A stretch of 64,000 nucleotides of DNA, taken from contig CAWBWZ010000021.1 in the NCBI GenBank assembly GCA_963792575.1, forward strand, positions 194,778-258,777, read 5' to 3'. Each line of letters starts with the position of its first letter. Positions within the stretch are counted from its first letter, which is position 1. Made by a program: the position numbers and the translations under genes. The notes beneath the pieces were generated by a model. That model was not told the DNA's origin, made no database searches, and worked only from the letters and a program-made list of their open reading frames with translations. This DNA comes from an uncultured Acidobacteriota bacterium (GTDB lineage: Bacteria > Acidobacteriota > Thermoanaerobaculia > Multivoradales > UBA5704). Positions 1-64,000 of this stretch are shown one piece after another.

Positions 1-548
1 ACAAGGAGGAGATCATGGACCTCGCGCGCCGCATCGGGATCTACGAGCTGTCGGCCGCCGTGCCCGAGTACTGCGACCTGATGCCGCCGAAGCCCAACAC
101 CCGGGCGGCGCTCCGGCAGGTGCTGCGCGACGAGGCCCGGCTCGACCCCGATCTGCTCAACAAGCTGGTGGACGACCGCCGCATCCACGACCTCCGCCAA
201 GTCGACCCCGAGACTCTCGACGTCGCCATTCCGGAGATCGACCGCATCCCGGAGGGCGCCACGGTGATCGACCTCCGCTCGGCGCCGGCCTTCCGGGGGT
301 GGCACCACCCCCAGGCGCTCCACCTGGATCTCTCCCACGCCCTCGCGGCCTACCTCTCCTTCGCCCGCGACCGCCCCTACGTGCTGGTCTGCGAGGTGGG
401 CCTCAAGAGCGCCCACCTCGCCGAGAAGATGCGCGAGGCGGGCTTCGACGCCTTCCAGTTCCAGGGCGGGATCCGCGGCCTGATGGCCCTCGCCGGGAAG
501 GAGGAGGGGATGGCCGCGGCGCTGATGGCGCCGGCGGTGCGGGATTAG
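1..548 (+). CDS. thiI: tRNA 4-thiouridine synthase ThiI, C-terminal part with rhodanese domain (5' end outside window)
   Basis: The frame of ORF 15..548 stays open back to nt 3 (KEEIMDLARRIG). PEYCDLMPPKPNT resembles the ThiI C-terminal CC..F.PK.P.T region. A rhodanese-like domain follows, with the active-site loop VLVCEVGLKS. Confidence 0.6.
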   Translation, partial: KEEIMDLARRIGIYELSAAVPEYCDLMPPKPNTRAALRQVLRDEARLDPDLLNKLVDDRRIHDLRQVDPETLDVAIPEIDRIPEGATVIDLRSAPAFRGWHHPQALHLDLSHALAAYLSFARDRPYVLVCEVGLKSAHLAEKMREAGFDAFQFQGGIRGLMALAGKEEGMAAALMAPAVRD

Positions 549-670
549 AGGACCCTGCCGCCCCCGCCCTTGCGCAACCTTCAGAAGGCTCGTATCCTCA
601 GCCATACCTTCATTTCTGGAGGCCCCGGAGGGTGGTTCCACTGGAGATTTCCAGACGCCGTGAACGCCAG

Positions 671-3232
671 ATGCAGTCGGTGGGGCAGGTTCTGCCCGGC
701 CAGGCGGAGCTCCCGGTCGACGAGAACGACCGCTGGTTCCGCATCCTGGCGGAATCCACCTCCACGGCCATCTTCGTCTACCGGGCCGACAGCGTCCTCT
801 ACGTCAATCCCGCCTGCGCGGAGCTGACCGGTTACAGCTCCGAGGAGCTGCTCGCGATGAAGCCCGGGGACATGGCCGCCCCGGAGTTCCAGGAGCTCCT
901 CCGCGAGCGCGCCGCCGCCCGCCTGCGCGGCCAGCCGGTCCCCAACCGTTACGAGGTGCGCATCTTCACCAAGGACGGGCGGGAGCGCTGGTTCGACATG
1001 ACCTCGGCCTTCATCGAGCTCGACGACGGCGAGCCGGTCGCGCTCGCCACCGCCGTCGACATCACCCACCGCAAGCTGGGGGAGGAGCGGCTGCGCGCCA
1101 TCGTCGAGGGGACCTCCTCGACCATCGGCGCCGATTTCCTGCGCTCGCTCGTCCGCCATCTCGCCGGCGCCCTCGGCATGGAGTACGCCTCCATCTCCGA
1201 GGTCTGCGACCAGACAGTCACCCGGGTCCGCATGCTCGCCCTCTGGGAGATCGACCACTACAGCACGCCGTTCGAGTACGACCTCCGCGGCACCCCCTGC
1301 GAGCAGGTCGTCGGCCGCCAGATCTCCTTCCACCCGTCCGGCGTCTGGCAGCTCTTCCCCGAGGACCGCTGGCTGGTGGCGACCCGGATCGAGAGCTACA
1401 TCGCCGTGCCGCTGTTCGACCGCGCCGACCGGCCGCTCGGGCACATCGCGGTGATGAGCACCTCGCCGGTCAGCGAGGACGTGCCGGCGCTGTCGATCCT
1501 CAAGATCTTCGCCGCCCGCGCCGCCGCCGAGATCGAGCGCAAGCTCACCGAGGACGCGCTCGCCAAGGAGAAAGAGCTCGCGCAGGTGACCCTCGCCTCG
1601 ATCGGCGACGGCGTCGTCCGCACCGACGCCGCCGGCGTCGTGGACTATCTCAACCCGGTCGCCGAACGGCTGACGGGGTGGGACCTCGACGAGGCCTGCG
1701 GGCTGCCGGTGACGCGCATCTTCAACGTCGTCGACGAGAGCAACGGCAAGCCGCTGCCCAACGCCGTCGAGCGCTGCCTCGCCGAGGGGCGGGTCATCGA
1801 GCACACGGGCTATTCCATGCTGGTGCGGCGCGACGGCCGGGAGTTCGCCATCCGCGATTCCGTGGCGCCGATCCAGGACCGCCAGGGGCGCACCACCGGC
1901 AGCGTCCTGGTGTTCAAGGACGTCACCCAGCTCCGCGGCATGGAGCGCGAGATGATCTACCTCGCGCGCCACGACCCGCTCACCGGCCTGATCAACCGCC
2001 GCGAGTTCGAGAAGCGCCTGCAGCACAGCCTCGACACCGCCGCCGAGGACCGCCGCGAGCACGCCCTCTTCTATCTCGACCTCGACGAGTTCAAGGTGGT
2101 CAACGACACCTGCGGCCACCTCGCCGGCGACGAGATGCTCAAGCAGGTGACGTCGCTGCTCGCGCTCCCTGCTGCGCAAGACCGACACGCTGGCCCGCCT
2201 GGGCGGCGACGAGTTCGGCGTGCTGCTCGAGGACGCCACCCTCGCCGACGCCCGCGAGCTCGGCGACCGCCTGCTCAACACCGTCCGCCAGTTCCGCTTC
2301 GGCTGGCAGGAGCGGATCTTCGAGATCGGCGTCTCGATCGGCCTGGTGCCGATCACCGCCGACAGCGGCGACATGGCCCGGGTGCTCTCCGCCGCCGACG
2401 CCGCCTGCTACGTCGCCAAGGAGAGCGGCCGCAACCGCATGCACGAGTACCAGCCGGACGACACCGCGCTCGCCGAGCGCTACGGCGAGATGCAGTGGAT
2501 CTACCGCATCCACAAGGCGTTCGCCGAGCACCGCTTCTGCCTCTACCGGCAGAGCATCCATCCGCTCCAGGCGGGACGGCACGGAGCCGCCGCTGTGCGA
2601 GATCTTCATCCGCATGATCGACGAGGACGGCCGCATCGCCACCCCGGCCGCGTTCATCCCCGCCGCCGAGCGCTATCACCTGATCGCCTCGATCGACCGC
2701 TGGGTGATCCACGCCGCCTTCGTCACCCTGGCCTGCGGCACCCTCTCCCACGGCGACACCACCCGCTTCGCCATCAACCTCTCGGGGCAGTCGGTGGGCG
2801 ACGACGCCTTCCTCGACTACGTCCTCGCCGAGATCGAGGCGACCGGCATCGCCGCCCGAGCGCATCTGCTTCGAGATCACCGAGACCGCCGCCGTCGGCA
2901 ACCTGACCAAGGCGATCCACTTCATCAGCGTCCTGAAAGAGCTCGGCTGCCGCTTCGTGCTCGACGACTTCGGCAGCGGCCTCTCCTCCTTCGCCTACCT
3001 CAAGAACCTCCCGGTCGACTTCCTCAAGATCGACGGCAGCTTCGTGCGCGACATGCTGGGCAACTCGGTCCAGCGCGCCCTCGTCGAGTCGATCCACCAG
3101 ATCGGCAAGGTCATGGGCATCCGCACCATCGCCGAATCGGTCGAGGACCGGCCCACCCTCGAGGTCCTCCGGCAGATCGGCGTCAACTACGCCCAGGGGT
3201 ACGGCCTCTCGCTCCCAGAACCTTTGATTTAG
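671..3232 (+). CDS. PAS-GAF-PAS-GGDEF-EAL c-di-GMP signalling protein (frameshifted as assembled)
   Basis: Motif trail: PAS ([15 protein letters not shown]), GAF-like ([23 protein letters not shown]), PAS ([28 protein letters not shown]), GGDEF ([13 protein letters not shown]), EAL ([23 protein letters not shown]). Reading it requires frame changes near 2165, 2575 and 2865 (ORF frames 299..2617, 2220..2906, 1678..3255, 2957..3232). ATG 671 is the first Met after the thiI stop. Confidence 0.8.
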
Positions 3233-3391
3233 CGACTTTACAAGACCGCGGGTAAAAATTTTCCACAGGGGCGGGCCAGGGAATGGCGAGAATCGAGCCA
3301 ATTCCCGTACAATTCCGCTGACCCGAAGAGTTGTGGATCGCATAGGCGCGGTTTTTGCTGCACTGCCTGGGGTCCCGAATAACGAACAGCC

Positions 3392-5549
3392 ATGCTCGCT
3401 CACTTGAACGCTTTTCCCATCGACAATTCCGAGCTGGATTCGGAGCGGTCGATCGATCTCGACGAGAGGCTCTCACCGCTAGCTCCACTCGCGCGGACGT
3501 TCGACGGCGATTCGACCCTCGACGTCCGGCTGCGGCTGCTGATCGAGCCGGTGCCCGCGATCGTCTGGACGACCGACCGGGAGCTGCGCTTCACCTCCGG
3601 CCTGGGCGGCGGGCAGGCCTCCTTCGGTCTCCGCTCCACCCCGGGCACCAGCCTCTTCGATCATTACGGGAACCGGAATCCCGACGCCCTTCGCGCCCAC
3701 CAGCTCGCGCTCGGCGGCGAGTCGGTGAGCTTCGAGCACGCCTGGGAGGGGCGCACCTTCCAGACCCGTGTCGAGCCGCTGCGCGGGGCCGAGGGGGAGA
3801 TCATCGGCTGCGTCGGCATCGCGGTCGACATCACCGAGCGCAAGCACGCCGAGGAGGCCCTCTACCGCGAGAAGGAGCGCGCCCAGGTGACCCTGGCCTC
3901 GATCGGCGACGGCGTCATCCGCGCCGACGCCGAGGGGCGGATCGATTACCTGAACCCGGTCGCCGAGCGGCTGACCGGGTGGAAGGCCGAGGAGGCGATC
4001 GGCCGCCCGGTGCTCGAGGTCTTCCAGGTGGTCGACGAGATCACCCGCAAGCCCCTGGCCGATCCGGTGGCCCGCTGCCTGGAGGAAGGAACGGGTGGTC
4101 GAGTCCCCCGGCCACGCCGTGCTGCTCTGCCGGGACGGCAAGGAGTACTCGGTGCGCGACTCCGCGGCGCCGATCTACGACCGCTCCGGCGGCGCGCTCG
4201 GCGCCGTCCTGGTGTTCAAGGACGTGACCCAGCTCCGCGGCATGGAGCGCGAGATGATCTACCTCGCGAGCCACGACGCGCTGACCGGCCTGATCAACCG
4301 CCGGGAGTTCGAGGTCCGCCTGAAGCGCGCCATCCGCGGCGCCCGCGGCGAGCGGCGCCAGCACGTGCTGCTCTACCTGGACCTCGACGAGTTCAAGGTC
4401 GTCAACGACACCTGCGGCCACCTGGTCGGCGACGAGATGCTCAAGCAGATCACCGCCCTCCTGCGCTCCCGCGTGCGCCGGAGCGACGTCCTCGCCCGGC
4501 TGGGCGGCGACGAGTTCGGCGTCCTTCTCGAGGACTGCCCGCTCGACCAGGCGCGGCGGATCGCCGAGGAGATGCGGCGCACCGTGCGCGAGTTCCGCTT
4601 CTGCTGGCGCGAGCAGATCTTCGAGGTCGGGGTCTCGATCGGACTGGTGCCGATCGACTCCGACAGCGGCGACCTCGCCCACGTCCTCAGCGCCGCCGAC
4701 GCCGCCTGCTACGTGGCCAAGGACAGCGGCCGCAACCGGGTCCACGAGTACGAGATCGACGACACGCTGGTCGCCGAGCGCTACGGCGAGATGCAGTGGA
4801 TCCACCGCATCCACCGCTCCTTCGAGGACAAGCGCTTCCGCCTCTTCTACCAGCTCATCCAGCCGCATCGGCGGCGACGAACAGCGCGCGCGACCTCCTC
4901 TGCGAGGTCTTCATCCGCATGCTCGACCCCAACGGCAAGATCATCGAGCCGTCGGCCTTCATCGCCGCGGCGGAGCGCTACCACCTGATCGCCTCGATCG
5001 ACCGCTGGGTGGTGAAGACCGCCTTCTCCGCTCTCGCCGAGGCGCAGCGGCGCGAGTGGTCGCGCCCGATCCTCTTCGCCATCAACCTCTCCGGCCAGTC
5101 GCTCGGCGAGGAGAACTTCCTCGCCTTCATCATCGACGAGCTCGAGAAGAGCAAGGTGGACTCGCGGCGCATCTGCTTCGAGATCACCGAGACGGCGGCG
5201 ATCAGCAAGCTCGACAGCGCCATCCGCTTCATCTCGGCGCTGAAGGCCAAGGGCTGCCGCTTCATCCTCGACGACTTCGGCAGCGGCCTCTCCTCCTTCG
5301 CCTACCTGCGCGACCTCCAGGTCGACTTCCTGAAGATCGACGGCGAGTTCGTGCAGAACATGATGGAGGATCGGGTCAAGCGGGCGATGGTCGAGTCGAT
5401 CAACCAGATCGGCCACGTCATGGGCCTGCAGACCATCGCCGAATGGGTGGAGAACCGCCAGACTCTCGATTGCCCTGAAGGAGATGGGCGTCGATTACGC
5501 CCAGGGATACTGGCTCTGCATGCCCCAGCCGCTGGTGCACGACGTGTAG
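3392..5549 (+). CDS. PAS-PAS-GGDEF-EAL c-di-GMP signalling protein, paralog of the upstream gene (frameshifted as assembled)
   Basis: Same motif trail ([76 protein letters not shown]). Frame changes near 4090, 4870 and 5470. Stop TAG at 5547-5549. Confidence 0.8.
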
Positions 5550-5588
5550 GGGCTGGCCCCGGACCGCTGCCTTCCGCCCCTTCGGGGC

Positions 5589-5650
5589 GGGCCCTCACTC
5601 CCCCAACCCCCTCTCTCCCAGCCTCCCCCCCGACCGCCGGGAGAGAGGGG
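5589..5650. repeat. REP-like GC-rich palindromic element (family 1, inverted orientation)
   Basis: GGCCCTCACTCCCCCAACCCCCTCTCTCCC...GGGAGAGAGGGGG is the reverse complement of the consensus seen at 28012-28074 and 31439-31503. Arms CTCTCTCCC/GGGAGAGAG can pair. Confidence 0.6.
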
Positions 5651-5678
5651 GCTTAAAACGGGTGCTTTTAGACTAACT

Positions 5679-5704
5679 GCTCCCTCTTCTCCCGGTGAAG
5701 GGGA
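5679..5704. repeat. Truncated left half of REP-like element (family 1) at the left junction of the island
   Basis: CTCCCTCTTCTCCCGGTGAAGGGGAC matches the first half of the 31439-31503 copy. Similarity stops at 5704. Confidence 0.55.
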
Positions 5705-5764
5705 CAACCTCATCTCAGGGTGTCCCAGGACGTCTCGTAGAGTCCTGATTTTTCTTCCAACCCA

Positions 5765-5792
5765 TTGACTTATAAGGGTTTCCTGGTATCAT
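5765..5792 (+). promoter_or_regulatory. Candidate sigma70-type promoter upstream of the integrase
   Basis: TTGACT (5765-5770), 16-nt spacer, TATCAT (5787-5792). Pattern match only. Confidence 0.3.
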
Positions 5793-5885
5793 AGTGACCA
5801 AGGAGATCTCACCAGATCGCGAGCCAAAAGACCGATCCTCTTACCTATTTTTAACCTACAAACGCCCCTGGACTAGGCCCAAGCT

Positions 5886-7166
5886 ATGAAAATGAAGCTC
5901 ACCGAAGCCCGGATTCCCTCCCTCCGAACCCTCAAGCCGCAAGAGGACATCTTCCATGAGCCCACCCCGGGGGCGGGGTTGCGTGTCACCCGCAAGGGCC
6001 GCAAAACTTGGTTCCTGCTCTACAGTGCACCGGATTCTAAGCAGCTACGGCGTGTCTACTTCGGCGAGCACCCGAGCGGACGGCTGGGCCAAGCTCGTTA
6101 TCTTTCTCTAAAGGAGTTTGAGCGGGAATACTCCATCGTTAGGGGCGACCTCGCCCGGGGCATTGACCCACAGTTGAAGACGGTGGCCGTCGATCCAGAG
6201 ACGGCGAAGCTCATCCCCTCTATCCTTCTCCCGGAGGACCTCCGCAAGATCTTTCCCGAGGGGGTGGTCGAGGGGACGGTCGGGGCGCTCCTGGCCGACT
6301 ACCTCCAGCATCACGCCGCCTCTCATCTAACCCCCCGGGGCTACCTGAATTATCGCCAGCTCACCCGCTCGTATTTAACTCCCGCCTTCAAGATTCCTGT
6401 CCTCCAGTTCGGGGAAGAGGATGTGCGCGCACTTCTTTCCCAAGTCACCCGCAGGGCTCCGCAGGCGGTCCGCCATGCCAAGAACGTCCTAAGCTGTGCC
6501 TTTGTCTACGGCAGGGAGCACATTCATGGCGTCAAGTCGAACCCCTGCCAGGGAGTGAAGGTCACGGTCCCGAAGGTCAAGCGGGACCGCTGGCTAACGG
6601 ATTCCGAGATCGAGAAGATCCTCGAAGCGCTCCCCCGGATGAGGAACCAGAAGGCGGCAGACATCTACCTTCTGATTCTTGCTTCCCTCTGCCGCCCCGG
6701 GGAAGCGGCCGGGATCAAGGCCGAGGACGTCATCACCCTGAACGGGGAGCGGGCCTGGAAGGTGGCCGAGCCCAAGAACGGGAAAGACTTCCTGATCCCC
6801 CTGGAAGGACCGGTTCGGCAAGTCATCGATCGTCGGATTGCCGAGGTGAACGGCACCGGCCCTTTGTTCTGGAAGATTACGCCGGGGGACGACTATCCCC
6901 GCCAGCTCAAGGACGCCAACCGCGAGCTTCGGGAGATGACCGGACTCCAGGACATCCGCCCCCACGACCTGCGACGGACGGGGAGGACCCATGTTTCGGG
7001 TTTGGGAATCCGGGACGAAGTCGGAGAGGCCCTGCTCAACCATGCCAAGGAAGCCATCAACGGAACGTACAACCTCTATTCATACTGGCCCGAGAGGAAG
7101 GACGCGCTGAGGCTATGGCATGGCAAGTTGAGTGGTCTCCAGGGCTGTCAGCTAGAGGCGGCCTAA
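5886..7166 (+). CDS. int: Tyrosine recombinase / phage-type integrase with N-terminal arm-binding (DUF4102-like) domain
   Basis: The N-terminus LRVTRKGRKTWFLLY is typical of P4-type integrases. The C-terminal catalytic region has LILASLCRPGEAAG (Arg box), IRPHDLRRTGRTH (HxxR) and LLNH..GTYNLY (catalytic Tyr region). Uninterrupted 426-aa ORF. Confidence 0.85.
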   Translation: MKMKLTEARIPSLRTLKPQEDIFHEPTPGAGLRVTRKGRKTWFLLYSAPDSKQLRRVYFGEHPSGRLGQARYLSLKEFEREYSIVRGDLARGIDPQLKTVAVDPETAKLIPSILLPEDLRKIFPEGVVEGTVGALLADYLQHHAASHLTPRGYLNYRQLTRSYLTPAFKIPVLQFGEEDVRALLSQVTRRAPQAVRHAKNVLSCAFVYGREHIHGVKSNPCQGVKVTVPKVKRDRWLTDSEIEKILEALPRMRNQKAADIYLLILASLCRPGEAAGIKAEDVITLNGERAWKVAEPKNGKDFLIPLEGPVRQVIDRRIAEVNGTGPLFWKITPGDDYPRQLKDANRELREMTGLQDIRPHDLRRTGRTHVSGLGIRDEVGEALLNHAKEAINGTYNLYSYWPERKDALRLWHGKLSGLQGCQLEAA

Positions 7167-7224
7167 GAGCTTCCTGGCCTTTAGTCGGCGGCTCCCCTTC
7201 GGCTCAGGCCCAGGCGATGGGCCG

Positions 7225-7700
7225 CCGGGAGCCGCCGCAGCGGCCCCCGGTCGCTTCGCTCCCTTGCCAAGCCCTAAGCCCGCTGGCGGCGGAGTTAGCC
7301 TCTTTCGAGCGCTGCGCGCTCGGCGACGAGCCCCGGGCCGGGGAATCGGGTGCCCCTGCCCGGAAGCCGCCGCAGCGGCCCTCGGTCGCTGCGCTCCCTT
7401 GCCAAGCCCTGAGCCCGCTGGCAGCGAAGTTAGTACCTTCTGAGCGCTGCGCGCTCGGGAATGAGGGAGCCAACAGCGTCCCGTCGGCCACCTTTGCTTG
7501 CGGTTCGTAGCGTTCCTTGCGCTCGATTTGAACGCACTGCGCTTGGATGAGCCGCCGCTACGCGACCTTGCCAAGCCTTTAGCCCGCTACCGGCGAAAGT
7601 TAGCCCTTCCGAGCGCTGCGCGCTCGGCTTCCGCCACAGCCCTCGGTCGCTTCGTTCCCTTGCCAAGCCCTGAGCCCGTGGCCCCCGTCTTCCCGAGCGC
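7225..7700. repeat. Degenerate GC-rich direct repeats (4 copies, irregular spacing)
   Basis: The unit CTTGCCAAGCCCT(A/G)AGCCCG...AGTTAG...GAGCGCTGCGCGCTCGG occurs near 7262, 7397, 7566 and 7658. Each copy carries a GAGCGC-N3-GCGCTC hairpin. ORFs here look like repeat translations. Confidence 0.6.
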
Positions 7701-7912
7701 TCCGCGCGATGACAGTCCGGTAGAGGCTGGGTTTCGGACCGCTTAGCCGGCACGGCCTCTGCTAGTCTTATTCTCATCAGCAAGATAAGCCCGCGAAAGT
7801 CTGTCTCGCTAAGTTGGAGTCGAACTCTCCCGCCGCGCGCCAGCAGACGCCGCGCCGGCCCGGGAGGCGAGAGCTCGCCGGCCAGGCCCAAACCCGACAA
7901 GCACTATCGATA

Positions 7913-7941
7913 TTGACGAGGAGTAGGGGCCGGTGTAGTAT
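7913..7941 (+). promoter_or_regulatory. Candidate sigma70-type promoter for the 8077-9802 gene pair
   Basis: TTGACG (7913-7918), 17-nt spacer, TAGTAT (7936-7941), in an AT-richer tract. Pattern match only. Confidence 0.3.
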
Positions 7942-8076
7942 ATCCTAAGTTCTACAAAATGAATGGTATACATCTTTTCACCTGGCAGCCTAAGCAGGGA
8001 AATGGAGACTGTCGGAAAGATATTGAGGACGAGACGGATACAGTTGATCTTGAGGTTATACGCTACGAGGTAAAGG

Positions 8077-8856
8077 ATGGCTTCGAAGATTAACTTAGAT
8101 CTGATCGTAGCCCGCTGCCAAGATCTCCTTGAACGGATTCACACGAGAGAGCGTGGGCCGACCGAGATCGAATTCGAGCCATACAGCGTGGTTGCCTTGA
8201 AGCTATACGGATACGCGATCAACACGTTCAAGTCCATCTACTACCTTATTCCTCATAAAGTCTACGAGCCGGCTACCGTGCTGTATCGATGCCTTTGGGA
8301 GACTGGTGTCAATCTTGAGTGGATCTCTCTAGATCCGAAAAAGAGAGCACTGCGTTTCCTAGAGTTCACAGCCGTCGAACATCGGAAGTTTATCGAGAAC
8401 AGGATTCGCGAAGCACGGGCGGACAACAACCCAAATGCGGTTCTAGCGCTTACACGTCAGCAGGCTGACTTTGAAAAAGAACTTGACAGTCAGCTGTCGG
8501 TCTTCAGCTACAGGGATCGGCGTGGTCGGCAGAGGTGGCGAGATCAGTATTCAACTCTGACCGTGCGCGACCTTGCGAACGAGGTCGGAGGCTTGTGGGC
8601 CAAGGAGTACGACCGAGACTACGCGTTGGGCTCCAGCTACACACATGGAGCGCCCGCGGCCGTGCTCTTTCCACTGTTTGATCCCAATGGCCGACTGGAC
8701 CAGGAGCGTTCGACCGAGCGCGCGAGTATTGTCGGAGCAATGTCGATCGAAGCAATGAGCAGAATCTATAGATTCTGGCTCGCATCACGCGACCAGAACG
8801 ACGATGCCTTTCTTGCCGATTTGTGGCACCGTGTTCAAGAGGCATCCAGCGCATAA
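8077..8856 (+). CDS. Uncharacterised all-alpha protein (possibly DUF5677/AbiV-like), upstream partner of the TIR gene
   Basis: Intact 259-aa ORF with lower G+C. The RCLWETGVNLEWI and GSSYTHG segments recall DUF5677-type proteins, but I cannot verify that without an HMM. Confidence 0.6.
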   Translation: MASKINLDLIVARCQDLLERIHTRERGPTEIEFEPYSVVALKLYGYAINTFKSIYYLIPHKVYEPATVLYRCLWETGVNLEWISLDPKKRALRFLEFTAVEHRKFIENRIREARADNNPNAVLALTRQQADFEKELDSQLSVFSYRDRRGRQRWRDQYSTLTVRDLANEVGGLWAKEYDRDYALGSSYTHGAPAAVLFPLFDPNGRLDQERSTERASIVGAMSIEAMSRIYRFWLASRDQNDDAFLADLWHRVQEASSA

Positions 8857-8941
8857 CAAACGGCTGCACTGACGCGAACGCCGCTTCGCGGTCTCTCGCG
8901 CCTAGGCGACGGGAGCCGAGGCCGGACTTGGAGGTCGATCA

Positions 8942-9802
8942 ATGATGAAAATCTTTCTCAGCTGGTCAGGAGACCGCAGTCGCCATGTCGCACTCGCGCT
9001 CCGCGATTGGCTTCCGATGATCCTCCAGAATACTGAGCCATGGCTTTCCGATCGAGACATTGCGGCGGGTGAGCGATGGGCGCTCGAGATCGGCAAGAGA
9101 CTCGAGGAGTGCCATTTTGGGATCATTTGCTTAACCCAAGACAACACGGAGGCGCCGTGGGTGCTTTTCGAAGCTGGCGCGCTTTCCAAAGCACTAGCCA
9201 CGGCTTCAGTGTGTCCCTACTTGTTCGAGGTAGAACTTCAAGAAATCACTGGGCCGCTGGCCCAATTCCAAGCAAAGAAGGCAGATCAAATTTCTACGAA
9301 GGAGCTTGTCTTCTCGATTAACCAGAGATCGCCGGCTCAGCTCCCGCAAACGAGACTGGATGAACTATTTGAGCTTCTTTGGCCGAAACTGGAGTCGAAG
9401 CTTGCTGCGGTTCCGAAGTCCGGCGATCCCGTGCCGAAGCGGAGGTCAGAGTCAGAAATTCTCGAAGATCTTGTGGGCTCCGTTCGGCGGCTCGACTATC
9501 GAATTGGTTCGCTAAGTCATCGAATAGGCCGCGCTGGGCTCCCAGACTCGGCGGTGTATCTCCGCTTGTCAAGCGATGAGATCAGTCCAGATACTGAGTT
9601 TGCCGAAACAGTAGAAAGTCCAGGCCAAGTCCTTAACGCAGCCGCGCGCACTCTCAGCGTTGATCCGAAAGAGTTTGGTAGCACCTGGTATTTCGCCGAC
9701 CCGGGAAGCGGCAAGAGAGTCGGTAGCCGCGAGGAACTTCTGAAGTGTTTTGAAGGCGCGCCGCGCGTCCTCTATCTGCAACACAGGAGAACTCCCTTCT
9801 GA
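8942..9802 (+). CDS. TIR-domain protein with an uncharacterised C-terminal domain
   Basis: The N-terminus reads KIFLSWSGDRSRHVALALRDWLP..PWLSDRDIAAGERW..FGIICLTQDNTEAPWVLFEAGALSK. This is a typical bacterial TIR pattern, with a candidate catalytic Glu in FEAG. RBS GGAGG lies 7 nt upstream. 286 aa. Confidence 0.8.
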   Translation: MMKIFLSWSGDRSRHVALALRDWLPMILQNTEPWLSDRDIAAGERWALEIGKRLEECHFGIICLTQDNTEAPWVLFEAGALSKALATASVCPYLFEVELQEITGPLAQFQAKKADQISTKELVFSINQRSPAQLPQTRLDELFELLWPKLESKLAAVPKSGDPVPKRRSESEILEDLVGSVRRLDYRIGSLSHRIGRAGLPDSAVYLRLSSDEISPDTEFAETVESPGQVLNAAARTLSVDPKEFGSTWYFADPGSGKRVGSREELLKCFEGAPRVLYLQHRRTPF

Positions 9803-9836
9803 GCGTTGTGCGCCGTCGTCTAATGGTGGAGCGGAC

Positions 9837-9867
9837 GGGTAGGGCGGCCTCTCTAGCCGCCCTACCC
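9837..9867 (+). terminator. Strong hairpin downstream of the TIR gene (no clear T-tract)
   Basis: GGGTAGGGCGGC-ctctcta-GCCGCCCTACCC, a perfect 12-bp stem 35 nt after the stop. Confidence 0.35.
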
Positions 9868-9973
9868 AGGGGAATGATCCCTTGATCCAGTAGCTTGTCA
9901 GGAATTGCGCGTGAGGTCATCCTCGAAGAGAAATCCCTCCTTCAGTCCGCATAGCGGATCACTCTCTAACCCC

Positions 9974-10020
9974 AACGGACCGGAGTCGCCTTCGGACCTC
10001 CGCTTCACCCTTTGAGCCGG
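9974..10020. repeat. 47-bp repeat, inverted copy at 13097-13143
   Basis: AACGGACCGGAGTCGCCTTCGGACCTCCGCTTCACCCTTTGAGCCGG is the exact reverse complement of 13097-13143. It overlaps the 3' end of the AlpA-like gene. Confidence 0.8.
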
Positions 10021-10223
10021 GCAATCCGCGATGATCCTGGTGCGCGCTTCTCCCGCGTGTTGCACCACTCGTCGATTTCGCTTTCCAGCCACCCGGAGCG
10101 GCTTTCGCTTAGGGAGTAAGGGGAGGGGAAGGCGCCAGCAGCGATCTGGCGGTAAATCGTCGAACGGCTGAGACGTACCCGCGCTATCACGTCCTTGAGG
10201 AGAAGATATCGGCGATTGCTCAT
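10005..10223 (-). CDS. AlpA-family HTH protein (excisionase / prophage regulatory protein type)
   Basis: MSNRRYLLLKDVIARVRLSRSTIYRQIAAGAFPSPYSLSESRSGWLESEIDEWC matches the AlpA/Phage_AlpA pattern. The start is taken at internal Met 10223 of ORF 10005..10292. Confidence 0.75.
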   Translation of the reverse strand: MSNRRYLLLKDVIARVRLSRSTIYRQIAAGAFPSPYSLSESRSGWLESEIDEWCNTREKRAPGSSRIARLKG

Positions 10224-10278
10224 CCACCATTCATATCGCCGGTTAGGTGCGGAATAGGAGTGCTTTGTAGCGGTTCGC

Positions 10279-10383
10279 AAGCGCCGACCCACCCAGCCCC
10301 ACCCTGCCCTTGAGTAAGCAGGTGCGGCCCTACGGGCCTCGGTTGCGACAGGGCCGATTGGCAGGCTTAACTCGGTGCCCGAC
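10279..10383. repeat. 105-bp direct repeat, copy 1 (identical by eye to 12984-13088)
   Basis: AAGCGCCGACCCACCCAGCCCCACCCTGCCCTTGAGTAAGCAGGTGCGGCCC...CTCGGTGCCCGAC is present at both positions in the same orientation. Confidence 0.85.
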
Positions 10384-10433
10384 TCGGGCTTGGCGGGCCG
10401 GCCCCAAGGCCAACTCCTCCAAAAGCCCCGTCC

Positions 10434-11341
10434 ATGTTTTCATCCAAGCCACATGACGAACGCCTTGCAGCACTCCTCGACCAGTCTCCTCCCCAGGACT
10501 GGTTTGAGGATCCAATCGTCATCGCGCACTTTCGGCGCATCTTCGAGATGGACATCGCTGTCAAGCGCAGTTTCAAGGAGTGGCGCAAGAAGCTACCTCT
10601 ATTGTTTATTCAATCACGGCGTCGTCATCCGATTCGTATGGCCAATGAGCTTCGGCGATTCTGCCTTGAATACTTTGACCGCGTCGGCCGCTATGGACCT
10701 TATGGCCTTCCCTCATCCTTTAATGTTCTCGAGGCCTTCGTGGAGCTTGATCCCTCGATGCTGGTTTTCGTCCTACGGTCTGATCGCGACCATCTCTTGC
10801 GCTTCAGCCAGTATCTAGACTGGTACACGGCCTCATCGTTTCCAGAGGAGCCACGAAGCCTGCTCGATATCATGGAGGAAGACCTAATATATTCTTACGA
10901 TTTTGTCCTCGGCTCTAATGAGCCTCTACTTGCTGCTGAGAATGCCAAGCTATTTTTGGCTGGTCTATCATTCATCCGGCATGGCAACGAAGTCGCCATG
11001 CTGATGTTGGCCGGCGAGTCGCCGCCGCTACCTGCTGACATGGTGAGCGGAGCCCACTTTGCGCCGATACGGGCGGGGAGCCGATTGGGCCTGCGGAGAG
11101 CTGGACAGAGGACGCCAGACTTCTAGAAGGCATGCCCGATTACAGCAGGATACTACTGGCCTGTCGGTTTGACCTTTCCAGCAGGCTAAATGACGTGCGC
11201 TACGTGCTTCGCGATATCGGCAACGCCTACCAAGTGATTACCGACGACGTTGATATGCGGCGCTTTCGTCACAAAGAAGCCGGTTCCACCAAGAACTATT
11301 CTGAATTGCTGCGGAATGTTAAGAGCCCACTATCGCAATGA
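10434..11341 (+). CDS. Hypothetical protein, probably one gene split by a frameshift near 11060-11130
   Basis: ORFs 10434..11126 and 11132..11341. The frame of the second ORF stays open upstream (..PIGPAESWTEDARLLEGMPDYSR). No recognisable domain. Confidence 0.4.
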
Positions 11342-11428
11342 CTCAGCCGAAGTAACCGCCTCAGAGCGATAGCTTATGAAGTCCGTGATGGGAATTAATT
11401 GTAGGACCTACTTGGCCCACAGAAGTGG

Positions 11429-11746
11429 TCAATGATGATTCTGCCTTTTGCTGATGATGAACACATCAATGATGAACTTTACCCCAAAGGTAGGGAATGC
11501 CAGTATGGTGCTGGCTGAATGGACGAGCCTAGCGGTCTCTCCCTCCATTCCCTGGATGGGAAGTAAATAGGTCAGCCATTGAAAGGCGAAGAGAGCTAAC
11601 CAAAGCGAAGCTGAAATGATGAAATCAAGAAATAGTGCCCGGAGGTATGGAGTCACCTCTCTCTTGAACCCGCCAAAGAACGATCCGCCTCCCGGTGAGG
11701 GAGTTTCCTGATGAAGGCTGGTACCAACTTCGAGTTTTAGCCACAC
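11429..11746 (-). CDS. Small membrane protein (2-3 predicted TM helices)
   Basis: Hydrophobic segments FLDFIISASLWLALFAFQWLTYLL and ILAFPTFGVKFIIDVFII. Start uncertain. Confidence 0.4.
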   Translation of the reverse strand: MWLKLEVGTSLHQETPSPGGGSFFGGFKREVTPYLRALFLDFIISASLWLALFAFQWLTYLLPIQGMEGETARLVHSASTILAFPTFGVKFIIDVFIISKRQNHH

Positions 11747-11825
11747 AGCTCAGTCCTCCTTACCCAACACCGTCTATTGTCCCACGCCTGTGACGGGGCA
11801 CCCGCCCATGATGCGCACTGTGAAT

Positions 11826-11960
11826 CTAGGTGCACCCCTGGACCCGCACATTAGCCCGGAGCCGCTCCTTGCGGTCCGTCAGCCGGTAGTCCCCACGCCT
11901 CGACCGGCCGTCAGGAGCAGCAGAAACGCGGGCAACAACAAAAAGCAATTTACGAAACAT
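11826..11960 (-). CDS. Possible 44-aa small ORF upstream of the membrane protein gene
   Basis: MFRKLLFVVARVSAAPDGRS.., preceded by GGAGAGGAGAG 8 nt upstream. Below the ORF-track size cutoff. No homology evidence. Confidence 0.25.
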   Translation of the reverse strand: MFRKLLFVVARVSAAPDGRSRRGDYRLTDRKERLRANVRVQGCT

Positions 11961-12110
11961 GAGATATCTCTCCTCTCCGGCGGTCCACCACCGCACCACC
12001 ATGGTCCGAGCGGGACCGCTGGTAGGAAGGGTGGCATTTTTTGCGCCGATTTTCGCGTCCTAAGAGGAAGAAAGGTCCGGAAAGCGGAAGAAGAGAGGGC
12101 TAATGTAGAC

Positions 12111-12146
12111 CTTAAGAGAAGGAAAGGGCGCCCACGAGGGCGCCCT
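12111..12146 (-). terminator. Rho-independent-type terminator on the minus strand
   Basis: On the minus strand: AGGGCGCCC-tcgt-GGGCGCCCT followed by TTCCTTCTCTT. It lies just downstream of a 37-aa minus-strand ORF (12173-12286). Confidence 0.4.
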
Positions 12147-12349
12147 ACAGCCGGTTTTATCGCCGAGACGACTTAGAACCGGGTCGTGCCCGGGTTCATC
12201 GAGGTGCCACTGGCGCCGACCGTGGTCTGCACACCCAGGTACTCCTGGACGATCGTCGGCAGGGTCTGCTCCAGCCAGTTGGCCATCTCCTGCTCGTCGT
12301 GGAGGGTCCCATCTCATGGCTAACACCGGTCCTTCCATTGGCCGAGCGG

Positions 12350-12870
12350 CGCCCCTGCCGGCCAGCGCCGCGCGCCTACGCTCTCGTGCGCTGCGCGACG
12401 CGCCCGCTCACGACCACCTGCGCCCACCAGCTCGCCGGGTCAGCGGCGACCCTGCCGGGCAGCGCCGCACGCCTGCGCTCTCGTGCACTGCACTACGCGC
12501 CCGCTCACGACTACCTGCGCCCACCAGCTCGCTGGGTCAGCGGCGACCCCTGCCGGGCAGCGCCGCGCGCCTACGCTCTCGTGCGCTGCGCGACGCGCCC
12601 GCTCACGACCACCTGCGCCCACCAGCTCGCCGGGTCAGCGGCGACCCTGCCGGGCAGCGCCGCACGCCTGCGCTCTCGTGCACTGCACTACGCGCCCGCT
12701 CACGACCACCTGCGCCCACCAACTCGCTGGGCCAGCGGCGACCCCTGCCGGGCAGCGCCGCACGCCTGCGCTCTCGTGCGCTCCACTACGCCTCGGCTCA
12801 CGACCACCAGGGCCTCCCGGCTCGTCGGGCCAGCGGCGACCCTACCGGTCAGCGCCGGCCGCCTGTGTAC
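12350..12870. repeat. 97/98-bp tandem repeat, about 5.3 copies, with alternating A/B subtypes (195-bp higher-order unit)
   Basis: CAGCGCCGC recurs at 12363, 12460, 12558, 12655, 12753 and 12850. Copies 1 and 3 look identical, and so do copies 2 and 4. Confidence 0.85.
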
Positions 12871-12924
12871 TCGGTTCCGCAAGGCTGCACCGAACTGCTG
12901 TTCACCCTCTCATTCAAGTCGGAG

Positions 12925-12982
12925 ATTTTCCACCGGCCCGCCAGGGCCGCACCAGCTAACCAAAGGGGGGTGGGGGATCGCC
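12925..12982. repeat. 58-bp perfect inverted repeat, left arm (partner 13257-13314)
   Basis: ATTTTCCACCGGCCCGCCAGGGCCGCACCAGCTAACCAAAGGGGGGTGGGGGATCGCC. Its exact reverse complement is at 13257-13314. Confidence 0.85.
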
Positions 12983-12983
12983 T

Positions 12984-13088
12984 AAGCGCCGACCCACCCA
13001 GCCCCACCCTGCCCTTGAGTAAGCAGGTGCGGCCCTACGGGCCTCGGTTGCGACAGGGCCGATTGGCAGGCTTAACTCGGTGCCCGAC
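12984..13088. repeat. 105-bp direct repeat, copy 2
   Basis: Identical by eye to 10279-10383. Confidence 0.85.
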
Positions 13089-13096
13089 GGCTGCGT

Positions 13097-13143
13097 CCGG
13101 CTCAAAGGGTGAAGCGGAGGTCCGAAGGCGACTCCGGTCCGTT
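13097..13143. repeat. 47-bp repeat, inverted copy of 9974-10020
   Basis: CCGGCTCAAAGGGTGAAGCGGAGGTCCGAAGGCGACTCCGGTCCGTT. Confidence 0.8.
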
Positions 13144-13256
13144 CCGCAAGCTGCGCCGGACTGCTGCCCACCCTCTCATGCGAGTCGAAGTGCCCCACCC
13201 GGAGAAGCTCCGGCTCAGCTCCGAAACCGGAGTCGCTCGCAGCCTCTCCTTTGAGG

Positions 13257-13314
13257 GGCGATCCCCCACCCCCCTTTGGTTAGCTGGTGCGGCCCTGGCG
13301 GGCCGGTGGAAAAT
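13257..13314. repeat. 58-bp perfect inverted repeat, right arm
   Basis: Reverse complement of 12925-12982. The spacer is 274 bp. Confidence 0.85.
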
Positions 13315-13328
13315 CGGGAGCGAGCCAG

Positions 13329-13540
13329 TGCTATGTGCTACGCGGCTACGCCGCGAAGCACATAGCAGCTCGCCCGCATTCGCGCTTCGCGCTCAAGCGG
13401 GAAATGCGCTCTATTCCTAGCTGATCGCACTCTGTCTCACGCAATGTTAAGTCTTCCCAGGTTGGCTCTCGACAACTCACTTTATGTCGTCTGACAGGGA
13501 TCATTGACAGGCAATTCAGCGGTTTTTAGAATCGACGGCT
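13329..13540 (+). promoter_or_regulatory. Candidate oriT / mob promoter region
   Basis: An 18-bp-arm hairpin (13329-13346 / 13350-13367, 1 mismatch, 3-nt loop) lies directly upstream of mobC-relaxase. This is the usual position of oriT in MobC/relaxase modules. The nic site was not identified. Confidence 0.3.
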
Positions 13541-13867
13541 GTGAGCGCCGATCCCAATTTGCCACCCGCCGAACCGCCGCACCGAACGGTCATCCGTTCC
13601 TCCCGTTTCACCCCTGAGGAGTGGAAGACGGTGCAACAACGGGCAGCCACGGCCGGCCTGTCGCCCTCGCGCTTCCTTCGCTCGGTCGCTTTGGGAGCGC
13701 CTCTTGGACGGCGCGTCAACGCCGAGGCTGCGCTCGCCCTCAATCGCGTCGGCGTCAACCTCAACAATCTGATCCGGCTGGCCATCCGCACCTCTCAGCC
13801 CTTCGTCGCCGCGGACGTTAACGCCCTCCTCGATCAACTGCGCGACCGCCTGCGCGATCTGCTGTGA
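13541..13867 (+). CDS. mobC: MobC-family relaxosome accessory protein
   Basis: RFTPEEWKTVQQRAATAGLSPSRFLRSVALG matches the MobC pattern (R.T.EE...l...A...G.S.S.flR..alg). GTG start. The stop overlaps the relaxase start (GTGA). Confidence 0.75.
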   Translation: MSADPNLPPAEPPHRTVIRSSRFTPEEWKTVQQRAATAGLSPSRFLRSVALGAPLGRRVNAEAALALNRVGVNLNNLIRLAIRTSQPFVAADVNALLDQLRDRLRDLL

Positions 13868-15627
13868 TCGGTAAAACGCATAGCGGCGCCGGATTCGGCG
13901 GCTTGACCCACTATCTTTTGACAGGAAAGAAGGACGACCCCCGTCCCGATCGGGTGCTGTGGACCTCCACCCGCGAGCTGGCGCTGGAGGACCCCCGCGA
14001 GGCTGCTGTCCTGATGCGCGCCACCGCCGCCCTGGGACAAACGGACAAACCCGTCCAGCACCTCTCCATCTCACTGGCACCCGGCGAGCACCTCACCCGC
14101 GACCAGTGGGAGCAGGTTATCGATACCACCATGCGCGACCTCGGCCTCGAAGGTCATCAAGCCCTCATCGTCGCCCACCAGGACACCGCCCAAGAGCACA
14201 TCCATCTGATGGTCAACCGCGTTCACCCTGAGACCTACCGGGCGTGGGACCGATGGCAGGACAGGCCCCGCTTGATGGCATCTCTACGACCCCAGGAACT
14301 AGCGCTGGGCCTCAAGCCCACCCCGCACCTCAAAAACTCCGACCGCTTACCCGACGGAATGGTCCAGCAGTTTGAGCGCACCGGCGAGCCCCCCTTACTG
14401 GACTTCGCCCGAGCCGCAGCCCGGCCGATCTTCCTACAGGCCGACTCCTGGAGTGACCTGCACGAGCGACTGGCCGAAAACGGCTTGTATTTGGAGCGCA
14501 AAGGTCAGGGACTTGTCATTAGCGACGACCACCGCCACATCAAGGCTTCCTCCGTCGACCGCTCCGCCTCCCTACGCGCCTTGGAATCACGGCTCGGCCC
14601 CTATCAGGAGCGCGGGCCGTTGCTCCAGCAGATTGAACGCACCCTGCACGCCAACATCCGCGAGCGCGAGCTCGCCGCCGAGCTGGCCCCCCTTCGTTCC
14701 GCCTATCAAGAAAGGACCCTCGCTGTAGCCGCCCGCGACATGGCCGCCTCTCACCTGGACCATGCGGGAAAGGTGCTCCACCGCGCCGCCGAAGTTGCTT
14801 ATCGCGACCCCGCCGAAGCCTCCCGTCGCTACCTTTCCCGTCTACAGGGCGGGGGTGCTCCAGACGTCGCGCCCATTGATTTGGGACCTCTCAACGGCTC
14901 CGTCCTCCGCACGGGCCGCTTTTACCTACCGCTCGGAGCCTACGGAGAGCGGGCTTTCAAGGTTGCGGTCGAACAGATTCCAAGCCTCGGCGCCAATTAC
15001 CAGAATGCGTATGCGGGGCTTGCGCGCACCAATGACCACCTCGAAACCGTCGGCAGACGGCTGGAGCAGTTGGAGCAGAGATTTCAACCTCAGCTTGAGG
15101 AGCTTCGCCACCTCGAAGCTCGCTCCAAGCCCCTTGACCTGGCTGAGGGCGTGATGTCCTTGCGCCCCCGGGATCAGATCACCTTGGCCCGGAAACACGG
15201 CGCCGAAGTTTTAGAACGCGCCGCAAAGAACGCTCCCGCGCATTCCACCCGAACGGTCGCCGCCCGCCAGCAGTGGATGAAGAGCTTGTCCCCTTCGCTC
15301 GACCGTGCCCTGGATCGACAGCTCGCCCGGCGCGGCATTCCGGCACCGGTCCCTGGTCGGTCTGCAGCGTGGTTAGAGACTGCCCTAGACCGTGGGCTCC
15401 GGCCCGCTCACGCTCTACAAGCCTTGGCTCGGGTTGGCGTTCCACTGGCCGAAAACCTCCGCGCTACCTCGCACGCACTCGCCTTTACTCGCGGGGTGGT
15501 GAGCCACTCGGTTAAAACCGCCGCTCTGCTGACCGCCAGGGCCTTGGGTGTGCCAACCTTGCCCCTCAGACTCGCCTCCCTCTCGTGGTCCTTGGCTCGC
15601 GACTTGGTGCGTGCGCTCTCGCGATAA
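13864..15627 (+). CDS. Relaxase / mobilisation nuclease (MobA/VirD2 family)
   Basis: N-terminal relaxase domain with the histidine triad HQDTAQEHIHLMVNRV and an early YLL Tyr region. Intact 587-aa ORF coupled to mobC. Confidence 0.8.
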   Translation: MIGKTHSGAGFGGLTHYLLTGKKDDPRPDRVLWTSTRELALEDPREAAVLMRATAALGQTDKPVQHLSISLAPGEHLTRDQWEQVIDTTMRDLGLEGHQALIVAHQDTAQEHIHLMVNRVHPETYRAWDRWQDRPRLMASLRPQELALGLKPTPHLKNSDRLPDGMVQQFERTGEPPLLDFARAAARPIFLQADSWSDLHERLAENGLYLERKGQGLVISDDHRHIKASSVDRSASLRALESRLGPYQERGPLLQQIERTLHANIRERELAAELAPLRSAYQERTLAVAARDMAASHLDHAGKVLHRAAEVAYRDPAEASRRYLSRLQGGGAPDVAPIDLGPLNGSVLRTGRFYLPLGAYGERAFKVAVEQIPSLGANYQNAYAGLARTNDHLETVGRRLEQLEQRFQPQLEELRHLEARSKPLDLAEGVMSLRPRDQITLARKHGAEVLERAAKNAPAHSTRTVAARQQWMKSLSPSLDRALDRQLARRGIPAPVPGRSAAWLETALDRGLRPAHALQALARVGVPLAENLRATSHALAFTRGVVSHSVKTAALLTARALGVPTLPLRLASLSWSLARDLVRALSR

Positions 15628-15659
15628 CTGTCAGCTAGAGCTGTGAAAGACTACGAACG

Positions 15660-15986
15660 ATGACAAGCCAACGTCCAAAACCGTGGCGTCAACTCCTGGA
15701 ATCTGGTTTCGAAACTCGGCTCTACGCCATTGAAGATTTACCGACAGGGAAGCGACGAGTCCTCCTCGAGAACTCCGCGTGGCATCCTAACCAATGGGCG
15801 GTTGTTTGGTTCTTGCGAGACCTGGACTCGGAGCAGCTCTACCGAATTACGATCTTTAAGAACCGTCAGACCGGAGGCTATGGTCCTGTGAGCGATCTCG
15901 CTGATGTAGCCCCAGGAACGAGCTTGACCATCGAGATTCATCAAAACCGAACGGGGACCTTCCGAATCCAGAACACACAGCTTTAG
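15660..15986 (+). CDS. Hypothetical protein (108 aa)
   Basis: Intact ORF directly after the relaxase. No recognisable domain. Confidence 0.45.
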   Translation: MTSQRPKPWRQLLESGFETRLYAIEDLPTGKRRVLLENSAWHPNQWAVVWFLRDLDSEQLYRITIFKNRQTGGYGPVSDLADVAPGTSLTIEIHQNRTGTFRIQNTQL

Positions 15987-15993
15987 CTGGGAA

Positions 15994-16590
15994 TCAGGAT
16001 GGGCTACTGCGCTGCCCGGCGCTCATTCTGTGTTCTTGGGCGGGGTTTGCGACTTGGGCCAAATACGTTTCACGGTCGAGTCCATAACACAGCATCTCCC
16101 GACCGAGAAGGCTGCTGCGGCTTAACAGTCTTTCGCCAATCCTTTCAGCCACGCGGATCGAGGCCCGATTCTCCGGATCAATCATGCTGATGACGCGGTC
16201 CCTCTTTAAGTCATTGAAGGCATAGGCCAGAGCCTCCCTTGCGCCCTCCGTGGCGTAGCCATGACCCCACCAGCGCCGCGCCAGAGTCCAGGCCAGCTCG
16301 AAGCCGGGCCAACCCTCAGGCGCCCCAAAACCGACGATCCCGAGAAATGAGCCTGTCTCTTTGTGCTCGATCGCCCACATCCCGGCTCCCACGAGTTGCC
16401 AATGGCCCAGAAGGAAGGCCAGATGACGCCAAGATCGCCCACGGTCCCACGGTATTCCTCCGCTTCCCACCAGATAGCGCAACACTTCAGGGTCCGCCTT
16501 CATCGCGGCATAGTCCTCATAGTCGCTCTGCCGAAGACTCCGCAGCCGAAGGCGTTCCGTCTCTCGGGAAGGAACTTCTAATACGCCCAT
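15994..16590 (-). CDS. GNAT N-acetyltransferase (RimJ/RimL-like, Acetyltransf_3 type)
   Basis: ERLRLRSLRQSDYEDY..FLGIVGF..ELAWTLARRWWGHGYATEGAREAL..IDPENRASIRVAERIG. The start is at internal Met 16590, with RBS GAGGAA. Confidence 0.75.
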   Translation of the reverse strand: MGVLEVPSRETERLRLRSLRQSDYEDYAAMKADPEVLRYLVGSGGIPWDRGRSWRHLAFLLGHWQLVGAGMWAIEHKETGSFLGIVGFGAPEGWPGFELAWTLARRWWGHGYATEGAREALAYAFNDLKRDRVISMIDPENRASIRVAERIGERLLSRSSLLGREMLCYGLDRETYLAQVANPAQEHRMSAGQRSSPS

Positions 16591-16716
16591 TGTTTCCTCT
16601 TTTGGCCGTGAGAAAAAGGGCGCGGGGGACCCGTTGCCAGCAGCCCCCCGCGAGGATAAGAGGTAGTCCACGCGCCTTGAGCCTTTACTTTCACTCCTGG
16701 ATGATTCCGCGCCTTC

Positions 16717-17346
16717 TCATTTCTTCTTTCTCGGCACGGCGTCATGAATTCGCCTCCTAATCAGGGTTGCAAGGAGAGCGAATTGCGCCTCGTCTTCTCT
16801 CTCGGATGGGCTCTGATCTTCCATCCGGACAAAAGTCCGAATAATTACCTCCCTCAAATTAATGACCGCTTCTTTTGCGTTCCCTCCCTCTGCCGAGAGA
16901 CCGGAATCATCGAGAGAAGCCCGAAGCGGCCTATTTGAGGGATCCACCAGAACCGCAATAGGCCGAAGCAAATCGAAATCGGGCCCCGGAAGACCATTAA
17001 TATAGAACGTCCGCAAAGGGGGATTACGCCTTAGCTCCTTTTGCATCCGCTTTAGCTTAGCCCCCGCCTTTGCGAGTTCTTCGCCCGCGCTTTCTAATTC
17101 TTCCATCAATGCACTGAACCACTCGTTAGCTGGCTCTCGCACCTCTTCAATGCTGGAGTGGTATTCGCGCCACGCCCGCTTAAGCTCTTTGATAGACTCC
17201 GGAGGAAACCTGCGGCGCTCCCCATCCATCAGAGTAGGGATTCTGTCGCCGTAGTGCTCTAACAAAATGGCTAACTCCTTCTGCGGGATTCCCGTCTCCC
17301 GGACGATTTCGGCTCCTGAATGAATTTTGCGCTGCGCTACGCTCAT
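16717..17346 (-). CDS. Hypothetical protein: MerR-like HTH N-terminus, coiled coil, HicB-like C-terminal segment (tentative)
   Basis: ETGIPQKELAILLEHYGDRIPTLMDGERRRFPPESIKELKRAW resembles a MerR-type HTH. It is the last gene of a four-gene overlapping operon. Confidence 0.5.
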   Translation of the reverse strand: MSVAQRKIHSGAEIVRETGIPQKELAILLEHYGDRIPTLMDGERRRFPPESIKELKRAWREYHSSIEEVREPANEWFSALMEELESAGEELAKAGAKLKRMQKELRRNPPLRTFYINGLPGPDFDLLRPIAVLVDPSNRPLRASLDDSGLSAEGGNAKEAVINLREVIIRTFVRMEDQSPSEREDEAQFALLATLIRRRIHDAVPRKKK

Positions 17347-17708
17347 TCGTTTCCCTCGCGGCTTATTAGCCGATTTCCCTCAGCCCAAAACGCCACGAGT
17401 GCATTGTCCGGCTCAGGCCGATCGTGCAGCGGCCGATAATCCCCGCAGAAATAGCCCCCTCCTACAATGAAGGCGTGTTCTTTCTCCCTAACCTGTCCCT
17501 GGAATCGCCTCACTAAGCTCATGCCTTTCCTTTCGGGTCGTATTGCGAATTTTAAGCAAATCCCTTCTGATTCGTCTGCATGGGTTGGCGAGTAATGACC
17601 ACAGTTCATACACAGCCGCCCATAGGCTTTCAGCAAATCTACTTTCCCCGATTCCATTTCTTGGGCGGGGTCTCTGCACTCGGGACATCGACATGCGCGC
17701 TCACTCAT
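17343..17708 (-). CDS. Cys-rich zinc-ribbon-like protein
   Basis: CRCPEC...CMNCGH four-Cys pattern. ATGA overlaps with both neighbouring genes. Confidence 0.5.
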   Translation of the reverse strand: MSERACRCPECRDPAQEMESGKVDLLKAYGRLCMNCGHYSPTHADESEGICLKFAIRPERKGMSLVRRFQGQVREKEHAFIVGGGYFCGDYRPLHDRPEPDNALVAFWAEGNRLISREGNE

Positions 17709-18148
17709 GACTGTGAATCCTCATTCGGCGCTGAGAGGGTTGTAGCAACTTGCCTCCAACTCGTTTTGTTTATCTGGAGAGCGCTCCGCATACGTGTTTC
17801 CAACTGAGCCCCAAAGAGACCCATCACCTCCATAATGATTTTGGCAAAGGCTTCCTGCTCTCCTTTGCCGATCAGCGCTCCGGACTCTGCCGTTAACAGC
17901 ACCCGCTCCAGAATGTGATCCTCTGTCCCTATATGATCTAGAAAGTCTGTCAGATAGAAGAGCACCATAGGACGAACGTTCAAGGCTTCCAGAAGCTTTT
18001 CCAACGAATCCAGCTTAGGAAGCTCTCTCCCGTTTTCGTATTTTGAGAGCTGACTCTTCCCGATCTTTGCCTTCTGTGCCAAGACCGCTTGGCTGGTCCC
18101 GCTGAGTTCCCGGAGCACCCTAAGCGCTATGCCGACTCGGCCGAACAT
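17705..18148 (-). CDS. XRE-family HTH transcriptional regulator
   Basis: LRVLRELSGTSQAVLAQKAKIGKSQLSKYENGRELPKLDSLEKLLEAL is a canonical Cro/C1-type HTH. Confidence 0.8.
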   Translation of the reverse strand: MFGRVGIALRVLRELSGTSQAVLAQKAKIGKSQLSKYENGRELPKLDSLEKLLEALNVRPMVLFYLTDFLDHIGTEDHILERVLLTAESGALIGKGEQEAFAKIIMEVMGLFGAQLETRMRSALQINKTSWRQVATTLSAPNEDSQS

Positions 18149-18633
18149 GAGTCTTCTTGCTCGCTTTCCGATTCGGCGAGCGCCTTTCGTAGGTCAAGCA
18201 GTGCCGGGCCAATGTAGTCCTTCAGGAGACAGCCGATCACTGCCCGCAGTTCCATTGCCACGTCCATCCCTTCGACGTCCATAAGTCGAACGGGCTCAGC
18301 AGCAGGCTCCGGGAGAATGCCCTGGATTCCAAGCATTGTTAGCTGAAGGGTCTCCAAGCCGTCTTCGACCTTATGAAGTTGCCTTTGAGCGGTGGTCAAC
18401 GGTGTCACGCTCCCGCATGACAGGTCGGGGCTCTCACTGGCGAAGCTCCAGAGCCTTCGAGTCTCCCGGCTACAGACCGGACAGCCCCTGAGCAGGTGGC
18501 GGACCACGGCCCGCGTCTCCGATGGGGGAAGTCTGCATGCCACGAAGCTCCCAAGGTCCTCCTTAGTCGGATGGGTGCCCACTTCACCGGCCTGCGGTTC
18601 GCCCTCCCCGTTTTCCTCCTCCCCAGATTTCAT
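18127..18633 (-). CDS. Putative zf-HC2 (anti-sigma-like) zinc-finger protein
   Basis: EDLGSFVACRLPPSETRAVVRHLLRGCPVCSRE matches the H-x3-C-x2-C anti-sigma zinc-finger pattern. The start is at Met 18633, with RBS GGGAGGG. It overlaps the XRE gene by 22 nt. Confidence 0.5.
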   Translation of the reverse strand: MKSGEEENGEGEPQAGEVGTHPTKEDLGSFVACRLPPSETRAVVRHLLRGCPVCSRETRRLWSFASESPDLSCGSVTPLTTAQRQLHKVEDGLETLQLTMLGIQGILPEPAAEPVRLMDVEGMDVAMELRAVIGCLLKDYIGPALLDLRKALAESESEQEDSCSAESA

Positions 18634-18915
18634 AGCCCTCCCTGGGCTGAGCAAAGCCTCGGAAAACTTGGTTAAGGTGTAGGTATTAAGCAATATCCAC
18701 AAGAACACGCAGGCCCCCTTTAGCCTTTCTATGGCCTTTACTCACCGTGGGTGTCACGAAAAGGCGTCCTGCGGTAACAAAGTATTTAGGGGCAGTTGCT
18801 GTGCTGGTGCGCGTACTCGCTGAGGTGATGAAACTTCACGTAGACGTCGGGGAGCGCAAACCGGTCCGGGACGCACTCACGAATTAAGAGGTTTCGTCGA
18901 GGAGAAGAATACTTA

Positions 18916-20385
18916 ATGGCCCATAAACCTACTTTGCGGCAGTTAATGGTGTCGTTCCTAGCTCTACGGAGGGACCTCAGCCATAAAGAAATCGGCGCTG
19001 CCGCTGGTATCCCTCAGAAGCGGGTGTCCCTTTACCTCCGTCGTGGAGAGATCCCGGATGAAGCCCTGGAGAAGATGATGGCCGCTCTGGAGTGTTCCCC
19101 GGCAGCCGTGCTCACCGTGACGGCTTGCCTGGAATCTCTGGAGGCTCTGGAGAGCGAGCCAGACCTAACTGAGGAAGAGAAGGCGGAAATCGCTGACGCG
19201 CTGCTCCGAGTTGGCCGCCAGGTCCGCGAGGGGCTCATCGAGGCCGCTCGGCATTCCCGGACCGTCCGCTCCTCCTCCGAAGAGAAACCCGACCTCCAAG
19301 CCCTTGCTTACGATCGGCAGCGAGCGGCCGAGTTGTTCCGGCGGCTGGACGGTCTTCCTGAAGGGCTCCGTTTGGCGGTGGTCGAGGTGGCCGAGGAGTG
19401 CCAGAGTTGGGCCTTGTGCGAGCGGGTCTGCGAGGCGTCGGTCCGCGAAGCTTCCCGAGACGTTGAGCAGGCGGCGGCGTGGGCTCATCTGGCTCAGCAG
19501 ATCGCTGAGCGGGTCCCAGGCTTCGGGGAGTGGCGAAATTGCCTCCGGGGCTATGCGGCGGCCCATGTTGCCAACGTTCTGAGGATCTCCGGTGACTTAA
19601 GATCCGCCGAGACCGCCTTTGAAGGGGCTAAGCGCCTGTGGCAGGCGGGCTCCGATCCTGCAAATTTGCTCGATCCAGGGCGGCTACTGCACCTGGAAGG
19701 TGCGTTGAGGAGGGATCAGCGCCGCCTCCCTGAAGCCGTGGCCCTCCTCGACGAGGCCGCCGCCGTAGGGCGCACCCCTGAGCGAGCCTTGCTCCAAAAA
19801 GGCTACACCCTCGAAGTCATGGGAGAGTACGAGAGAGCCGTTGAGACGCTTCTTCGCGCCGCTCCCCTGGTAATTCAGCAAGGCGATTCGCGGCTTGAGA
19901 GCATTCTCTCCGGCAACCTCGCGCTGAACTACTGTCATCTGGGCCGTTTTGAGGAAGCGGCACTGCTGGCGAACCGGGTACGCGCTGCCGCTCTAGAATC
20001 CGGCGACGAGATCGAAGCCCTGCGCATGACCTGGGTACAAGGTCGCATCGCAGCAGGACTCGCAAGGAACGAGGAGGCGCGGAGCCTGCTGGCCCAGGCC
20101 CGGCGAGGGTTCGCCGCCCGCCGGATGGAGTACGACGTGGCGTTGGCCCTGCTGGAAGAGTCCGCCCTGCTCCTCGACGAGGGAAGGGCGGCCGAGGTCA
20201 AGCTCCTGGCCCGCGAACTGGCCGTCCTGTTCGAGGGCAAAGGGGTACATCGGGAGGCCCTGGCCGCTCTAAGGCTCTTCCAAGAGGCCGCCGAGCAGGA
20301 GCAAGCAACGGCCGAGCTGGCCCGCCGGGTGCTCGGGTATCTCTTCCGCGCCCGTCACGACTCGGACCTCCGGTTCGTGTCATGA
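18916..20385 (+). CDS. HTH-TPR protein, paralog 1
   Basis: N-terminal HTH-like segment (SHKEIGAAAGIPQKRVSLYLRRGEIPDEALEKMMAAL). The C-terminal ~360 aa are TPR-like helical repeats, about 90% or more identical to 20722..22149. Confidence 0.7.
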   Translation: MAHKPTLRQLMVSFLALRRDLSHKEIGAAAGIPQKRVSLYLRRGEIPDEALEKMMAALECSPAAVLTVTACLESLEALESEPDLTEEEKAEIADALLRVGRQVREGLIEAARHSRTVRSSSEEKPDLQALAYDRQRAAELFRRLDGLPEGLRLAVVEVAEECQSWALCERVCEASVREASRDVEQAAAWAHLAQQIAERVPGFGEWRNCLRGYAAAHVANVLRISGDLRSAETAFEGAKRLWQAGSDPANLLDPGRLLHLEGALRRDQRRLPEAVALLDEAAAVGRTPERALLQKGYTLEVMGEYERAVETLLRAAPLVIQQGDSRLESILSGNLALNYCHLGRFEEAALLANRVRAAALESGDEIEALRMTWVQGRIAAGLARNEEARSLLAQARRGFAARRMEYDVALALLEESALLLDEGRAAEVKLLARELAVLFEGKGVHREALAALRLFQEAAEQEQATAELARRVLGYLFRARHDSDLRFVS

Positions 20386-20595
20386 ACGGCCGAAGGGGTC
20401 CAGCCCGGGACCGGCTTCAGTCGCGGGGGCTGGAGTCGTTGCGCCGGATGGGTCCAAGCCAGGGCCTTCCTTCTCTTGGATTGCCGGGGCTGAAGCCTCG
20501 CCGGTTCCGGATGCGAGGTTCCAAAGCCGGGAGAGGACGCTGGAAGGAGCCAGGAGGTACGCGGCCAGGGTGAGGGCCAAGAGAGTGCCGTGCAT
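20380..20595 (-). CDS. Possible small secreted peptide (71 aa) with a GPGLDP(S/F)G repeat
   Basis: MHGTLLALTLAAYLLAPSSVL looks like a signal peptide. GGAG lies about 8 nt upstream of the ATG. The stop overlaps the stop of the HTH-TPR gene (TCATGA). No homology evidence. Confidence 0.35.
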   Translation of the reverse strand: MHGTLLALTLAAYLLAPSSVLSRLWNLASGTGEASAPAIQEKEGPGLDPSGATTPAPATEAGPGLDPFGRS

Positions 20596-20721
20596 AGGAA
20601 AGATCTCCACGCAGCTCCGGCCACAGGTCCATAAGGGTCCCCGGGGGGCCGCGTCCGTAATCTTAGGTGCCGATCCTCGCCAGAGATGTGAAATTTCATC
20701 ATTTTTGTCAGCGGGAGACGT

Positions 20722-22149
20722 ATGAGCCGAGAGCACATCATGGCGCGACTGCTTCGCGCACTGTCCGGTAAGACTCAACGGCAGTTCGGGAAGGAGGTCG
20801 GAATCGATCCCTCTCTGGTAGCGGATTTTGAGCTCGGCACAGGGGTCCCCAGCCGGGAGTATCTCGAGCGCATGGCGGCAGCCGTGGGGCTCACCGTTTC
20901 ATCTACGGAAGACGCGTTGCGCTTTCTGGATTCGCTCCGCAGACCCCGCCAGAGGAGGGGTGCGGGCGTGGAGCCCCTCCTGGAGGGAATCGCGCGAGGA
21001 GTCCGCTCCGAAGTAGAAGACGCCTACCGGCGGCTGCTTACTCTCCGCTTGCCGGACGCGCTCCCCCGAGGTGAAGACCGACAGCGGGCGGGCGAGTTGT
21101 TCCGGCGATTAGAGGGTCTTTCTCAAGTGGCCCGTTTGGCGGTGGTCGAGGTGGCCGAGGACTGCCAGGTTTGGGCCTTATGCGAGCGGGTCTGCGAGGC
21201 GTCAGTCCGCGAAGCTTCCCGCAACGTGGAGCAGGCGGCGGCGTGGGCTCATCTCGCGCAGCAGATCGCGGAGCGGGTCCCAGGCCCCGAGGCTTGGCGC
21301 AATCGCCTTCGGGGCTATGCGGCGGCCCATTTAGCCAACGCCTTAAGGGTTTCCGGGGATCTGGGCTTCAGTGAAATCACCCTGGAAAAAGCCAAGTGCT
21401 TATGGCAGGCGGGCTCCGATCCTGCAAATTTGCTCGATCCAGGGCGGCTACTGCACCTGGAAGGTGCATTGAGGAGGGATCAGCGCCGCCTCTCTGAAGC
21501 CGTGGCCCTCCTCGACGAGGCCGCCGCCGTAGGGCGCACCCCTGAGCGAGCCTTGCTCCAAAAAGGCTACACCCTCGAAGTCATGGGAGAGTACGAGAGA
21601 GCCGTTGAGACGCTTCTTCGCGCCGCTCCCCTGGTAATTCAGCAAGGCGATTCGCGGCTTGAGAGCATTCTCTCCGGCAACCTCGCGCTGAACTACTGTC
21701 ATCTGGGCCGTTTTGAGGAAGCGGCGCTGCTGGCGAACCGGGTATGCGCTACCGCTCTAGAGACGGGAGACGAGATTGAAGCCCTGCGCATGACCTGGGT
21801 TCAGGGTCGCATCGCGGCGGGACTCGGAAGGAACGAGGAGGCGCGGAGCCTGCTGGCCCAGGCGCGGCGAGGGTTTGCCGCCCGCCAGATGGAGTACGAC
21901 GTGGCGTTGGCCCTGTTGGAAGAGTCCGCCCTTCTCCTCGGCGAGGGACGGGCGGCCGAGGTTAAGCTCCTGGCCCGCGAGCTGGCCGCCCTGTTCGACG
22001 GTAAAGGGGTGCATCGGGAGGCCCTGGCCGCTCTGCGGCTCTTCCAAGAGGCCGCTGAGCAGGAGTATGCGACGGCCGAGCTGGCCCGTAGGGTGCTCGG
22101 GTATCTCTTCCGCGCCCGCCACGACCCGGACCTCCGGTTTCCGTCATGA
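20722..22149 (+). CDS. HTH-TPR protein, paralog 2
   Basis: XRE-like HTH (LLRALSGKTQRQFGKEVGIDPSLVADFELGTGVPSREYLERMAAAVGL) plus a TPR region near-identical to paralog 1. Nucleotides 21420-21715 look identical to 19660-19950. Confidence 0.7.
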   Translation: MSREHIMARLLRALSGKTQRQFGKEVGIDPSLVADFELGTGVPSREYLERMAAAVGLTVSSTEDALRFLDSLRRPRQRRGAGVEPLLEGIARGVRSEVEDAYRRLLTLRLPDALPRGEDRQRAGELFRRLEGLSQVARLAVVEVAEDCQVWALCERVCEASVREASRNVEQAAAWAHLAQQIAERVPGPEAWRNRLRGYAAAHLANALRVSGDLGFSEITLEKAKCLWQAGSDPANLLDPGRLLHLEGALRRDQRRLSEAVALLDEAAAVGRTPERALLQKGYTLEVMGEYERAVETLLRAAPLVIQQGDSRLESILSGNLALNYCHLGRFEEAALLANRVCATALETGDEIEALRMTWVQGRIAAGLGRNEEARSLLAQARRGFAARQMEYDVALALLEESALLLGEGRAAEVKLLARELAALFDGKGVHREALAALRLFQEAAEQEYATAELARRVLGYLFRARHDPDLRFPS

Positions 22150-22310
22150 ACGGCCTAAGGGGTCCAACCCGGAGCCGCCGTCAGCCGGAGGCGCTGGTCG
22201 CTGCCTGCTTCGCTGGTCAGCGTCAGTAGCACCGCAGCGAGCAGACGAGCTGCTCCGGTCAGCCTGCTCCACTGCGACCGAGGGCCGCTGCGTGTAGTGA
22301 CAGCAAAACG

Positions 22311-25300
22311 TCAGCGGTCCAGACGCCGCAGTTCCTCGGAAAGACCTAGAAAATGGTGTCGTTCCATCTCGTCAATGAGATCGAGACACCTGGACTGAAT
22401 CGTACGATCCTCAGTCTGAGCATAGAGACGTACCACTATTTTCGAGAGCTCCATGGCAACCGCGGCGCCTGCGCTGGATATATCTCCTGCCACATCGCGG
22501 TTAGCATCAATACACCTTTCGACACATGAGCAAACTAGATCAGGAAGCTGGACCGATGAGCTTTCAAGTGCCCGAACCACCGGCTCCAGAGCAGTTCGTC
22601 CTGGAGAGGTACCTAAAAATGCTGAGAGTAGTTCGGCTTGATCTCTTGACGAGAGGCCTGCTAGGTGTTCAAAGGCGGAAGCCGCCTTCGCACGAACCGA
22701 GTCATCCGGGTCGGCGAAGAAGGGTTTAAGTAGTTGAAGGCACGTAGGGCCGACAATGTCGTGCGCTATGTTGGACGAATAGACCTCTGCGGCAGCAGCC
22801 CGCATTATCGGATTGCCGTTTCGAACTCGTTCCGCATCCGGTTTCGCAGACTCGACATCCAAAGCAAGAAGCGTGACCTGTCGTGCGGCCGCTGCCATGA
22901 CTTCGGGTGAGGGTGATTTCAACATTGCCTCAATGACCGGATAAACTGCGACAAAATCTCTATAACCAGCGTAATGGATAAAGCTCTCTACGTATGGAGT
23001 CTCTAGCATCACCGAATCGACCGACACACACTCGCAGAACCAGCAGATTGCTCTTGCAGCGTCTAGATCCAACATGGCGAGCAGTGTCTCGACCGCACAG
23101 GAGCGAACAGCGATCGAGCTATCAATAGATAGGCTACGCACAGCCTCCAGCAATCGCTCAAGCTTCTCGGGCTGCTTTGATAATAGAAGCGCGATCGAAT
23201 CAGCAACAGTACCACGTATAGAGTTGATACCTGCACTGTGAGGACATCCACCATGGTAAGGTTGTCCATTCGGAGCAAGTGTTCTCCAAGTCTCCGTGTC
23301 CGGATCTGGATCATTAAGCGCATACCAAGCAAGGACGTCGATAACTTCCTCGGGCCAGAGGTAATCATTCCACTTTTTGATCAGCCACGCAATCTCATTT
23401 CCGCAAGGCCTTCCGGGAAGCCCATGAACCCGCCGAACAAGGGAGACAATTCTGGCCTGCGAGACCGGCGCTGCCGAGGAACGATTATCACAGGCAACGC
23501 TTTCTGCAACCCCCCTCAAAATGGCCGAGAAGTAGCTGGCCGGAAAGTCGTTGGGTATCTGTTCAGCGAGTTTTAAAAATCTTTCTGGATCGAGTTTCGT
23601 TTGAGCCGTCAATAATTGGGCGAGCTGTGGCTCCCCTCCGGATCGGAAATACTCTGGAGTGAGTCTATTTCGTCGCGCGTACTTATTCATGGCCCGAACC
23701 CAGTGGGCATCTAACATCTTACTCGCGCCGTCAGCAGAAATAGGAGATGGAATTCCAATAGATACACGTGGTGAAGTAGGAGGATCGTGCCGCTCCAAGG
23801 GAAACTTTCTCTGAAGCTCCGCGAGTCTCGCCTTTCTCACAGAGCCAAGTCGGGAGAAGTCGAGGGACCGTAGCAACTCTAACTGCATCAGGCCGCGCAT
23901 CTTTGGATACTTGGCTTCAAACTTATCCTGTAATGAGATGATCGCGTGCTCGAGTGCCTCGAATTGTGCTGTCGTGCACGTCGCTGAAGCCGCACGTACG
24001 GCCGAGGCTGAAGTATGGATGGCTGGCGACCCGCCGCTGCCGCTCCATGAGCTATACCCTATCTTTAGCCGACGAGGGTCCGCAGCCAGAAATTCGGCCA
24101 AGCGGTCTGCGTAAGACTCTGGCGCAGCGGTCCATGCGCGTAGCACAAGATACGTAATTGTATTATGCCCCCTATTTAGGTATGGCGCGAGCAGCCGATC
24201 AAGGTCAGCCGGAGCAGCCTTCGCCAGTGTCGCTAAAGCCCGGGCCAGGCATGAAAGGAGTGCTGCGGAGTTTTGAATAACAGAGCCACCAAAATGGCGG
24301 CGGGACCAGAGGGGATCGAAATCAAGGCCATCATCAACCGCAATGGCGGTTTCCTCAATGAAGCTTGCGACGCGAGGAAGAACCTGCTCTACATAGCTAA
24401 GCGTTGATTGGGCAGCGCTTTGAATAATAATGCCCCCGCTTCCAGTGTTGAGCCTTCGTGAAAGCTGATCGATGCTGGGCCGAGCGCCTCCTAGCCCGTC
24501 CTCACTTTTCCATCTGATAATTGTACGATCAAACCAATGGCCGATCACTTGGCAAGCTAATTCCGGCTGCTCATGAGCAACCGAGTAGAGCACAGACCAC
24601 CAATCGTCATTCACTGCGAACCCAGGGCGCAAATCATCGAGTGTGCCGTCATTGATCAAAGCCAGGAAAAATTCAAACATCTCTCGGCTATAGAACACTT
24701 GGCCATTGCGGCAAACAAATCGCAAATATTGATTCCACGGATCTCCTGGTTTGCGGTACAGCCGCAAGAGAGCGGCGATGCGGCCCGACCGCTCTTTCAA
24801 AAGTTCGGAGGAGCTTAGCATCCACACTACCTCCTCTTGCCGTTGCGCGCTCTCAACCGACAAAGCAGTGTCAAAGAATTCCTCAGAATCAAGGACATCA
24901 AACCAACTCGGACGTCCAGCTGTGATGCCACGAATATGTGGACTAAGCTCCCCATTTGACCGGAGCACCTTTTTGAGCACTAGCCATTCTTCCTGTCTTG
25001 GATCTACCAGCGATGATAACCAATCGAACACCAGTCGCTTGATATGGAAGCGCACCCCCGAGTGCGCTATGACTCTCTCAAGCTCGTCGAGATACCGACG
25101 CCATTCGTGAGCCCGCAGATAAGAGAGCACTTGGCGCACCTGACCGCGACGAAATAAATGCTGCTCGGCACCGAAGAGAAGGCACAGAAGGTCATCGCCT
25201 CTAGCCACCCACCTTCGAGCGAAAGCGTAATCAAAGAATGATTCATGAAAGAACTGATATTTATGGTCGGTTAAGTTCAGAATATGCTCCGAGAGCATTG

Positions 25301-26936
25301 CTCGCGCATCAGAAGATAAGTCGTCGAGAATATATTCTGGAGCAGATAATTGCTGGTTCTCGCTGAGCCAGGTCGCGATTTTGTCGATCACCTGAGTCCA
25401 CGCTGCCTTGCGCCCAAGCCTTTGGTCAACGCGACGTTCGCTCTCAACCCAAAATTTGTCGAACAGACCGTCCTTGCTCAGAATACACTCTCGGTCGCTC
25501 GGAGCCAAGTCAAGGAACATAGATAGGTGGAGAGGATTCGTGAGGATGGTCTTGAGCGAAGGATCTACGGAGCTAGGTTTCATGCTTGCACCGAGTAAAG
25601 CGCCGTCAACTTGCTCTATAGTGAGAGGCTTGACGGTTACGACTGCGAAACCAGACTGATCTGCTTTCATCGTGCGTATCCGGTGATCATGCTCTAGATC
25701 GAATTCGCGGCAGCCCACTATCAAGGACATTCGAGGAGATCGATCTATCTCGCGCCAAAGGTCGTCAAAAAGGGACCAAAGGTCCGCTCGCCTGCCAGAG
25801 GCAATGCTAATGGCATCAAGCTGGTCAATGACTAGAACGGAAGGAGCGCCGGAAGCGACGCCCGCAAGGGTAAGTACCGGCGATTCAGGGAGAAGTAGCT
25901 TCCGGCCCAGTTCCGTTGTAGTGAGAATCCCTTCAGGTAGTTGGTCGAACCGAATCGGTATCACAGGCACATGGAGGGCCCGCAGGTGCTCGACTACGGC
26001 TGCTAGGGTTGTGCTTTTGCCAGCACCTGCTCCGCCGACCACAAGCGACTTTGCGTTTGATAGGTGGCCATCGAAACTCAGCAGAGACTCTGCCCCGGGT
26101 AATGGCAGTAAAGACCCATTAATGAGGCGAGAGCGCTGCGACAGCGTGTATGACTCACACATATCTTCTATTCGATCCAACACTGACTTGTCCGCCGACC
26201 ACTCGCGCAGCCGAATTCCGTGATTGGCTAATTTCCCAAGAATCGTGACTTTGTCGAGTGGCTTGTGGATATTGTCGAGGAGCAATTCAGATAGATGTCC
26301 TCGTATCTCAGCTACATTCAGCGAGCCATCCACTGAATAGAAGAGCTTTCGGGTCGCAAAGTCGACACGTCCACGAAGCTGAACCTCATTGGATACAGAT
26401 ATCCGAGTCCGCCTGAGGAAGGTTAGCGCACGTTCGAGATCATTGCTGCAGAGTGGTAGAATGTATTTTCTGAACGCAGCATTCAGCTTTGCAGAGCGAC
26501 TAAGTCGAGCGTCTAGATCTGCTTTGTCGATGGAAAAGGTCCGAAGTTCCTCGAGGTCGCGAGCGCCCTGAGCTGAAGCGAAGACAGCGTAAGAACTGGG
26601 CTCCATCTCAACGTGGCGTAGAAGGTCGCCCAAGATCGTTCTGCCCCTCTTGTCTTGGCTGGTTAGGATGCTTAGGGTCCACCCCTCTGCTTTCGTCGTT
26701 TGGCTCTTGACTGACCAGTATTCTTTTGTATTGCCGTCGGTGTAAACGACAAACTCAACTCCTCGCGCCTCATCTTGGTCGAGAGGTTCTAAGATTAAAT
26801 GGTGTGCGGAGCCATCGACGATCCGCAGGAGCTGATCGATCGCCCATGAAGTTTCATAACGATTGCCGAGCTTGTCGGCGGCACCACCGCTAACCGGCAT
26901 GACAGGTGTGCTCGCAGCGGCCGAAGGTGCGCTCAA
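22311..26936 (-). CDS. STAND NTPase (NACHT-like): N-terminal Cap4/DUF4297-like PD-(D/E)xK nuclease domain, C-terminal HEAT/ARM repeats
   Basis: Intact 1541-aa ORF with G+C about 50%. The N-terminus GGAADKLGNRYETSWAIDQLL..LEPLDQDE..VEFVV..WSVKSQ resembles DUF4297/Cap4 nuclease. Walker A is LVVGGAGAGKST, Walker B is VLVIDQLDAIS, and SLIVGCREFD sits at the NACHT hhhTSR position. C-terminal HEAT-like repeats include IAVRSCAVETLLAMLD, PEVMAAAARQVTLLALD and DDSVRAKAASAFEHLA. Confidence 0.75.
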   Translation of the reverse strand: MSAPSAAASTPVMPVSGGAADKLGNRYETSWAIDQLLRIVDGSAHHLILEPLDQDEARGVEFVVYTDGNTKEYWSVKSQTTKAEGWTLSILTSQDKRGRTILGDLLRHVEMEPSSYAVFASAQGARDLEELRTFSIDKADLDARLSRSAKLNAAFRKYILPLCSNDLERALTFLRRTRISVSNEVQLRGRVDFATRKLFYSVDGSLNVAEIRGHLSELLLDNIHKPLDKVTILGKLANHGIRLREWSADKSVLDRIEDMCESYTLSQRSRLINGSLLPLPGAESLLSFDGHLSNAKSLVVGGAGAGKSTTLAAVVEHLRALHVPVIPIRFDQLPEGILTTTELGRKLLLPESPVLTLAGVASGAPSVLVIDQLDAISIASGRRADLWSLFDDLWREIDRSPRMSLIVGCREFDLEHDHRIRTMKADQSGFAVVTVKPLTIEQVDGALLGASMKPSSVDPSLKTILTNPLHLSMFLDLAPSDRECILSKDGLFDKFWVESERRVDQRLGRKAAWTQVIDKIATWLSENQQLSAPEYILDDLSSDARAMLSEHILNLTDHKYQFFHESFFDYAFARRWVARGDDLLCLLFGAEQHLFRRGQVRQVLSYLRAHEWRRYLDELERVIAHSGVRFHIKRLVFDWLSSLVDPRQEEWLVLKKVLRSNGELSPHIRGITAGRPSWFDVLDSEEFFDTALSVESAQRQEEVVWMLSSSELLKERSGRIAALLRLYRKPGDPWNQYLRFVCRNGQVFYSREMFEFFLALINDGTLDDLRPGFAVNDDWWSVLYSVAHEQPELACQVIGHWFDRTIIRWKSEDGLGGARPSIDQLSRRLNTGSGGIIIQSAAQSTLSYVEQVLPRVASFIEETAIAVDDGLDFDPLWSRRHFGGSVIQNSAALLSCLARALATLAKAAPADLDRLLAPYLNRGHNTITYLVLRAWTAAPESYADRLAEFLAADPRRLKIGYSSWSGSGGSPAIHTSASAVRAASATCTTAQFEALEHAIISLQDKFEAKYPKMRGLMQLELLRSLDFSRLGSVRKARLAELQRKFPLERHDPPTSPRVSIGIPSPISADGASKMLDAHWVRAMNKYARRNRLTPEYFRSGGEPQLAQLLTAQTKLDPERFLKLAEQIPNDFPASYFSAILRGVAESVACDNRSSAAPVSQARIVSLVRRVHGLPGRPCGNEIAWLIKKWNDYLWPEEVIDVLAWYALNDPDPDTETWRTLAPNGQPYHGGCPHSAGINSIRGTVADSIALLLSKQPEKLERLLEAVRSLSIDSSIAVRSCAVETLLAMLDLDAARAICWFCECVSVDSVMLETPYVESFIHYAGYRDFVAVYPVIEAMLKSPSPEVMAAAARQVTLLALDVESAKPDAERVRNGNPIMRAAAAEVYSSNIAHDIVGPTCLQLLKPFFADPDDSVRAKAASAFEHLAGLSSRDQAELLSAFLGTSPGRTALEPVVRALESSSVQLPDLVCSCVERCIDANRDVAGDISSAGAAVAMELSKIVVRLYAQTEDRTIQSRCLDLIDEMERHHFLGLSEELRRLDR

Positions 26937-27707
26937 TTATCGAAGAATTTTGGCTCACCGTGACCCCTTCGAGAGTCAATTCCAATTACCATGATAGCCG
27001 TAAACAAGGCGTGAGGCAAGGGCGAGACTCGAAATCGGCCAGTCCCGTCCAAGCGGCTGAGCAGCGCTGCCCCGCACGCGAGCGTCTAGGAACGCACGCC
27101 GTGTCGCTCGGTTCCGCGCTGACCAGCAGCGCCGGCGCGCCGTGCGGGAAACACTCGGACAGACTAACTTTTGCGAGCGGGTATTGGGCCTGGGCAAGGA
27201 AGCGTAGCGAACCGATGGCGCGGGCGGTCTACCCCTGGCTGCTCAGGGAGGCGGCCCTCCCCCCGTCCGTCTCCGCTAGGCCGTGCCGCCCCCTCCGAGC
27301 GAGGCGCGGAAGGGGCCCCTCTGCGGGTCAGCGCTGCCGTCGGCGCCCGCGTGCGCCGCACGATGCGCGCACGCCTCAACGCCGCCGCAATGCTGACGTC
27401 CGGTGTCTCCGCAAGCCCCGCGAAGCCTTGTCCGGAGGCGCGTCCATAATCTCAGGGCTCCGCCGATCGGGCCTCCCCGCAATACCACGCTCTGGATAGC
27501 GCTGGCGAGTCTCCCGGTTCCAACGGCCCGGCGAGCCGCTCTGAGCGTCGCCGCTGGTCCTCCCACGTTCGGGGCGGGCGTCTTGGAGTGATCGCCTGTC
27601 CGTTCGGCAGTCTCACTGGCGCCGCCCGCTGATCGGCCGCCGCGAACGACTCAGCCACTTTCCAGGTGAGAGAGGAGGGGAGCGAAGGTGTAGCGCGCCG
27701 CTACCTC

Positions 27708-27945
27708 TAGCGCTCACGGCGCGCTCGGGCGGCGCACTCTATGGGCTGGCTACGGGGAGGCACCGGCGCCCCGCAGGACCGGCGTCCTGGTGAGGCGCTT
27801 TTGCCAGCGCACTGGAGCGAAGGCAGCGGCGCTCACGGCGCTCGGGCAGCGCCGACTCGCTAAATAGCCGAGCTGCCGGAGGTGTCCGCAGTGGAAAGGC
27901 ACCGGGCGGCAGGGTATATATAGACCCGCAGGACCGGCGTCCTAC
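27708..27945. repeat. About 120-bp direct repeat (2 copies) with a CAGGAC-CGGC-GTCCT hairpin, near the right end of the island
   Basis: GCGCTCACGGCGC(G)CTCGGGC(G/A)GCGC...GGCACCGG...CCCGCAGGACCGGCGTCCT occurs at 27708-27795 and 27828-27945. Confidence 0.6.
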
Positions 27946-28011
27946 CTACTCACTACCTATTTTCACGCACCGGCCGTCTAAACCATGCCATTTCAATCGT
28001 TTACGAATACC

Positions 28012-28074
28012 CTTCCCTCCTCTCCCGGTCGGGGGGAGTGCGGTGGGAGAAGAGGGCCGGGGTGATGAGGGGCC
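28012..28074. repeat. REP-like GC-rich palindromic element (family 1), complete copy at the right island junction
   Basis: CTTCCCTCCTCTCCCGGTCGGGGGGAGTGCGGTGGGAGAAGAGGGCCGGGGTGATGAGGGGCC is near-identical in its right half to 31439-31503. Confidence 0.65.
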
Positions 28075-28115
28075 GCAGGCCACCACCGCCCCCGGCGTCA
28101 GGGTCTGGCTTTTCG

Positions 28116-29744
28116 CTACGCCTTAACCCGGCTCGGCCCCGCCGCCTTCACCGCCTCGTCGACTCCACTCTCATACTTCTTGAAATTGTCGGCGAACATG
28201 TCGGCGAGACTGGGTGGCCTGGGCGTCGTAGTCGGCTGGAGCTCTGCCAGGTCTCGCGCGGGTGGAGGAGCTTGTCCGGCACCCCCTCGATGCGGGTCGG
28301 CACGTCGAGGCCGAAGATCGGATCGGTCCAGGTCTCGACGCCGTCGAGCTCGCCGGTCAGCGCGGCGGTCACCATGCGGCGGGTGTAGGCGAGCTTGATC
28401 CGCTGGCCGACGCCGTACGGGCCGCCCGTCCAGCCGGTGTTGAGCAGCCAGACCCGGACGCCGTGCTCGGCGAGCTTCTCGCCCAGCATCTTGGCGTAGA
28501 CGCCGGGATGGAGCGGCAGGAAGGGGGCGCCGAAGCAGGTGCTGAAGGTCACCTTGGGCTCGGTGACCCCGCGCTCGGTGCCCGCCACCTTCGCCGTGTA
28601 GCCGGAGAGGAAGTGGTACATCGCCTGCTCCGGGGTCAGCCGGCTGATCGGCGGCAGCACGCCGAAGGCGTCGCAGGTGAGGAAGACCACGTTGCTGCGG
28701 GTGCCCGGCCTGGCCGCCGAGGTCGACGTTGTGGAGCTGGGTCAGCGGATAGCTCGACCGGGTGTTCTCGGTCAGGCGGTCGCTGTCGAGATCGAGGCTT
28801 GCGGGTCTCCGGGTCGAAGACCACGTTCTCGAGCACGGTGCCGAACGTGCGGGTGGTGGCGTAGATCTCCGGCTCGCCCTTCGCGGCGAGAGGCGGATCA
28901 CCTTGGCGTAGCAGCCGCCCTCGACGTTGAAGACGCCGTCGTCGCTCCAGCCGTGCTCGTCGTCGCCGATCAGCGTGCGCATCGGGGTCGGCCGAGAGGG
29001 TCGTCTTGCCGGTGCCGGAGAGGCCGAAGAAGAGCGCCACGTCGTCCTCGTGCGTCGGCGCCGTAGTTGGCGCTGCAGTGCATCGACAGCACGCCCTGCT
29101 TGGGCAGGTAGTAGTTCATCACGCTGAAGATGCTCTTCTTGATCTCGCCGGCGTAGCGGGTGCCGCCGATCAGCACGATCCGCTGCGCCAGGTTGAGCAG
29201 GATGAACGTCGGGGTGCGGGTGCCGTCGCGCTGCCGGGTCGGCCTGGAAGTTGGCGACGTTGATCACCGTGAAGTTGGGCTCGAAGCTCGCGAGAGCGGC
29301 GGGGTCCTCCTCGCGGATGAACATGTTGCGGGCGAAGAGGTTGTGCCAGGCGTATCGGTGATCACCCGGACGTTGATGCGGTAGCGCGGATCGGCGCCGG
29401 CATAGCCGTCGAAGACGAAGAGGTCCTTGCCCTGGAGATACTCCTGGGCGCGGGCGAGCAGCGCCGTCGAACTTCTCCGTCTCGAACGGCCGGTTGACCT
29501 CGCCCCACCAGATATCGCCGTCGGTCGCCGGGTCCTTGACCACGAACTTGTCGTTCGGCGACCGGCCGGTGTGCTGCCCGGTCTCGCAGACCAGCGGCCC
29601 CCTCGGCGGCAGGGCCGCCTCGCCGCGCTGGACGGCCAGCTCGACCAGGCGCGCCGGCGGCAGGTTCCAGTACACCGTGCCCGCGCCGGTGATCCCTTGC
29701 TTGTCCACCCCAAAGCTGCTCACTGCCGGCCCTTCATTTTTCAT
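28116..29744 (-). CDS. pckA: Phosphoenolpyruvate carboxykinase (ATP) (heavily frameshifted as assembled)
   Basis: Motif trail across three frames: [67 protein letters not shown] (kinase-1a), [73 protein letters not shown]. At least 9 frame switches. Confidence 0.85.
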
Positions 29745-29764
29745 TCCGCACCTCGGAAGAAGTT

Positions 29765-31095
29765 TCAGTGTGATCTCTGCGAAACCAGATAGTCGACGAG
29801 GAGCCGCGACATCGTGCGGATGCCCACCGGCACCGCGCCGTCGTCCCCCCGGAAGTTGGGCGTGTGCAGACCGCCCGAGGTCGTGCCCGGCTTGAGAGTG
29901 CCGAGCCGGTAGTAGAACCCGGGGACCTCCTCGGCGAAGTAGGCGAAATCCTCGCCGGCCATGGCGGGCTCCACCGATCTTGACGTTGCCGGCGCCCGGC
30001 GATGCGCTCGAGCAGAGGCTTGACCTGCTGGGTGAGCGCCGGGTCGTTGACCGTCGCGGGCGCGTTCTTCTGGTACTCCAGCTCGAACGAGGCCCCGTTG
30101 GCGCGGGTGACGCCGTCCAGGATCTCGCGCATGCGGCGCTCGACCGTCGGCGCGCACCTCCGCGTTGTAGGTGCGCACCGTGCCCTCGAGCATCACCTCG
30201 CCGGGGATGATGTTGAAGCGCTCGCCGCCGCGGAAGATGCCGACCGTGATGACGCTCGGCTCGAGCGGCGACAGGTTGCGCGAGCGGATCGTCTGCAGCG
30301 CCATCACCACCTCCGCCCCGATCGACGATCGGATCGATCGCCAGGTTGGGGGTAGGCGCCGTGCGCCTGCTTGCCCTTGATCTTGATCCGGAACTGGTCG
30401 ACCGCGGCCATCGTCGGCCCCGAGTTGAAGCCGATCTGGCCGACCGTCAGCTCCGGGAAGGAGTGCAGGGCGAAGACCGCCGTGGGCTTGTACTGCCGGA
30501 AGAGGCCCTCCTCCAGCATCAGGGGGGCGCCCGCCTTCTCCCCCGGCGGCGGCCCCTCCTCGGCGGGCTGGAAGATGAAGAGGATGCTGCCGGGGATGTC
30601 CGCCTTCACCGCCGAGAGGACCGAGGCGACGCCGAGCAGCGACGTGGTGTGGATGTCATGGCCGCAGGCATGGGCGACGCCGACCTCCTGGCCCAGGAAG
30701 GTGTCCCGCTTGGTCGACTTGAACGGCAGGTCGGTCTCCTCGGTCACCGGCAGGGCGTCCATGTCGGCGCGGACGGCGATCAGCGGCCCGGGCTTCCCCC
30801 CCTTGAGCAGGGCGACGACACCCGTCTTGGCGATGCCCGTGCGGGCCTCGAGCCCGAGGGAACGGAGGTGGGCCGCCACCAGCTCGGCCGTCTGGGTCTC
30901 GCGGTTCGAGAGCTCCGGGTTCTGGTGGACGCGGTGGCGCAGCTCGATGAGCTGCGGCGCCACCCGCTCCGCTTCACGGTCGATGCGGGCGTCGAGATCG
31001 CTGCCGGCGGGGGTCGCCGCCGGCGCGGGGAGCGCCGTCAGGGCGAGGCCAAGCGCGAGCGGCGCGAAGCGGACCGTACTCCAGCGGGGCATCAT
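29765..31095 (-). CDS. M20D-family amidohydrolase (N-acyl-amino-acid / hippurate hydrolase type), secreted; frameshifted as assembled
   Basis: Signal peptide MMPRWSTVRFAPLALGLALTALPAPA. Motifs LRHRVHQNPELS, IAVRADMDALP, AHACGHDIHT and LFIFQPAEEG. About 3 frame switches near 30340, 30150 and 29980. Confidence 0.75.
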
Positions 31096-31233
31096 CGTCC
31101 TCCAGATCAAAAAAAGCAGCCGCTCGCCCACGACGCGCGGCGCGCCAGAAAAACCGAACGAGTTTAACCCGATAAGGCGGCATTCTCACCCCGGAGTGAC
31201 GAACGCGTGCCAGAGCGCCGTCACCGCGCCCGC

Positions 31234-31402
31234 GACGCCCGGGCCTGAAGACCCGGGCTACGACGGAAACGAAAAGCCGACTGAAGCCGGCTCGAAAAGC
31301 GGCATGAGGGATCTTGAGCCTCCTTCAGGAGGCTTTTCGTTTGAAGCGTAGCCCGGGTTTTCAGGCCCGGGCGTCGCAGGCGCCGGGAGCCAAATTGAGC
31401 CA
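31234..31402. repeat. About 170-bp palindromic MITE/REP-like element (family 2), copy 1
   Basis: The outer arms GACGCCCGGGCCTGAAGACCCGGGCTAC and GTAGCCCGGGTTTTCAGGCCCGGGCGTC pair. The inner hairpin is AAGCCTCC-ttca-GGAGGCTT followed by TTTCGTTT. About 90% identical to 58344-58513. Confidence 0.8.
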
Positions 31403-31438
31403 CCACCCATAACCCGTCCTGGGAGTTTTAAGCCAACT

Positions 31439-31503
31439 TCTCCCTCTTCTCCCGGTGCGGGAGGGGGGTGGGGACGGGAGAAGAGGGCCGGGGTGATGAG
31501 GGC
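31439..31503. repeat. REP-like GC-rich palindromic element (family 1)
   Basis: CTCCCTCTTCTCCCGGTGCGGGAGGGGGGTGGGGACGGGAGAAGAGGGCCGGGGTGATGAGGGCC. The arms CTCTTCTCCC and GGGAGAAGAG pair. Confidence 0.65.
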
Positions 31504-31592
31504 CTTGGGTGGGGGCAGCTTCCCTGATGTACACTCCCCCGTCAGCGTTCAGACACGTCCCGCGATCCAATCCCATTGAAGGAGATGGTGCT

Positions 31593-33223
31593 TTGAATAT
31601 CGAGAATCGGAAGATCCTTGTGCTCGGAGGGTACGGCCTGGTGGGTACGGCCGTCTGCCGGGAGCTGCTGTCGCGCCGGCCGCGCGAGATCCAGATCCAC
31701 AGCCTGCGGATCGAGGAGTCCCAGAAGGCGGTCGAGGAGCTCCAGGGCGAGGCGGGCTCGACGGTGCTCTCCGTCTCGTCCGGCAACATCTTCGGCCTGC
31801 TCCAGGGGGGCTCCAAGCGGGACCTCATCCGCGCCGAGCTGCGCCGGCTCGACGACGAGGATCTCGACACCTTCGTCCTCTATGACGTCCTGGCCAGGTC
31901 GCGGCCGGACATCGTGGTCGACTGCGTCAACACCTCCACCGGCATCGCCTACGGCGACATCTTCCGCTCCGCCGAGGAGGTGCTCAAGCAGCTCGAGGCG
32001 GGGGACATCCAGGAGGCGGACCACCGAGCGCCTGCTCGACGCCCTCTACATGCCGCGGCTGATCCGCCACATCCAGATCATGTACCGCGGGATGATCGAC
32101 GCCGCGCACCAGCGTCTACATCAAGATCGGCACCACCGGCACCGGCGGGATGGGGCTCAACATCCCCTACACCCACTCCGAGGAGCGGCCGAGCCGGGTG
32201 CTGCTCTCCAAGAGCGCGATGGCCGGCGCGCAGTCGATGCTCCTCTTCCTGATGGCCCGCACCCCGGGCGCGCCGATCACCAAGGAGATCAAGCCGGCGG
32301 CGGTGATCGCCTGGAAGCGGATGGGCTTCGGCCCCATCGTCCGCGGCGGCAAGCCGCTCCAGCTGATGGACGCCCAGCCGATCCCGCTGGGCGCGACCTT
32401 CTCGACCGAGGACGCCGCGGCGGCCCGGGTGCGCGACGAGCCCTACCAGAACGTCTTCATCGATACCGGCGAGAACGGCGTCTTCAGCCTCGAGGAGTTC
32501 TCGACCGTGACCAGCCACGAGCAGATGGAGTTCGTCACCCCCGAGGAGATCGCGCGCTACCTGGTCTTCGAGATCGAGGGGCGGGGCACCGGGTTCGACA
32601 TCGTCAACGCGCTCGACAGCGCAGTGCTCGGCCCCACCTACCGGGCGGGCATCCTGCGGCACTGGGCGCTGGAGCGGTTGAACGAGATGGAGAAAGAGCA
32701 CGGCGTGCACAGCGTCGCCTTCGAGATGCTGGGACCGCCGCGCAACTCCAAGCTCCTCTTCGAGGCCCACCTGCTGCGCCTCGCCTACCCGAACATGAAA
32801 GCCGTCTGGGATTCCACCCCCGAGGCCGTCCGCGACGCCCTCGACCGCCTCGTCCGCGAGGACCCCGAGGTGGCCAACCAGGTCGTCTCGGTGGGCATCC
32901 CGATCCTGCTCGACTCGGGAGAGGTCATCCGTGGCGTCAAGGTGCTGGTCCCCGGGGATGCCTGCGGTACCACCGTCACCCCGGACAACCTGGAGTCCTG
33001 GGTCCGCGACGGCTGGGTCGACCTCCGCCTCGCCAACTGCGCCCACTGGGTCAAGCGCTTCCAGACCATCCGCGACGAGATCGCCGCCCTCCCCCAGGAC
33101 GACAGCTCCAGCCGCTTCCTCCGCAACCGCCGCTTCTGGCACAAGGTGGACGTCATCCAGCCCGGCAAGGTGGTGGGGTGGATCCTTGGGACGGAAGAGG
33201 GGGGATCGCGGATCAAGCGGTGA
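31593..33223 (+). CDS. NAD(P)-binding Rossmann-fold protein of unassigned family (frameshifted as assembled)
   Basis: The N-terminus KILVLGGYGLVGTAVCREL is a GxGxxG fold. A long conserved-looking C-terminal region follows (GTTGTGGMGLNIPYTHSEE...). Frame switches near 32020 and 32110. The TTG start at 31593 (GGAG upstream) is uncertain; ATG 31527 is an alternative. Confidence 0.55.
33085..33223. repeat. 139-bp direct repeat, copy 1 (3' end of the Rossmann gene)
   Basis: About 92% identical to 35758-35896. Both copies encode ALPQDDSSSRFLRNRRFWHKVDVIQPGKVVGWIL.TEEG.SRIKR-stop. Confidence 0.85.
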
Positions 33224-33326
33224 TCGGCGGCAGACCTCGGCAGCGGCTCCTCTCGTGCCACGCACCCTGGAAGAGAGGATCGGTTCCGGCCTGCTTCCGG
33301 GCCGGACATGGAAAGGAGATCCAGAG

Positions 33327-33671
33327 ATGAAGATTCCCTATGGACGGATGCTCAAGACCGTCGGACTCACGTTCGTGCTCGTCACCGCCATCCATTTCGC
33401 CCTCCCGCCGTCGGCCGCGGCCTCCTGCACATGCAGCACCATTTCTTTCGTCGCAAACGGGACCGGGACCGGAGCGAGTTGCGCCACCGCGACCGCTATC
33501 CTGAAAAACAACATTCAGAACGCTGAAAGCGCCGCCTGCTTCCCCTACGACTACTGCCACTTGCAACCGCTCGTCACCTCGTCCTGCCAGTTGACGAGTG
33601 GTCAGTACTCAATCAGCGGCAGCCAGCGGTACTCCTGCTACGTCGGCACGACCTGCCCTGCCGGCCACTGA
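33327..33671 (+). CDS. Secreted Cys-rich protein (114 aa, 8 Cys)
   Basis: RBS AAGGAG. Signal peptide MLKTVGLTFVLVTAIHFALPPSAAA. The mature part starts SCTCS.. and carries 8 Cys. Confidence 0.6.
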   Translation: MKIPYGRMLKTVGLTFVLVTAIHFALPPSAAASCTCSTISFVANGTGTGASCATATAILKNNIQNAESAACFPYDYCHLQPLVTSSCQLTSGQYSISGSQRYSCYVGTTCPAGH

Positions 33672-33764
33672 GATCCCAGGACGGGAGGGTTTGCCCAAAG
33701 GGGGCCCTTCCGCCTAGAGCGGGCCGCCACCTCACCCCCACAGCCTCAATTGCGCTCGCCGAGG

Positions 33765-33787
33765 CATGGTGGGATAATCCCACCATG
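33765..33787. promoter_or_regulatory. 23-bp perfect palindrome overlapping the vapB start codon (candidate operator)
   Basis: CATGGTGGGAT-A-ATCCCACCATG. A degenerate copy precedes the orphan vapB paralog at 44137-44155. Confidence 0.45.
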
Positions 33788-34018
33788 GCGATCTCGACAA
33801 CTGATGCTAAGCGGCGCGTGGTCCTTCCGGAGGCAAAACCCGGGGATGTCTTCGACATCCAGAACCAGGGTGAAGGCCGCCTCCTTCTCGTGCGCCTCGA
33901 AGCTCCGAAGCCGGCTCCCAGGATGAGCATGGCTCGCTGCCTCGAGGCGATCGCTGCCGCCCCTCTGCAACCGAAATTGACCTGGGAATCCCTGAAAGCA
34001 GTGACTCGAGAGCCATGA
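33785..34018 (+). CDS. vapB: AbrB/SpoVT-type antitoxin (VapB-like)
   Basis: STTDAKRRVVLPEAKPGDVFDIQNQGEGRLLL is a swapped-hairpin AbrB-type pattern. It overlaps the PIN gene by 4 nt. Confidence 0.75.
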   Translation: MAISTTDAKRRVVLPEAKPGDVFDIQNQGEGRLLLVRLEAPKPAPRMSMARCLEAIAAAPLQPKLTWESLKAVTREP

Positions 34019-34431
34019 TCCTCCTCGATACGAATGTCCTGATCTACGCCTCCACCGATCAGTCGCCCTTTCTCGAATGGGCTCGGCACATGATCGCCGC
34101 GGGGGTGTCGGAGGACGGAGCGGCGGTCAATGCGGTCAGCCTCGCGGAGATCTGTGTGGGCGATGCCGAACCGGAAATTGTTGCCGATCGGCTCCGAAGT
34201 TGGGGCATTACTCTACTTGATGTCCCCGCGGTCGCCGCAGAACCGTGTGCCAAGGCCTACCTGAAGTACCGGGAGCGCCGACGCTCGGAATCCGGTCGCG
34301 ACGCGCCCTCGCTACCGCTGCCCGATTTCTTCATCGGTGCCCATGCTCAGGTCATGGGTTGGCCACTCGCGACAGCCGACGAAGGACGCTTCCGAACCTA
34401 TTTCCCTTCCGTCACCCTTCGGACGCCCTGA
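34015..34431 (+). CDS. vapC: PIN-domain toxin (VapC-like)
   Basis: MILLDTNVLIY (first acidic residue), SLAEI, DFFIGAHAQVMGWPLATADEGRF (conserved distal Asp). 138 aa. Confidence 0.8.
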   Translation: MILLDTNVLIYASTDQSPFLEWARHMIAAGVSEDGAAVNAVSLAEICVGDAEPEIVADRLRSWGITLLDVPAVAAEPCAKAYLKYRERRRSESGRDAPSLPLPDFFIGAHAQVMGWPLATADEGRFRTYFPSVTLRTP

Positions 34432-34717
34432 GAGTACCTCGGCGATCCAGTCGCCGCCCTCTCCCTCAGATCGGCTCACGATCAAGCGGCGATCGACCGT
34501 CCTATCACGCCATCGGACCGTGCTCGTCGACGGCCGGCTCACCCGTATAGCTGCTGGGGTCGTAATCATCCAGTTCATTTTGGCTCCAGTTTTCGTACCT
34601 AAGTCACCCTAGTCCAAACGCTTGGCCGGTTGGTTCTAGTGGGGAAGGACATTCGACAGCTTCATCGACTAACCCCTTCTGAGATCTGTAGTTTCTAGAG
34701 AGCAAGGAGGGAATACC

Positions 34718-35095
34718 ATGGCTGACCAGGTGACGAATATTGGAACAGCGTTGTTTGCGGAGGAAGTTGTTGTTCGGGCGGTACAATTTTTTTCGACAGG
34801 GAAGTGGCGACCGACGGGTCAATCCGGAAGAACTGCAACCTTCCAGGGTATGCCTCCTATCCCATGGGGACTAATGATCCTGATGATCGTTGGATTTGCC
34901 CTCTGCATTGTTCCGGGCATCATTCTCTATGTCATGCTCATCAAGAAAGCTCGGCAGTTCCAGAATATCGTGGTAACCGCCAATCCGATTCCGGGAGGGA
35001 CCGAAGTGGTCGTCACTAGTCCTCCGTGGGCCTCCGCACTTGTTGCGAGCTTCGTCGAAAGCCTTCCGCCTCTTGAGGTCGCTCTGCCATCATGA
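34718..35095 (+). CDS. Small membrane protein
   Basis: One long hydrophobic stretch, PWGLMILMIVGFALCIVPGIILYVMLI. ATGA overlap with the next gene. Confidence 0.45.
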   Translation: MADQVTNIGTALFAEEVVVRAVQFFSTGKWRPTGQSGRTATFQGMPPIPWGLMILMIVGFALCIVPGIILYVMLIKKARQFQNIVVTANPIPGGTEVVVTSPPWASALVASFVESLPPLEVALPS

Positions 35096-35370
35096 GCACC
35101 CAGGACCAGGACAGGATTCAGTGGATCGAATCTTTAAAGAAAAAGAACGAAAAAGAGTCTGGCAATTGGACGGTGACTTTCTGGCTATCTCTGCTGCTTG
35201 GAGTGTTTGGGGCTGACAGGTTTTATCTAGGCTCTATCTGGTTGGGTCTGTTGAAGGCGGTATCATTCGGCGGCTTTGGTGCGTGGTGGGTCATAGACAT
35301 AATTCTCTTGCTGACGGTCGGGATGAAGAACTCAGAGGGTCAAGTGGTTAGGATGTCGAAACATACATAA
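35092..35370 (+). CDS. TM2-domain membrane protein
   Basis: WLSLLLGVFGADRFYLGSIWLGLLKAVSFGGFGAWWVIDIILL matches the TM2 domain pattern (G.hG.hRFYhG). Confidence 0.7.
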   Translation: MSTQDQDRIQWIESLKKKNEKESGNWTVTFWLSLLLGVFGADRFYLGSIWLGLLKAVSFGGFGAWWVIDIILLLTVGMKNSEGQVVRMSKHT

Positions 35371-35620
35371 ACTACACTGCAAGAACTATGAGTTAGTGAG
35401 GCGAAATGAACAAAGTTGCTTCGGTAGCGATCATGTTGTTAGCAGGAACTTTCCTTTGGGTTGGCTATAAAAAATATCGTGATCACGCCGGTTCTTTGGG
35501 CTATGCCAGAGGGCGAGCAAAGTGGAGGAGACCCTAAGTTGGGCCGCACCTCTCCTCCACAGCGCTTTCTACCTTGAAATTTGGGAGAGCGACTCCCAGA
35601 TTTCAAGGTAGACGTCCTGC

Positions 35621-35896
35621 ATGATCGAGCGTCGGGCACATCTGCAGCGTCTCCGAGACCTGCTCGGCCAGTTTCCGGTGGTGGGCCTGATCGGTGCTCG
35701 CCAAGTGGGCAAGACCACCCTCGCCAAAGCCGTGGCCGCCGGCGCCCGCTCGGACGTCGCCCTCCCCCAGGACGACAGCTCCAGCCGCTTTCTCCGCAAC
35801 CGCCGCTTCTGGCACAAGGTAGACGTTATCCAACCCGGCAAAGTGGTGGGGTGGATCCTGGAGACGGAAGAGGGGAGCTCGAGGATCAAGCGGTGA
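35621..35896 (+). pseudogene. Chimeric remnant: N-terminus of an AAA ATPase (DUF4143-type) fused to a duplicated 3' end of the Rossmann gene
   Basis: MIERRAHLQRLRDLLGQFPVVGLIGARQVGKTTLAKA (P-loop) is followed after about 10 aa by the duplicated tail ALPQDDSSSRFLRNRRFW... Confidence 0.65.
35758..35896. repeat. 139-bp direct repeat, copy 2
   Basis: See 33085-33223. Confidence 0.85.
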
Positions 35897-35972
35897 GCCT
35901 CCCGAGCGCCTTCTTCACTGCTGGGAATGTAGGGCGGGGTTTGTCCCCGCCCTACTTCAGCTCAAACCTTCC

Positions 35973-36182
35973 TCAGCAAGTCAGATGGCCGTTGTGGCAG
36001 GTGCAGGTGGTCCGCACCCAGACCGGACCGCTACGATCGACGCAGCCGGTCTCCTGGCCCTCCGTCGTGCAATAGTCGCCGCACACATTGGGCGTGAACA
36101 CCGGCAGCGCGCGGGCCGTCTGCAGCTGAGCCGCAGCGCCCAGCACGAGGGCCAGGGCGGTGATCCGGAAGCCGTTCTTCAT
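35973..36182 (-). CDS. Small secreted Cys-rich peptide (69 aa, 6 Cys in the mature part)
   Basis: Signal peptide MKNGFRITALALVLGAAAQLQTARA. Mature part LPVFTPNVCGDYCTTEGQETGCVDRSGPVWVRTTCTCHNGHLTC. Confidence 0.55.
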   Translation of the reverse strand: MKNGFRITALALVLGAAAQLQTARALPVFTPNVCGDYCTTEGQETGCVDRSGPVWVRTTCTCHNGHLTC

Positions 36183-36660
36183 GAGCTCTCCTTTCGGTCA
36201 AGGGACGCGAAGTATAATGGATGGCGCAGGACGGGAGGACGCGGGGCCTCGCGGCTCGCGCGGGGCCAGCCCGCCTTCGCATCGCAAAACGCCGTCTTGT
36301 GTCGCAAAGACGACGCTTCGTGTCTCGCCGGGGTCTCCGCGTGTTGACGAAAGCCCGGCGGATGGCGCGGAACGCTTTTTCCATGCCTCGCCGTGGCTGG
36401 CGGACGGCGAAGAAACTCCGGCCAGGGCCGCGCCGGGCTTGTCGCGGAGCTCGCCGAAGCCGGAGAGAGATTAGCCGGACGCCCATCGTCATCGACCGGC
36501 GATCTCTTGTACCTCGCCGGAGTTATTTTGTGGGTCGCCGGGCTTTTTGCGACACAAACCAAGGCTGGCGATACACTCGCCGGGGTTTTTGCAACACGAA
36601 GCGGCGTTTTGAGGCTTGCCGGGAGGTTGCTTTCGCAGCGGCTTCTGGACCCCAAGTTAG

Positions 36661-36946
36661 GATTCTTGCTGCTATGAGTCGGCACTCCTTCTTGATGAAG
36701 CAGTCCACGGCGAGCTCTCCCTCGCCGAATGGTTCGCCCTGGCGGAAGACGAGCCGGGAGAGTTGGTGGACGGCCATCTGGTGGAGGAAGAGGCGCCGGA
36801 TTACGTCCATGAGATCCTGGTGATCCTGCTGGGCAGTCTCCTCCGGGGTTGGTTCGCCCCACGTGGCGGGTTCGTCGGGGGCTCCGACGCCAAGCTCGCG
36901 GTGGGGCCGAAGCAGGGCCGCCGGCCCGATCTAACCGTCTACTTCG
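36661..36946 (+). pseudogene. Uma2-family (DUF820) endonuclease, N-terminal half, interrupted by IS66-family element
   Basis: ELVDGHLVEEEAPDYVHE...GGFVGGSDAKLAVGPKQGRRPDLTVYF is a typical Uma2 pattern. The reading frame resumes at 39393. The 5' start is unclear (no in-frame ATG). Confidence 0.7.
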
Positions 36947-37042
36947 GTAACACCTCGCCCTGCCACGTCTGGCCCCGGCCGCCCGTTTGGTGATAGCGCC
37001 TCTCTGCCGCCTGCCAAACTCAGGGCAGGCCGGCGTCAGGTG

Positions 37043-38605
37043 TTACTGTGAGACGTCTTCGGGGTCAGGTTTCAGGTCGTGCGGCAGGGTAACGGTACCT
37101 GATATGTGGAGGGCGGCGCGGGTGGCCTCCAGCAGGTAGGAGCGCGGTTCGACGCCCGCGAGTTTGGCGGTCTCGCAGAGGCTGTAGAAGAGCGCCGCTA
37201 CCTCTGTGCCCCGCTTCGATCGCGAGCCATAGTGATTCTTCCGGCCGACGACGACACCTCGCAGCGCCCGTTCGGCGGCATTGTTGTCAAGCGGGATCCG
37301 GGGGTTCTCGAGGAAGCGGGTCAGACCCTTCCACATTCCAAGCAGGTACTCCGTAGCCCGCCCCAAAGCGCTGCGGGGCAGGGTCTTTCGTCGCAGATCT
37401 TCGGCGCACGCGTAAATCTGCGCAATCAGCGGACGAGAGCGCTCTTCCCGTAATTTTGCCCGCAAGGCGAGATGCTCCTGCGCCTCAGGAAAGCCCAGCC
37501 GGGGCGCCTCGCGCTCTACCGCATAGAGCTTGCCAAAAAGCTGCAAAATATCTCCGCAAGCCTGCGGGTACTCAGGCTCGATTTCGATGAATTTTCGCCG
37601 CGCATGGGCCCAGCAGTGCGCCAAGGTGATCTCCGGCCCGGCCCGAGCCAAAGACTCATAGGCTCCGTAGCCATCGCAAAGCACAATCCCGCGGTAGCCG
37701 GAGAGCACCGACCGAGCGGCTTTCGTGGAGCGGCTGCCCAACAGGCGATAGAAGACCGCCTCCTCGCTGGCCACGCACCAAACCCACCAGCGCGAGGTCT
37801 CCGTCTCTTGTCCCATCAACCGCCAGTGAGTCTCGTCGGCGTACACCACCGGGGAGGTGAGCACCCGCGGGCGCAGAGCCTCATAGGAGGGTTCGAGATG
37901 GCAGGCCAAGGCCTCGATCTGATCCCATAGCGTCTGAGAGGTCACCGTCAGGCCCTCCCTCGCCATGATCCGCACCTGCCGCTCCAAAGGAGCATGGTCC
38001 AGGTATTTGCTGATCGCCACCTCGACGGCCAACTCCGCGGAATAGCGACCGCCCGGAATGAGGCGAGCCGGCCCTGGCGCGGTCACGACGCTGGCGTTGC
38101 ACTGGCAGCGATACTTGCGTCGCCGGTGCCGCACCACTTGGAAACTGCGCTGGACGAGAGTGACCTCTTCGTAGTCTTCCGACTGTTCGCCCATCTCGGC
38201 CATCTGATGGCCACACTGCGGACAGGACCGCTCGGCCTCGGGCAACTCATGGATGGCCTCGACGATCGGCAATTGTTTCTGCTCCCGCGGGCCGTGGCCA
38301 CTGGGCACCGCCGGTTCCGAGGCCGTCTCGGAGGTCGACCGCGGCCGCTTTTCCGAGGAGACGCCAAAGATCTCTCGCTCCCGGCGGGCCAAGAGCTCCT
38401 GTAACTGATCGATCTCCAGTTGCAGGGCCTGGGCGTCGGCGCCCTGCAACTTCAGCTTTTCCGCGGTGAGCTTTCGAAGGCGTTCGTGGAGGGTTTCGTT
38501 CTCACGCCAGAGCAGACGAGCCACCTGCCGGAGGATCTCGATATTCTGCTCGGTCTCGATCTTGACCACGACCCAGATTGCAGCACAGCTGCACCTAGAA
38601 AGCAA
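37043..38605 (-). CDS. tnpC: IS66-family transposase TnpC
   Basis: Leucine-zipper-like N-terminus, zinc-finger CPQCGH..., then a DDE region. 520 aa, directly downstream of an IS66 Orf2-like gene. Confidence 0.85.
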   Translation of the reverse strand: MLSRCSCAAIWVVVKIETEQNIEILRQVARLLWRENETLHERLRKLTAEKLKLQGADAQALQLEIDQLQELLARREREIFGVSSEKRPRSTSETASEPAVPSGHGPREQKQLPIVEAIHELPEAERSCPQCGHQMAEMGEQSEDYEEVTLVQRSFQVVRHRRRKYRCQCNASVVTAPGPARLIPGGRYSAELAVEVAISKYLDHAPLERQVRIMAREGLTVTSQTLWDQIEALACHLEPSYEALRPRVLTSPVVYADETHWRLMGQETETSRWWVWCVASEEAVFYRLLGSRSTKAARSVLSGYRGIVLCDGYGAYESLARAGPEITLAHCWAHARRKFIEIEPEYPQACGDILQLFGKLYAVEREAPRLGFPEAQEHLALRAKLREERSRPLIAQIYACAEDLRRKTLPRSALGRATEYLLGMWKGLTRFLENPRIPLDNNAAERALRGVVVGRKNHYGSRSKRGTEVAALFYSLCETAKLAGVEPRSYLLEATRAALHISGTVTLPHDLKPDPEDVSQ

Positions 38606-38963
38606 GGTTTTTTCGCGGAAAGACGGGTGGCGAAAGCGCGATCTTGCCCACCAGCGTACTGCCTTCCAAGAACAACTCCAACTCGCTCATCGTCAGGCGC
38701 AGCCGAGCGTTCCCCGGCTCCCGCCAAAGGCTGGCGAAACACCCTTGCTCCAGACGCTTGCTGTAGATGCACAGACCAGTACCGTCCCACAGCAGCACCT
38801 TCGCCAAGTGCCGGCTCCGGTTGACGAAGAGAAATAGATCCCCCGACAGTGGATCCTGGCCGAGGTCTCCGCCCACCAGCGCCGCCAGCCCATCGAAACC
38901 CTTTCTCAGGTCGACCGCACGGCCGTAAGCCCAAACCCGCACCTGGCGCGTGGCTCCGATCAT
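38595..38963 (-). CDS. tnpB: IS66 Orf2-like protein TnpB
   Basis: VWAYGRAVDLRKGFDGLAALV..DPLSGDLFLFVNRSRHLAKVLLWDGTGLCIYSKRLEQGCF is the canonical IS66 Orf2 pattern. Confidence 0.9.
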   Translation of the reverse strand: MIGATRQVRVWAYGRAVDLRKGFDGLAALVGGDLGQDPLSGDLFLFVNRSRHLAKVLLWDGTGLCIYSKRLEQGCFASLWREPGNARLRLTMSELELFLEGSTLVGKIALSPPVFPRKNLAF

Positions 38964-39319
38964 CCCAGGACTCGCAGCAACTCGGCGATCTGCGCCAGCC
39001 GCAGACCTTCAATCCGCCAACCCGACGGCGTCACCACAACGAGGAAGGATGTCGAGCCGAGCGCTTCCTGGTCTCTCTGCACCTCTACGGGCCGCAGCGG
39101 CTCGTCAGCGCCTATCCTCCCAAGCCAGCGCGCCAGTGTCGCTGGCCCAATCCCCAAATCCTCGGCCACCCTCCCGAGGCTCCGGCCTTCTCGCATTCCC
39201 CTTCGCGCCAAGGCCACCGCCTCCTGACGCAGATCCTCCCGATAGCGCACGCCACGACTCGGCGGGCCACCCAAGGACCTCGCTACAGCACTGCGAAACT
39301 GCTCCACTTGTGTAGGCAT
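38960..39319 (-). CDS. tnpA: IS66 Orf1-like HTH protein TnpA
   Basis: HTH segment GRSLGRVAEDLGIGPATLARW. ATGA-type overlap with tnpB. The start is at internal Met 39319. Confidence 0.75.
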   Translation of the reverse strand: MPTQVEQFRSAVARSLGGPPSRGVRYREDLRQEAVALARRGMREGRSLGRVAEDLGIGPATLARWLGRIGADEPLRPVEVQRDQEALGSTSFLVVVTPSGWRIEGLRLAQIAELLRVLG

Positions 39320-39392
39320 CCTGATCCCTCCTGGGGAATCAGACTGCACGAAACAGGCGACCGGGACCAGACGGGGAAGGGCGAGGTGTTAC

Positions 39393-39744
39393 CTACTTCG
39401 CGGGCACTCCCCTGCCGCCCCCCAGCGGCGTCATCGCGCAGCCGCCCGACATCGCCATCGAGATCGTCTCCCCGACGCCCCGCGATGGCCGCCGGGATCG
39501 GGTGGAGAAAGTAGCGGACTACGCCGCCTTCGGGGTGCGCTACTACTGGATCGTCGATCCTCAACTCCGCAGCCTGGAGATCCTGGGCCGGGGTCCCCAA
39601 GGCCGCTACGAACACCTCCTCAGCGCCACGGAAGGCACGATCGACATTCTACTTTTTCAGATTACCCAAAGAGCAATTTTCAGCCCCGCAGGGGCGATCG
39701 GAATTAGCCCGGGCCGTGAGGCCCGGGAACCGCCCCCCACCTAA
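39393..39744 (+). pseudogene. Uma2-family endonuclease, C-terminal half
   Basis: YFAGTPLPPPSGVIAQPPDIAIEIVSPTPRDGRRDRVEKVADYAAFGVRYYWIVDP carries the Uma2 catalytic D..E.K-type region. The 3' end runs into a REP-like element. Confidence 0.7.
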
Positions 39745-39877
39745 CCAGGAGCCCCGCAAGGGCGGCAGGAAACGACGCCACGCTGATCTCCTGCCGCCCC
39801 TGCGGGCTTTGGGGTGGTTTGCTCCGGGTTCCCGGGGCTGACGCCCCGGGCTAATTCCGGTCGCCCCTGCGGGGCTG
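39681..39877. repeat. About 200-bp nested palindromic REP-like element (family 3)
   Basis: Left arm CAGCCCCGCAGGGGCGATCGGAATTAGCCCGGGCCGTGAGGCCCGGGAACC. Right arm GGTTCCCGGGGCTGACGCCCCGGGCTAATTCCGGTCGCCCCTGCGGGGCTG. A second hairpin sits between them. Confidence 0.75.
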
Positions 39878-40057
39878 ATCTGACAAAGTAGAAATAAGCA
39901 GAACCCACACACCCGGGATCGACAAGCCGAAGCATTGACGCGCCTCATGAAATAAATTATCTTTATGCCTTAGCCTAGAAGCAGAAGAACCATGCATGGA
40001 TCGCTATCTCCAGGGGTCCTCGTTGGGGCAACGCCTTGTCCATGACTAGGCTAACTA

Positions 40058-40852
40058 TTGCACCGCCGTAGGTATAACTCTACCAGGAGGCACACAGTGT
40101 TCTCGGCAGCTACAAGCAAGAAATTTATCACTCTCTTTCTGTTGACCGCGTTGACCACAAGTTGCGCAGAACTGCAGCCATCGGTATTGACTCAACGACA
40201 ATTCACGGCGCTAAACGCTCTGGCTGCTCCCGTAGCGCTGCCACCGCTCAATACTGAGGCTGTAGCCCAAGTCGGTGATACGATGATCCAAGGTGGGAAT
40301 GTCTATACCCGTCCCGCGATCCGCCTTATTCAAGCAGTCATACATCGAGGCCTTAGCAAAGGGCCATTCACAATCCAGATTCCCGCAGGGGTTCTAGTAG
40401 CGTCAGGAACTTCCAGGTCTGGTCCGCTGCGGGGAGTATTCTTCGAAGCTCAACAACCGCTGCAGTTCGTTTCTGCCGGTAACGTAGTCGTAAAGGGCGG
40501 CATCTTCGTGCCTGAAGGACAGGGCGCACCGCCAGAGATTTACTGGCACGCAACCGATACCGGAGTGCCGCTTGTTGATCCAGACCCCACAATTCGGTTT
40601 GAGCGTACTACTCATGAGGAGTGGCAGAGCGAGAGCTTTCGTCGCGAGCTGATTTACAACGGCCGCTCGGGAGGAACGATCAAGCTTCTATACCGTGAGT
40701 TTAGCGAAGAACAAATCCGCCCTGCCTTCACTCAAGAAGTCACGTACGACTTCGTACAAGGTGAACCAATTGGCTTCAAGGGCGCACGCTTTCAGGTAAT
40801 CGACGCCGATAATATTAGAATCAAATACATTGTCCTGCACCACTTCAACTGA
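40058..40852 (+). CDS. Putative lipoprotein (hypothetical)
   Basis: Lipobox-like FLLTALTTSC near the N-terminus. Lower G+C. Start uncertain. Confidence 0.5.
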   Translation: MHRRRYNSTRRHTVFSAATSKKFITLFLLTALTTSCAELQPSVLTQRQFTALNALAAPVALPPLNTEAVAQVGDTMIQGGNVYTRPAIRLIQAVIHRGLSKGPFTIQIPAGVLVASGTSRSGPLRGVFFEAQQPLQFVSAGNVVVKGGIFVPEGQGAPPEIYWHATDTGVPLVDPDPTIRFERTTHEEWQSESFRRELIYNGRSGGTIKLLYREFSEEQIRPAFTQEVTYDFVQGEPIGFKGARFQVIDADNIRIKYIVLHHFN

Positions 40853-41078
40853 GGAAACTCTCTGTGGCTTCTCACAACGTCTCCTAATGGGCCAACACAG
40901 TAAGCCGCTTACCCGAAAGGCTGAAACGTTTGACGTATCTCATAAAGCGGACCATGACATGCACGCCGTTGCTATTGCTGAGAGATTCACCAACAGAGTC
41001 GGAGGCCTCGCCGCAACATAGCAGAGTTAAGTCGGAGTAGCCACGCGGTCAACGATTGATCTCTATAATGGGGTAGGC

Positions 41079-41987
41079 ATGAAGAACAACTCCTTGGGCA
41101 CCAGTTGGGTACCGGCACGTCTTGTAATTTCGGTTTTCGCCGCCGGGATGGTTGCGCTCTTCGTTTGGTCGATCTACGCACTTTGGGAGCGACTGGAGCG
41201 GCGGGAGGGAAGGCCATATTCAGCAGAAAAACTCCCGCCTCGTCCCGAACTAGACCGTGTCGTAGAGTCAATTAACAAGCGACTAGCTGCTACCAAAATC
41301 TCTGAATATGGCGTAATGGTCGAAGGTGAGCCTCCTGCAATGAGGCTCACCATCGCTACTGATCACCCCAACTACTTCTTTGACAGCACGAGTTATGTAA
41401 TAGAAACAGGCGGCGACGTGCGCAAAATACCTACCGCCGGGCTTTGTCAGCTAATAGACAGAATAGAGCAGGAGAGAAACTCTCCTGCTCTGGACGCACT
41501 CGACAAGATTAATGCAGAAGCGGAGCTCGGGCCAGATGGAGCAAAATTGAAGGCTGCCGGTCCATTCAGAGCGGTATTCGAAGTACTATACGCCCTTAGA
41601 GGTGTCACAAAAATACCGAAGAGACAAGCAAGAATTTTAATCAAAGGGTACGCAGATGATCAAAAAACAGACTGGGGAAAAAATCTAGCGGCAACGCCAT
41701 ACCATTTCGATCACATTCCAGTTCTATTTCCAATGATGACAGAGAAAGAATCCCTCAATCCGGTGAACTTCCGTGCTCGGCCTGCCGTAGTAACCGTCCC
41801 AGATCCGTATAAAAATGAACACTTGCCTGATCTACGGGCAGCATTCTTCAAACAAGACTTTATCGAACCTTTCCTACGAGACTGCGGAGGAGTGGACAAT
41901 ATCCGAGTTTACATTTTAAAGGGCTATGAGTTCAGGAGACATGACCCCAGGGAGCGTCGAGTTGATGTTCAGATCGATTTGTTTTAA
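41079..41987 (+). CDS. Membrane-anchored protein with OmpA/MotB-like C-terminal domain (tentative)
   Basis: N-terminal TM helix LVISVFAAGMVALFVWSIYAL. The C-terminal ILIKGYADDQ...LPDLRAAFF...ERRVDVQIDLF resembles the OmpA_C peptidoglycan-binding pattern (h.I.G.TD...N..LS..RA...NRRVeh). Confidence 0.5.
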   Translation: MKNNSLGTSWVPARLVISVFAAGMVALFVWSIYALWERLERREGRPYSAEKLPPRPELDRVVESINKRLAATKISEYGVMVEGEPPAMRLTIATDHPNYFFDSTSYVIETGGDVRKIPTAGLCQLIDRIEQERNSPALDALDKINAEAELGPDGAKLKAAGPFRAVFEVLYALRGVTKIPKRQARILIKGYADDQKTDWGKNLAATPYHFDHIPVLFPMMTEKESLNPVNFRARPAVVTVPDPYKNEHLPDLRAAFFKQDFIEPFLRDCGGVDNIRVYILKGYEFRRHDPRERRVDVQIDLF

Positions 41988-42082
41988 CACATTAAGACAT
42001 CGATAGAAAGCATATGCGGTTAGAAGTAGGCTTGCCAGAGCTCACGGCGTAAGCCAGAGGGCAACCTGACCGGGAGGAGGTG

Positions 42083-42100
42083 CGTATAGGTGCCTGGCAC
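42083..42100. repeat. 18-bp direct repeat CGTATAGGTGCCTGGCAC, copy 1
   Basis: Identical to 44078-44095. An inverted 11-nt core, AGGTGCCTGGC, is also at 42281-42291. Confidence 0.75.
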
Positions 42101-42365
42101 CTTCTCTCAGAGCTAAGAGCCCCATCTCAACCTCGCGCTGCTCGGCGCGGACCCGTAGCTCGTCTGCACGGAACTCGAAGACTACGCCAATCGAGTTCTC
42201 CGGTACCTCGGTTGCGACCGGAGTTCCGCCCGACCACCTCCCTGTTCCTGCGGATCTTGGCAGCGTAACAGCTGAATAATGCCAGGCACCTCTTCGTTCG
42301 CTGTCAGCCCTTGGCCGACCAGGACTGCCATGATTAAAAAAGCTTCTCTACCTCGAATGCTCTTA

Positions 42366-43466
42366 TTACCTATCAAAAGTAGCTAGGTACAATTTAGCTT
42401 CTTCTCGCTCTCTTTGGGAAGAATCACGAGAATTCGCCAGTGAAGCAAGGATCTCCCTTGCGGCCTGCCTTTCTGCCAAGTCAACCCCGAACTGTAACAT
42501 CGCCCGACAAGCAGTAAGAACTAGATTTGCAGCATTGCTCTCCTGACCAGCAGCAATCAATCGGCGAGCCCCTTCCAAAATAAATCCCCGCCTCGCGGAG
42601 TCTCCCATAAGGCTCAAATAGTACACCAGATTATTTAACGCCATCATTTCAGCCGCCCCACCAACCTTGCGGAGAAGTTCATAGCCCTGCTGAACGAACA
42701 TGATGGCCTCGGCCAACTTATCCCTATCTCGAACATCTAAACTTTCATGATCTATCGCTGCTTCTGCTACCACATACCCCAAAACTGAGAGCATTCGCCC
42801 TCTCATCTCAATTTCCAACGACAGAAATCTTTCCTCAATCAGCCTTCTAAGAGATGGCCAAGCTATTACAAAGAACCCCGCAACCAACACCACTTGAAGA
42901 AAGAGTACGCACACAAAGCCAGCGGCAATAAAAATCTGACCCCTTACCCCAGATGCTACATTTCCTTGCCCAACAACATACAAGAAGACGGCCGATATAA
43001 GCATAAGTAGGGAGGCAGTCCCGAGACTCAATGCAACGACCTTAGCCGACAGCGGTCGAATGGCAAGCGGCCGGCCAATTGTTTCTTGGCGAAACTGTTC
43101 GAATGGGGAGGACTCTTCTGTGCCGGGAGCAACCTGAGAGCTCTCGTTATCTGAAGGCGTGGGCCATGCGCTGCTGTCATGGGTTCGCAGCCCGCCTAGC
43201 TCGCCGACAAGTTCTTGGCTCGTTCGGCCTTCGAATGCAGAGAGTGTCACCAGGAAGTCAGCAGCTCTCAAATCGTAATCGCCAATGCTTCTGTCGATAG
43301 GCAATAAAAGTTCAACCATGCCTCCAGTAAAGGCGTTCCATCTACTCCATCTAACGACGTTAGTTGAATCAGATATTTCTATCCATCCCCTTGTCTTTAG
43401 ATAAACTGCTATTCGGGACAATGGAATTCTCTTCAATTCCTCGATTTCAGAAGTACTCTCTTTCAT
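42366..43466 (-). CDS. Membrane protein: soluble N-domain, about 3 TM helices, helical-repeat (TPR-like) C-terminus
   Basis: The start at Met 43466 gives an ATGA overlap with the DUF4365 gene. TM segments VVALSLGTASLLMLISAVFLYVV and IFIAAGFVCVLFLQVVLVAGFFVIAW. The C-terminal helical repeats include MALNNLVYYLSLMGDSARR. Confidence 0.6.
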   Translation of the reverse strand: MKESTSEIEELKRIPLSRIAVYLKTRGWIEISDSTNVVRWSRWNAFTGGMVELLLPIDRSIGDYDLRAADFLVTLSAFEGRTSQELVGELGGLRTHDSSAWPTPSDNESSQVAPGTEESSPFEQFRQETIGRPLAIRPLSAKVVALSLGTASLLMLISAVFLYVVGQGNVASGVRGQIFIAAGFVCVLFLQVVLVAGFFVIAWPSLRRLIEERFLSLEIEMRGRMLSVLGYVVAEAAIDHESLDVRDRDKLAEAIMFVQQGYELLRKVGGAAEMMALNNLVYYLSLMGDSARRGFILEGARRLIAAGQESNAANLVLTACRAMLQFGVDLAERQAAREILASLANSRDSSQREREEAKLYLATFDR

Positions 43467-43963
43467 GGCCGTCCCCCTCCCGCTATGAGCGCCATCAATT
43501 CTTGTAATCCTGTCGGACTGAAGAGCTGTCGACGCGGTAAGCGAACGGCTACCGACCGACGGTTGGCTTTTTCCGGAAGACCAAGCAAAGAAACCCAGTA
43601 GCCACAGTGCTTCAGCACTAGACATCTTTCATCATGATCAATCCAATCATTAACGTCGCCGGGCACCAAAACCACAACCAGAATTCTTGGAACCAAGAGG
43701 TTCGTGTGCCGGAGGTCATCATAATTTTTCTTTTTAAGATCGAAGCTTATATACTCTGGCTCGGGAGTTAGTGACGTGCACTTGATCTGCAATTCCAGCC
43801 TTGGCGAACGAATTGCGCCTACCGTGCGGGCAGATATCCCGAGATCTATACTTTCATTATCCACACTTGGCTTATGGACGGAATAACCGGAAGCAGCGGC
43901 AACCGCACCTACATATGCTAGGCTGAACTGTTCTTTCTTCGCCGACAAGTGCATTTCGTCCAA
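43463..43963 (-). CDS. DUF4365-like (restriction-endonuclease-fold) protein
   Basis: KKEQFSLAYVGAVAAASGYSVHKPSVDNESIDLGISA....PRLELQIKCTS matches my recollection of the DUF4365 pattern (E..a.h..ha...G......D.GhD..h....h.hQhK.T). Confidence 0.6.
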   Translation of the reverse strand: MDEMHLSAKKEQFSLAYVGAVAAASGYSVHKPSVDNESIDLGISARTVGAIRSPRLELQIKCTSLTPEPEYISFDLKKKNYDDLRHTNLLVPRILVVVLVPGDVNDWIDHDERCLVLKHCGYWVSLLGLPEKANRRSVAVRLPRRQLFSPTGLQELMALIAGGGRP

Positions 43964-44077
43964 TGGTGGAACTCCTGGCCTTCGTCGTAGCGTAACCCAA
44001 TTCTACTGACTCTCATTTATATCTATTTTGTTCATCATATAATGCTTTTCTCGATTCCGCCAGGGGAGGTCCTGTGC

Positions 44078-44095
44078 CGTATAGGTGCCTGGCAC
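44078..44095. repeat. 18-bp direct repeat CGTATAGGTGCCTGGCAC, copy 2
   Basis: See 42083-42100. Confidence 0.75.
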
Positions 44096-44152
44096 GGCCC
44101 TCAGCCCGCCCTCGAATTTGCACTCGCCAGGTTTGGGTGGGACAATCCCACC

Positions 44153-44386
44153 ATGTCGATATCGACAGTTGATGCCAAGCGGCGCGTGGTTCTTCCGGCG
44201 GCAAGACCCGGGGATGTCTTCGACATCCAGAACCAGGGTGAAGGCCGCCTGCTCCTGGTGCGCCTCGAACCTCCAGCGCCGGGACCCAGGATGAGCATGA
44301 CGAGCTGCCTTGAGGCTATCGCCGCCGCCCCTCTGCGGCCGAAAATGAACTGGGACTCCCTGAAGACAGTGACCCGGGAGCCATGA
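44153..44386 (+). CDS. Orphan AbrB/SpoVT-type antitoxin (VapB paralog) followed by a decayed vapC stub
   Basis: About 85% identical at the protein level to 33785..34018. The downstream ORF keeps only MMLLDT of the PIN N-terminus. Confidence 0.7.
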   Translation: MSISTVDAKRRVVLPAARPGDVFDIQNQGEGRLLLVRLEPPAPGPRMSMTSCLEAIAAAPLRPKMNWDSLKTVTREP

Positions 44387-44457
44387 TGCTCCTCGATACG
44401 ACAGCCCGAGACTGCGGTTATCGTGACGATCCCGGAGTAAGATTCGCCGCGCCGCGA

Positions 44458-45051
44458 TCACTCCACGATTCCGACAACAATCCGCAGCTTGGAGCCCGGC
44501 GAGCCGATCTGCTCGCGCATCTGCTCCTCAGAATCGAAGCTCCAGACGATCTCAGGGGACTCGGCCTTGCCGGGATTTGCGGCGCCTAATGCTCCACCGC
44601 TGATGATGTCACCAGCGCTCAGGCCCAAGACGAGTTGGTTCTTCCAGCTTCGGATCTCACGCTCGCCGTCCATCAGCGCGACGGAGACGTCTACTTTCTG
44701 CCGGTAATACTCTGTCCGGAGCGTCGGAACGACCACCAGTTCAACCCGACCTTTCTTCGCGGGACGCTTCCGGATCGAGACGCTCTGCACGGTCATCTGA
44801 TCGCATACATAGGCGGCCGTGTCTTTGATGAGGCGGGTCCTGTCCTTCGGGAGGTCGACCACGTGGGGCTTGGCCGGCGTGCCGTTTCCTGCGAGAGGCA
44901 CCTCCAGGAGCATCGGGCTTGGGACTTCGGTCTGCGTGGCCGGCGCGGTCTTCTTTACCTCCTCAGGTGTAGCCTGACGCGCCTCGACTTGGGCCCGCAG
45001 CGGAAAAGCGCACAAAAATAGCACGGCAGGGATCATCATCTTTCTCAACAT
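44458..45051 (-). CDS. Secreted hypothetical protein (197 aa)
   Basis: The start at Met 45051 has a strong RBS, GAGGAGG. Signal peptide MLRKMMIPAVLFLCAFPLRAQV. Confidence 0.55.
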   Translation of the reverse strand: MLRKMMIPAVLFLCAFPLRAQVEARQATPEEVKKTAPATQTEVPSPMLLEVPLAGNGTPAKPHVVDLPKDRTRLIKDTAAYVCDQMTVQSVSIRKRPAKKGRVELVVVPTLRTEYYRQKVDVSVALMDGEREIRSWKNQLVLGLSAGDIISGGALGAANPGKAESPEIVWSFDSEEQMREQIGSPGSKLRIVVGIVE

Positions 45052-45255
45052 GGAACCGAACCTCCTCAACAGTTTTCTTGAATTCTGCCTTTCATTCTCC
45101 TCTTTGTCCAGCACAGACATCCTGGAGCAGTCTTCTCCTCGCCGGCTGGCGCCTTGCCGGGATACCTTCTTCAGGATATTCTCGCGTGCGGAAATCGTCC
45201 TTGCCAGGATGCCTGGTACCCGAACGCCACTCCAGAAAGTCCACAACGGTTCGAT

Positions 45256-45420
45256 ATGACAGCCCAGAAGTGGTCAGACATCAGAGCGCAGAAATTTACT
45301 CCTGAGGAGCTCCGCGAGATCGACCAGGAGATCGAGTACGAGCTGTTGGAAATGGAAAGATCTCAGCCGGGCCGGGCGAAAGGAGTGCCTAATGGCGGAA
45401 CTGAAGACCAAACAGACTGA
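45256..45420 (+). CDS. Small ORF resembling only the N-terminal leader of XRE/HigA-type antitoxins (probable remnant)
   Basis: WSDIRAQKFTPEELREIDQEIEYELLEM is typical of the segment preceding the HTH in such antitoxins, but no HTH follows. Confidence 0.3.
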   Translation: MTAQKWSDIRAQKFTPEELREIDQEIEYELLEMERSQPGRAKGVPNGGTEDQTD

Positions 45421-45808
45421 GCAGAGCGTCGACGCATACATCGATGCGATCGCCGACGAGGTCCGGCGCCAGGATTGCCGCACCCTGATGGAACTGATGA
45501 GCAAGGCCACGGCCGCGGAGCCCAGAATGTGGGGCACCAGCATGGTGGGATTCGGCAGCTATCACTACAAGTACGACAGCGGACATGAAGGCGACGCCAT
45601 GCTGACCGGATTCGCGTCGCGCAAGCCGAACCTGACGCTCTACGTCATGCCCGGTTTCGCGGGGCATGAGTCGCTGCTGGCCAGGCTGGGCAAGCACAAG
45701 GCGGGGAAGGGTTGCCTCTATGTGAAACGTCTTGCCGACATCGATCTCGCGGTCCTCGCCGAGCTCGTCATGCTTTCGGTCGAGAAACTCAGGCAGCGCT
45801 ACAGCTGA
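45392..45808 (+). CDS. DUF1801 (YdhG-like) domain protein
   Basis: VDAYIDAI..RQDCRTLMELM..EPRMWGTSMVGFGSYHYKYDSGHEGD..LTLYV is the typical DUF1801 layout. Confidence 0.65.
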   Translation: MAELKTKQTEQSVDAYIDAIADEVRRQDCRTLMELMSKATAAEPRMWGTSMVGFGSYHYKYDSGHEGDAMLTGFASRKPNLTLYVMPGFAGHESLLARLGKHKAGKGCLYVKRLADIDLAVLAELVMLSVEKLRQRYS

Positions 45809-45822
45809 CCGGCTCAAACGGC

Positions 45823-46698
45823 ATGGACGAGCACAGGACGGAGCGAGCGGGCCTCACGCGGCGCGCACTCCTGCTGCTCGGACTGGTCCTGCCGGCGGCG
45901 TGCGCGGGCTCGGCTCATGAGATCGTGGCGCGGACCGGGACGGGTGATGCGAGAGAGGCCGCGGAGGTCGCGAAGCTGGCAGCCCTACCGATCGAGCCGT
46001 TCACGGCGGGCGCGTTCAGCGGCTCGAACGGCACCCGGCTCGTGTACAGACTCCTCGCGCCCGAATCGCCGCGAGCCCGCCGGCGCTACCCCCTCGTGCT
46101 GGTTCTTCACGGCTCCGGCGCGATCGGCACGGACAACCAGGCGCAGCTCGGGCCCTTCGCGCGGTCCTGGACGAGCCCCGAGATGAGGCGCCGGTTTCCG
46201 GCCTATGTGCTGGTGCCACAGTTCCCGGCGAGAAGCGCCGTCTACGAAACCTCGGGGGTGAATGCGCTCCCGATCTCCCGCCCCCAACCCTCGCTGGAGA
46301 CTGCCCTGGAGCTGGTCGACAAGGTCCTGGGCGGCTATCCGATCGATCGCGGCCGCGTCTACGCGATCGGTTTCTCGATGGGAGGGTCCGCCGCCTGGGA
46401 TGCCCTGGCGCTCCGTCCGGAGCTGTTCGCGGCGGCGGTTCCCATCGCGGGCGTGCCGCCGCCGCGGGACGAGGCGCCACTCATCACACAGATCCCCATC
46501 CTGATCGTTCACGGCACGCGGGACACCGAAAATCCTATCGATCCGGATCGCGCGATGTACGCGGCGTTGCGGTCCGCGGGGGCCCGGCGGGTGCGCTTCC
46601 GCGAGTACGAGGGGCTCGATCACAACGTTCCGCCTGACATGATCCTCGGAACGTGGTGGCGGGAGTGGCTCTTCGCTCAGCAGCGCTCGGACCGATAG
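45823..46698 (+). CDS. Alpha/beta hydrolase (esterase / dienelactone-hydrolase-like), exported
   Basis: Lipobox or Tat-like N-terminus RRALLLLGLVLPAACAG, nucleophile elbow GFSMGGS, and a late HG.RD / H region (IVHGTRD, LDHNVP). Confidence 0.7.
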   Translation: MDEHRTERAGLTRRALLLLGLVLPAACAGSAHEIVARTGTGDAREAAEVAKLAALPIEPFTAGAFSGSNGTRLVYRLLAPESPRARRRYPLVLVLHGSGAIGTDNQAQLGPFARSWTSPEMRRRFPAYVLVPQFPARSAVYETSGVNALPISRPQPSLETALELVDKVLGGYPIDRGRVYAIGFSMGGSAAWDALALRPELFAAAVPIAGVPPPRDEAPLITQIPILIVHGTRDTENPIDPDRAMYAALRSAGARRVRFREYEGLDHNVPPDMILGTWWREWLFAQQRSDR

Positions 46699-47306
46699 GA
46701 ATTGAAGCTTCCGGCGGGACTTGGTAACGGTATCTGGCGCGATGGAAGCTTACAGAGTCCCACGGTAAGCTTACGCCGGCAAAATTAAGCTTGCAGAGCC
46801 GCGATGGGAGCTCCCAGTGAGACTCGGTAAGCTTCCGCCGGCCGATGGAAGCTCCCAGTGGCGCAATGGGAGCTTACGGAGGCACTCGGTAGCGGTATCT
46901 GGCGCGATGGGAGCTTACAGAGTGACCCCGTAAGCTTCCGCCGGCAAAATGAAGCTTGCAGAGTCGCAATGGGAGCTCCCAGTGGGGCTCGGTAAGCTTC
47001 CGCCGGCCGATGGAAGCTCCCAGTGGTGCAATGGGAGCTTACGGCGGCACTCGGTAGTGGTATCTGGCGCGATGGGAGCTTACAGAGTGACCCGGTAAGC
47101 TTCCGCCGGCAAAATGAAGCTTACAGAGCCGCGATGGGAGCTCCCAGTGGGACTCGGTAAGCTTCCGCCGGCCGATGGAAGCTCCCAGTGGCGCAATGGG
47201 AGCTTACGGAGGCACTCGGTAGCGGTATCTGGCGCGATGGGAGCTTACAGAGCGCCACGGTAAGCTTCCGCCGGCAAAATTAAGCTTACAGAGCCGCAAT
47301 GGGAGT
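46699..47306. repeat. Nested tandem array: 165-bp higher-order repeat (about 3.7 copies) built from about 30 sub-repeats of 20-21 bp with an AGCT core
   Basis: AATGGGAGCTTACGG recurs at 46865, 47030 and 47195, and GGTATCTGGCGC at 46730, 46894, 47059 and 47224 (period 164-165). Sub-units include GGGAGCTCCC, GGAAGCTCCC, GTAAGCTTCC and TGAAGCTTGC. There are many AAGCTT sites and no ORF. Confidence 0.9.
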
Positions 47307-47424
47307 CGAGGGCAGACTGCCCTCCAGGCCGCTCGGTTCTTCAGCCGCCAGGCACCCTTATCTTTGACGGCTGCCTCACGGCATGGGGCCGTGGAGGCGG
47401 GCGCCACTCGTCAGGAGCACAGCC

Positions 47425-47628
47425 ATGAAGCGAATCGTCCGCAAAGCCTTCACTGCCGCCGCCCTCGTCTTCGGCCTCGGAGTCGCCCTCTCCTCGCCGG
47501 TTCCCGCCGCCGCCGATCTCTTTCCTTGCAGTTGCACCCTCTGCCAGGCATTTCCGAACTTTATCTGCCGGGGCGGCGTTTCCTTCCCGACCTGCGCCGC
47601 CTATGCCGCCGCTCACTGTCCTGGCTAG
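47425..47628 (+). CDS. Small secreted Cys-rich peptide A (67 aa, 6 Cys)
   Basis: RBS AGGAG. Signal peptide MKRIVRKAFTAAALVFGLGVALSSPVPAAA. Mature part DLFPCSCTLCQAFPNFICRGGVSFPTCAAYAAAHCPG. Confidence 0.6.
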   Translation: MKRIVRKAFTAAALVFGLGVALSSPVPAAADLFPCSCTLCQAFPNFICRGGVSFPTCAAYAAAHCPG

Positions 47629-47777
47629 GGGCGTGGCAAGGCTGCTGTTTCGAAGAGGCAAGCCGAAGGTGTGTGACAAGCGGTACGGGATCGCTTTTCC
47701 TCCTTGCCGGCACCCTTTTTTATGGCGGCTCGAGCACCGGCGCAGGGAGCGGCGGCGTCATGGGCCCGGGAGATCTC

Positions 47778-47969
47778 ATGATCCGCAAACTCTTCGCTGT
47801 CCTCCTCGTCACCGGTCTTGGTCTCGCGGCCTCGGTTCCCGCTCCGGCGATCGATTTCATCTGCAGTTGCACCCTCTGCCACAACGGCCAGGGCCCTGGT
47901 TGCCGGGACCCCCGCGCGCTCGGAGGGTTCAACTCCTGCGCCAATTACTGGGCGAAGTACTGCCGGTAA
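47778..47969 (+). CDS. Small secreted Cys-rich peptide B (63 aa, 6 Cys)
   Basis: Signal peptide MIRKLFAVLLVTGLGLAASVPAPA. Mature part IDFICSCTLCHNGQGPGCRDPRALGGFNSCANYWAKYCR. Paralog of 50973..51161. Confidence 0.7.
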   Translation: MIRKLFAVLLVTGLGLAASVPAPAIDFICSCTLCHNGQGPGCRDPRALGGFNSCANYWAKYCR

Positions 47970-48183
47970 GACCATTCGGAAGGCCGGTCGCGGCATCGCG
48001 GTCCTTGCCGGTTCACGCCTCCGCCAGGACCCGCCGGGTGACCTTAGGCTCGCAACGCCCCACCAGAAAGGAAGGGCTCCATGACTCGTCTGCCCAGAGT
48101 CCGCTTCCTCATCTGCCTGGGCCGTCCAGCTCGACCAGCCCAGGCAGATGCATCGAAGCCGTCGCGCCGCCGGCTCTCAATCC

Positions 48184-48425
48184 CTAAAAGTAGTGATGCC
48201 GCCCGGAGCCGTCAAAGCGGCCGGTCTGCTGGCAGCAATTCTTGAAAGCGGCGTCCCGATCCGCAGGGACAGAGATCGTTCCGGCCAAGCTTCTCGAGAA
48301 GCTCCTTGTCGCCGTGCACGACGCGATGGCCGCGTCCGACCCGGGTTTCGGAGGGGAATCCCCGCTTGCGCTTACGGCTGGGCGTAAAAGCAGGGGAGGT
48401 CGTCGAAAGCGTCGGTGTTGACCAT
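48184..48425 (-). CDS. Small SEC-C-motif protein (two frameshifts as assembled)
   Basis: Strong RBS AAGGAGG 6 nt before ATG 48425. Motif trail [22 protein letters not shown] then KNCC in another frame (SEC-C metal-binding motif CPCGSG..F..CC). Confidence 0.5.
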
Positions 48426-48526
48426 GGCGCACCTCCTTGAAAGGGAAGGACAAGGATCCTTCCGGATGGAGGCGGATTTCTACCACACGGCCGGCGCGGT
48501 GGCAATCCGCCCAAAGGAGAGACGAG

Positions 48527-49204
48527 CTAATCCACGACCGGTGCCGGCTGGCTCTGGCGGCGGCATAGCTGCGCTCCCGCAAGGGTGAACCAGATCGCAT
48601 GGCCGAGCACGACGACAGCCATGCCGTGAACGTCGAGCCGCAGGTGACCGACAACGATGCCGGCGGCGAGCAGCGCCGCGACGACGCAGCCGTAGAGGGC
48701 GATGCCGCGGGCCATTCCGCCGTTGCGAAACGCCGAGACCGACCAGAGCGCGATGGCGGCGGACGCCGCGACCGAGTAGATGCGGGCGAACGCCTGATTG
48801 AACTGAAAGATGGCGTCGACGATCAGATGGTATTGCGGAACGGTAGCGGCGCCGTCACGCACCATGTGGCGCAGGATACTGGGGACAATGAAGCCGCTGA
48901 CCGTGGCCGCGATAAGAATGGCGACACAGGCGAAGCCGAAGGTGACGACACCGGCAAAGGCAAGGCGGTCCGGGTTTGGCGTGCCCGCGAAAGCGTTGAG
49001 CCGGCGCGTGAGGCCACAGGTGCCGAGGAACAGCACGAGAATGCTGACCATGGCGATGGAATGCGCGATGGCGGAAACGGAAGCGAGGTGCGCCGCATGG
49101 GCGGGCGTCAGCGAGGCCCCACCCGTGGGATGAATGGCCATGGTGAGGATGCCGCCGAGCGAACCGGCGATGAGGGCGATTCCGGACTTACGATCGTCTG
49201 TCAT
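48527..49204 (-). CDS. Polytopic membrane protein (about 6 TM helices), family unassigned
   Basis: Repeated hydrophobic segments (IALIAGSLGGILTMAI, VSAIAHSIAMVSILVLFLG, FAGVVTFGFACVAILIAATV and others). Intact 225-aa ORF. Confidence 0.6.
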   Translation of the reverse strand: MTDDRKSGIALIAGSLGGILTMAIHPTGGASLTPAHAAHLASVSAIAHSIAMVSILVLFLGTCGLTRRLNAFAGTPNPDRLAFAGVVTFGFACVAILIAATVSGFIVPSILRHMVRDGAATVPQYHLIVDAIFQFNQAFARIYSVAASAAIALWSVSAFRNGGMARGIALYGCVVAALLAAGIVVGHLRLDVHGMAVVVLGHAIWFTLAGAQLCRRQSQPAPVVD

Positions 49205-49224
49205 GGGCCGTACAATAGATCAAT

Positions 49225-50262
49225 TCAGAGCGCCAGCATCTGGGCGTAGCCGAAATCGTTGTAGTTGCCGTCCGAGGGGCGGTACCGGGCCTGGCCGAAG
49301 GGGCCCCGCATGTAGAACTTCGTCCCGGCCTGGTTCGAAGCGACTCCGTGGGGGTTATTGTCCCTCCACTTATCGAAGGTGGCACGGTCGATGCCGATCA
49401 GCTCTTCGTTCTGCGAGAAGGTCGACGCCGGCCCGATGTTCCCCTTGACGACTCCGGTGTACTGGGCGACGTGCTGCAGCAGCGCCGCGCCGAAGCGCTC
49501 GATGTAGCTCGATCCCGCGGTCGCGAACCCGATCCGCATCCCGGTGTAGCAGCCGTTCAGAAAGATTTCCGCGCTGTAGTTGGCCGGCAGGATTCCGCTG
49601 ATCTCCTGCGCCAGGGTCTCGGGAGTCCGCCCGCCGAAGTTGCCGGTAATCGTGCCGTCGTTCTGCCGCACGGGCTGACCGCCATGGGAGACCACCACCA
49701 GCGGCTCGGTGGCCTGCAGCGCCCTCCCCTCGAGCGCCTGGGTGATCCCGACATCTTCCTGCCACGCCGCGTGCGCGGTGAGCGCGGGATAATTCTTCAT
49801 CGTCTTCGAACTGTCCCAGATCGTATCCTTGGTGAACGGAATCCACATCTCTTTGAAGTCCCGGATGCGGATCACCAGCCGTTGAATGACGGCGGGACCG
49901 GGCACCGCCGCCCGCTGGACCGTCCGCGGCGGAGGGACCGGAGTCCGGGCGGGCTGGACAGGTCCGGCCGCGACCTGCCCCTGATGAAAGCGCACCGGCG
50001 GCGGCGCGACCCGCTTCGCCTGGACGGCCGGAACCTGCCGGCTCGCGCTCGCCGCATGGGGGGAGTAGACCGGCGGCGGTGGCGTCGCGGTCCGCGGAGG
50101 CCCCTGCGGAGAGACGCGCTGGGCCTGAACCGCCGGCGGAGCGATCGCCGCGCGCGACTGCGGAAAGCGCACCGGCGGTGGCGCGATCACCGCCCGCTTC
50201 GGCTGCAAAACGGGCGGAGCAGGCACTCCGGGAGGAGTCCGAGGCCGATTTCTGTTGCTCAT
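49225..50262 (-). CDS. Protein with a Pro-rich repeat N-terminus and an uncharacterised C-terminal domain (possible His/Cys dyad)
   Basis: The N-terminal 130 aa carry repeats of APPPVRF.Q and AVQA.RV.P. The C-terminal domain contains LVVVSHGG and IFLNGCYTG, spaced like caspase/clostripain-fold catalytic dyads (inference only). Confidence 0.55.
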   Translation of the reverse strand: MSNRNRPRTPPGVPAPPVLQPKRAVIAPPPVRFPQSRAAIAPPAVQAQRVSPQGPPRTATPPPPVYSPHAASASRQVPAVQAKRVAPPPVRFHQGQVAAGPVQPARTPVPPPRTVQRAAVPGPAVIQRLVIRIRDFKEMWIPFTKDTIWDSSKTMKNYPALTAHAAWQEDVGITQALEGRALQATEPLVVVSHGGQPVRQNDGTITGNFGGRTPETLAQEISGILPANYSAEIFLNGCYTGMRIGFATAGSSYIERFGAALLQHVAQYTGVVKGNIGPASTFSQNEELIGIDRATFDKWRDNNPHGVASNQAGTKFYMRGPFGQARYRPSDGNYNDFGYAQMLAL

Positions 50263-50318
50263 TCTGGAGACATGGTAGCAGAGGAGCGCGGAGCCTTCGC
50301 CGCGCTTGCAGTATCCTT

Positions 50319-50825
50319 ATGAAGATGAGCTTTACGCTGCAGCCGATCTCCAGGGCGGATCTCCAGGTGCTCGCGGACTCAGGTCTGCCGGACGGCGTTG
50401 CCGGGAGAACGGCCGACGGCGCATTGCCCCCACCCTTTGTCGCCAGGCGCTCCCTGGGACAGCTCCAGCAGGGCCAGGAAGAGCGCTGGTGCCACGGCTT
50501 CTATATCGTCAGGGACATGGACGGCCTGGTGGTGGGCGGTTGCGGTTTCAAGGGCGCTCCGATGTGTGGACAGGTTGAGATCGGCTACGCCGTTTCGCCC
50601 GCTTGTCGAAACCAGGGAGCCGCCACGCAAGGGGTCCGCGAGTTGATCCAACGGGCGTTCGCCACCGATGCGGTCAGCGAGATCCTCGCCCAGGTCAACC
50701 CGGCCAACGCCTCGTCGACCCGTATCGTCCAGAAGCTCGGGTTCGTCAAGGGGGAGGTGGAAGCCGGCGAAGGGGGCGAGCCGCTCGCGCAGTGGGTCTT
50801 GCGGAAGCCGCCCGGCACACCCTGA
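50319..50825 (+). CDS. GNAT N-acetyltransferase
   Basis: GGCGFKGAP..GQVEIGYAVSPACRNQGAATQGVRELIQRAF...NPANASSTRIVQKLGF. The start is at ATG 50319 (MKMSF). Confidence 0.7.
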   Translation: MKMSFTLQPISRADLQVLADSGLPDGVAGRTADGALPPPFVARRSLGQLQQGQEERWCHGFYIVRDMDGLVVGGCGFKGAPMCGQVEIGYAVSPACRNQGAATQGVRELIQRAFATDAVSEILAQVNPANASSTRIVQKLGFVKGEVEAGEGGEPLAQWVLRKPPGTP

Positions 50826-50972
50826 AGAACGGACCTTCTGAGACGCCTTACATCCGGTGCGGAGATCTTCAGGCGGGTTCAGCCCGGTTTCCCGGCCTGC
50901 CGGCACCCTTTCTTGTGGAGGGCCCGGGTGCCGGCGCAGGGAGCGGCGGAGCCGTGGGCCCGGGGAGATCTC

Positions 50973-51161
50973 ATGATCCGGAAACTCTTCGCCGTCCTCC
51001 TGGTTACCGGTCTCGGCCTCGTCGCCTCGGCCCCCGCTCCGGCGATCGACTTCATCTGCAGTTGCAGCCTCTGCAACAACGGTCAAGGCCCCGGCTGCCG
51101 GGATCTCCGCACCAACCGGTTCACCTCCTGCGCTGACTACTGGGTGAAGTACTGCCGGTAA
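50973..51161 (+). CDS. Small secreted Cys-rich peptide C (62 aa, 6 Cys)
   Basis: Signal peptide MIRKLFAVLLVTGLGLVASAPAPA. Mature part IDFICSCSLCNNGQGPGCRDLRTNRFTSCADYWVKYCR. The ~75 nt upstream are also conserved with peptide B. Confidence 0.7.
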   Translation: MIRKLFAVLLVTGLGLVASAPAPAIDFICSCSLCNNGQGPGCRDLRTNRFTSCADYWVKYCR

Positions 51162-51454
51162 GGGCCCATGATTCCGGCGGGCTCGCGTACCCCGCCCGCC
51201 GGAGCGGGCGCCTGCGTCCTCCAGTTTTGCATCCAAAGGGCAGACAGAAGTGCTAAAAGCCTTGGCTAAGAGTACAATCTGAGGCAGGATCGCCTTTTGA
51301 CGCAGAGATACAGAGGTAAGCTCGGAGTTCTCGATTCTCTAGCCGCTGGGAAATCTTTCAAAAAAGCAGTCGCGCAAGATCGGCCCTGAATCTCGCGGCG
51401 GCGTCTTTTTTCCCCGGCCGGATAGATGCTCAACGGCTTCACTGTCTAACCATC

Positions 51455-53251
51455 ATGGAGGACCGTCGTCACATGTCTACAACCGAGATGGATCGTCTCA
51501 ATATCTCTACGGAGCAGGCCGCTACTTCGGATGTATCGGGTGTCAGCCGCCGCAAATTCATTGGCGGGCTCGGCGGCGCCGCGGCGGCGGCGATGGCGTC
51601 GGGCGTGATCGGGCTGGAGCCGCTGGCGAATGCGGCGACCGGGAGCTCCGCCGCCACGGCCGCCGTGAAGGCGGTCACCCCCTCCGACATCCGGCGCAAG
51701 GCCGCCTGGCAGATGCGCAAGAATATGGGCGACTACTGGTGGGGCCAGGGCAACGTCGTCCACGCGACCAACGGCGACGAGCAGCGCTACGACACACGGA
51801 TCGGCAACTACTCCAAGAGCCTGCCGCACAACGCGTTCGGCGAGGTCGATTCCGACGCCTATGACAGCTTCCTGAAGGCGATCCAGACGGGCAAGTCGAC
51901 GGATTACGAGGCCATCATCCTCGGCCCTGGCGCCCGCAAGCAGACCAGCCCGCAATGCGGCCTGGCCTTCGACATGGAGGGCGTGGACAGCCATGCCGTG
52001 GCCGTGCCGGCTCCTCCGGCCATCTCCAGCAAGGAGATCGCCGCCGAGATGACCGAGATGTACTGGATGGCGCTGCTGCGCGACACCAATTATCTCGATT
52101 ACGGCGCGTCGCCGCTGGTGGCGGAGGCCGTCGCCGACCTGAACTCCTTCGGCGCCGACTTCAAGGGTCCCAAGCAGAGGGGCAAGGTCACGGCCCAGAC
52201 CCTGTTCCGGGACAACGGCCCCGGCATCTCGGTCGGCCCCCTGACCTCGCAGTTCATGTACCTCAACACTCCGTTCGGCGTCGAGTATGTCGAGCGCAAG
52301 ATGTGGACCCTGGCCGCGGGCTCGGACCACATGCAGAGCTTCGACGAGTGGCTGGCGGTCCAGAACGGCGTGGTGCCGGGCCACCAGTCCTTCCTCGGCG
52401 AGCGGCGCTATGTCATCAACGGCCGCGACATCTCGGCCTGGGTGCACATCGACGTCCTCTTCCAGGCCTACTTCAACGCCTGCCTGATCATGATCACTCC
52501 GCCGGATAACTCCGACATCGGCGGCGGCCTGGGCGTCCCGTTCAATCCGGGCAACCCCTACCGGAGCAGCGCGACGCAGGACGGCTTCTGCACCTTCGGC
52601 CCCCCGGCCGCCAAGGCCCTGATGTGCGAGGTCGCCTCGCGCTGCCTCAAGGCCACCTGGCACAAGAAGTGGCAGATCCACCGCCGCCTGCGCCCCGAGG
52701 CGTTCGGCGGCCTGGTCGAGGTGCAGGTCAACCAGGATCCGGGCCGCTATGACGGCGTCCTGCACCCGAGCCTCTTCACCACCAAGGCGATCGAGCGGGT
52801 GCAGGCGTACAACGGCGGCAGCGCCCTGCTGCCGATGGCATTCCCCGAGGGGTCGCCGACCCATCCGTCCTACACCGCCGGCCATGCCACGGTCGCGGGC
52901 GCCTGCATCACGATCCTCAAGGCGCTCTTCGACACGGAGAACCGGACCATCCCGCACCCGGTGGTCCCCTCCGCCGACGGCAAGGAGCTGGTGCCGTACA
53001 CCGGCCCGGCGCTCACCATCGAGGGGGAGCTCAACAAGATCGCCTCCAACGTCGCTTCCGGCCGCAACATCGCCGGCGTCCACTGGCGCAGCGACAGCCA
53101 CGCCTCCCTGCGCATCGGCCAGAAGGTCGCGATCAGCCTGCTGCAGGAGCAGACGAAGATCCACAACGAGATCGCGCCCTTCTTCATCTTCCGCGGCTTC
53201 GACGGCGAGCGCATCGTCGTCCGCGAGGGCGGCGTCTTCAACACGATCTGA
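51455..53251 (+). CDS. Tat-exported vanadium-dependent haloperoxidase-like / PAP2-superfamily enzyme
   Basis: Twin-arginine signal SRRKFIGGLGGAAAAA. The three PAP2/V-HPO motifs are present: KKWQIHRRLRPE, PTHPSYTAGHAT and SGRNIAGVHWRSDS. Intact 598-aa ORF (start 51455 or 51473). Confidence 0.75.
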   Translation: MEDRRHMSTTEMDRLNISTEQAATSDVSGVSRRKFIGGLGGAAAAAMASGVIGLEPLANAATGSSAATAAVKAVTPSDIRRKAAWQMRKNMGDYWWGQGNVVHATNGDEQRYDTRIGNYSKSLPHNAFGEVDSDAYDSFLKAIQTGKSTDYEAIILGPGARKQTSPQCGLAFDMEGVDSHAVAVPAPPAISSKEIAAEMTEMYWMALLRDTNYLDYGASPLVAEAVADLNSFGADFKGPKQRGKVTAQTLFRDNGPGISVGPLTSQFMYLNTPFGVEYVERKMWTLAAGSDHMQSFDEWLAVQNGVVPGHQSFLGERRYVINGRDISAWVHIDVLFQAYFNACLIMITPPDNSDIGGGLGVPFNPGNPYRSSATQDGFCTFGPPAAKALMCEVASRCLKATWHKKWQIHRRLRPEAFGGLVEVQVNQDPGRYDGVLHPSLFTTKAIERVQAYNGGSALLPMAFPEGSPTHPSYTAGHATVAGACITILKALFDTENRTIPHPVVPSADGKELVPYTGPALTIEGELNKIASNVASGRNIAGVHWRSDSHASLRIGQKVAISLLQEQTKIHNEIAPFFIFRGFDGERIVVREGGVFNTI

Positions 53252-53410
53252 CCTCGACACCCTCTGGGGTATCCAGGGCCGTCCGGTTCACTCCGGACGG
53301 CCTTTTCCTTTTACATTCCTTACATTTGACGGACCCCTCCGGGCTGCGCTATATCGCGGTGGGATGTCGTACTCCTGCCTTCTTCACCTTTTGACCCACG
53401 GGGGAGTTCA

Positions 53411-56400
53411 ATGCGTCGATCTCTGATCTTCGTGGCGCTCGCCGCGCTCACGCTCCATGCCTCGACGGCCCGGGCCGCCGAGACGATTGATCCGGACCTG
53501 CTCGCCGGGCTCTCGGCCCGCTCGATCGGTCCGGCCACCATGAGCGGCCGCCTGCCGGCCCTCGACGTCGCCGAGTCCAATCCCGACCTGATGTATGCCG
53601 GCGGCGCCGCGGGCGGCGTCTGGAAGTCGGTCAACGGCGGCCTCACCTGGGCGCCGGTCTTCGACGACCAGCCGGTGGCCTCGATCGGCGCCATCGCCAT
53701 CAACCAGGCGAACCCGGACGTCGTCTGGGTGGGCACCGGCGAGGGGAACCCGCGCAACAGCGTGTCGATCGGCGACGGCGTCTACCGCTCGCTCGACGGC
53801 GGCCAGACCTGGACGCACCTGGGGCTGGAGAAGACCGAGCACATCCACCGCATCGTGCTCGCATCCGGCCGACCCGAACGTCGCCTGGGTGGCGGCCCTC
53901 GGGCAGGTCTGGGGGGAGAACCCGGAGCGCGGGGTGTTCAAGACGGTCGACGGCGGCAAGACCTGGCGGCGGGTGCTCTACGTCGATCCGCGCACCGGCG
54001 CGGCCGACCTGGTGATCGACCCCGGCAATCCGAACAAGCTGTTCGCCGCGATGTGGGACTACCGGCGCTGGCCCTGGGGCTTCCGCTCCGGCGGCCCGGG
54101 CTCCGGGCTCTACGTCACCTATGACGGCGGCGAGACCTGGAAGCGCTATACCGAGGACGACGGGACTGCCCAAGGGGGACCTCGGGCGGATCGGCATCGC
54201 CATCTCGCGCTCGAACCCGGACATCGTCTACGCCCTGGTCGAGGCCGAGAAGAGCGCGCTCGCTCCGCTCGAGCGACGGCGGCAGGAGCTGGAAGACGGT
54301 CAACGACGAACCAGCAGACGGCCGAGCGGCCGTTCTACTACGCCGACATCCGCGGTCGATCCCGCAGTGGCCGAACCGGCTCTACAACCTGACCGCCCGG
54401 CTCCAGGTCTCGGACGACGGCGGCACGAGCTTCGAAGCCCTCGGCCGCTCGCGCGAGATTCACGGCGACTATCACGCGATGTGGATCGATCCGCGCGACC
54501 CCGAGCACATCGTGACCGGCAGCGACGGCGGCATGGCGATCAGCCACGACCGCGGCGAGACCTGGCAGTTCGTGAGCACGCTGCCGATCGGCCAGTTCTA
54601 CCACGTGGCGGTCGACATGGACCTCCCCTACCACGTCTACGGCGGCCTGCAGGACAACGGCTCCTGGCGCGGCCCGACCTCGGTCTGGGACCCGCGGCGG
54701 CATCCGCAACTCGGACTGGGACGTGGTCGGCGGCGGCGACGGCTTCGACACCCGGCCCGATCCCGAGGACTCGATGGCGCGGCTACTCGATGTCGCAGGG
54801 GGGCGCGCTCCTGCGCTGGAACCTGCGCACCCGGCGAGAACCGGTCCATCAAGCCGCCGCAGCCGGCGACGGCCCGAAGCCGCTCCGCTTCAACTGGAAC
54901 GCCGGCCTGGCGGCAGGACCCCTTCGAGCCCGGCACGATCTACTACGGCAGCCAGTACGTCCACAAGTCGACCGACCGCGGCGCGAGCTGGACGGTGATC
55001 AGCCCGGACCTGACGACCAACAACCCGGAGTGGCAGCAGCAGGAGAAGAGCGGCGGCCTGACCCTCGACGTCAGCGGCCGCCGAGAACTTCACCACCATC
55101 CTCGCCATCGCCCCCAGCGCCGGTGCAGCAGGGGGTGATCTGGGTGGGGACGGACGACGGCCGCCTGCACGTCACCCGCGACGGCGGCAAGACCTGGACG
55201 AGCGTCGAGAAGAACGTCCCGGGCGTGCCGGCCAACACCTGGATCCCCGACATCCTCCCCTCGAATTACGACGCCGGCCTCGGCGTTCGTGGTCTTCGAC
55301 AACCACCGGCGCGCAGGACTTGACCCCCTACGTCTTCCGGACCGACGACTGGGGGAAGACCTGGAAGAGCCTGGCGACCCGGGACTCCGCGGCTACGCGC
55401 TGTCGATCGAGCAGGACCCGGTCGACACGAACCTCCTCTTCCTCGGCACCGAGTTCGGCCTCTACGTCTCGTTCGACGGCGGCGGGCGCTGGATGCCGCT
55501 GGACGCACGGCCTGCCGACGACCTCGGTGATGGCGCTGACGATCCATCCGCGCGGATCTCGACCTGGTGATCGGCACCCATGGCCGGGCGCTCTACATCC
55601 TCGACGACATCACGCCGCTGCGCGAGGTCTCGGCCGCGACGCTCGCCGAGCCGGTCCACCTCTATCCGTCGCAGCCGGCGACGCTCTTCCGGGTCAACCG
55701 CGGCCGCGGCGGCATCCGTGGCGGCGGCGCCGGCGAGTTCCAGGGGCAGAACCGCGACTACGGCGCCCTGATCACCTTCTCGGTCAACGCGCCCGGCCTG
55801 CCGCTGGCGGACGAGGAGAAGGAGCGCCAGCGCAAGCAGGCCGCGCGCACCGGACAGCCGGTAGCGGCATCTTCCCAGACCAGCGCCACCGACCGGCCGA
55901 CCGGCACCCCGCGGGAGGACGTCCCCTCGCGCGAGGAGTCCGCGAGCGAGGAGGAGGCGGGAGGAGGAGGCCGGGGAGGCGGCGATCGCGATCGCGACCG
56001 GGGGCCGAAGGCCGAGATCCGGATCACGGACGCTTCCGGCAAGGTGGTCCGCACCCTCAAGCCGTCGATCAAGCTCGGCCTCAACCGGGTGGCCTGGGAT
56101 TTCGGCCGCGAGCCGTTCCGCAATCCGGACAACCAGGACCGCAACCGGCGGCCGGGGGAGGAGAGCGGCCCGAACGTGATCCCTGGCACTTACAACGTGG
56201 TGGTCAGGTATGGCGGCCACGAGGCCAAGGGGACGCTGCAGGTCGAGGCCGATCCGGCGCTCAAGAGCTCGCCGGCCGACTGGCAGGCCTGGGACGCGGC
56301 GACCAACCGGGCGGGTGGCTATCAGAACGCGGTGGCGGACGCGATCAACCGGATCGCCGCCACCCGCAAGGACGTCAACCTGGCGCTCGCCAGGCTCGAC

Positions 56401-56787
56401 GCTCAGGACAAGGAGCGGGAGCGCGACGGCGCGGCCAAGGGGGGCGACGACGCGGGGAAGGCGTTGCGGCAGTCGGCGCGGGATCTTCAGAAGAAGCTCT
56501 CGGCGGTCGAGCGGCGTCTCTACGTGTCGCCGGACGTCAAGGGGCTGGTCGAGGACGAGACCACCGCCCTCAGCAAGGTCGAGAACGCGCGGCGCGTCAT
56601 CGGCTCCTCCTGGGAGACGCCGAGCGCCACGGCGAACGCCTACCTCGACGAGACCGACCGCGCCGTGCGGGAGGTCCTGGCCGACTTCAACAAGCTCTAC
56701 GCCGAGGACGTCCCCGCCTTCCAGCGCAAGCTGGCCGACGCCAAGATCGGCCTGCTGAGCGATCAGGGGCCGATCGAGATCAAATAG
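53411..56787 (+). CDS. Secreted BNR/sortilin (VPS10)-type beta-propeller repeat protein (heavily frameshifted as assembled)
   Basis: Signal peptide MRRSLIFVALAALTLHASTARA. Repeated BNR/Asp-box-like segments: SVNGGLTW, SLDGGQTW, TVDGGKTW, TYDGGETW, SDDGGTSF, SHDRGETW, STDRGASW, TRDGGKTW, SFDGGGRW. At least 8 frame switches. Ends ...DQGPIEIK. Confidence 0.7.
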
Positions 56788-56788
56788 A

Positions 56789-57801
56789 TCAGATCCTGAT
56801 CACGATCTTCCCGAAGTGGTCCCCCGCCGCCATGTGCGCGAAGGCGGCGGGGGCCTCTTCCAGCGGGAAGACGCGGTCGACGACCGGGCGCAGGCGGTGC
56901 AGGCGCGATCGCCCGGTTCATCGCCTCGAAGCTCTCGCGGTCGCCGACCAGGATGCCCTGGACGCGGATCCTCTGCATGAAGACATGGGTGAGGAGCAGC
57001 TCGGACCTGGTCCCCGCGAGGACGCCGATCAGGCTGATCGTGCCGCCGAAGCGGACCGCCAGGAGCGACTGCTGGAGGGTGCCCGCGCCGCCGACCTCGA
57101 CGACGTGGTCGACCCCCACGCCGCCGGTCAGCTCCTTGGCCCGGACGCCCCAGGCGGGCACCTCGCGGTAGTTGATCGTCTCGTCGGCCCCCAGCTCGCG
57201 CGCCCGGGCGAGCTTCTCGTCGCTGCTGGAGGTGGCGATGACGCGGGCGCCGAGGAGCTTGGCGAGCTGCAGGGCGAAGATCGAGACGCCCGCCGGTGCC
57301 CTGGACCAGCACCGATGTCCCCGGCGGTGAGTCCGCCCTCGGTGACCAGGGCGCTCCAGGCGGTCACCGCGGCGCAGGGGAGGGTCGCCGCCTCCTCGTC
57401 CGTCAGGTGGTCCGGAGTCCGCACCAACCCCTCCTGATCGAAGACGGCCAGCTCGGCGAGCGTGCCGTCGAGCGGCCCGCCGAGCGTCGAGCGCAGCCGC
57501 TCGCGGGTTGGGCGGCCGGCGATCCAGCTCTGGGCGAAGATGGTGCAGACCCGGTCCCCCGGCCTGCACGCGGGTCACCCCGTCGCCGACCGCCGCCACC
57601 TCGCCGGCGCCGTCCGAGCAGGGGATCAGCGGGAGCTTCTGCTTCGGGTTGTACTTCCCCTCGGCGGTCAGCAGGTCGCGGTAGTTGAGCGAGGCGGCGC
57701 GCAGGCGCACGAGCACCTGCCCCGGACCGGGGAGCGGGTCGGGGCGCTCGACGAGGGCGAGGTTCTCGAGGCCGAAGGCGCCGCGGATCTCGACCGCCCA
57801 T
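56789..57801 (-). CDS. Zinc-type alcohol dehydrogenase / NADPH:quinone oxidoreductase family protein (frameshifted as assembled)
   Basis: VLVRLRAASLNYRDLL, PLIPCSDGAGEVAAVG, VLVQGTGGVSIFALQLAKLLGARVI (GxGxxG), ...GDHFGKIVIRI-stop. Several frame switches. An extra G appears right after the ATG. Confidence 0.7.
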
Positions 57802-58239
57802 GGCGCGCTTCAGCGCCTCGCAGCGCCTGGCGCATCTTGTCGACCAGCTCGCGGGCGGCCGAGTCGTCGAGCTTGCGGGCGTGCCAGCCGATTCCGAGCC
57901 CCTCGTTGCCGAGCTTGGGGATGATGTGGAAGTGCACGTGCATCACCACCTGGTGCGCCGCGGAGCCGTTGTTCTGGAGGACGTTGTAGTCGGTGGCGCC
58001 GGTCGCCCGCAGCACCGCGCGGCAGAGCCGCGGCAGGGCGCGGCCGACGGCGGCGGCCGATTCGTCCGAGAGCTGGTGCGAGCTGGGCCTTGCGCTCCTT
58101 GGGGATGACCAGGGTGTGGCCGTGCCGAGAGCGGGCCGATGTCGAGGAAGGCGAAGACGTGGTCGTCCTCGTACACCTTGTAGCTGGGGATCTCGCCCGC
58201 GAGGATCTTGTCGAAGATGGTGGGCTGGTGGTCGCTCAT
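57800..58239 (-). CDS. HIT-family (histidine triad) protein (frameshifted; 3' end uncertain)
   Basis: MSDHQPTIFDKILAGEIPSYKVYEDDHVFAFLDI, and in another frame NNGSAAHQVVMHVHFHIIP (HxHxHxx triad). Confidence 0.7.
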
Positions 58240-58343
58240 GGCGGCTATTGTATGGAGAAACGCCGGGGAGAAACTTCTGGCGGATGCCCGCGTATGGAAA
58301 CGATCGGCAGGAGATCGTGCTCAAACTGGCTCCCCGGCGCTCC

Positions 58344-58513
58344 GACGCCCGGGCCTGAAGACCCGGGCTACTCCGGAGACGAAAAGCCGGCTGAAGCCGG
58401 CTCAAAAAGCGGCCGGAGGGATCTCAAGCCTCCTTCAGGAGGCTTTTCGTTTGAAGCGTAGCCCGGGTCTTCAGGCCCGGGCGTCGAAGGCGCTGGGAGC
58501 CAAATTGGGCCAC
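58344..58513. repeat. About 170-bp palindromic MITE/REP-like element (family 2), copy 2
   Basis: Same orientation as 31234-31402. The palindrome extends further here (GGCTCCCCGGCGC at 58329 pairs with GCGCTGGGAGCC). Confidence 0.8.
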
Positions 58514-58530
58514 TATCCGGCAGGAGGACA

Positions 58531-59262
58531 ATGTCCATGGATGAGCGCACCCCCGGCTGGGACGAGCACGACAGCCACGACTTCATCGATCTCGGCCGCT
58601 TCTTCGTGCCCGACCGCGAGGAGCAGGTCGCGGCCGTCCTCGACATGATCCCGGACCCCGGGGACGGCCTGCTGGTGGACCTCTGCTGTGGCGAAGGGCT
58701 GCTCTCGCGGGCCCTGCTCGAGCGCTTTCCGCGCGCCCGGGTACTTGCCATGGACCTCTCGCCCGCCATGCTGGAGCACGCGCGCATCGCCCTCGCGGCC
58801 CATGGCGAACGCTTCACGGCGCGGCGGTTCGATCTCGCGGACCGCTCCTGGCGGAGCTTCCCCGAGCCGGTCCGCGCCTTCGTCAGCTCGCTCGCCGTCC
58901 ACCACCTCGACGGTGCGGGCAAACGCGAGCTCTTTCTCGACCTCGCCGCCGCTCTCGCCCCAGGGGGCGCCGTGGTGATCGCCGACCTCGTCAAGCCGGC
59001 GACCCCGGCATCCCACCAGCTCGCCGCGCAGGCGTGGGACGGCGCCGTGCGCCGCCGCTCGCTCGAGCTGGCCGGACATCTCGGCCCTTACGAGAAGTTC
59101 CGCGACGAGCGCTGGAACCTCTACGCCGATCCCGAGCCGGACCCGATCGATCAGCCGTCGCCCCTCCTCGACCAGCTCCGCTGGCTCGAGGCGGCCGGCC
59201 TCACCGGCGTCGACGTCTACTGGCTGAAGGCCGGCCATGCCGTATTCGGCGGCGTCCGCTAG
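58531..59262 (+). CDS. Class I SAM-dependent methyltransferase
   Basis: Motif [14 protein letters not shown], post-[12 protein letters not shown], and [10 protein letters not shown]. Intact 243-aa ORF. Confidence 0.75.
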
Positions 59263-59581
59263 CCTGGCACGTCGATTTGGCCGCCGGGGCTTGACCGCTT
59301 TTTCATACCCCCCGTTGAAAAAAGATCTCGCAAGGGTGGCCCCACAAGGCCGGCCCCGCGGGAACAGCACCTCATGTCGCGTCTTTCCGCGACTCCCCGC
59401 GAAGTTGGTTCCGGAATTGCATTGAAGACCGGCGTGAGAGGAACCGTTTTAGCCCCCGGAGGCTTTCGCCCCGCGTCCCACAGCGGCCGGCTCAGTGCCG
59501 GCTGGCGGCGCGCGTCCCGCCTGTCCGGGCGGATCACAGAGCTGACCGCCTCGGGTTCCTCGCGAGAGGGCTCAGATCCTC

Positions 59582-59609
59582 TTGACAGGGGGGATAAGTC
59601 CGCTATTGT
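59582..59609 (+). promoter_or_regulatory. Candidate sigma70-type promoter about 360 nt upstream of kamA
   Basis: Consensus TTGACA (59582-59587), 16-nt spacer, TATTGT (59604-59609). Pattern match only. Confidence 0.35.
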
Positions 59610-59972
59610 TAAAAGCGTGGAAACGAACGTGCCTCCCGACCAACCTCCGAGTACTGTGGACAGCCCGTCCAGAGTCATTCGGCTCGGGCTGTCGGCCACT
59701 GGCATCGCCTTCCATGTTTCCGTCGTCGCTTCAGCCTTTCCTGTAACAACCTCACCAGCGCGGCTTTCCGCAGCCAGTCCCGGCTGTGGTGTCACCCCTT
59801 CCGGGTTGACGTACTAACCGATCATGATCACGGAGCCCCCTGGGGCTTTCCCACCGGATGATCGATCCGGGTGGGTTGTCGGCATAAACCGCCGAGCCTT
59901 CCCGTTTCGATGTTTCACCACTTCACCCCTAACCCGCGGTATCAACCCCGTGTTCAGCGGAGGAGCCTAGAG

Positions 59973-61149
59973 ATGAAGCAGGCGGCGTTCGCCTCGGTTG
60001 CGGTCGAGAGCTCCCGGCGCGAGGAGATCTGCGCGATCTTCGACGAGCCCTATGATCCCGATCACTGGAACGATTGGCGCTGGCAGATGCGCCATCGTCT
60101 CACCCGTCTCGATCAGTTCGAGCGCCTGCTCGATCTGACCGAGGCGGAACGGCGAGGGCTTCTGCTGGCGAGCGAGAAGTTTTCCGTCGCGGTCACCCCG
60201 CACTTCGCGGCGCTGATCGATCCCGACGATCCCTCCTGCCCGATCCGCCTCCAGGTGGTGCCGCAGGAGAGCGAGCTGGTGGTGAGCCGCGGAGACATGA
60301 CCGATCCCTGCGGCGAGGACGGCGCCAGCGTCGTCGAGGGGCTCGTGCACCGCTATCCCGACCGCGTGCTCTTCCTCGCGCTCGACACCTGCGCCGCCTA
60401 CTGCCGCTACTGCACGCGCAGCCGCCTGGTGAGCCAGGGCGAGCTCGATCCGATCGGCCGGCGGCTGGAGGCGGCGATCGCCTACCTGCGAGGAGCACAC
60501 CGAGGTGCGCGACGTCCTGCTCTCGGGCGGCGATCCCTGCTGATGGCCGACTGCCGTGCTCGACAAGCTGCTCGGCCGGCTGCGCGCCATTCCGCACCTC
60601 GAGTTCCTGCGCATCGGCACCCGCATCCCGAGCTTCCTGCCGCAGCGGATCACGCCGGAGCTGGTGCGCCGTGCTGCGCAAGCACCGCGTCTGGCTCTCC
60701 GCTCCACTTCTGCCATGCCCGCGAGCTGACGCCCGAGGTGGCCGAGGCCTGCGACCTGCTCGCCGACGGCGGCATCCCGCTCGGCTGCCAGACGGTGCTG
60801 CTCAAGGGGGTCAACGACTCGGCCGAGACGCTGCGCGACCTCTTCCACGGCCTGCTGAAGATCCGCGTGCGGCCCTACTACCTCTATCAGTGCGACCCGG
60901 TGCTCGGCACCGGGCACCTGCGCACCTCGGTCGAGAAGGGCCTCGAGATCATGTCCCAGCTCCGCGGCTTCACCACCGGCTACGCGGTGCCGACCTACGT
61001 CATCGACGCGCCCGGCGGCGGCGGCAAGGTGCCGGTGCAGAACGGAGACGATCGTCGGCCACCAGGACGGGGTCTGGAGCATCCGCAACTGGGAGGGGAA
61101 GACCTACACCTACGTCGACCCCGGCCGAGCACTCGGTATCGGTAGATGA
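59973..61149 (+). CDS. kamA: KamA-family radical SAM enzyme (lysine 2,3-aminomutase type) (frameshifted as assembled)
   Basis: [46 protein letters not shown] (CxxxCxxC cluster), [48 protein letters not shown]. At least 5 frame switches. Confidence 0.8.
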
Positions 61150-61152
61150 CCG

Positions 61153-62140
61153 ATGCGGCCGCTGCGGATCGCGCTCTGCTACGACCTCAAGGCGGACTAC
61201 CTCGCCGCGGGCTTCGCGCCCGCGGACGTCATGGAGTTCGACGAAGAGGAGACCGTCGCCTTGCTCGAAGCGGGCCTCGCCGCCAGCTCGGCCATCAGTC
61301 CGGAGCGGGTGGGGCGCGGGGATCGAGCTGGCCCGCCGCCTTGCCGCGGGCGAGCGGTGGGACCTCGTGTTCAATGTCGCCGAGGGGGTGCGCGGCCGCT
61401 CGCGGGAGGCGCAGGTGCCGGCGCTCTGCGAGATGTTCGATCAGCCGTACACCTTCTCCGATCCGCTGACCTGCGCCGTCACCCTCGACAAGTCGCTCGC
61501 CAAGCGGGTGGTGCGCGATCACGGCCTGCCCACGGCGCCCTTCGCCGTCGTGGAACGGCCGGAGGACGCGGCGTTCGTGGACCTCCCCCTGCCGCTCTTC
61601 GTCAAGCCGGTGGCGGAAGGGAGCAGCAAGGGGGTGACGCGGCTCTCCCGGGTCGAGACCCGGGAGGAGCTGATCGCCGCCTGCGCCGAGCTGATCGAAA
61701 CCTTTCGTCAGCCGGTGCTGGTGGAGAGCTTCCTTCCCGGCCGGGAGATGACGGTGGGTATCGTCGGCAACAACGGGGATGGCCCGGGTTCTCGGAGTCC
61801 TGGAGGTCTCCTTCCGCGCCGGCGCCGACACCGCTTACACGGCGCTGAACAAGCGCGAGTACGAGACCTGGATCGATTATCGACTGCTCGACGGCGAGCC
61901 GCTCGCGCAACGGGCGCGCGAGCTCGCCCTCGCCTCCTTCCATGCTCTCGGCTGCCGGGACCTCGCCCGTGTCGATCTCCGCTGCGACGCCGCCGGCGAG
62001 CCGTGCTTCCTGGAGGTCAACCCGCTCCCCGGCCTGCATCCGACCTACTCGGACCTGCCGATCCTGGCGGGCCGGTCCGGAATCCCCTATGCCGAGCTCC
62101 TCGGCCAGGTGATCGAAACCAGCGCGCGGCGTTGGGGACT
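61153..62140 (+). CDS. ATP-grasp ligase, D-alanine--D-alanine-ligase-like, copy 1 (frameshifted; 3' end approximate)
   Basis: LRIALCYDLK, DKSLAKRVVRDHGLPTAPF, LFVKPVAEGSSKGV, VLVESFLPGREMTVGIVG, ARVDLRCDAAGEPCFLEVNPLPGL. Frame switches near 61310 and 61785. Confidence 0.7.
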
Positions 62141-63140
62141 TTGGAATCTCGAGTTGTCATCGCCCACAATCCGGTCAGCGATCAAACCGATCCCTCGGCG
62201 ACCGACGTGCTGGCGCAGGTGAAGCTGGTGGCGGCGGGGCTGGAGGCCCTCGGCCTCCCTTACGAGATCGTTCCGATGCCCGACTGGCAGCCCTGGCTCC
62301 GCCTGCATACGGGCCCCGGGCTGACGGTCTTCAATCTGATGGAATCGCCGGCCGGCCGGCCCGAGGCTCTCCTCGGCGCCGCGGCCGCCCTGGAGCTGCT
62401 GGGGCTCCCCTTCACCGGCTCCCCCTCGGGCGTGCTCTGGGTGACCACGGACAAGCTGGCGACCCGGGCGGTCCTCGCCGCCGAGGGTCTGCCGGTGGCG
62501 CCCGGCGGCCGTCTCGATCCGGACCGCCCGGACCTGCTCGACCGCGTTCCCGGGCCGTGGATTCTCAAGCCCGCCTGCGAGGACGCCTCCCTCGGCCTGG
62601 AAGGCGATCCGGTCTGCTCCACTCCCGAGGCGGCGGTGATCCGGGCGCGCGAGCTGGCGGCGCGCTTTCCCGGCCAGGCGGTGGTCGCCGAGACCTTCCT
62701 CCCCGGCCGCGAGCTGAACGTCTCCCTGCTCGCCGGCGAACGGCTGCGTCGAGGTGCTGCCGGTCGCCGAGATCGTCTACGAGGGCTTCCCCGCCGGCAT
62801 GAGCCGGGTCCTGGGCTACGAGGCGAAGTGGCACGAGGACTCGTTCGCCTACATCCACACGGTCCGCCGTTTTCCGGAAGACCCCGCGGACGCGCCGCTG
62901 CTCGAGCGCGCCGCGGAGCTCGCCCGCGCCGCCTGGCGGATCTTCGGATTGCGCGGCTACGCGCGGGTCGACCTCCGGCTCGACGCCAATGGCGAGCCCT
63001 GCATCCTGGAGGTCAACGCCAATCCCTGCCTCGCCGCCGACGGCGGATTCATGGCGGCGGCGGAAAAGGCGGGGCTGTCGCCGCGGCAGGTGGTGGAGCG
63101 GATCCTGCTCGATGCCGTCATCCCCAGGAAGGCCTCCTGA
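62141..63140 (+). CDS. ATP-grasp ligase, D-alanine--D-alanine-ligase-like, copy 2 (frameshifted; start approximate)
   Basis: DKLATRAVLAAEGLPVAPG, WILKPACEDASLGL, AVVAETFLPGRELNVSLL, ARVDLRLDANGEPCILEVNANPCL. Frame switch near 62745. The stop overlaps the GNAT start. Confidence 0.7.
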
Positions 63141-63619
63141 TGAGCCTCTCCGTTCGCCGCAATCTCACCCCGGCCGACCGCGAGCCGCTGGAGGCGCTGA
63201 TCCGCGCCACCGCCTTTTTCAACTCCGAGGAGATCGAGGTCGCCCTGGAGCTGGTGGACGACCGGCTGGCGAACGGCGAGGGGAGCCACTACCGCTTTCT
63301 CGTCGGTGAGATGGACGGCCGGGTGGCGGGCTACGCCTGCTGGGGGCCGATCCCCGGCACGGTCGCCTCCGCCGATCTCTACTGGATCGTGGTCCACCCC
63401 GACTTCCAGGGCCAGAGGGTTGGCACCGACCTTCTCCGCGCCGCCGAGGAGTGGATGGCCGCCGCCGGCCGCACCCGCGTCTACGTCGAGACCTCCACCC
63501 GCCCGCAATACCTCCCCACCCGCGCCTTCTACGCCGCCTGCGGCTACAAGCTCGTCTCCGAGCTGGCGGACTTCTACGCGCCGGGGGATGGCAAGGCGAC
63601 GTTTCTGAAGGTCGTGTAG
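63140..63619 (+). CDS. GNAT N-acetyltransferase
   Basis: YWIVVHPDFQGQRVGTDLLRAAEEWM (acetyl-CoA binding Q/R-x-x-G-x-G/A) and AFYAACGYK. TGATG overlap with the upstream gene. Confidence 0.75.
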   Translation: MSLSVRRNLTPADREPLEALIRATAFFNSEEIEVALELVDDRLANGEGSHYRFLVGEMDGRVAGYACWGPIPGTVASADLYWIVVHPDFQGQRVGTDLLRAAEEWMAAAGRTRVYVETSTRPQYLPTRAFYAACGYKLVSELADFYAPGDGKATFLKVV

Positions 63620-63655
63620 CTCAGCCGCTTTATCTGATTCCACAAGATCATTTCC

Positions 63656-63671
63656 CAGCCCCGCAGGGGCG
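63656..63671. repeat. REP hairpin CAGCCCCGCAGGGGCG next to the RAYT-like gene
   Basis: Identical 16-mer to 39681-39696. It lies 25 nt from the 3' end of the IS200/RAYT-like gene. Confidence 0.55.
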
Positions 63672-63695
63672 CGGCGCGCCAGATGGATGATCTGT

Positions 63696-64000
63696 CTACT
63701 CTTCAGAGTTCTCGAAATCGTCCGGATCGTAGTCGAGACCATGTCGCCTGAGGAGTCCCATGAATTCCTCGTGGAAGGACATTTTTCGGTGGTGCGCTTC
63801 CTGGTTCAGGATGTATTTCCGGACCTCCGGAATCTGGGACTCGCTAACGGAGAACGCACCATAGCCCTTCTGCCAGCGAAAGCCTCCTGCGGTAGTGTCC
63901 GGACGCTCGTTCATCCATTTCGAGGAATTCGTTTTGATCAGTTCCAGCATCTTGGCGGCCGAGGTGCTTGTTCCCCACCCCGCCAAGAGGTGGATGTGGT
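63696..64000 (-). CDS. IS200/IS605-type Y1 (HUH) transposase or REP-associated tyrosine transposase, C-terminal part (5' end outside window)
   Basis: HIHLL (HUH motif) at the window edge, then FRWQKGYGAFSVSESQIPEVRKYILNQEAHHRKMSFHEEF, the typical C-terminal Tyr region of Y1 transposases/RAYTs. Confidence 0.75.
   Translation of the reverse strand, partial: HIHLLAGWGTSTSAAKMLELIKTNSSKWMNERPDTTAGGFRWQKGYGAFSVSESQIPEVRKYILNQEAHHRKMSFHEEFMGLLRRHGLDYDPDDFENSEE

Follow-up and report, generated by a model that had tools for sequence, protein, structure and literature searches.

An Avs7-like STAND nuclease gene on a mobile island of an uncultured Acidobacteriota bacterium

The longest open reading frame in the window, by which we mean the whole 64,000-nt stretch of DNA analyzed, lies at 22311..26936 on the minus strand; its 1541 codons, counted from a TTG (ORF list and translation), agree with a previous sequence-only reading that singled it out as the largest intact frame. 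Full-length homologues are 1500-1550 aa long and share the N-terminus 'MPxxGGxADKLGNRYE' at an equivalent Met, a comparison that places the true start almost certainly at the ATG at 26900, for a protein of 1529 aa; upstream of this ATG the frame stays open to the TTG at 26936. Compared with its full-length relatives, the protein shows no frameshifts or truncations. Promoter-like sites as good as the candidate listed in Table 1 number 5 in the region, vs. 2.2 expected. The G+C content of the frame was measured as 0.530 (0.53 at third codon positions, with flanks of about 0.68), rather than the earlier figure of about 50%, and it is not the lowest in the window as had been claimed, since the segment at 39.9-44.5 kb has a value of 0.517.

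The gene closes an island that also includes integrase and relaxase genes and a TIR-TM gene (PADLOC 2e-63), and the next gene outside is a PEPCK gene (28116..29744, minus strand). Its position at the distal end of a mobile island had thus been correctly read, as had its convergence with HTH-TPR paralog 2 (20722..22149, plus strand). The HTH-TPR neighbours were considered as functional partners and rejected, as they are not conserved beside homologues. When att-type direct repeats were sought at the borders of the island, a weak 29-nt pair with 72% identity (5564 and 27551) was all that emerged, and no tRNA was found at the island.

Table 1. Features of the Avs7-like gene in window coordinates. 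Invariance was scored across 55 homologues.
Feature	Position	Strand	Residues and basis
Avs7-like CDS	22311..26900	-	1529 aa + stop; ORF list, translation, homologue starts
Sigma-70-like promoter candidate (weak)	26991..27019	-	~90 nt upstream of ATG; TTGCCT-17-TATCAT, 9/12 consensus matches
Cap4/DUF4297-type PD-(D/E)xK nuclease, predicted effector	26091..26900	-	1 to about 270; profile, Pfam, AF2
Nuclease core motifs	26706..26789	-	E38 (end beta1), E49-F50 (start beta2), S63-V-K65 (end beta3); strands from AF2 model
STAND NTPase (NBD-HD1-WHD)	24921..26078	-	about 275-660; phmmer, Foldseek, PADLOC
Walker A	26010..26036	-	G289-GAGAGKST-T297 (K295); G292, G294, K295 invariant; aligns to SeAvs7 P-loop GSGKT
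Walker B	25812..25838	-	V355-LVIDQLDA-A363; D359, Q360, D362 invariant
Sensor-1 segment	25698..25721	-	I394-VGCREFD-D401; R398 invariant
Winged-helix His	25245..25247	-	H552 (FFHESFFDY); invariant
Alpha-solenoid sensor, HEAT/ARM-like	22314..24893	-	about 670-1529 (~860 aa); AF2, Foldseek, profile

To place the protein, a profile of 55 homologues was compared with solved structures. It retrieved SeAvs7 from Salmonella enterica (PDB 9N00, 1523 aa) with E = 6.3e-68, in two collinear stretches (12-669 to SeAvs7 11-657, covering nuclease and NTPase, and 964-1519 to 944-1521 in the sensor), while the other solved STAND proteins gave no sequence-level match to the family profile. SeAvs7 (PDB 9N00/9N01/9YIX) is a sensor of the phage major capsid protein that forms tetramers with ATP and breaks down dsDNA, according to a 2026 preprint that is our source on Avs7 and whose Table S7 holds 3,272 curated homologues (Lee et al., bioRxiv 10.64898/2026.01.04.697583). 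The window protein resembles SeAvs7 in having three parts in the same order and a similar length (1529 vs. 1523 aa), namely a Cap4 nuclease, a STAND NTPase with equivalent residues and a helical sensor matching through the C-terminal helix, and in being a horizontally transferred single-gene system. It differs in that the homology is remote, SxK takes the place of QxK in the nuclease, the sensor N-lobe is unalignable, the EF-Tu contact residues lack conservation, and the hosts belong to environmental phyla rather than Enterobacteria. Judged by this profile evidence, the protein is probably a divergent member of the known Avs7 family, a single-gene STAND nuclease, and the gene reveals neither a new mechanism nor a new sensor class. 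The collinearity with SeAvs7 supports the order of nuclease, STAND NTPase and helical sensor, and the defence function, that had been proposed from the letters alone.

The family profile matches the Cap4 domain and the NTPase of SeAvs7 as one stretch, with the nuclease aligned to the Cap4 motifs 'GxxYQ ... D ... DD ... QCK', and a profile of the N-terminal region only matches SeAvs7 53-188 (E = 3e-4). Cap4_nuclease (PF14130) is the sole recurrent Pfam family, found in 7 of 24 relatives (best E = 1.1e-5); the window protein itself scores 14.9 bits (E = 0.032) and does not reach the gathering threshold of 26.2 bits. An AF2 model of the N-terminal half yielded an alpha-beta-beta-beta-alpha-beta nuclease core with a pLDDT of about 90 (helices 7-29 and 89-99; strands 32-37, 50-54, 58-64 and 103-109). 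Residues E16, E38, E49, F50 and K65 are invariant in the 55 sequences, so that the predicted fold carries the conserved acidic residues and the motif Lys of a PD-(D/E)xK core. The recurrence of Cap4_nuclease and the invariance of E38, E49 and K65 bear out the earlier proposal of a Cap4/DUF4297-like nuclease of this type. An independent link to CBASS Cap4 was not obtained, as the N-terminal profile, run as a word-indexed search, retrieved only fragments of the protein's own family.

The window protein has a (Q/S)xK version of the (D/E)xK motif, S63-V-K65. SxK is found in its own clade and QxK in distant members, as in the 'QCK' of SeAvs7. This distribution, in which the window protein shares S63 with its nearest relatives and distant members share Q with SeAvs7, would be expected if the Q-to-S change had disabled the nuclease and left a decaying or inactive copy whose architecture is still whole. 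We consider this highly improbable, since SxK is kept throughout a subclade of full-length proteins with 45-61% identity, the remaining invariant residues are all retained and the reading frames are intact, a pattern that points to purifying selection. In addition, PD-(D/E)xK nucleases differ from one another in the residue that opens the (D/E/Q/S)xK motif.

The NTPase module was matched to SeAvs7 even by single-sequence phmmer (E = 3e-21 over 282-654). Foldseek searches with the N-terminal ~700 residues ranked Avs4 and Avs3 at the top (PDB 8DGC, 8DGF; Gao et al. 2022), followed by the NACHT domains of NLRP3, NOD2 and NLRC4. The segments GGAGAGKST, VLVIDQLDA and IVGCREFD picked out by the sequence-only reading are all present, and their key residues are invariant in the homologues (Table 1). 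The SeAvs7 equivalents of K295/S296, D359, R370, R398 and H552 are K291/T292, D358, R367, R395 and H545, respectively; the Walker A Lys, Walker B Asp, sensor-1 Arg and winged-helix His of an Avs7 NTPase are thus all in place. In SeAvs7, D358 is an ATP/Mg ligand, R395 touches the gamma-phosphate of ATP and H545 touches the beta-phosphate of ADP in the resting state (bioRxiv 10.64898/2026.01.04.697583). Pfam NACHT (PF05729) gave no match in the window protein, where AAA_16 alone appeared, at 4e-4 and below its gathering threshold; in a few homologues, the precomputed Pfam annotation includes NACHT, nSTAND1 or nSTAND5.

The AF2 model of the sensor is an all-helical solenoid (pLDDT 90.7, pTM 0.67), with Foldseek matches to BRAT1, karyopherins, CAND1 and PP2A-A, and Pfam HEAT_2 is found at a sub-threshold level. 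The HEAT/ARM-like fold originally proposed therefore stands; its placement outside the described Avs types does not, as the sensor stretch of the profile alignment scores 81.9 bits (i-Evalue 1.9e-22). By this measure the sensor is homologous to that of Avs7 and is no new type. It should be noted that the relationship is detected at the profile level only, a single-sequence search giving -1.2 bits for the sensor region vs. SeAvs7. The alignment reaches residue 1521 of the 1523 of SeAvs7, the model ends in a helix (1520-1528), and L1506, D1510 and R1529 are conserved near the C-terminus. The sensor of Avs7 is bilobed and sharply bent, and its C-terminal helix is conserved, of fixed length, and clashes with the NBD upon activation (bioRxiv 10.64898/2026.01.04.697583).

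The earlier suggestion that the protein may recognise a different trigger is unsupported by this homology, the trigger of Avs7 being the phage major capsid protein. A divergent environmental clade might nonetheless have kept the Cap4-STAND-solenoid chassis and turned to another phage protein or to a host perturbation. Sensor identity to SeAvs7 is indeed very low, and the N-lobe (about 670-963) gave no sequence alignment to SeAvs7 with the 55-homologue profile. The EF-Tu interface is not conserved either: at the positions of the SeAvs7 contacts Q999 and D1003, the window protein has K and A and the family consensus has r and e, so that the EF-Tu cofactor step is probably inapplicable here. Other Avs families with solenoid sensors, moreover, each respond to a different phage protein (bioRxiv 10.64898/2026.01.04.697583). 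We nevertheless judge a change of trigger unlikely, because collinearity with SeAvs7 extends over the C-lobe and terminal helix, and because SeAvs7 and the far more distant Dsr1 sensor both answer to capsid protein, with recognition by overall shape and not by specific contacts (bioRxiv 10.64898/2026.01.04.697583). The clade could also be a deep sister lineage of Avs7, whose unalignable N-lobe and non-conserved EF-Tu surface might signal a different viral target (phage or archaeal virus) or host cofactor, an idea that we hold to be about equally doubtful. By analogy with SeAvs7, the trigger is most likely an HK97-fold major capsid protein.

The protein has at least 486 relatives in many phyla, and its sensor is matched by 1,908 clusters at 50% identity. 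The clade spans Planctomycetota, Chloroflexota, Cyanobacteria, Acidobacteriota and Myxococcota, together with one Methanothrix archaeon. Homologues include proteins of Sorangium, Polyangium and Oscillatoria, and one relative is 98% identical to the window protein. No conserved neighbour was found across 85 loci, and the gene stands alone as a single-gene system. In one 1782-aa protein, the same sensor is joined to a DUF4062 effector instead. A Dsr1-like nature was considered for shorter sensor-bearing proteins of ~1150 aa and rejected; SIR2 is missing from these proteins, which probably stem from truncated gene calls.

Homologues of the gene are AT-richer than their flanks in 61 of 67 loci. 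One adjoins SIR2_2/DUF4020, HNH and integrase genes, another AAA_15/21, DUF1156, SNF2 and toxin-antitoxin genes, and a further one IS66 and a recombinase. In all, defence or mobile genes adjoin in four of the six loci inspected; the two contexts lacking defence genes, and the interspersion of defence and non-defence STAND clades (bioRxiv 10.64898/2026.01.04.697583), would also suit a signalling or regulatory NTPase on a HEAT-repeat scaffold that rides the mobile island by chance. We regard such a non-defence role as very unlikely, given the invariant nuclease active site fused at the N-terminus, the patchy spread over phyla with a low-G+C signature, and homology along the length of the protein, the N-lobe being unaligned, to SeAvs7, an experimentally validated defence protein.

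Several other known systems share part of this organization. Avs3, like the window protein, bears a Cap4 nuclease, and the logic of Avs3/Avs4 is alike, a phage protein being sensed and a tetrameric nuclease assembled. However, the ligands of their sensors are terminase or portal, and the NTPases fall into another clade; the family profile retrieved no Avs3/Avs4 chain at E <= 1, and PADLOC Avs2 gave a marginal NTPase match in two relatives only. A further comparison is with the NACHT modules of eukaryotic NLRs (NLRP3, NOD2, NLRC4) and with bacterial bNACHT proteins; NACHT has the closest NTPase fold among non-Avs structures, but NLR effectors and sensors are unrelated to those of the window protein. 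When the single sequence was scanned against Pfam, NCBIfam and PADLOC, only sub-threshold or NTPase-core matches were returned. PDC-M54A, which ranks first among PADLOC models for the window protein as well as for five relatives, is similar in size (about 1620-1660 positions) and NTPase placement, but only the NTPase core is aligned (about 290 of 1620 positions, ~310-640 of 1621-1657), and PDC-M54 is a multi-gene candidate whereas the window gene has no conserved partner. No PADLOC-DB v2 model matched beyond this core; the PADLOC check proposed earlier thus recovered the NTPase core of a candidate model but not a full-length one. Dsr1, with a SIR2 effector, shares the Avs7 sensor (Lee et al., bioRxiv 10.64898/2026.01.04.697583), and differs from the window protein, which has no SIR2 domain. 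A link to Dsr1 through the SIR2_2/DUF4020 protein beside one homologue was not borne out, hhalign giving a non-significant E = 0.025 (probability 2%).

We propose, with a probability of roughly 0.75, that the product of the gene is a stand-alone antiviral STAND receptor belonging to the Avs7 family and working by a SeAvs7-like mechanism, and that this high-G+C genome acquired the gene horizontally as cargo on the integrase/relaxase island. On the SeAvs7 model (Lee et al., bioRxiv 10.64898/2026.01.04.697583), the protein would be an ADP-bound, autoinhibited monomer in the uninfected cell, with the sensor C-lobe and terminal helix lying against the NTPase and the nuclease sequestered. Upon infection, the two sensor lobes would clamp a newly made phage structural protein, likeliest the HK97-fold major capsid protein; exchange of ADP for ATP would follow, and then tetramerisation through the NTPase and Cap4 domains. 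The assembled nuclease would degrade dsDNA and the infection would be aborted.

Experimental characterisation of Avs7, a capsid-sensing receptor with a Cap4 effector, comes from Salmonella only, and the present data extend the family into little-studied environmental phyla and apparently into an archaeon. The gene would escape a 2023-era defence-finder database, and it marks a small island of defence and mobility genes (TIR-TM plus Avs7-like) in an Acidobacteriota genome.

The open frame that encodes the Avs7-like protein is the longest in the window, as the sequence-only reading had it, and runs to 1541 codons counted from a TTG. An ATG at 26900, 12 codons 3′ of the TTG, is followed by MPVSGGAADKLGNRYE; since full-length homologues measure 1500-1550 aa and all have a Met-Pro start at the equivalent position, we take the product to be 1529 aa. 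The G+C content of the ORF (0.530; 0.528 at third codon positions) is strongly atypical for the host, both island flanks being at 0.68. It had been put at about 50% and called the lowest in the window, but 39.9-44.5 kb is lower, at 0.517.

The protein very probably belongs to the Avs7 superfamily (probability about 0.85). A phmmer search of all PDB sequences gave a single significant relative, the 1523-aa chain 9N00_A, labelled 'AAA family ATPase' (E = 3e-21, query 282-654 vs. chain 278-645). In 9N00, 9N01 and 9YIX, Salmonella enterica Avs7 (SeAvs7) is seen in apo, monomeric and tetrameric form; it consists of a Cap4 nuclease, a STAND NTPase and a bilobed helical sensor (Lee et al., bioRxiv 10.64898/2026.01.04.697583). 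A 55-sequence profile matched 9N00 with E = 6.3e-68 in two collinear stretches, residues 12-669 on chain 11-657 (nuclease and NTPase) and 964-1519 on chain 944-1521 (sensor through the last helix; 81.9 bits, i-Evalue 1.9e-22), and found no sequence-level match among the other solved STANDs in the PDB. The similarity between sensors is seen at profile level only (-1.2 bits with a single sequence), and the N-lobe (about 670-963) is unaligned, the unaligned segments being near-equal in length (294 vs. 286 residues). The suggestion of a new sensor type is not upheld.

Aligned by MAFFT with 54 full-length homologues at 29-61% identity, the protein has its invariant residues in three blocks. In the nuclease domain (residues 1 to about 270) these are G6, K10, E16, E38, E49, F50, K65 and W74. 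An AlphaFold2 model of residues 1-700 (mean pLDDT 90.1) places E38 at the end of strand 1, E49 at the start of strand 2 and S63-V-K65 at the end of strand 3, within a predicted helix-strand-strand-strand-helix-strand unit of PD-(D/E)xK layout. The last nuclease motif is QxK in distant family members and SxK in the subclade of the window protein. Cap4_nuclease (PF14130) is the only Pfam family to recur for this domain, with matches in 7 of 24 relatives down to E = 1.1e-5; at E = 0.032, the window protein falls under its gathering score.

In the NTPase (about 275-660), Walker A (GGAGAGKST, K295), Walker B (VLVIDQLDA, D359 and D362), sensor-1 (GCREFD, R398) and a winged-helix motif (FFHESFFDY, H552) are all invariant. 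K295/S296 correspond to the SeAvs7 P-loop residues K291/T292 (our own count on the chain), D359 to the ATP/Mg ligand D358, R398 to R395, which touches the ATP gamma-phosphate, H552 to H545, which touches the ADP beta-phosphate, and R370 to R367, at the interface of NTPase and C-lobe. The PADLOC-DB v2 match is confined to this core, as candidate PDC-M54A. Among structures that did not include SeAvs7, Foldseek ranked Avs4 (8DGF) and Avs3 (8DGC) first for the 1-700 model, followed by the NACHT domains of NLRP3, NOD2 and NLRC4. The sensor model (about 670-1529; pLDDT 90.7, pTM 0.67) is all helices, and its nearest folds in a comparison likewise lacking SeAvs7 were the HEAT/ARM solenoids BRAT1, karyopherins, CAND1 and PP2A A subunit; Pfam HEAT_2 and HEAT were sub-threshold on the protein. 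The domain order first read from the sequence, nuclease, NACHT-like NTPase and HEAT/ARM-like sensor, is thus right.

SeAvs7 binds HK97-fold major capsid protein with the help of EF-Tu, exchanges ADP for ATP, uses its NTPase and Cap4 domains to assemble into an asymmetric tetramer, and degrades dsDNA (10.64898/2026.01.04.697583). By analogy, the window protein would rest in an ADP-bound, autoinhibited state until its two sensor lobes clamp a structural protein of the phage, for which the major capsid protein is the likeliest candidate; it would then form a tetramer in an ATP-dependent step, and its Cap4 nuclease would degrade dsDNA and abort infection. We lean slightly towards the capsid protein as trigger. 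The EF-Tu-assisted step probably does not apply here, because the SeAvs7 contacts Q999 and D1003 are replaced by K and A in the profile alignment and the authors confine the step to one clade of 192 homologues (10.64898/2026.01.04.697583).

A word-indexed search found 213 relatives, nearly all of 1500-1550 aa, and an exhaustive sensor-only phmmer search 1,908 clusters at 50% identity (697 with E <= 1e-30), in most of which the sensor is placed at about residue 690 of about 1500. Relatives occur in at least 486 of 185,579 species-representative genomes, in phyla including Planctomycetota, Chloroflexota, Cyanobacteria, Acidobacteriota, Verrucomicrobiota, Gemmatimonadota and Myxococcota, and in one Methanothrix MAG. 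In a contig binned to this methanogenic archaeon, a full-length relative (10001-14461, 33% identity) has a G+C of 0.43 vs. 0.57 in its flanks, which suggests inter-domain transfer or a binning artefact.

No neighbour family was common to more than 5 of 85 loci, and the gene therefore works alone. Its A+T content exceeds that of the flanks at 61 of 67 loci, by a mean of 4.6 points. One inspected neighbourhood held integrases, HNH and SIR2_2/DUF4020 genes, another AAA_15/AAA_21, DUF1156, SNF2 and toxin-antitoxin genes, and one in Sorangium IS66 and a serine recombinase; two were uninformative. One sensor relative has DUF4062 and an nSTAND5 NTPase in place of Cap4, echoing the effector shuffling described for Avs7, whose sensor is paired with at least 20 effectors, has spread by horizontal transfer and is reported as common to Dsr1 (10.64898/2026.01.04.697583). 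The sharing with Dsr1 was not reproduced by hhalign against the SIR2_2/DUF4020 neighbour of one homologue (E = 0.025, probability 2%). In a metagenomic contig, an 1185-aa SIR2_2/DUF4020 protein (Dsr-like; 14786-18343, +) has an Avs7-like homologue directly 5′, the pair lying in an integrase-flanked island with HNH genes; its resemblance to the Avs7-like sensor near 'RKFP...SPIP', collinear and weak, is not significant.

Features of the island and the rest of the window
Feature	Position	Strand	Remark
Tyrosine integrase	5886-7166	+
~48-nt motif (..CCTTGCCAAGCCCTGAGCCCG)	7225-7680		four copies, just 3′ of integrase gene
DUF5677 protein	8077-8856	+	directly 5′ of TIR-TM-like gene
TIR-TM-like protein	8942-9802	+	286 aa, TIR domain; PADLOC TIR-TM 2.2e-63
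Direct repeat, 105 nt	10279-10383, 12984-13088		perfect, 2.7 kb apart
Tandem repeats, 195 nt	12255-12936		two copies 98% identical, with two diverged ones flanking them
ORF	12316-13254		no Pfam match; holds the 195-nt repeats
MobA/VirD2 relaxase	13864-15627	+
GNAT acetyltransferase	15994-16671	-
TPR protein, paralogue 1	18916-20385	+	no HTH match
HTH-TPR paralogue 2	20722-22149	+	HTH match
Avs7-like gene	22311-26936 (ORF from the TTG)	-
PEPCK ORF	28116-29744	-
M20 ORFs	29765-30310, 30304-31131		adjoin PEPCK ORF; look split
IS66 transposase	37043-38605	-	adjoins low-G+C tract
Second low-G+C tract	39500-44500		G+C 0.517, under Avs7-like ORF
Acido-Lenti-1 RNA (RF01687)	39682-39727	-	51-56 bits (both copies)
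Acido-Lenti-1 RNA (RF01687)	39831-39876	+	inverted copy
Three ORFs	40058-40852, 41079-41987, 42366-43625		no Pfam match; low-G+C tract
DUF4365 protein	43463-43963	-	low-G+C tract

The gene does lie at the distal end of the mobile island, convergent with HTH-TPR paralogue 2, as first proposed. Beyond it, a 1.2-kb gap without a credible ORF leads to PEPCK, where G+C is back to 0.69, so that the gene is the last cargo gene of a mobilisable island some 21 kb long; no clear att repeats were found at the island. The two TPR paralogues share 300 nt at 83% identity. As they are not conserved beside Avs7-like genes elsewhere, they are probably regulators of the island, not partners. A second defence gene of the island may lie in the DUF5677/TIR-TM-like segment. 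The ~48-nt copies may be recombination/arm-type sites or a dispersed repeat, and the 105-nt repeats, both within the island, may mark the ends of an inserted or duplicated segment.

The best named relatives of the PEPCK are from Thermoanaerobaculia, which, taken with the two Acido-Lenti-1 RNAs, indicates that the host is an Acidobacteriota bacterium. The alignment of this ORF to canonical PEPCKs (538-542 aa) takes in only about 65% of its length, and its best match is a 642-aa protein that also has a Peptidase_M20 domain; the PEPCK/M20 stretch may contain frameshifts or errors of assembly. The second low-G+C tract, with the Acido-Lenti-1 pair at its edge, may be a further islet, either acquired or with a role in defence.

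The Avs7-like gene is real and intact, and it does not represent a new sensor class. Its product adds a new and divergent protein to a family for which structure and mechanism have now been worked out. The trigger or cofactor may have changed in the large environmental clade to which it belongs.

What the first reader, a model, noticed from the sequence alone, without database searches (positions are those of the whole stretch)
42083..44095. 2-kb cassette bounded by 18-bp direct repeats: DUF4365-like nuclease-fold protein coupled to a TM + helical-repeat protein (candidate two-gene defence system)
CGTATAGGTGCCTGGCAC occurs at 42083-42100 and 44078-44095, with an inverted core at 42281-42291. 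The repeats enclose just two minus-strand genes joined by an ATGA overlap. One is a 166-aa DUF4365-like protein (restriction-endonuclease-like fold, frequently seen in defence neighbourhoods). The other is a 367-aa protein with a soluble N-domain, about 3 TM helices and a TPR-like C-terminus. A nuclease-fold sensor or effector with a membrane protein recalls abortive-infection designs. The repeat-bounded, low-GC context next to TA remnants suggests a horizontally moving cassette. I know of no described system with this pair.
Basis: partly seen in the sequence, partly recalled or inferred. Interest (0 to 1): 0.65.

Follow-up and report, generated by a model that had tools for sequence, protein, structure and literature searches.

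The report
Membrane-anchored variant of PDC-M02 defence candidate
The two overlapping genes are a rare, membrane-anchored version of a nuclease-plus-partner pair already catalogued (but never tested) as the candidate anti-phage system PDC-M02, and the 18-bp repeats around them are real but do not mark a mobile cassette.

Summary
The sequence features are there: the exact 18-mer at 42083-42100 and 44078-44095, a third degenerate inverted copy, two minus-strand genes with an ATGA overlap, low GC, and toxin-antitoxin remnants.

**Gene A** (166 aa) is a true DUF4365 protein. Its predicted fold is closest to the DREN nuclease domain of SPARDA, and it keeps the catalytic D...QxK residues.

**Gene B** (366 aa) has four parts: a roughly 95-aa N-domain, a disordered linker, a 2-TM hairpin and a TPR-like domain.

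**The pair is not undescribed.** PADLOC models call it PDC-M02A/B, a candidate system from "guilt-by-embedding". I found no report of an experimental test.
- Only B's N-domain matches PDC-M02B.
- Across 95 loci, A is almost always followed, with the same ATGA overlap, by a protein carrying this N-domain.
- The rest of B is exchangeable: soluble about 380 aa, short about 180 aa, PLD-helicase, or here 2TM+TPR.
- The 2TM+TPR module is a family of about 250-aa stand-alone membrane proteins, occasionally fused to TIR.

**The repeat-bounded cassette idea fails.** A 95%-identical relative carries the same pair without the left repeat. That repeat arrived with a strain-specific 2.5-kb insertion.

**Verdict:** a new variant of a known candidate kind, of moderate interest.

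The parts
43463..43963 (-). Gene A: 166-aa (probably 163-aa, ATG at 43954) stand-alone DUF4365/DREN-type PD-(D/E)XK nuclease, PADLOC PDC-M02A
   Evidence: Pfam PF14280 E = 6.6e-23. PDC-M02A E = 7e-58. AF2 pLDDT 89; best Foldseek matches are the SPARDA DREN-APAZ chains 9qcc, 9vx6 and 9jt2 (E = 4e-7), then EcoRV, Hjc and I-Ssp6803I. D, Q and K are invariant in 30 homologues with the same spacing as the catalytic D41/Q60/K62 of NbaSPARDA. dN/dS 0.07 against the relative.
42366..43466 (-). Gene B: 366-aa partner, start overlaps the stop of A (ATGA)
   Evidence: AF2 model pLDDT 83. dN/dS 0.28 against the relative, so it is a functional gene.
43182..43466 (-). B residues 1-95: conserved alpha-alpha-beta-beta-alpha-alpha N-domain, the only part shared with PDC-M02B; proposed docking domain for A
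   Evidence: PDC-M02B HMMs align to residues 1-91 only. A home-made HMM of this domain hits the gene downstream of A in 87 of 95 loci. No Pfam or PDB relative by sequence.
43056..43181 (-). B residues 96-137: disordered linker
   Evidence: pLDDT below 50 for residues 96-113 and 131-136.
42837..43055 (-). B residues 138-210: two transmembrane helices (hairpin). Both soluble domains are predicted to be cytoplasmic
   Evidence: Hydropathy segments 139-168 and 170-210. AF2 helices 141-167 and 174-237. The positively charged flanks are read directly from the sequence.
42369..42836 (-). B residues 211-366: TPR-like helical-repeat domain, with motifs E(L/M)RGR, LNNLVFY, LTxCRA and (R/K)KEA
   Evidence: pLDDT 94-98 for blocks 231-360. 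Foldseek best matches are the LGN and KLC TPR domains, prob about 1 but E = 0.04-0.4. Homologous to 136 representative clusters at E < 1e-10. Alignment A4.
44078..44095 (+). Right copy of the 18-mer. It lies in the divergent A/vapB intergenic region, downstream of a promoter-like site at 44016-44043, and is present in both strains
42279..42296 (-). Degenerate inverted copy of the motif (15/18 matches, 12-mer exact). Together with the right copy it brackets the A-B operon in both strains
   Evidence: (I18).
42083..42100 (+). Left copy of the 18-mer. It is specific to the window strain and lies at the right edge of the 2465-bp strain-specific segment
   Evidence: joint 39644 to 42110 in run X1.
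42101..42278 (.). GC-rich, non-coding or pseudogene remnant ('X') between the left copy and the inverted copy. It is 97% conserved between the strains
   Evidence: No Rfam match. RNA fold z = -1.7.
39645..42109 (.). Strain-specific segment that replaces 170 bp of the relative. It holds a MITE-like element, two low-GC plus-strand ORFs (264 aa and 302 aa) and the left 18-mer
   Evidence: L101 is 100% identical to the window across this region, from 40421 to 44235.
44153..44400 (+). vapB-like AbrB/MazE-type antitoxin gene (77 aa) followed by a vapC cut after about 6 codons. This is the TA remnant
   Evidence: 82% identical to the intact vapB at 33785-34018. Weak MazE/AbrB HMM hits. The intact VapC paralogue is at 34015-34431.

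Best explanation
The locus is a two-gene candidate anti-phage/anti-MGE module of the PDC-M02 type, in a rare membrane-anchored form.

**Protein A** is a small free-standing DREN/DUF4365 PD-(D/E)XK nuclease with an intact catalytic D...(E/D)xQxK site. It is the likely effector.

**Protein B** is its translationally coupled partner.
- Its conserved 95-aa N-domain is proposed to hold A.
- The exchangeable remainder of B is proposed to sense the trigger and control the assembly state.

**Basis for the mechanism.** In SPARDA, the isolated DREN domain is monomeric and inactive. It becomes a collateral DNase only when its carrier forces it into tetramers.

**Proposed sequence of events**
1. At rest, B keeps A dispersed and inactive at the inner membrane.
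2. A phage cue is recognised by the cytoplasmic TPR-like domain, or felt by the 2-TM hairpin, and makes B oligomerise.
3. Clustered A becomes an active non-specific nuclease.
4. The infected cell, or the incoming DNA, is destroyed (abortive infection).

**Shown**
- Family membership of A, its fold and its catalytic residues.
- The domain architecture of B.
- Conserved A-then-B synteny with an ATGA overlap.
- Modular exchange of B's C-terminus.
- Purifying selection on both genes.

**Inferred**
- The A-B contact.
- Activation by oligomerisation.
- The nature of the trigger.
- The defence phenotype.

The flanking 18-mers are not part of the mechanism.
For: **Identity of A**
- DUF4365, E = 6.6e-23. 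PDC-M02A, E = 7e-58.
- Best structural matches are SPARDA DREN domains.
- D/Q/K are invariant and align with the mutationally validated D41/Q60/K62. DREN alone is monomeric and inactive and is activated by tetramerisation (PMC12205087).

**Pairing of A and B**
- B's N-domain matches PDC-M02B.
- 87 of 95 loci have an N-domain protein directly downstream of A, and 77 of 95 show the ATGA overlap.
- The C-terminal modules of B vary: about 380 aa soluble (45 loci), about 180 aa (19 loci), a PLD+SNF2 helicase fusion (L022), this 2TM+TPR form, and other multi-TM forms (P0246, P0257, P0269).
- The 2TM+TPR module also occurs fused to TIR domains (P0128, P0134).

**Defence and mobility context**
- PDC-M02 was defined from cassettes embedded in BREX, DISARM or type I RM systems.
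- Here the pair is embedded in type I RM in L021 and L023, lies next to a type IIG RM in L071, and lies next to a protein with a Shedu-like domain in L019.
- It is genes 1-2 at the end of Mycobacterium abscessus prophages.
- A homologues occur on 26 plasmids and in 10 IMG/VR contigs.

**Both genes are functional:** dN/dS is 0.07 for A and 0.28 for B.
Against: - I found no report of an experimental test of PDC-M02, so defence is inferred from context only.
- Most loci show no defence neighbours. This window is not a defence island.
- The A-B contact was not modelled.
- A is only about 15% identical to SPARDA DREN and is not found by sequence search of the PDB, so oligomerisation-dependent activation may not transfer.
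- The stand-alone 2TM+TPR family mostly sits in housekeeping contexts, so its link to immunity is thin: two TIR fusions and one prophage-border locus.
Confidence: 0.55

Rival explanations
1. The roles are reversed. B is the effector: its 2-TM hairpin oligomerises and depolarises the membrane. A is a DNA-binding or DNA-end sensor, or a second effector, that reports foreign DNA to B through the N-domain.
For: - 136 of 149 relatives of the C-module are small proteins with TM segments, some of which could act alone.
- TM2 has a conserved small-residue motif, LFGAxSxALF.
Against: - Most B partners of this A family have no TM segment at all, so membrane disruption cannot be the family's common output.
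- A keeps a complete catalytic site under strong purifying selection.
- In SPARDA the same domain is the effector.
Confidence: 0.15
2. The pair is an addiction or toxin-antitoxin-like module, or otherwise selfish cargo. A is a nuclease toxin and B neutralises it, with no dedicated anti-phage role.
For: - It is an overlapping two-gene operon that occurs on plasmids and prophages.
- It lies among TA remnants and IS elements in this window.
- B's N-domain could simply inhibit A.
Against: - B is large.
- B's N-domain is fused to sensor- or enzyme-like modules (PLD-helicase, TPR), unlike typical labile antitoxins.
- A precedes B, and B lacks a DNA-binding antitoxin fold.
- The pair occurs embedded inside RM operons.
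Confidence: 0.15
3. This is the first reader's reading: a 2-kb cassette that moves horizontally, with the 18-bp direct repeats as its boundaries (target-site duplication or recombination sites).
For: - The 18-mers are exact.
- The three-copy motif cluster is non-random.
- The cassette has low GC.
- An inverted pair of the motif brackets the operon in both strains.
Against: - The close relative L002 has the cassette with only the right copy and an intact neighbouring Uma2 gene end. The left copy therefore came with a later 2465-bp insertion.
- No integrase or transposase lies inside. The nearest transposase genes belong to an IS66 element at 37.0-39.3 kb.
- The motif is absent from the other A-B loci fetched (L001-L101).
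- The repeats sit 20-240 bp outside the GC boundaries.
- An 18-mer pair within 2.5 kb arises by chance in about 3% of simulations.
Confidence: 0.05
4. The motif copies are operator sites of a local regulator, for example the AbrB-type VapB encoded next door, and have nothing to do with mobility.
For: - The core is palindromic (5-1-5).
- The right copy lies 35-52 bp downstream of a sigma-70-like promoter (44016-44043) and 58 bp upstream of the vapB start.
- The motif is conserved in the relative.
Against: - The intact paralogous vapBC at 33.8 kb has no such motif upstream.
- No binding data exist.
- The promoter scan found no more sites than shuffled sequence gives.
Confidence: 0.2

Closest known systems
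PADLOC phage-defence candidate PDC-M02 (Payne, Hughes, Fineran and Jackson 2024, bioRxiv 10.1101/2024.01.29.577857; cassette CAS_00021, FAM_01850>>FAM_00842)
   Same: - The same A protein family (E = 7e-58).
- The same gene order and 4-nt overlap.
- The same N-terminal domain in B.
   Different: - Canonical PDC-M02B is a soluble protein of about 380 aa. Here residues 96-366 are replaced by a linker, a 2-TM hairpin and a TPR-like domain that no PDC-M02B model covers.
- Among 95 loci, this architecture occurs only in the window strain and its near relative (the window's own region, L002). L101, fetched later and 100% identical to the window, carries it too.
- In the 1.84-billion-protein representative search, no listed hit other than the window's own protein covers both halves of B.
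- PDC-M02 itself remains an untested candidate.
SPARDA (short prokaryotic Argonaute with DREN/DUF4365-APAZ)
   Same: - The same nuclease domain family and fold.
- The same catalytic D/Q/K residues.
- The proposed logic of activating the nuclease by forced oligomerisation.
   Different: - There is no Argonaute, no APAZ and no guide nucleic acid.
- The nuclease is a separate polypeptide, not a fusion.
- Sequence identity is only about 15%.
- The sensor is a protein module (TPR/TM), not a guide-target duplex.
Divona (single-gene system from Vibrio chromosomal integron cassettes: DUF4365 + Mrr-like nuclease + crr6 domain; bioRxiv 10.1101/2024.07.02.601686)
   Same: A DUF4365 domain in an experimentally supported anti-phage gene.
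   Different: Divona is a single fused polypeptide with a different partner domain, carried in an integron cassette. It has no B-type partner and no TM.
Immune proteins that combine TPR-type sensors or 2-TM segments with effectors (for example TIR-TPR fusions and the 2-TM effectors of CBASS/Pycsar; recalled from general knowledge, not tested here)
   Same: The C-module of B is a 2-TM hairpin plus a TPR-like domain. Relatives carry an N-terminal TIR in place of the TM hairpin.
   Different: No sequence or HMM relationship to any named PADLOC family was found for this module. There is no cyclic-nucleotide signalling partner.

Membership tests
PADLOC PDC-M02 | Protein A matches a PDC-M02A HMM | tested here: met
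   E = 7.1e-58, residues 4-162 against profile positions 3-163 of 167. All 25 listed hits are PDC-M02A models.
PADLOC PDC-M02 | Protein B matches a PDC-M02B HMM over its length | tested here: not met
   Best E = 7.6e-13, but only residues 1-91 align to profile positions 1-90 of 380. Residues 96-366 are unrelated.
PADLOC PDC-M02 | A immediately upstream of B, on the same strand, as one operon | tested here: met
   ATGA overlap at 43463-43466. The same -4 overlap is seen in 77 of 95 loci.
PADLOC PDC-M02 | Anti-phage activity | not testable with these tools
   No paper in the library reports a test of PDC-M02.
DUF4365 / DREN PD-(D/E)XK nucleases | Pfam PF14280 above the gathering score | tested here: met
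   81.7 bits against 24.3, covering profile positions 1-138 of 139.
DUF4365 / DREN PD-(D/E)XK nucleases | Restriction-endonuclease-like fold resembling solved DREN domains | tested here: met
   AF2 pLDDT 89, pTM 0.86. Foldseek top 12 hits are all SPARDA chains (E = 4e-7 to 1e-4, TM on query 0.54-0.62), followed by EcoRV, Hjc and I-Ssp6803I.
DUF4365 / DREN PD-(D/E)XK nucleases | Catalytic Asp ... Gln-x-Lys retained | tested here: met
   D39, Q58 and K60 (alignment numbering) are invariant in 30 homologues. The spacing of 19 and 2 residues equals that of NbaSPARDA D41, Q60 and K62.
DUF4365 / DREN PD-(D/E)XK nucleases | Nuclease activity | not testable with these tools
   Needs biochemistry.
SPARDA | Short pAgo plus an APAZ-containing partner | tested here: not met
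   Neither A nor B hits Ago or APAZ models in Pfam or PADLOC. The neighbouring ORFs scanned have no such hits.
TPR repeat proteins | Significant match to TPR sequence models or structures | tested here: inconclusive
   No Pfam TPR hit for B. One relative has a weak TPR_MalT hit, E = 0.0025. Foldseek best matches are TPR domains (LGN, KLC) with high probability but E = 0.04-0.4.
Repeat-bounded mobile cassette (transposon with target duplication, or site-specific cassette) | Both boundary repeats travel with the cassette in relatives, or an empty site exists | tested here: not met
   L002 carries the cassette with one repeat only. The left repeat belongs to a strain-specific insertion. The motif is absent from the other loci checked.
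Repeat-bounded mobile cassette (transposon with target duplication, or site-specific cassette) | A recombinase or transposase associated with the element | tested here: not met
   Only A and B lie between the repeats. The nearest mobility genes are IS66 tnpABC at 37043-39349.

The most novel reading that the evidence does not exclude
B's 95-aa N-domain is a general docking adaptor. It hands a free-standing DREN nuclease to interchangeable sensor modules, making the system a trans-acting, Argonaute-free counterpart of SPARDA.

The 2TM+TPR module used here would define an unrecognised family of small membrane-bound immune sensors. That family is found alone in soil bacteria and fused to TIR. In this reading, the locus couples detection of infection at the membrane to nuclease activation.
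Probability: 0.3. Interest if true: 0.65.

Novelty: new variant of a known kind. Interest (0 to 1): 0.45.

Why it matters
PDC-M02 is listed with the figure 894, apparently its RefSeq instance count, in the source table of a paper that proposes 145 candidates. It has no phenotype or mechanism.

This locus, together with the 95-locus comparison, shows three things:
- The constant parts are the DREN-type nuclease and a small N-domain.
- Everything else in B is swappable.
- This gives a concrete, testable model: an adaptor plus an exchangeable sensor controlling an oligomerisation-gated nuclease.

It also points to a second, uncharacterised family, the roughly 250-aa 2TM+TPR proteins, which may be immune sensors in their own right.

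The comparison also corrects a tempting but wrong inference that short flanking repeats mark a mobile cassette.

Tried and rejected
- **Word-indexed search with B** found only 3 proteins. The exhaustive representative search was needed.
- **Sequence searches of the PDB** with the A profile and the B N-domain profile found nothing meaningful.
- **Is remnant 'X' (42101-42330) the missing part of vapC?** No: tblastn was negative.
- **Is X a structured RNA?** No Rfam hit, and the fold z-score is only -1.7.
- **Does homology extend beyond the 18-mer?** No.
- **Exact 14-mer scan of viral contigs** gave 50 scattered single hits, as expected by chance, and was uninformative.
- **Same motif upstream of the intact vapBC paralogue?** Absent.
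- **tblastn of a cyanobacterial short B against phage genomes** gave no match.
- **BFVD fold search with B** gave only marginal hits: a 101-aa Nodularia phage protein (E = 1.5e-3) and a 381-aa Leptospira phage LE1 protein. Which part of B they align to was not established, and this was not followed further.
- **Neighbour survey** of 130 flanking proteins in 35 loci found only sparse defence genes. Defence-island enrichment could not be claimed.
Full report
**1. The observation**

The 18-mer CGTATAGGTGCCTGGCAC is present exactly at 42083-42100 and 44078-44095. A third copy with three mismatches lies on the minus strand at 42279-42296. Its core GTGCCTGGCAC is, apart from its centre base, its own reverse complement. 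This explains the 'inverted core'.

The 12-mer AGGTGCCTGGCA occurs exactly three times in the 64-kb window, only at these sites. With up to 1 mismatch there are 4 matches, all at these sites, against 0.29 expected.

A fair null model tempers the direct-repeat claim. In block-wise second-order Markov simulations, some exact direct 18-mer appears in 15% of windows. One within 2.5 kb appears in 2.7%. Similarity does not extend beyond 18(+3) bp.

Two minus-strand genes lie between the repeats and are joined by ATGA (43463-43466). A is 43463-43963. B is 42366-43466, 366 aa. A 230-bp GC-rich remnant lies there as well.

The low-GC island is wider than the finding states, about 39900-44100.

To the right lie a vapB-like gene and a vapC truncated after about six codons. 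An intact vapBC paralogue sits at 33785-34431.

**2. Protein A**

- A matches Pfam DUF4365 at E = 6.6e-23 and PADLOC PDC-M02A at E = 7e-58.
- Homologues of 163-166 aa, about 50% identical, occur in Planctomycetota, Cyanobacteria, Chloroflexota, Bacillota and Myxococcota.
- Thirty of them share invariant D39, Q58 and K60 in alignment numbering.
- The AlphaFold model (pLDDT 89) finds the DREN domains of SPARDA complexes as its twelve best PDB matches (E = 4e-7 to 1e-4). EcoRV, Hjc and I-Ssp6803I follow.
- In NbaSPARDA the catalytic residues are D41, Q60 and K62, with the same spacing.
- The isolated DREN domain is monomeric and inactive. It becomes a collateral nuclease only when filament formation forces it into tetramers (PMC12205087).

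**3. Protein B**

Hydropathy and the AlphaFold model (pLDDT 83) give four parts:
- an alpha-alpha-beta-beta-alpha-alpha N-domain (residues 1-95);
- a disordered linker (96-137);
- two long TM helices (about 141-167 and 174-205), the second continuing as a cytoplasmic helix;
- a very confident helical-repeat domain (to residue 363).

The best structural matches of the repeat domain are TPR domains of LGN and kinesin light chain, at weak E-values. Charged residues flanking the hairpin put both soluble domains in the cytoplasm. This is read from the sequence and is an inference.

PADLOC PDC-M02B models match residues 1-91 only.

**4. The pair elsewhere**

I retrieved 94 further loci with an A homologue.
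- In 87 of 95 loci the gene directly downstream encodes a protein with B's N-domain.
- The 4-nt overlap is present in 77 of 95.

The rest of B varies:
- a soluble form of about 380 aa (45 complete cases);
- a short form of about 180 aa that keeps only the last beta-rich part (19 cases);
- a 1240-aa fusion to a PLD nuclease and an SNF2/DEAD helicase (L022);
- the 2TM+TPR form, which among these 95 is found only in the window strain and its 94.7%-identical relative L002. L101, fetched later and 100% identical to the window, carries it too.

The exhaustive search of 1.84 billion representatives also found three proteins with the N-domain joined to a different multi-TM module (P0246, P0257, P0269).

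The N-domain is therefore the constant partner of A, and the remainder is a swappable module.

Between the two strains, dN/dS is 0.07 for A and 0.28 for B. Both genes are maintained.

**5. The 2TM+TPR module**

- Residues about 140-366 of B are homologous (136 representative clusters at E < 1e-10) to stand-alone proteins of about 250 aa. These have two (sometimes four) TM helices and the same helical domain, with motifs E(L/M)RGR, LNNLVFY and LTxCRA.
- Two clusters replace the TM part with an N-terminal TIR domain.
- Genomic contexts of five stand-alone members are mostly housekeeping. One lies at a Mu-like prophage border next to DUF4062 and DndB-like genes.
- The immune link of this family is suggestive, not established.

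**6. Defence and mobility context**

PDC-M02 comes from the 'guilt-by-embedding' screen of Payne et al. 2024. Cassette CAS_00021 is listed with the figure 894, apparently its instance count, and marked 'Assign as candidate PDC-M02'. I found no experimental test of it. Validation papers tested other PDCs.

In my loci:
- the pair is embedded in type I RM operons in L021 and L023;
- it adjoins a type IIG enzyme in L071 and a protein with a Shedu-like domain in L019;
- most neighbours are unrelated.

A homologues also lie on 26 plasmids, mainly from Nostocales, and in 10 IMG/VR contigs. The pair forms genes 1-2 at the end of two Mycobacterium abscessus prophages.

The window itself is a mobile-element-rich patch rather than a defence island. 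It holds IS66, a MITE-like element, a Uma2 remnant and vapBC.

**7. The repeats are not cassette boundaries**

- Contig L002, from a rhizosphere metagenome, aligns to window 44407-42110 at 94.7% and then jumps to window 39644-39558. The same joint is seen when contigs are laid on the window.
- L002 has only the right 18-mer. It also has the complete 3' end of a Uma2-family gene that is truncated in the window.
- The window-specific 2465 bp (39645-42109) comprise a MITE-like element, two low-GC ORFs and the left 18-mer at the very edge.
- The simplest history is a later insertion-with-deletion in the window lineage. The A-B pair therefore existed without the direct repeat.
- What both strains share is an imperfect inverted pair of the motif (42280-42296 and 44078-44094) bracketing the operon.
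- Its meaning is open: operator sites, relics of recombination, or chance. The motif is absent from the other A-B loci fetched by then and from the paralogous vapBC promoter.

**8. Mechanism and verdict**

I propose that A is an oligomerisation-gated collateral nuclease. B is proposed to be its adaptor-sensor, here anchored in the inner membrane with a cytoplasmic TPR-like receptor. A trigger would cluster B and thereby activate A, giving abortive infection.

The rivals, weighed in their own sections, are:
- B as a membrane effector;
- a TA-like addiction module;
- a repeat-bounded mobile cassette;
- the repeats as operator sites.

The finding is a real and correctly described locus. Its central novelty claim is overtaken by PADLOC's PDC-M02, and its mobility claim is not supported. 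The genuinely new element is the domain-swapped, membrane-anchored B and the modular picture it reveals.

Noticed in passing
window 39647-39893: A roughly 247-bp MITE-like palindromic element, with terminal inverted repeats at 39647-39667 and 39873-39893. Its two inner arms are each a full-length, above-threshold match to Rfam RF01687 Acido-Lenti-1 RNA (39831-39876 +, 56.3 bits; 39682-39727 -, 51.5 bits; gathering score 37). It interrupts a Uma2-family gene remnant. Its borders show many loose ends and high depth in soil and rhizosphere contigs, so it is multicopy. This suggests an Acidobacteriota-type host, and that this 'sRNA' motif can be part of a mobile palindromic repeat.
   Followed up: partly
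window 40058-40852 and 41079-41987 (+): Two low-GC ORFs present only in the window strain. The 264-aa ORF has a lipoprotein-like N-terminus, and its C-terminus hits phrog_1353 (unknown function, E = 9e-30). The 302-aa ORF has an N-terminal TM segment and no family hit. They are probably separate horizontally acquired cargo.
   Followed up: partly
window 42101-42330: The GC-rich remnant between motif copies is 97% identical between the two strains, more conserved than the adjacent B gene. It has no Rfam hit and no significant fold. It contains a frameshifted protein-like reading on the minus strand.
   Followed up: partly
window 33785-34431 and 44153-44400: An intact vapB-vapC (AbrB-type antitoxin plus PIN toxin) locus and an 82%-identical second vapB whose vapC is cut after about six codons.
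   Followed up: yes
window 37043-39349 (-): An IS66-family element with tnpA (129 aa), tnpB (122 aa) and tnpC (520 aa). It abuts the 5' side of the Uma2 remnant.
   Followed up: no
window 46728-47111: A tandem array with a 165-bp period, seen as exact repeats of up to 65 bp. It overlaps short repetitive ORFs.
   Followed up: no
window 22311-26936 (-) and 18916-22149 (+): A 1541-aa STAND-like protein (weak AAA_16 and HEAT hits, weak PADLOC PDC-M54A hit, E = 1e-9). Two paralogous TPR proteins (489 aa and 475 aa; only the latter has an HTH hit) are duplicated with a 1764-bp offset.
   Followed up: partly
BFVD hits to the B model: A 101-aa protein of a Nodularia phage (A0A482MK90, TM on target 0.77, E = 1.5e-3) and a 381-aa protein of Leptospira phage LE1 gave marginal Foldseek matches to the B model. 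Their lengths (101 and 78 aligned columns) suggest B's N-domain, but which part of B aligns was not established. A phage-encoded stand-alone N-domain could be a decoy that sequesters the nuclease.
   Followed up: partly
L153 (Mycobacterium phage prophi102-2) 398-2160: Genes 1 and 2 at the left end of two M. abscessus prophages are a canonical A-B pair (A HMM E = 3e-33; B N-domain E = 4e-9) with the same 4-nt overlap.
   Followed up: yes
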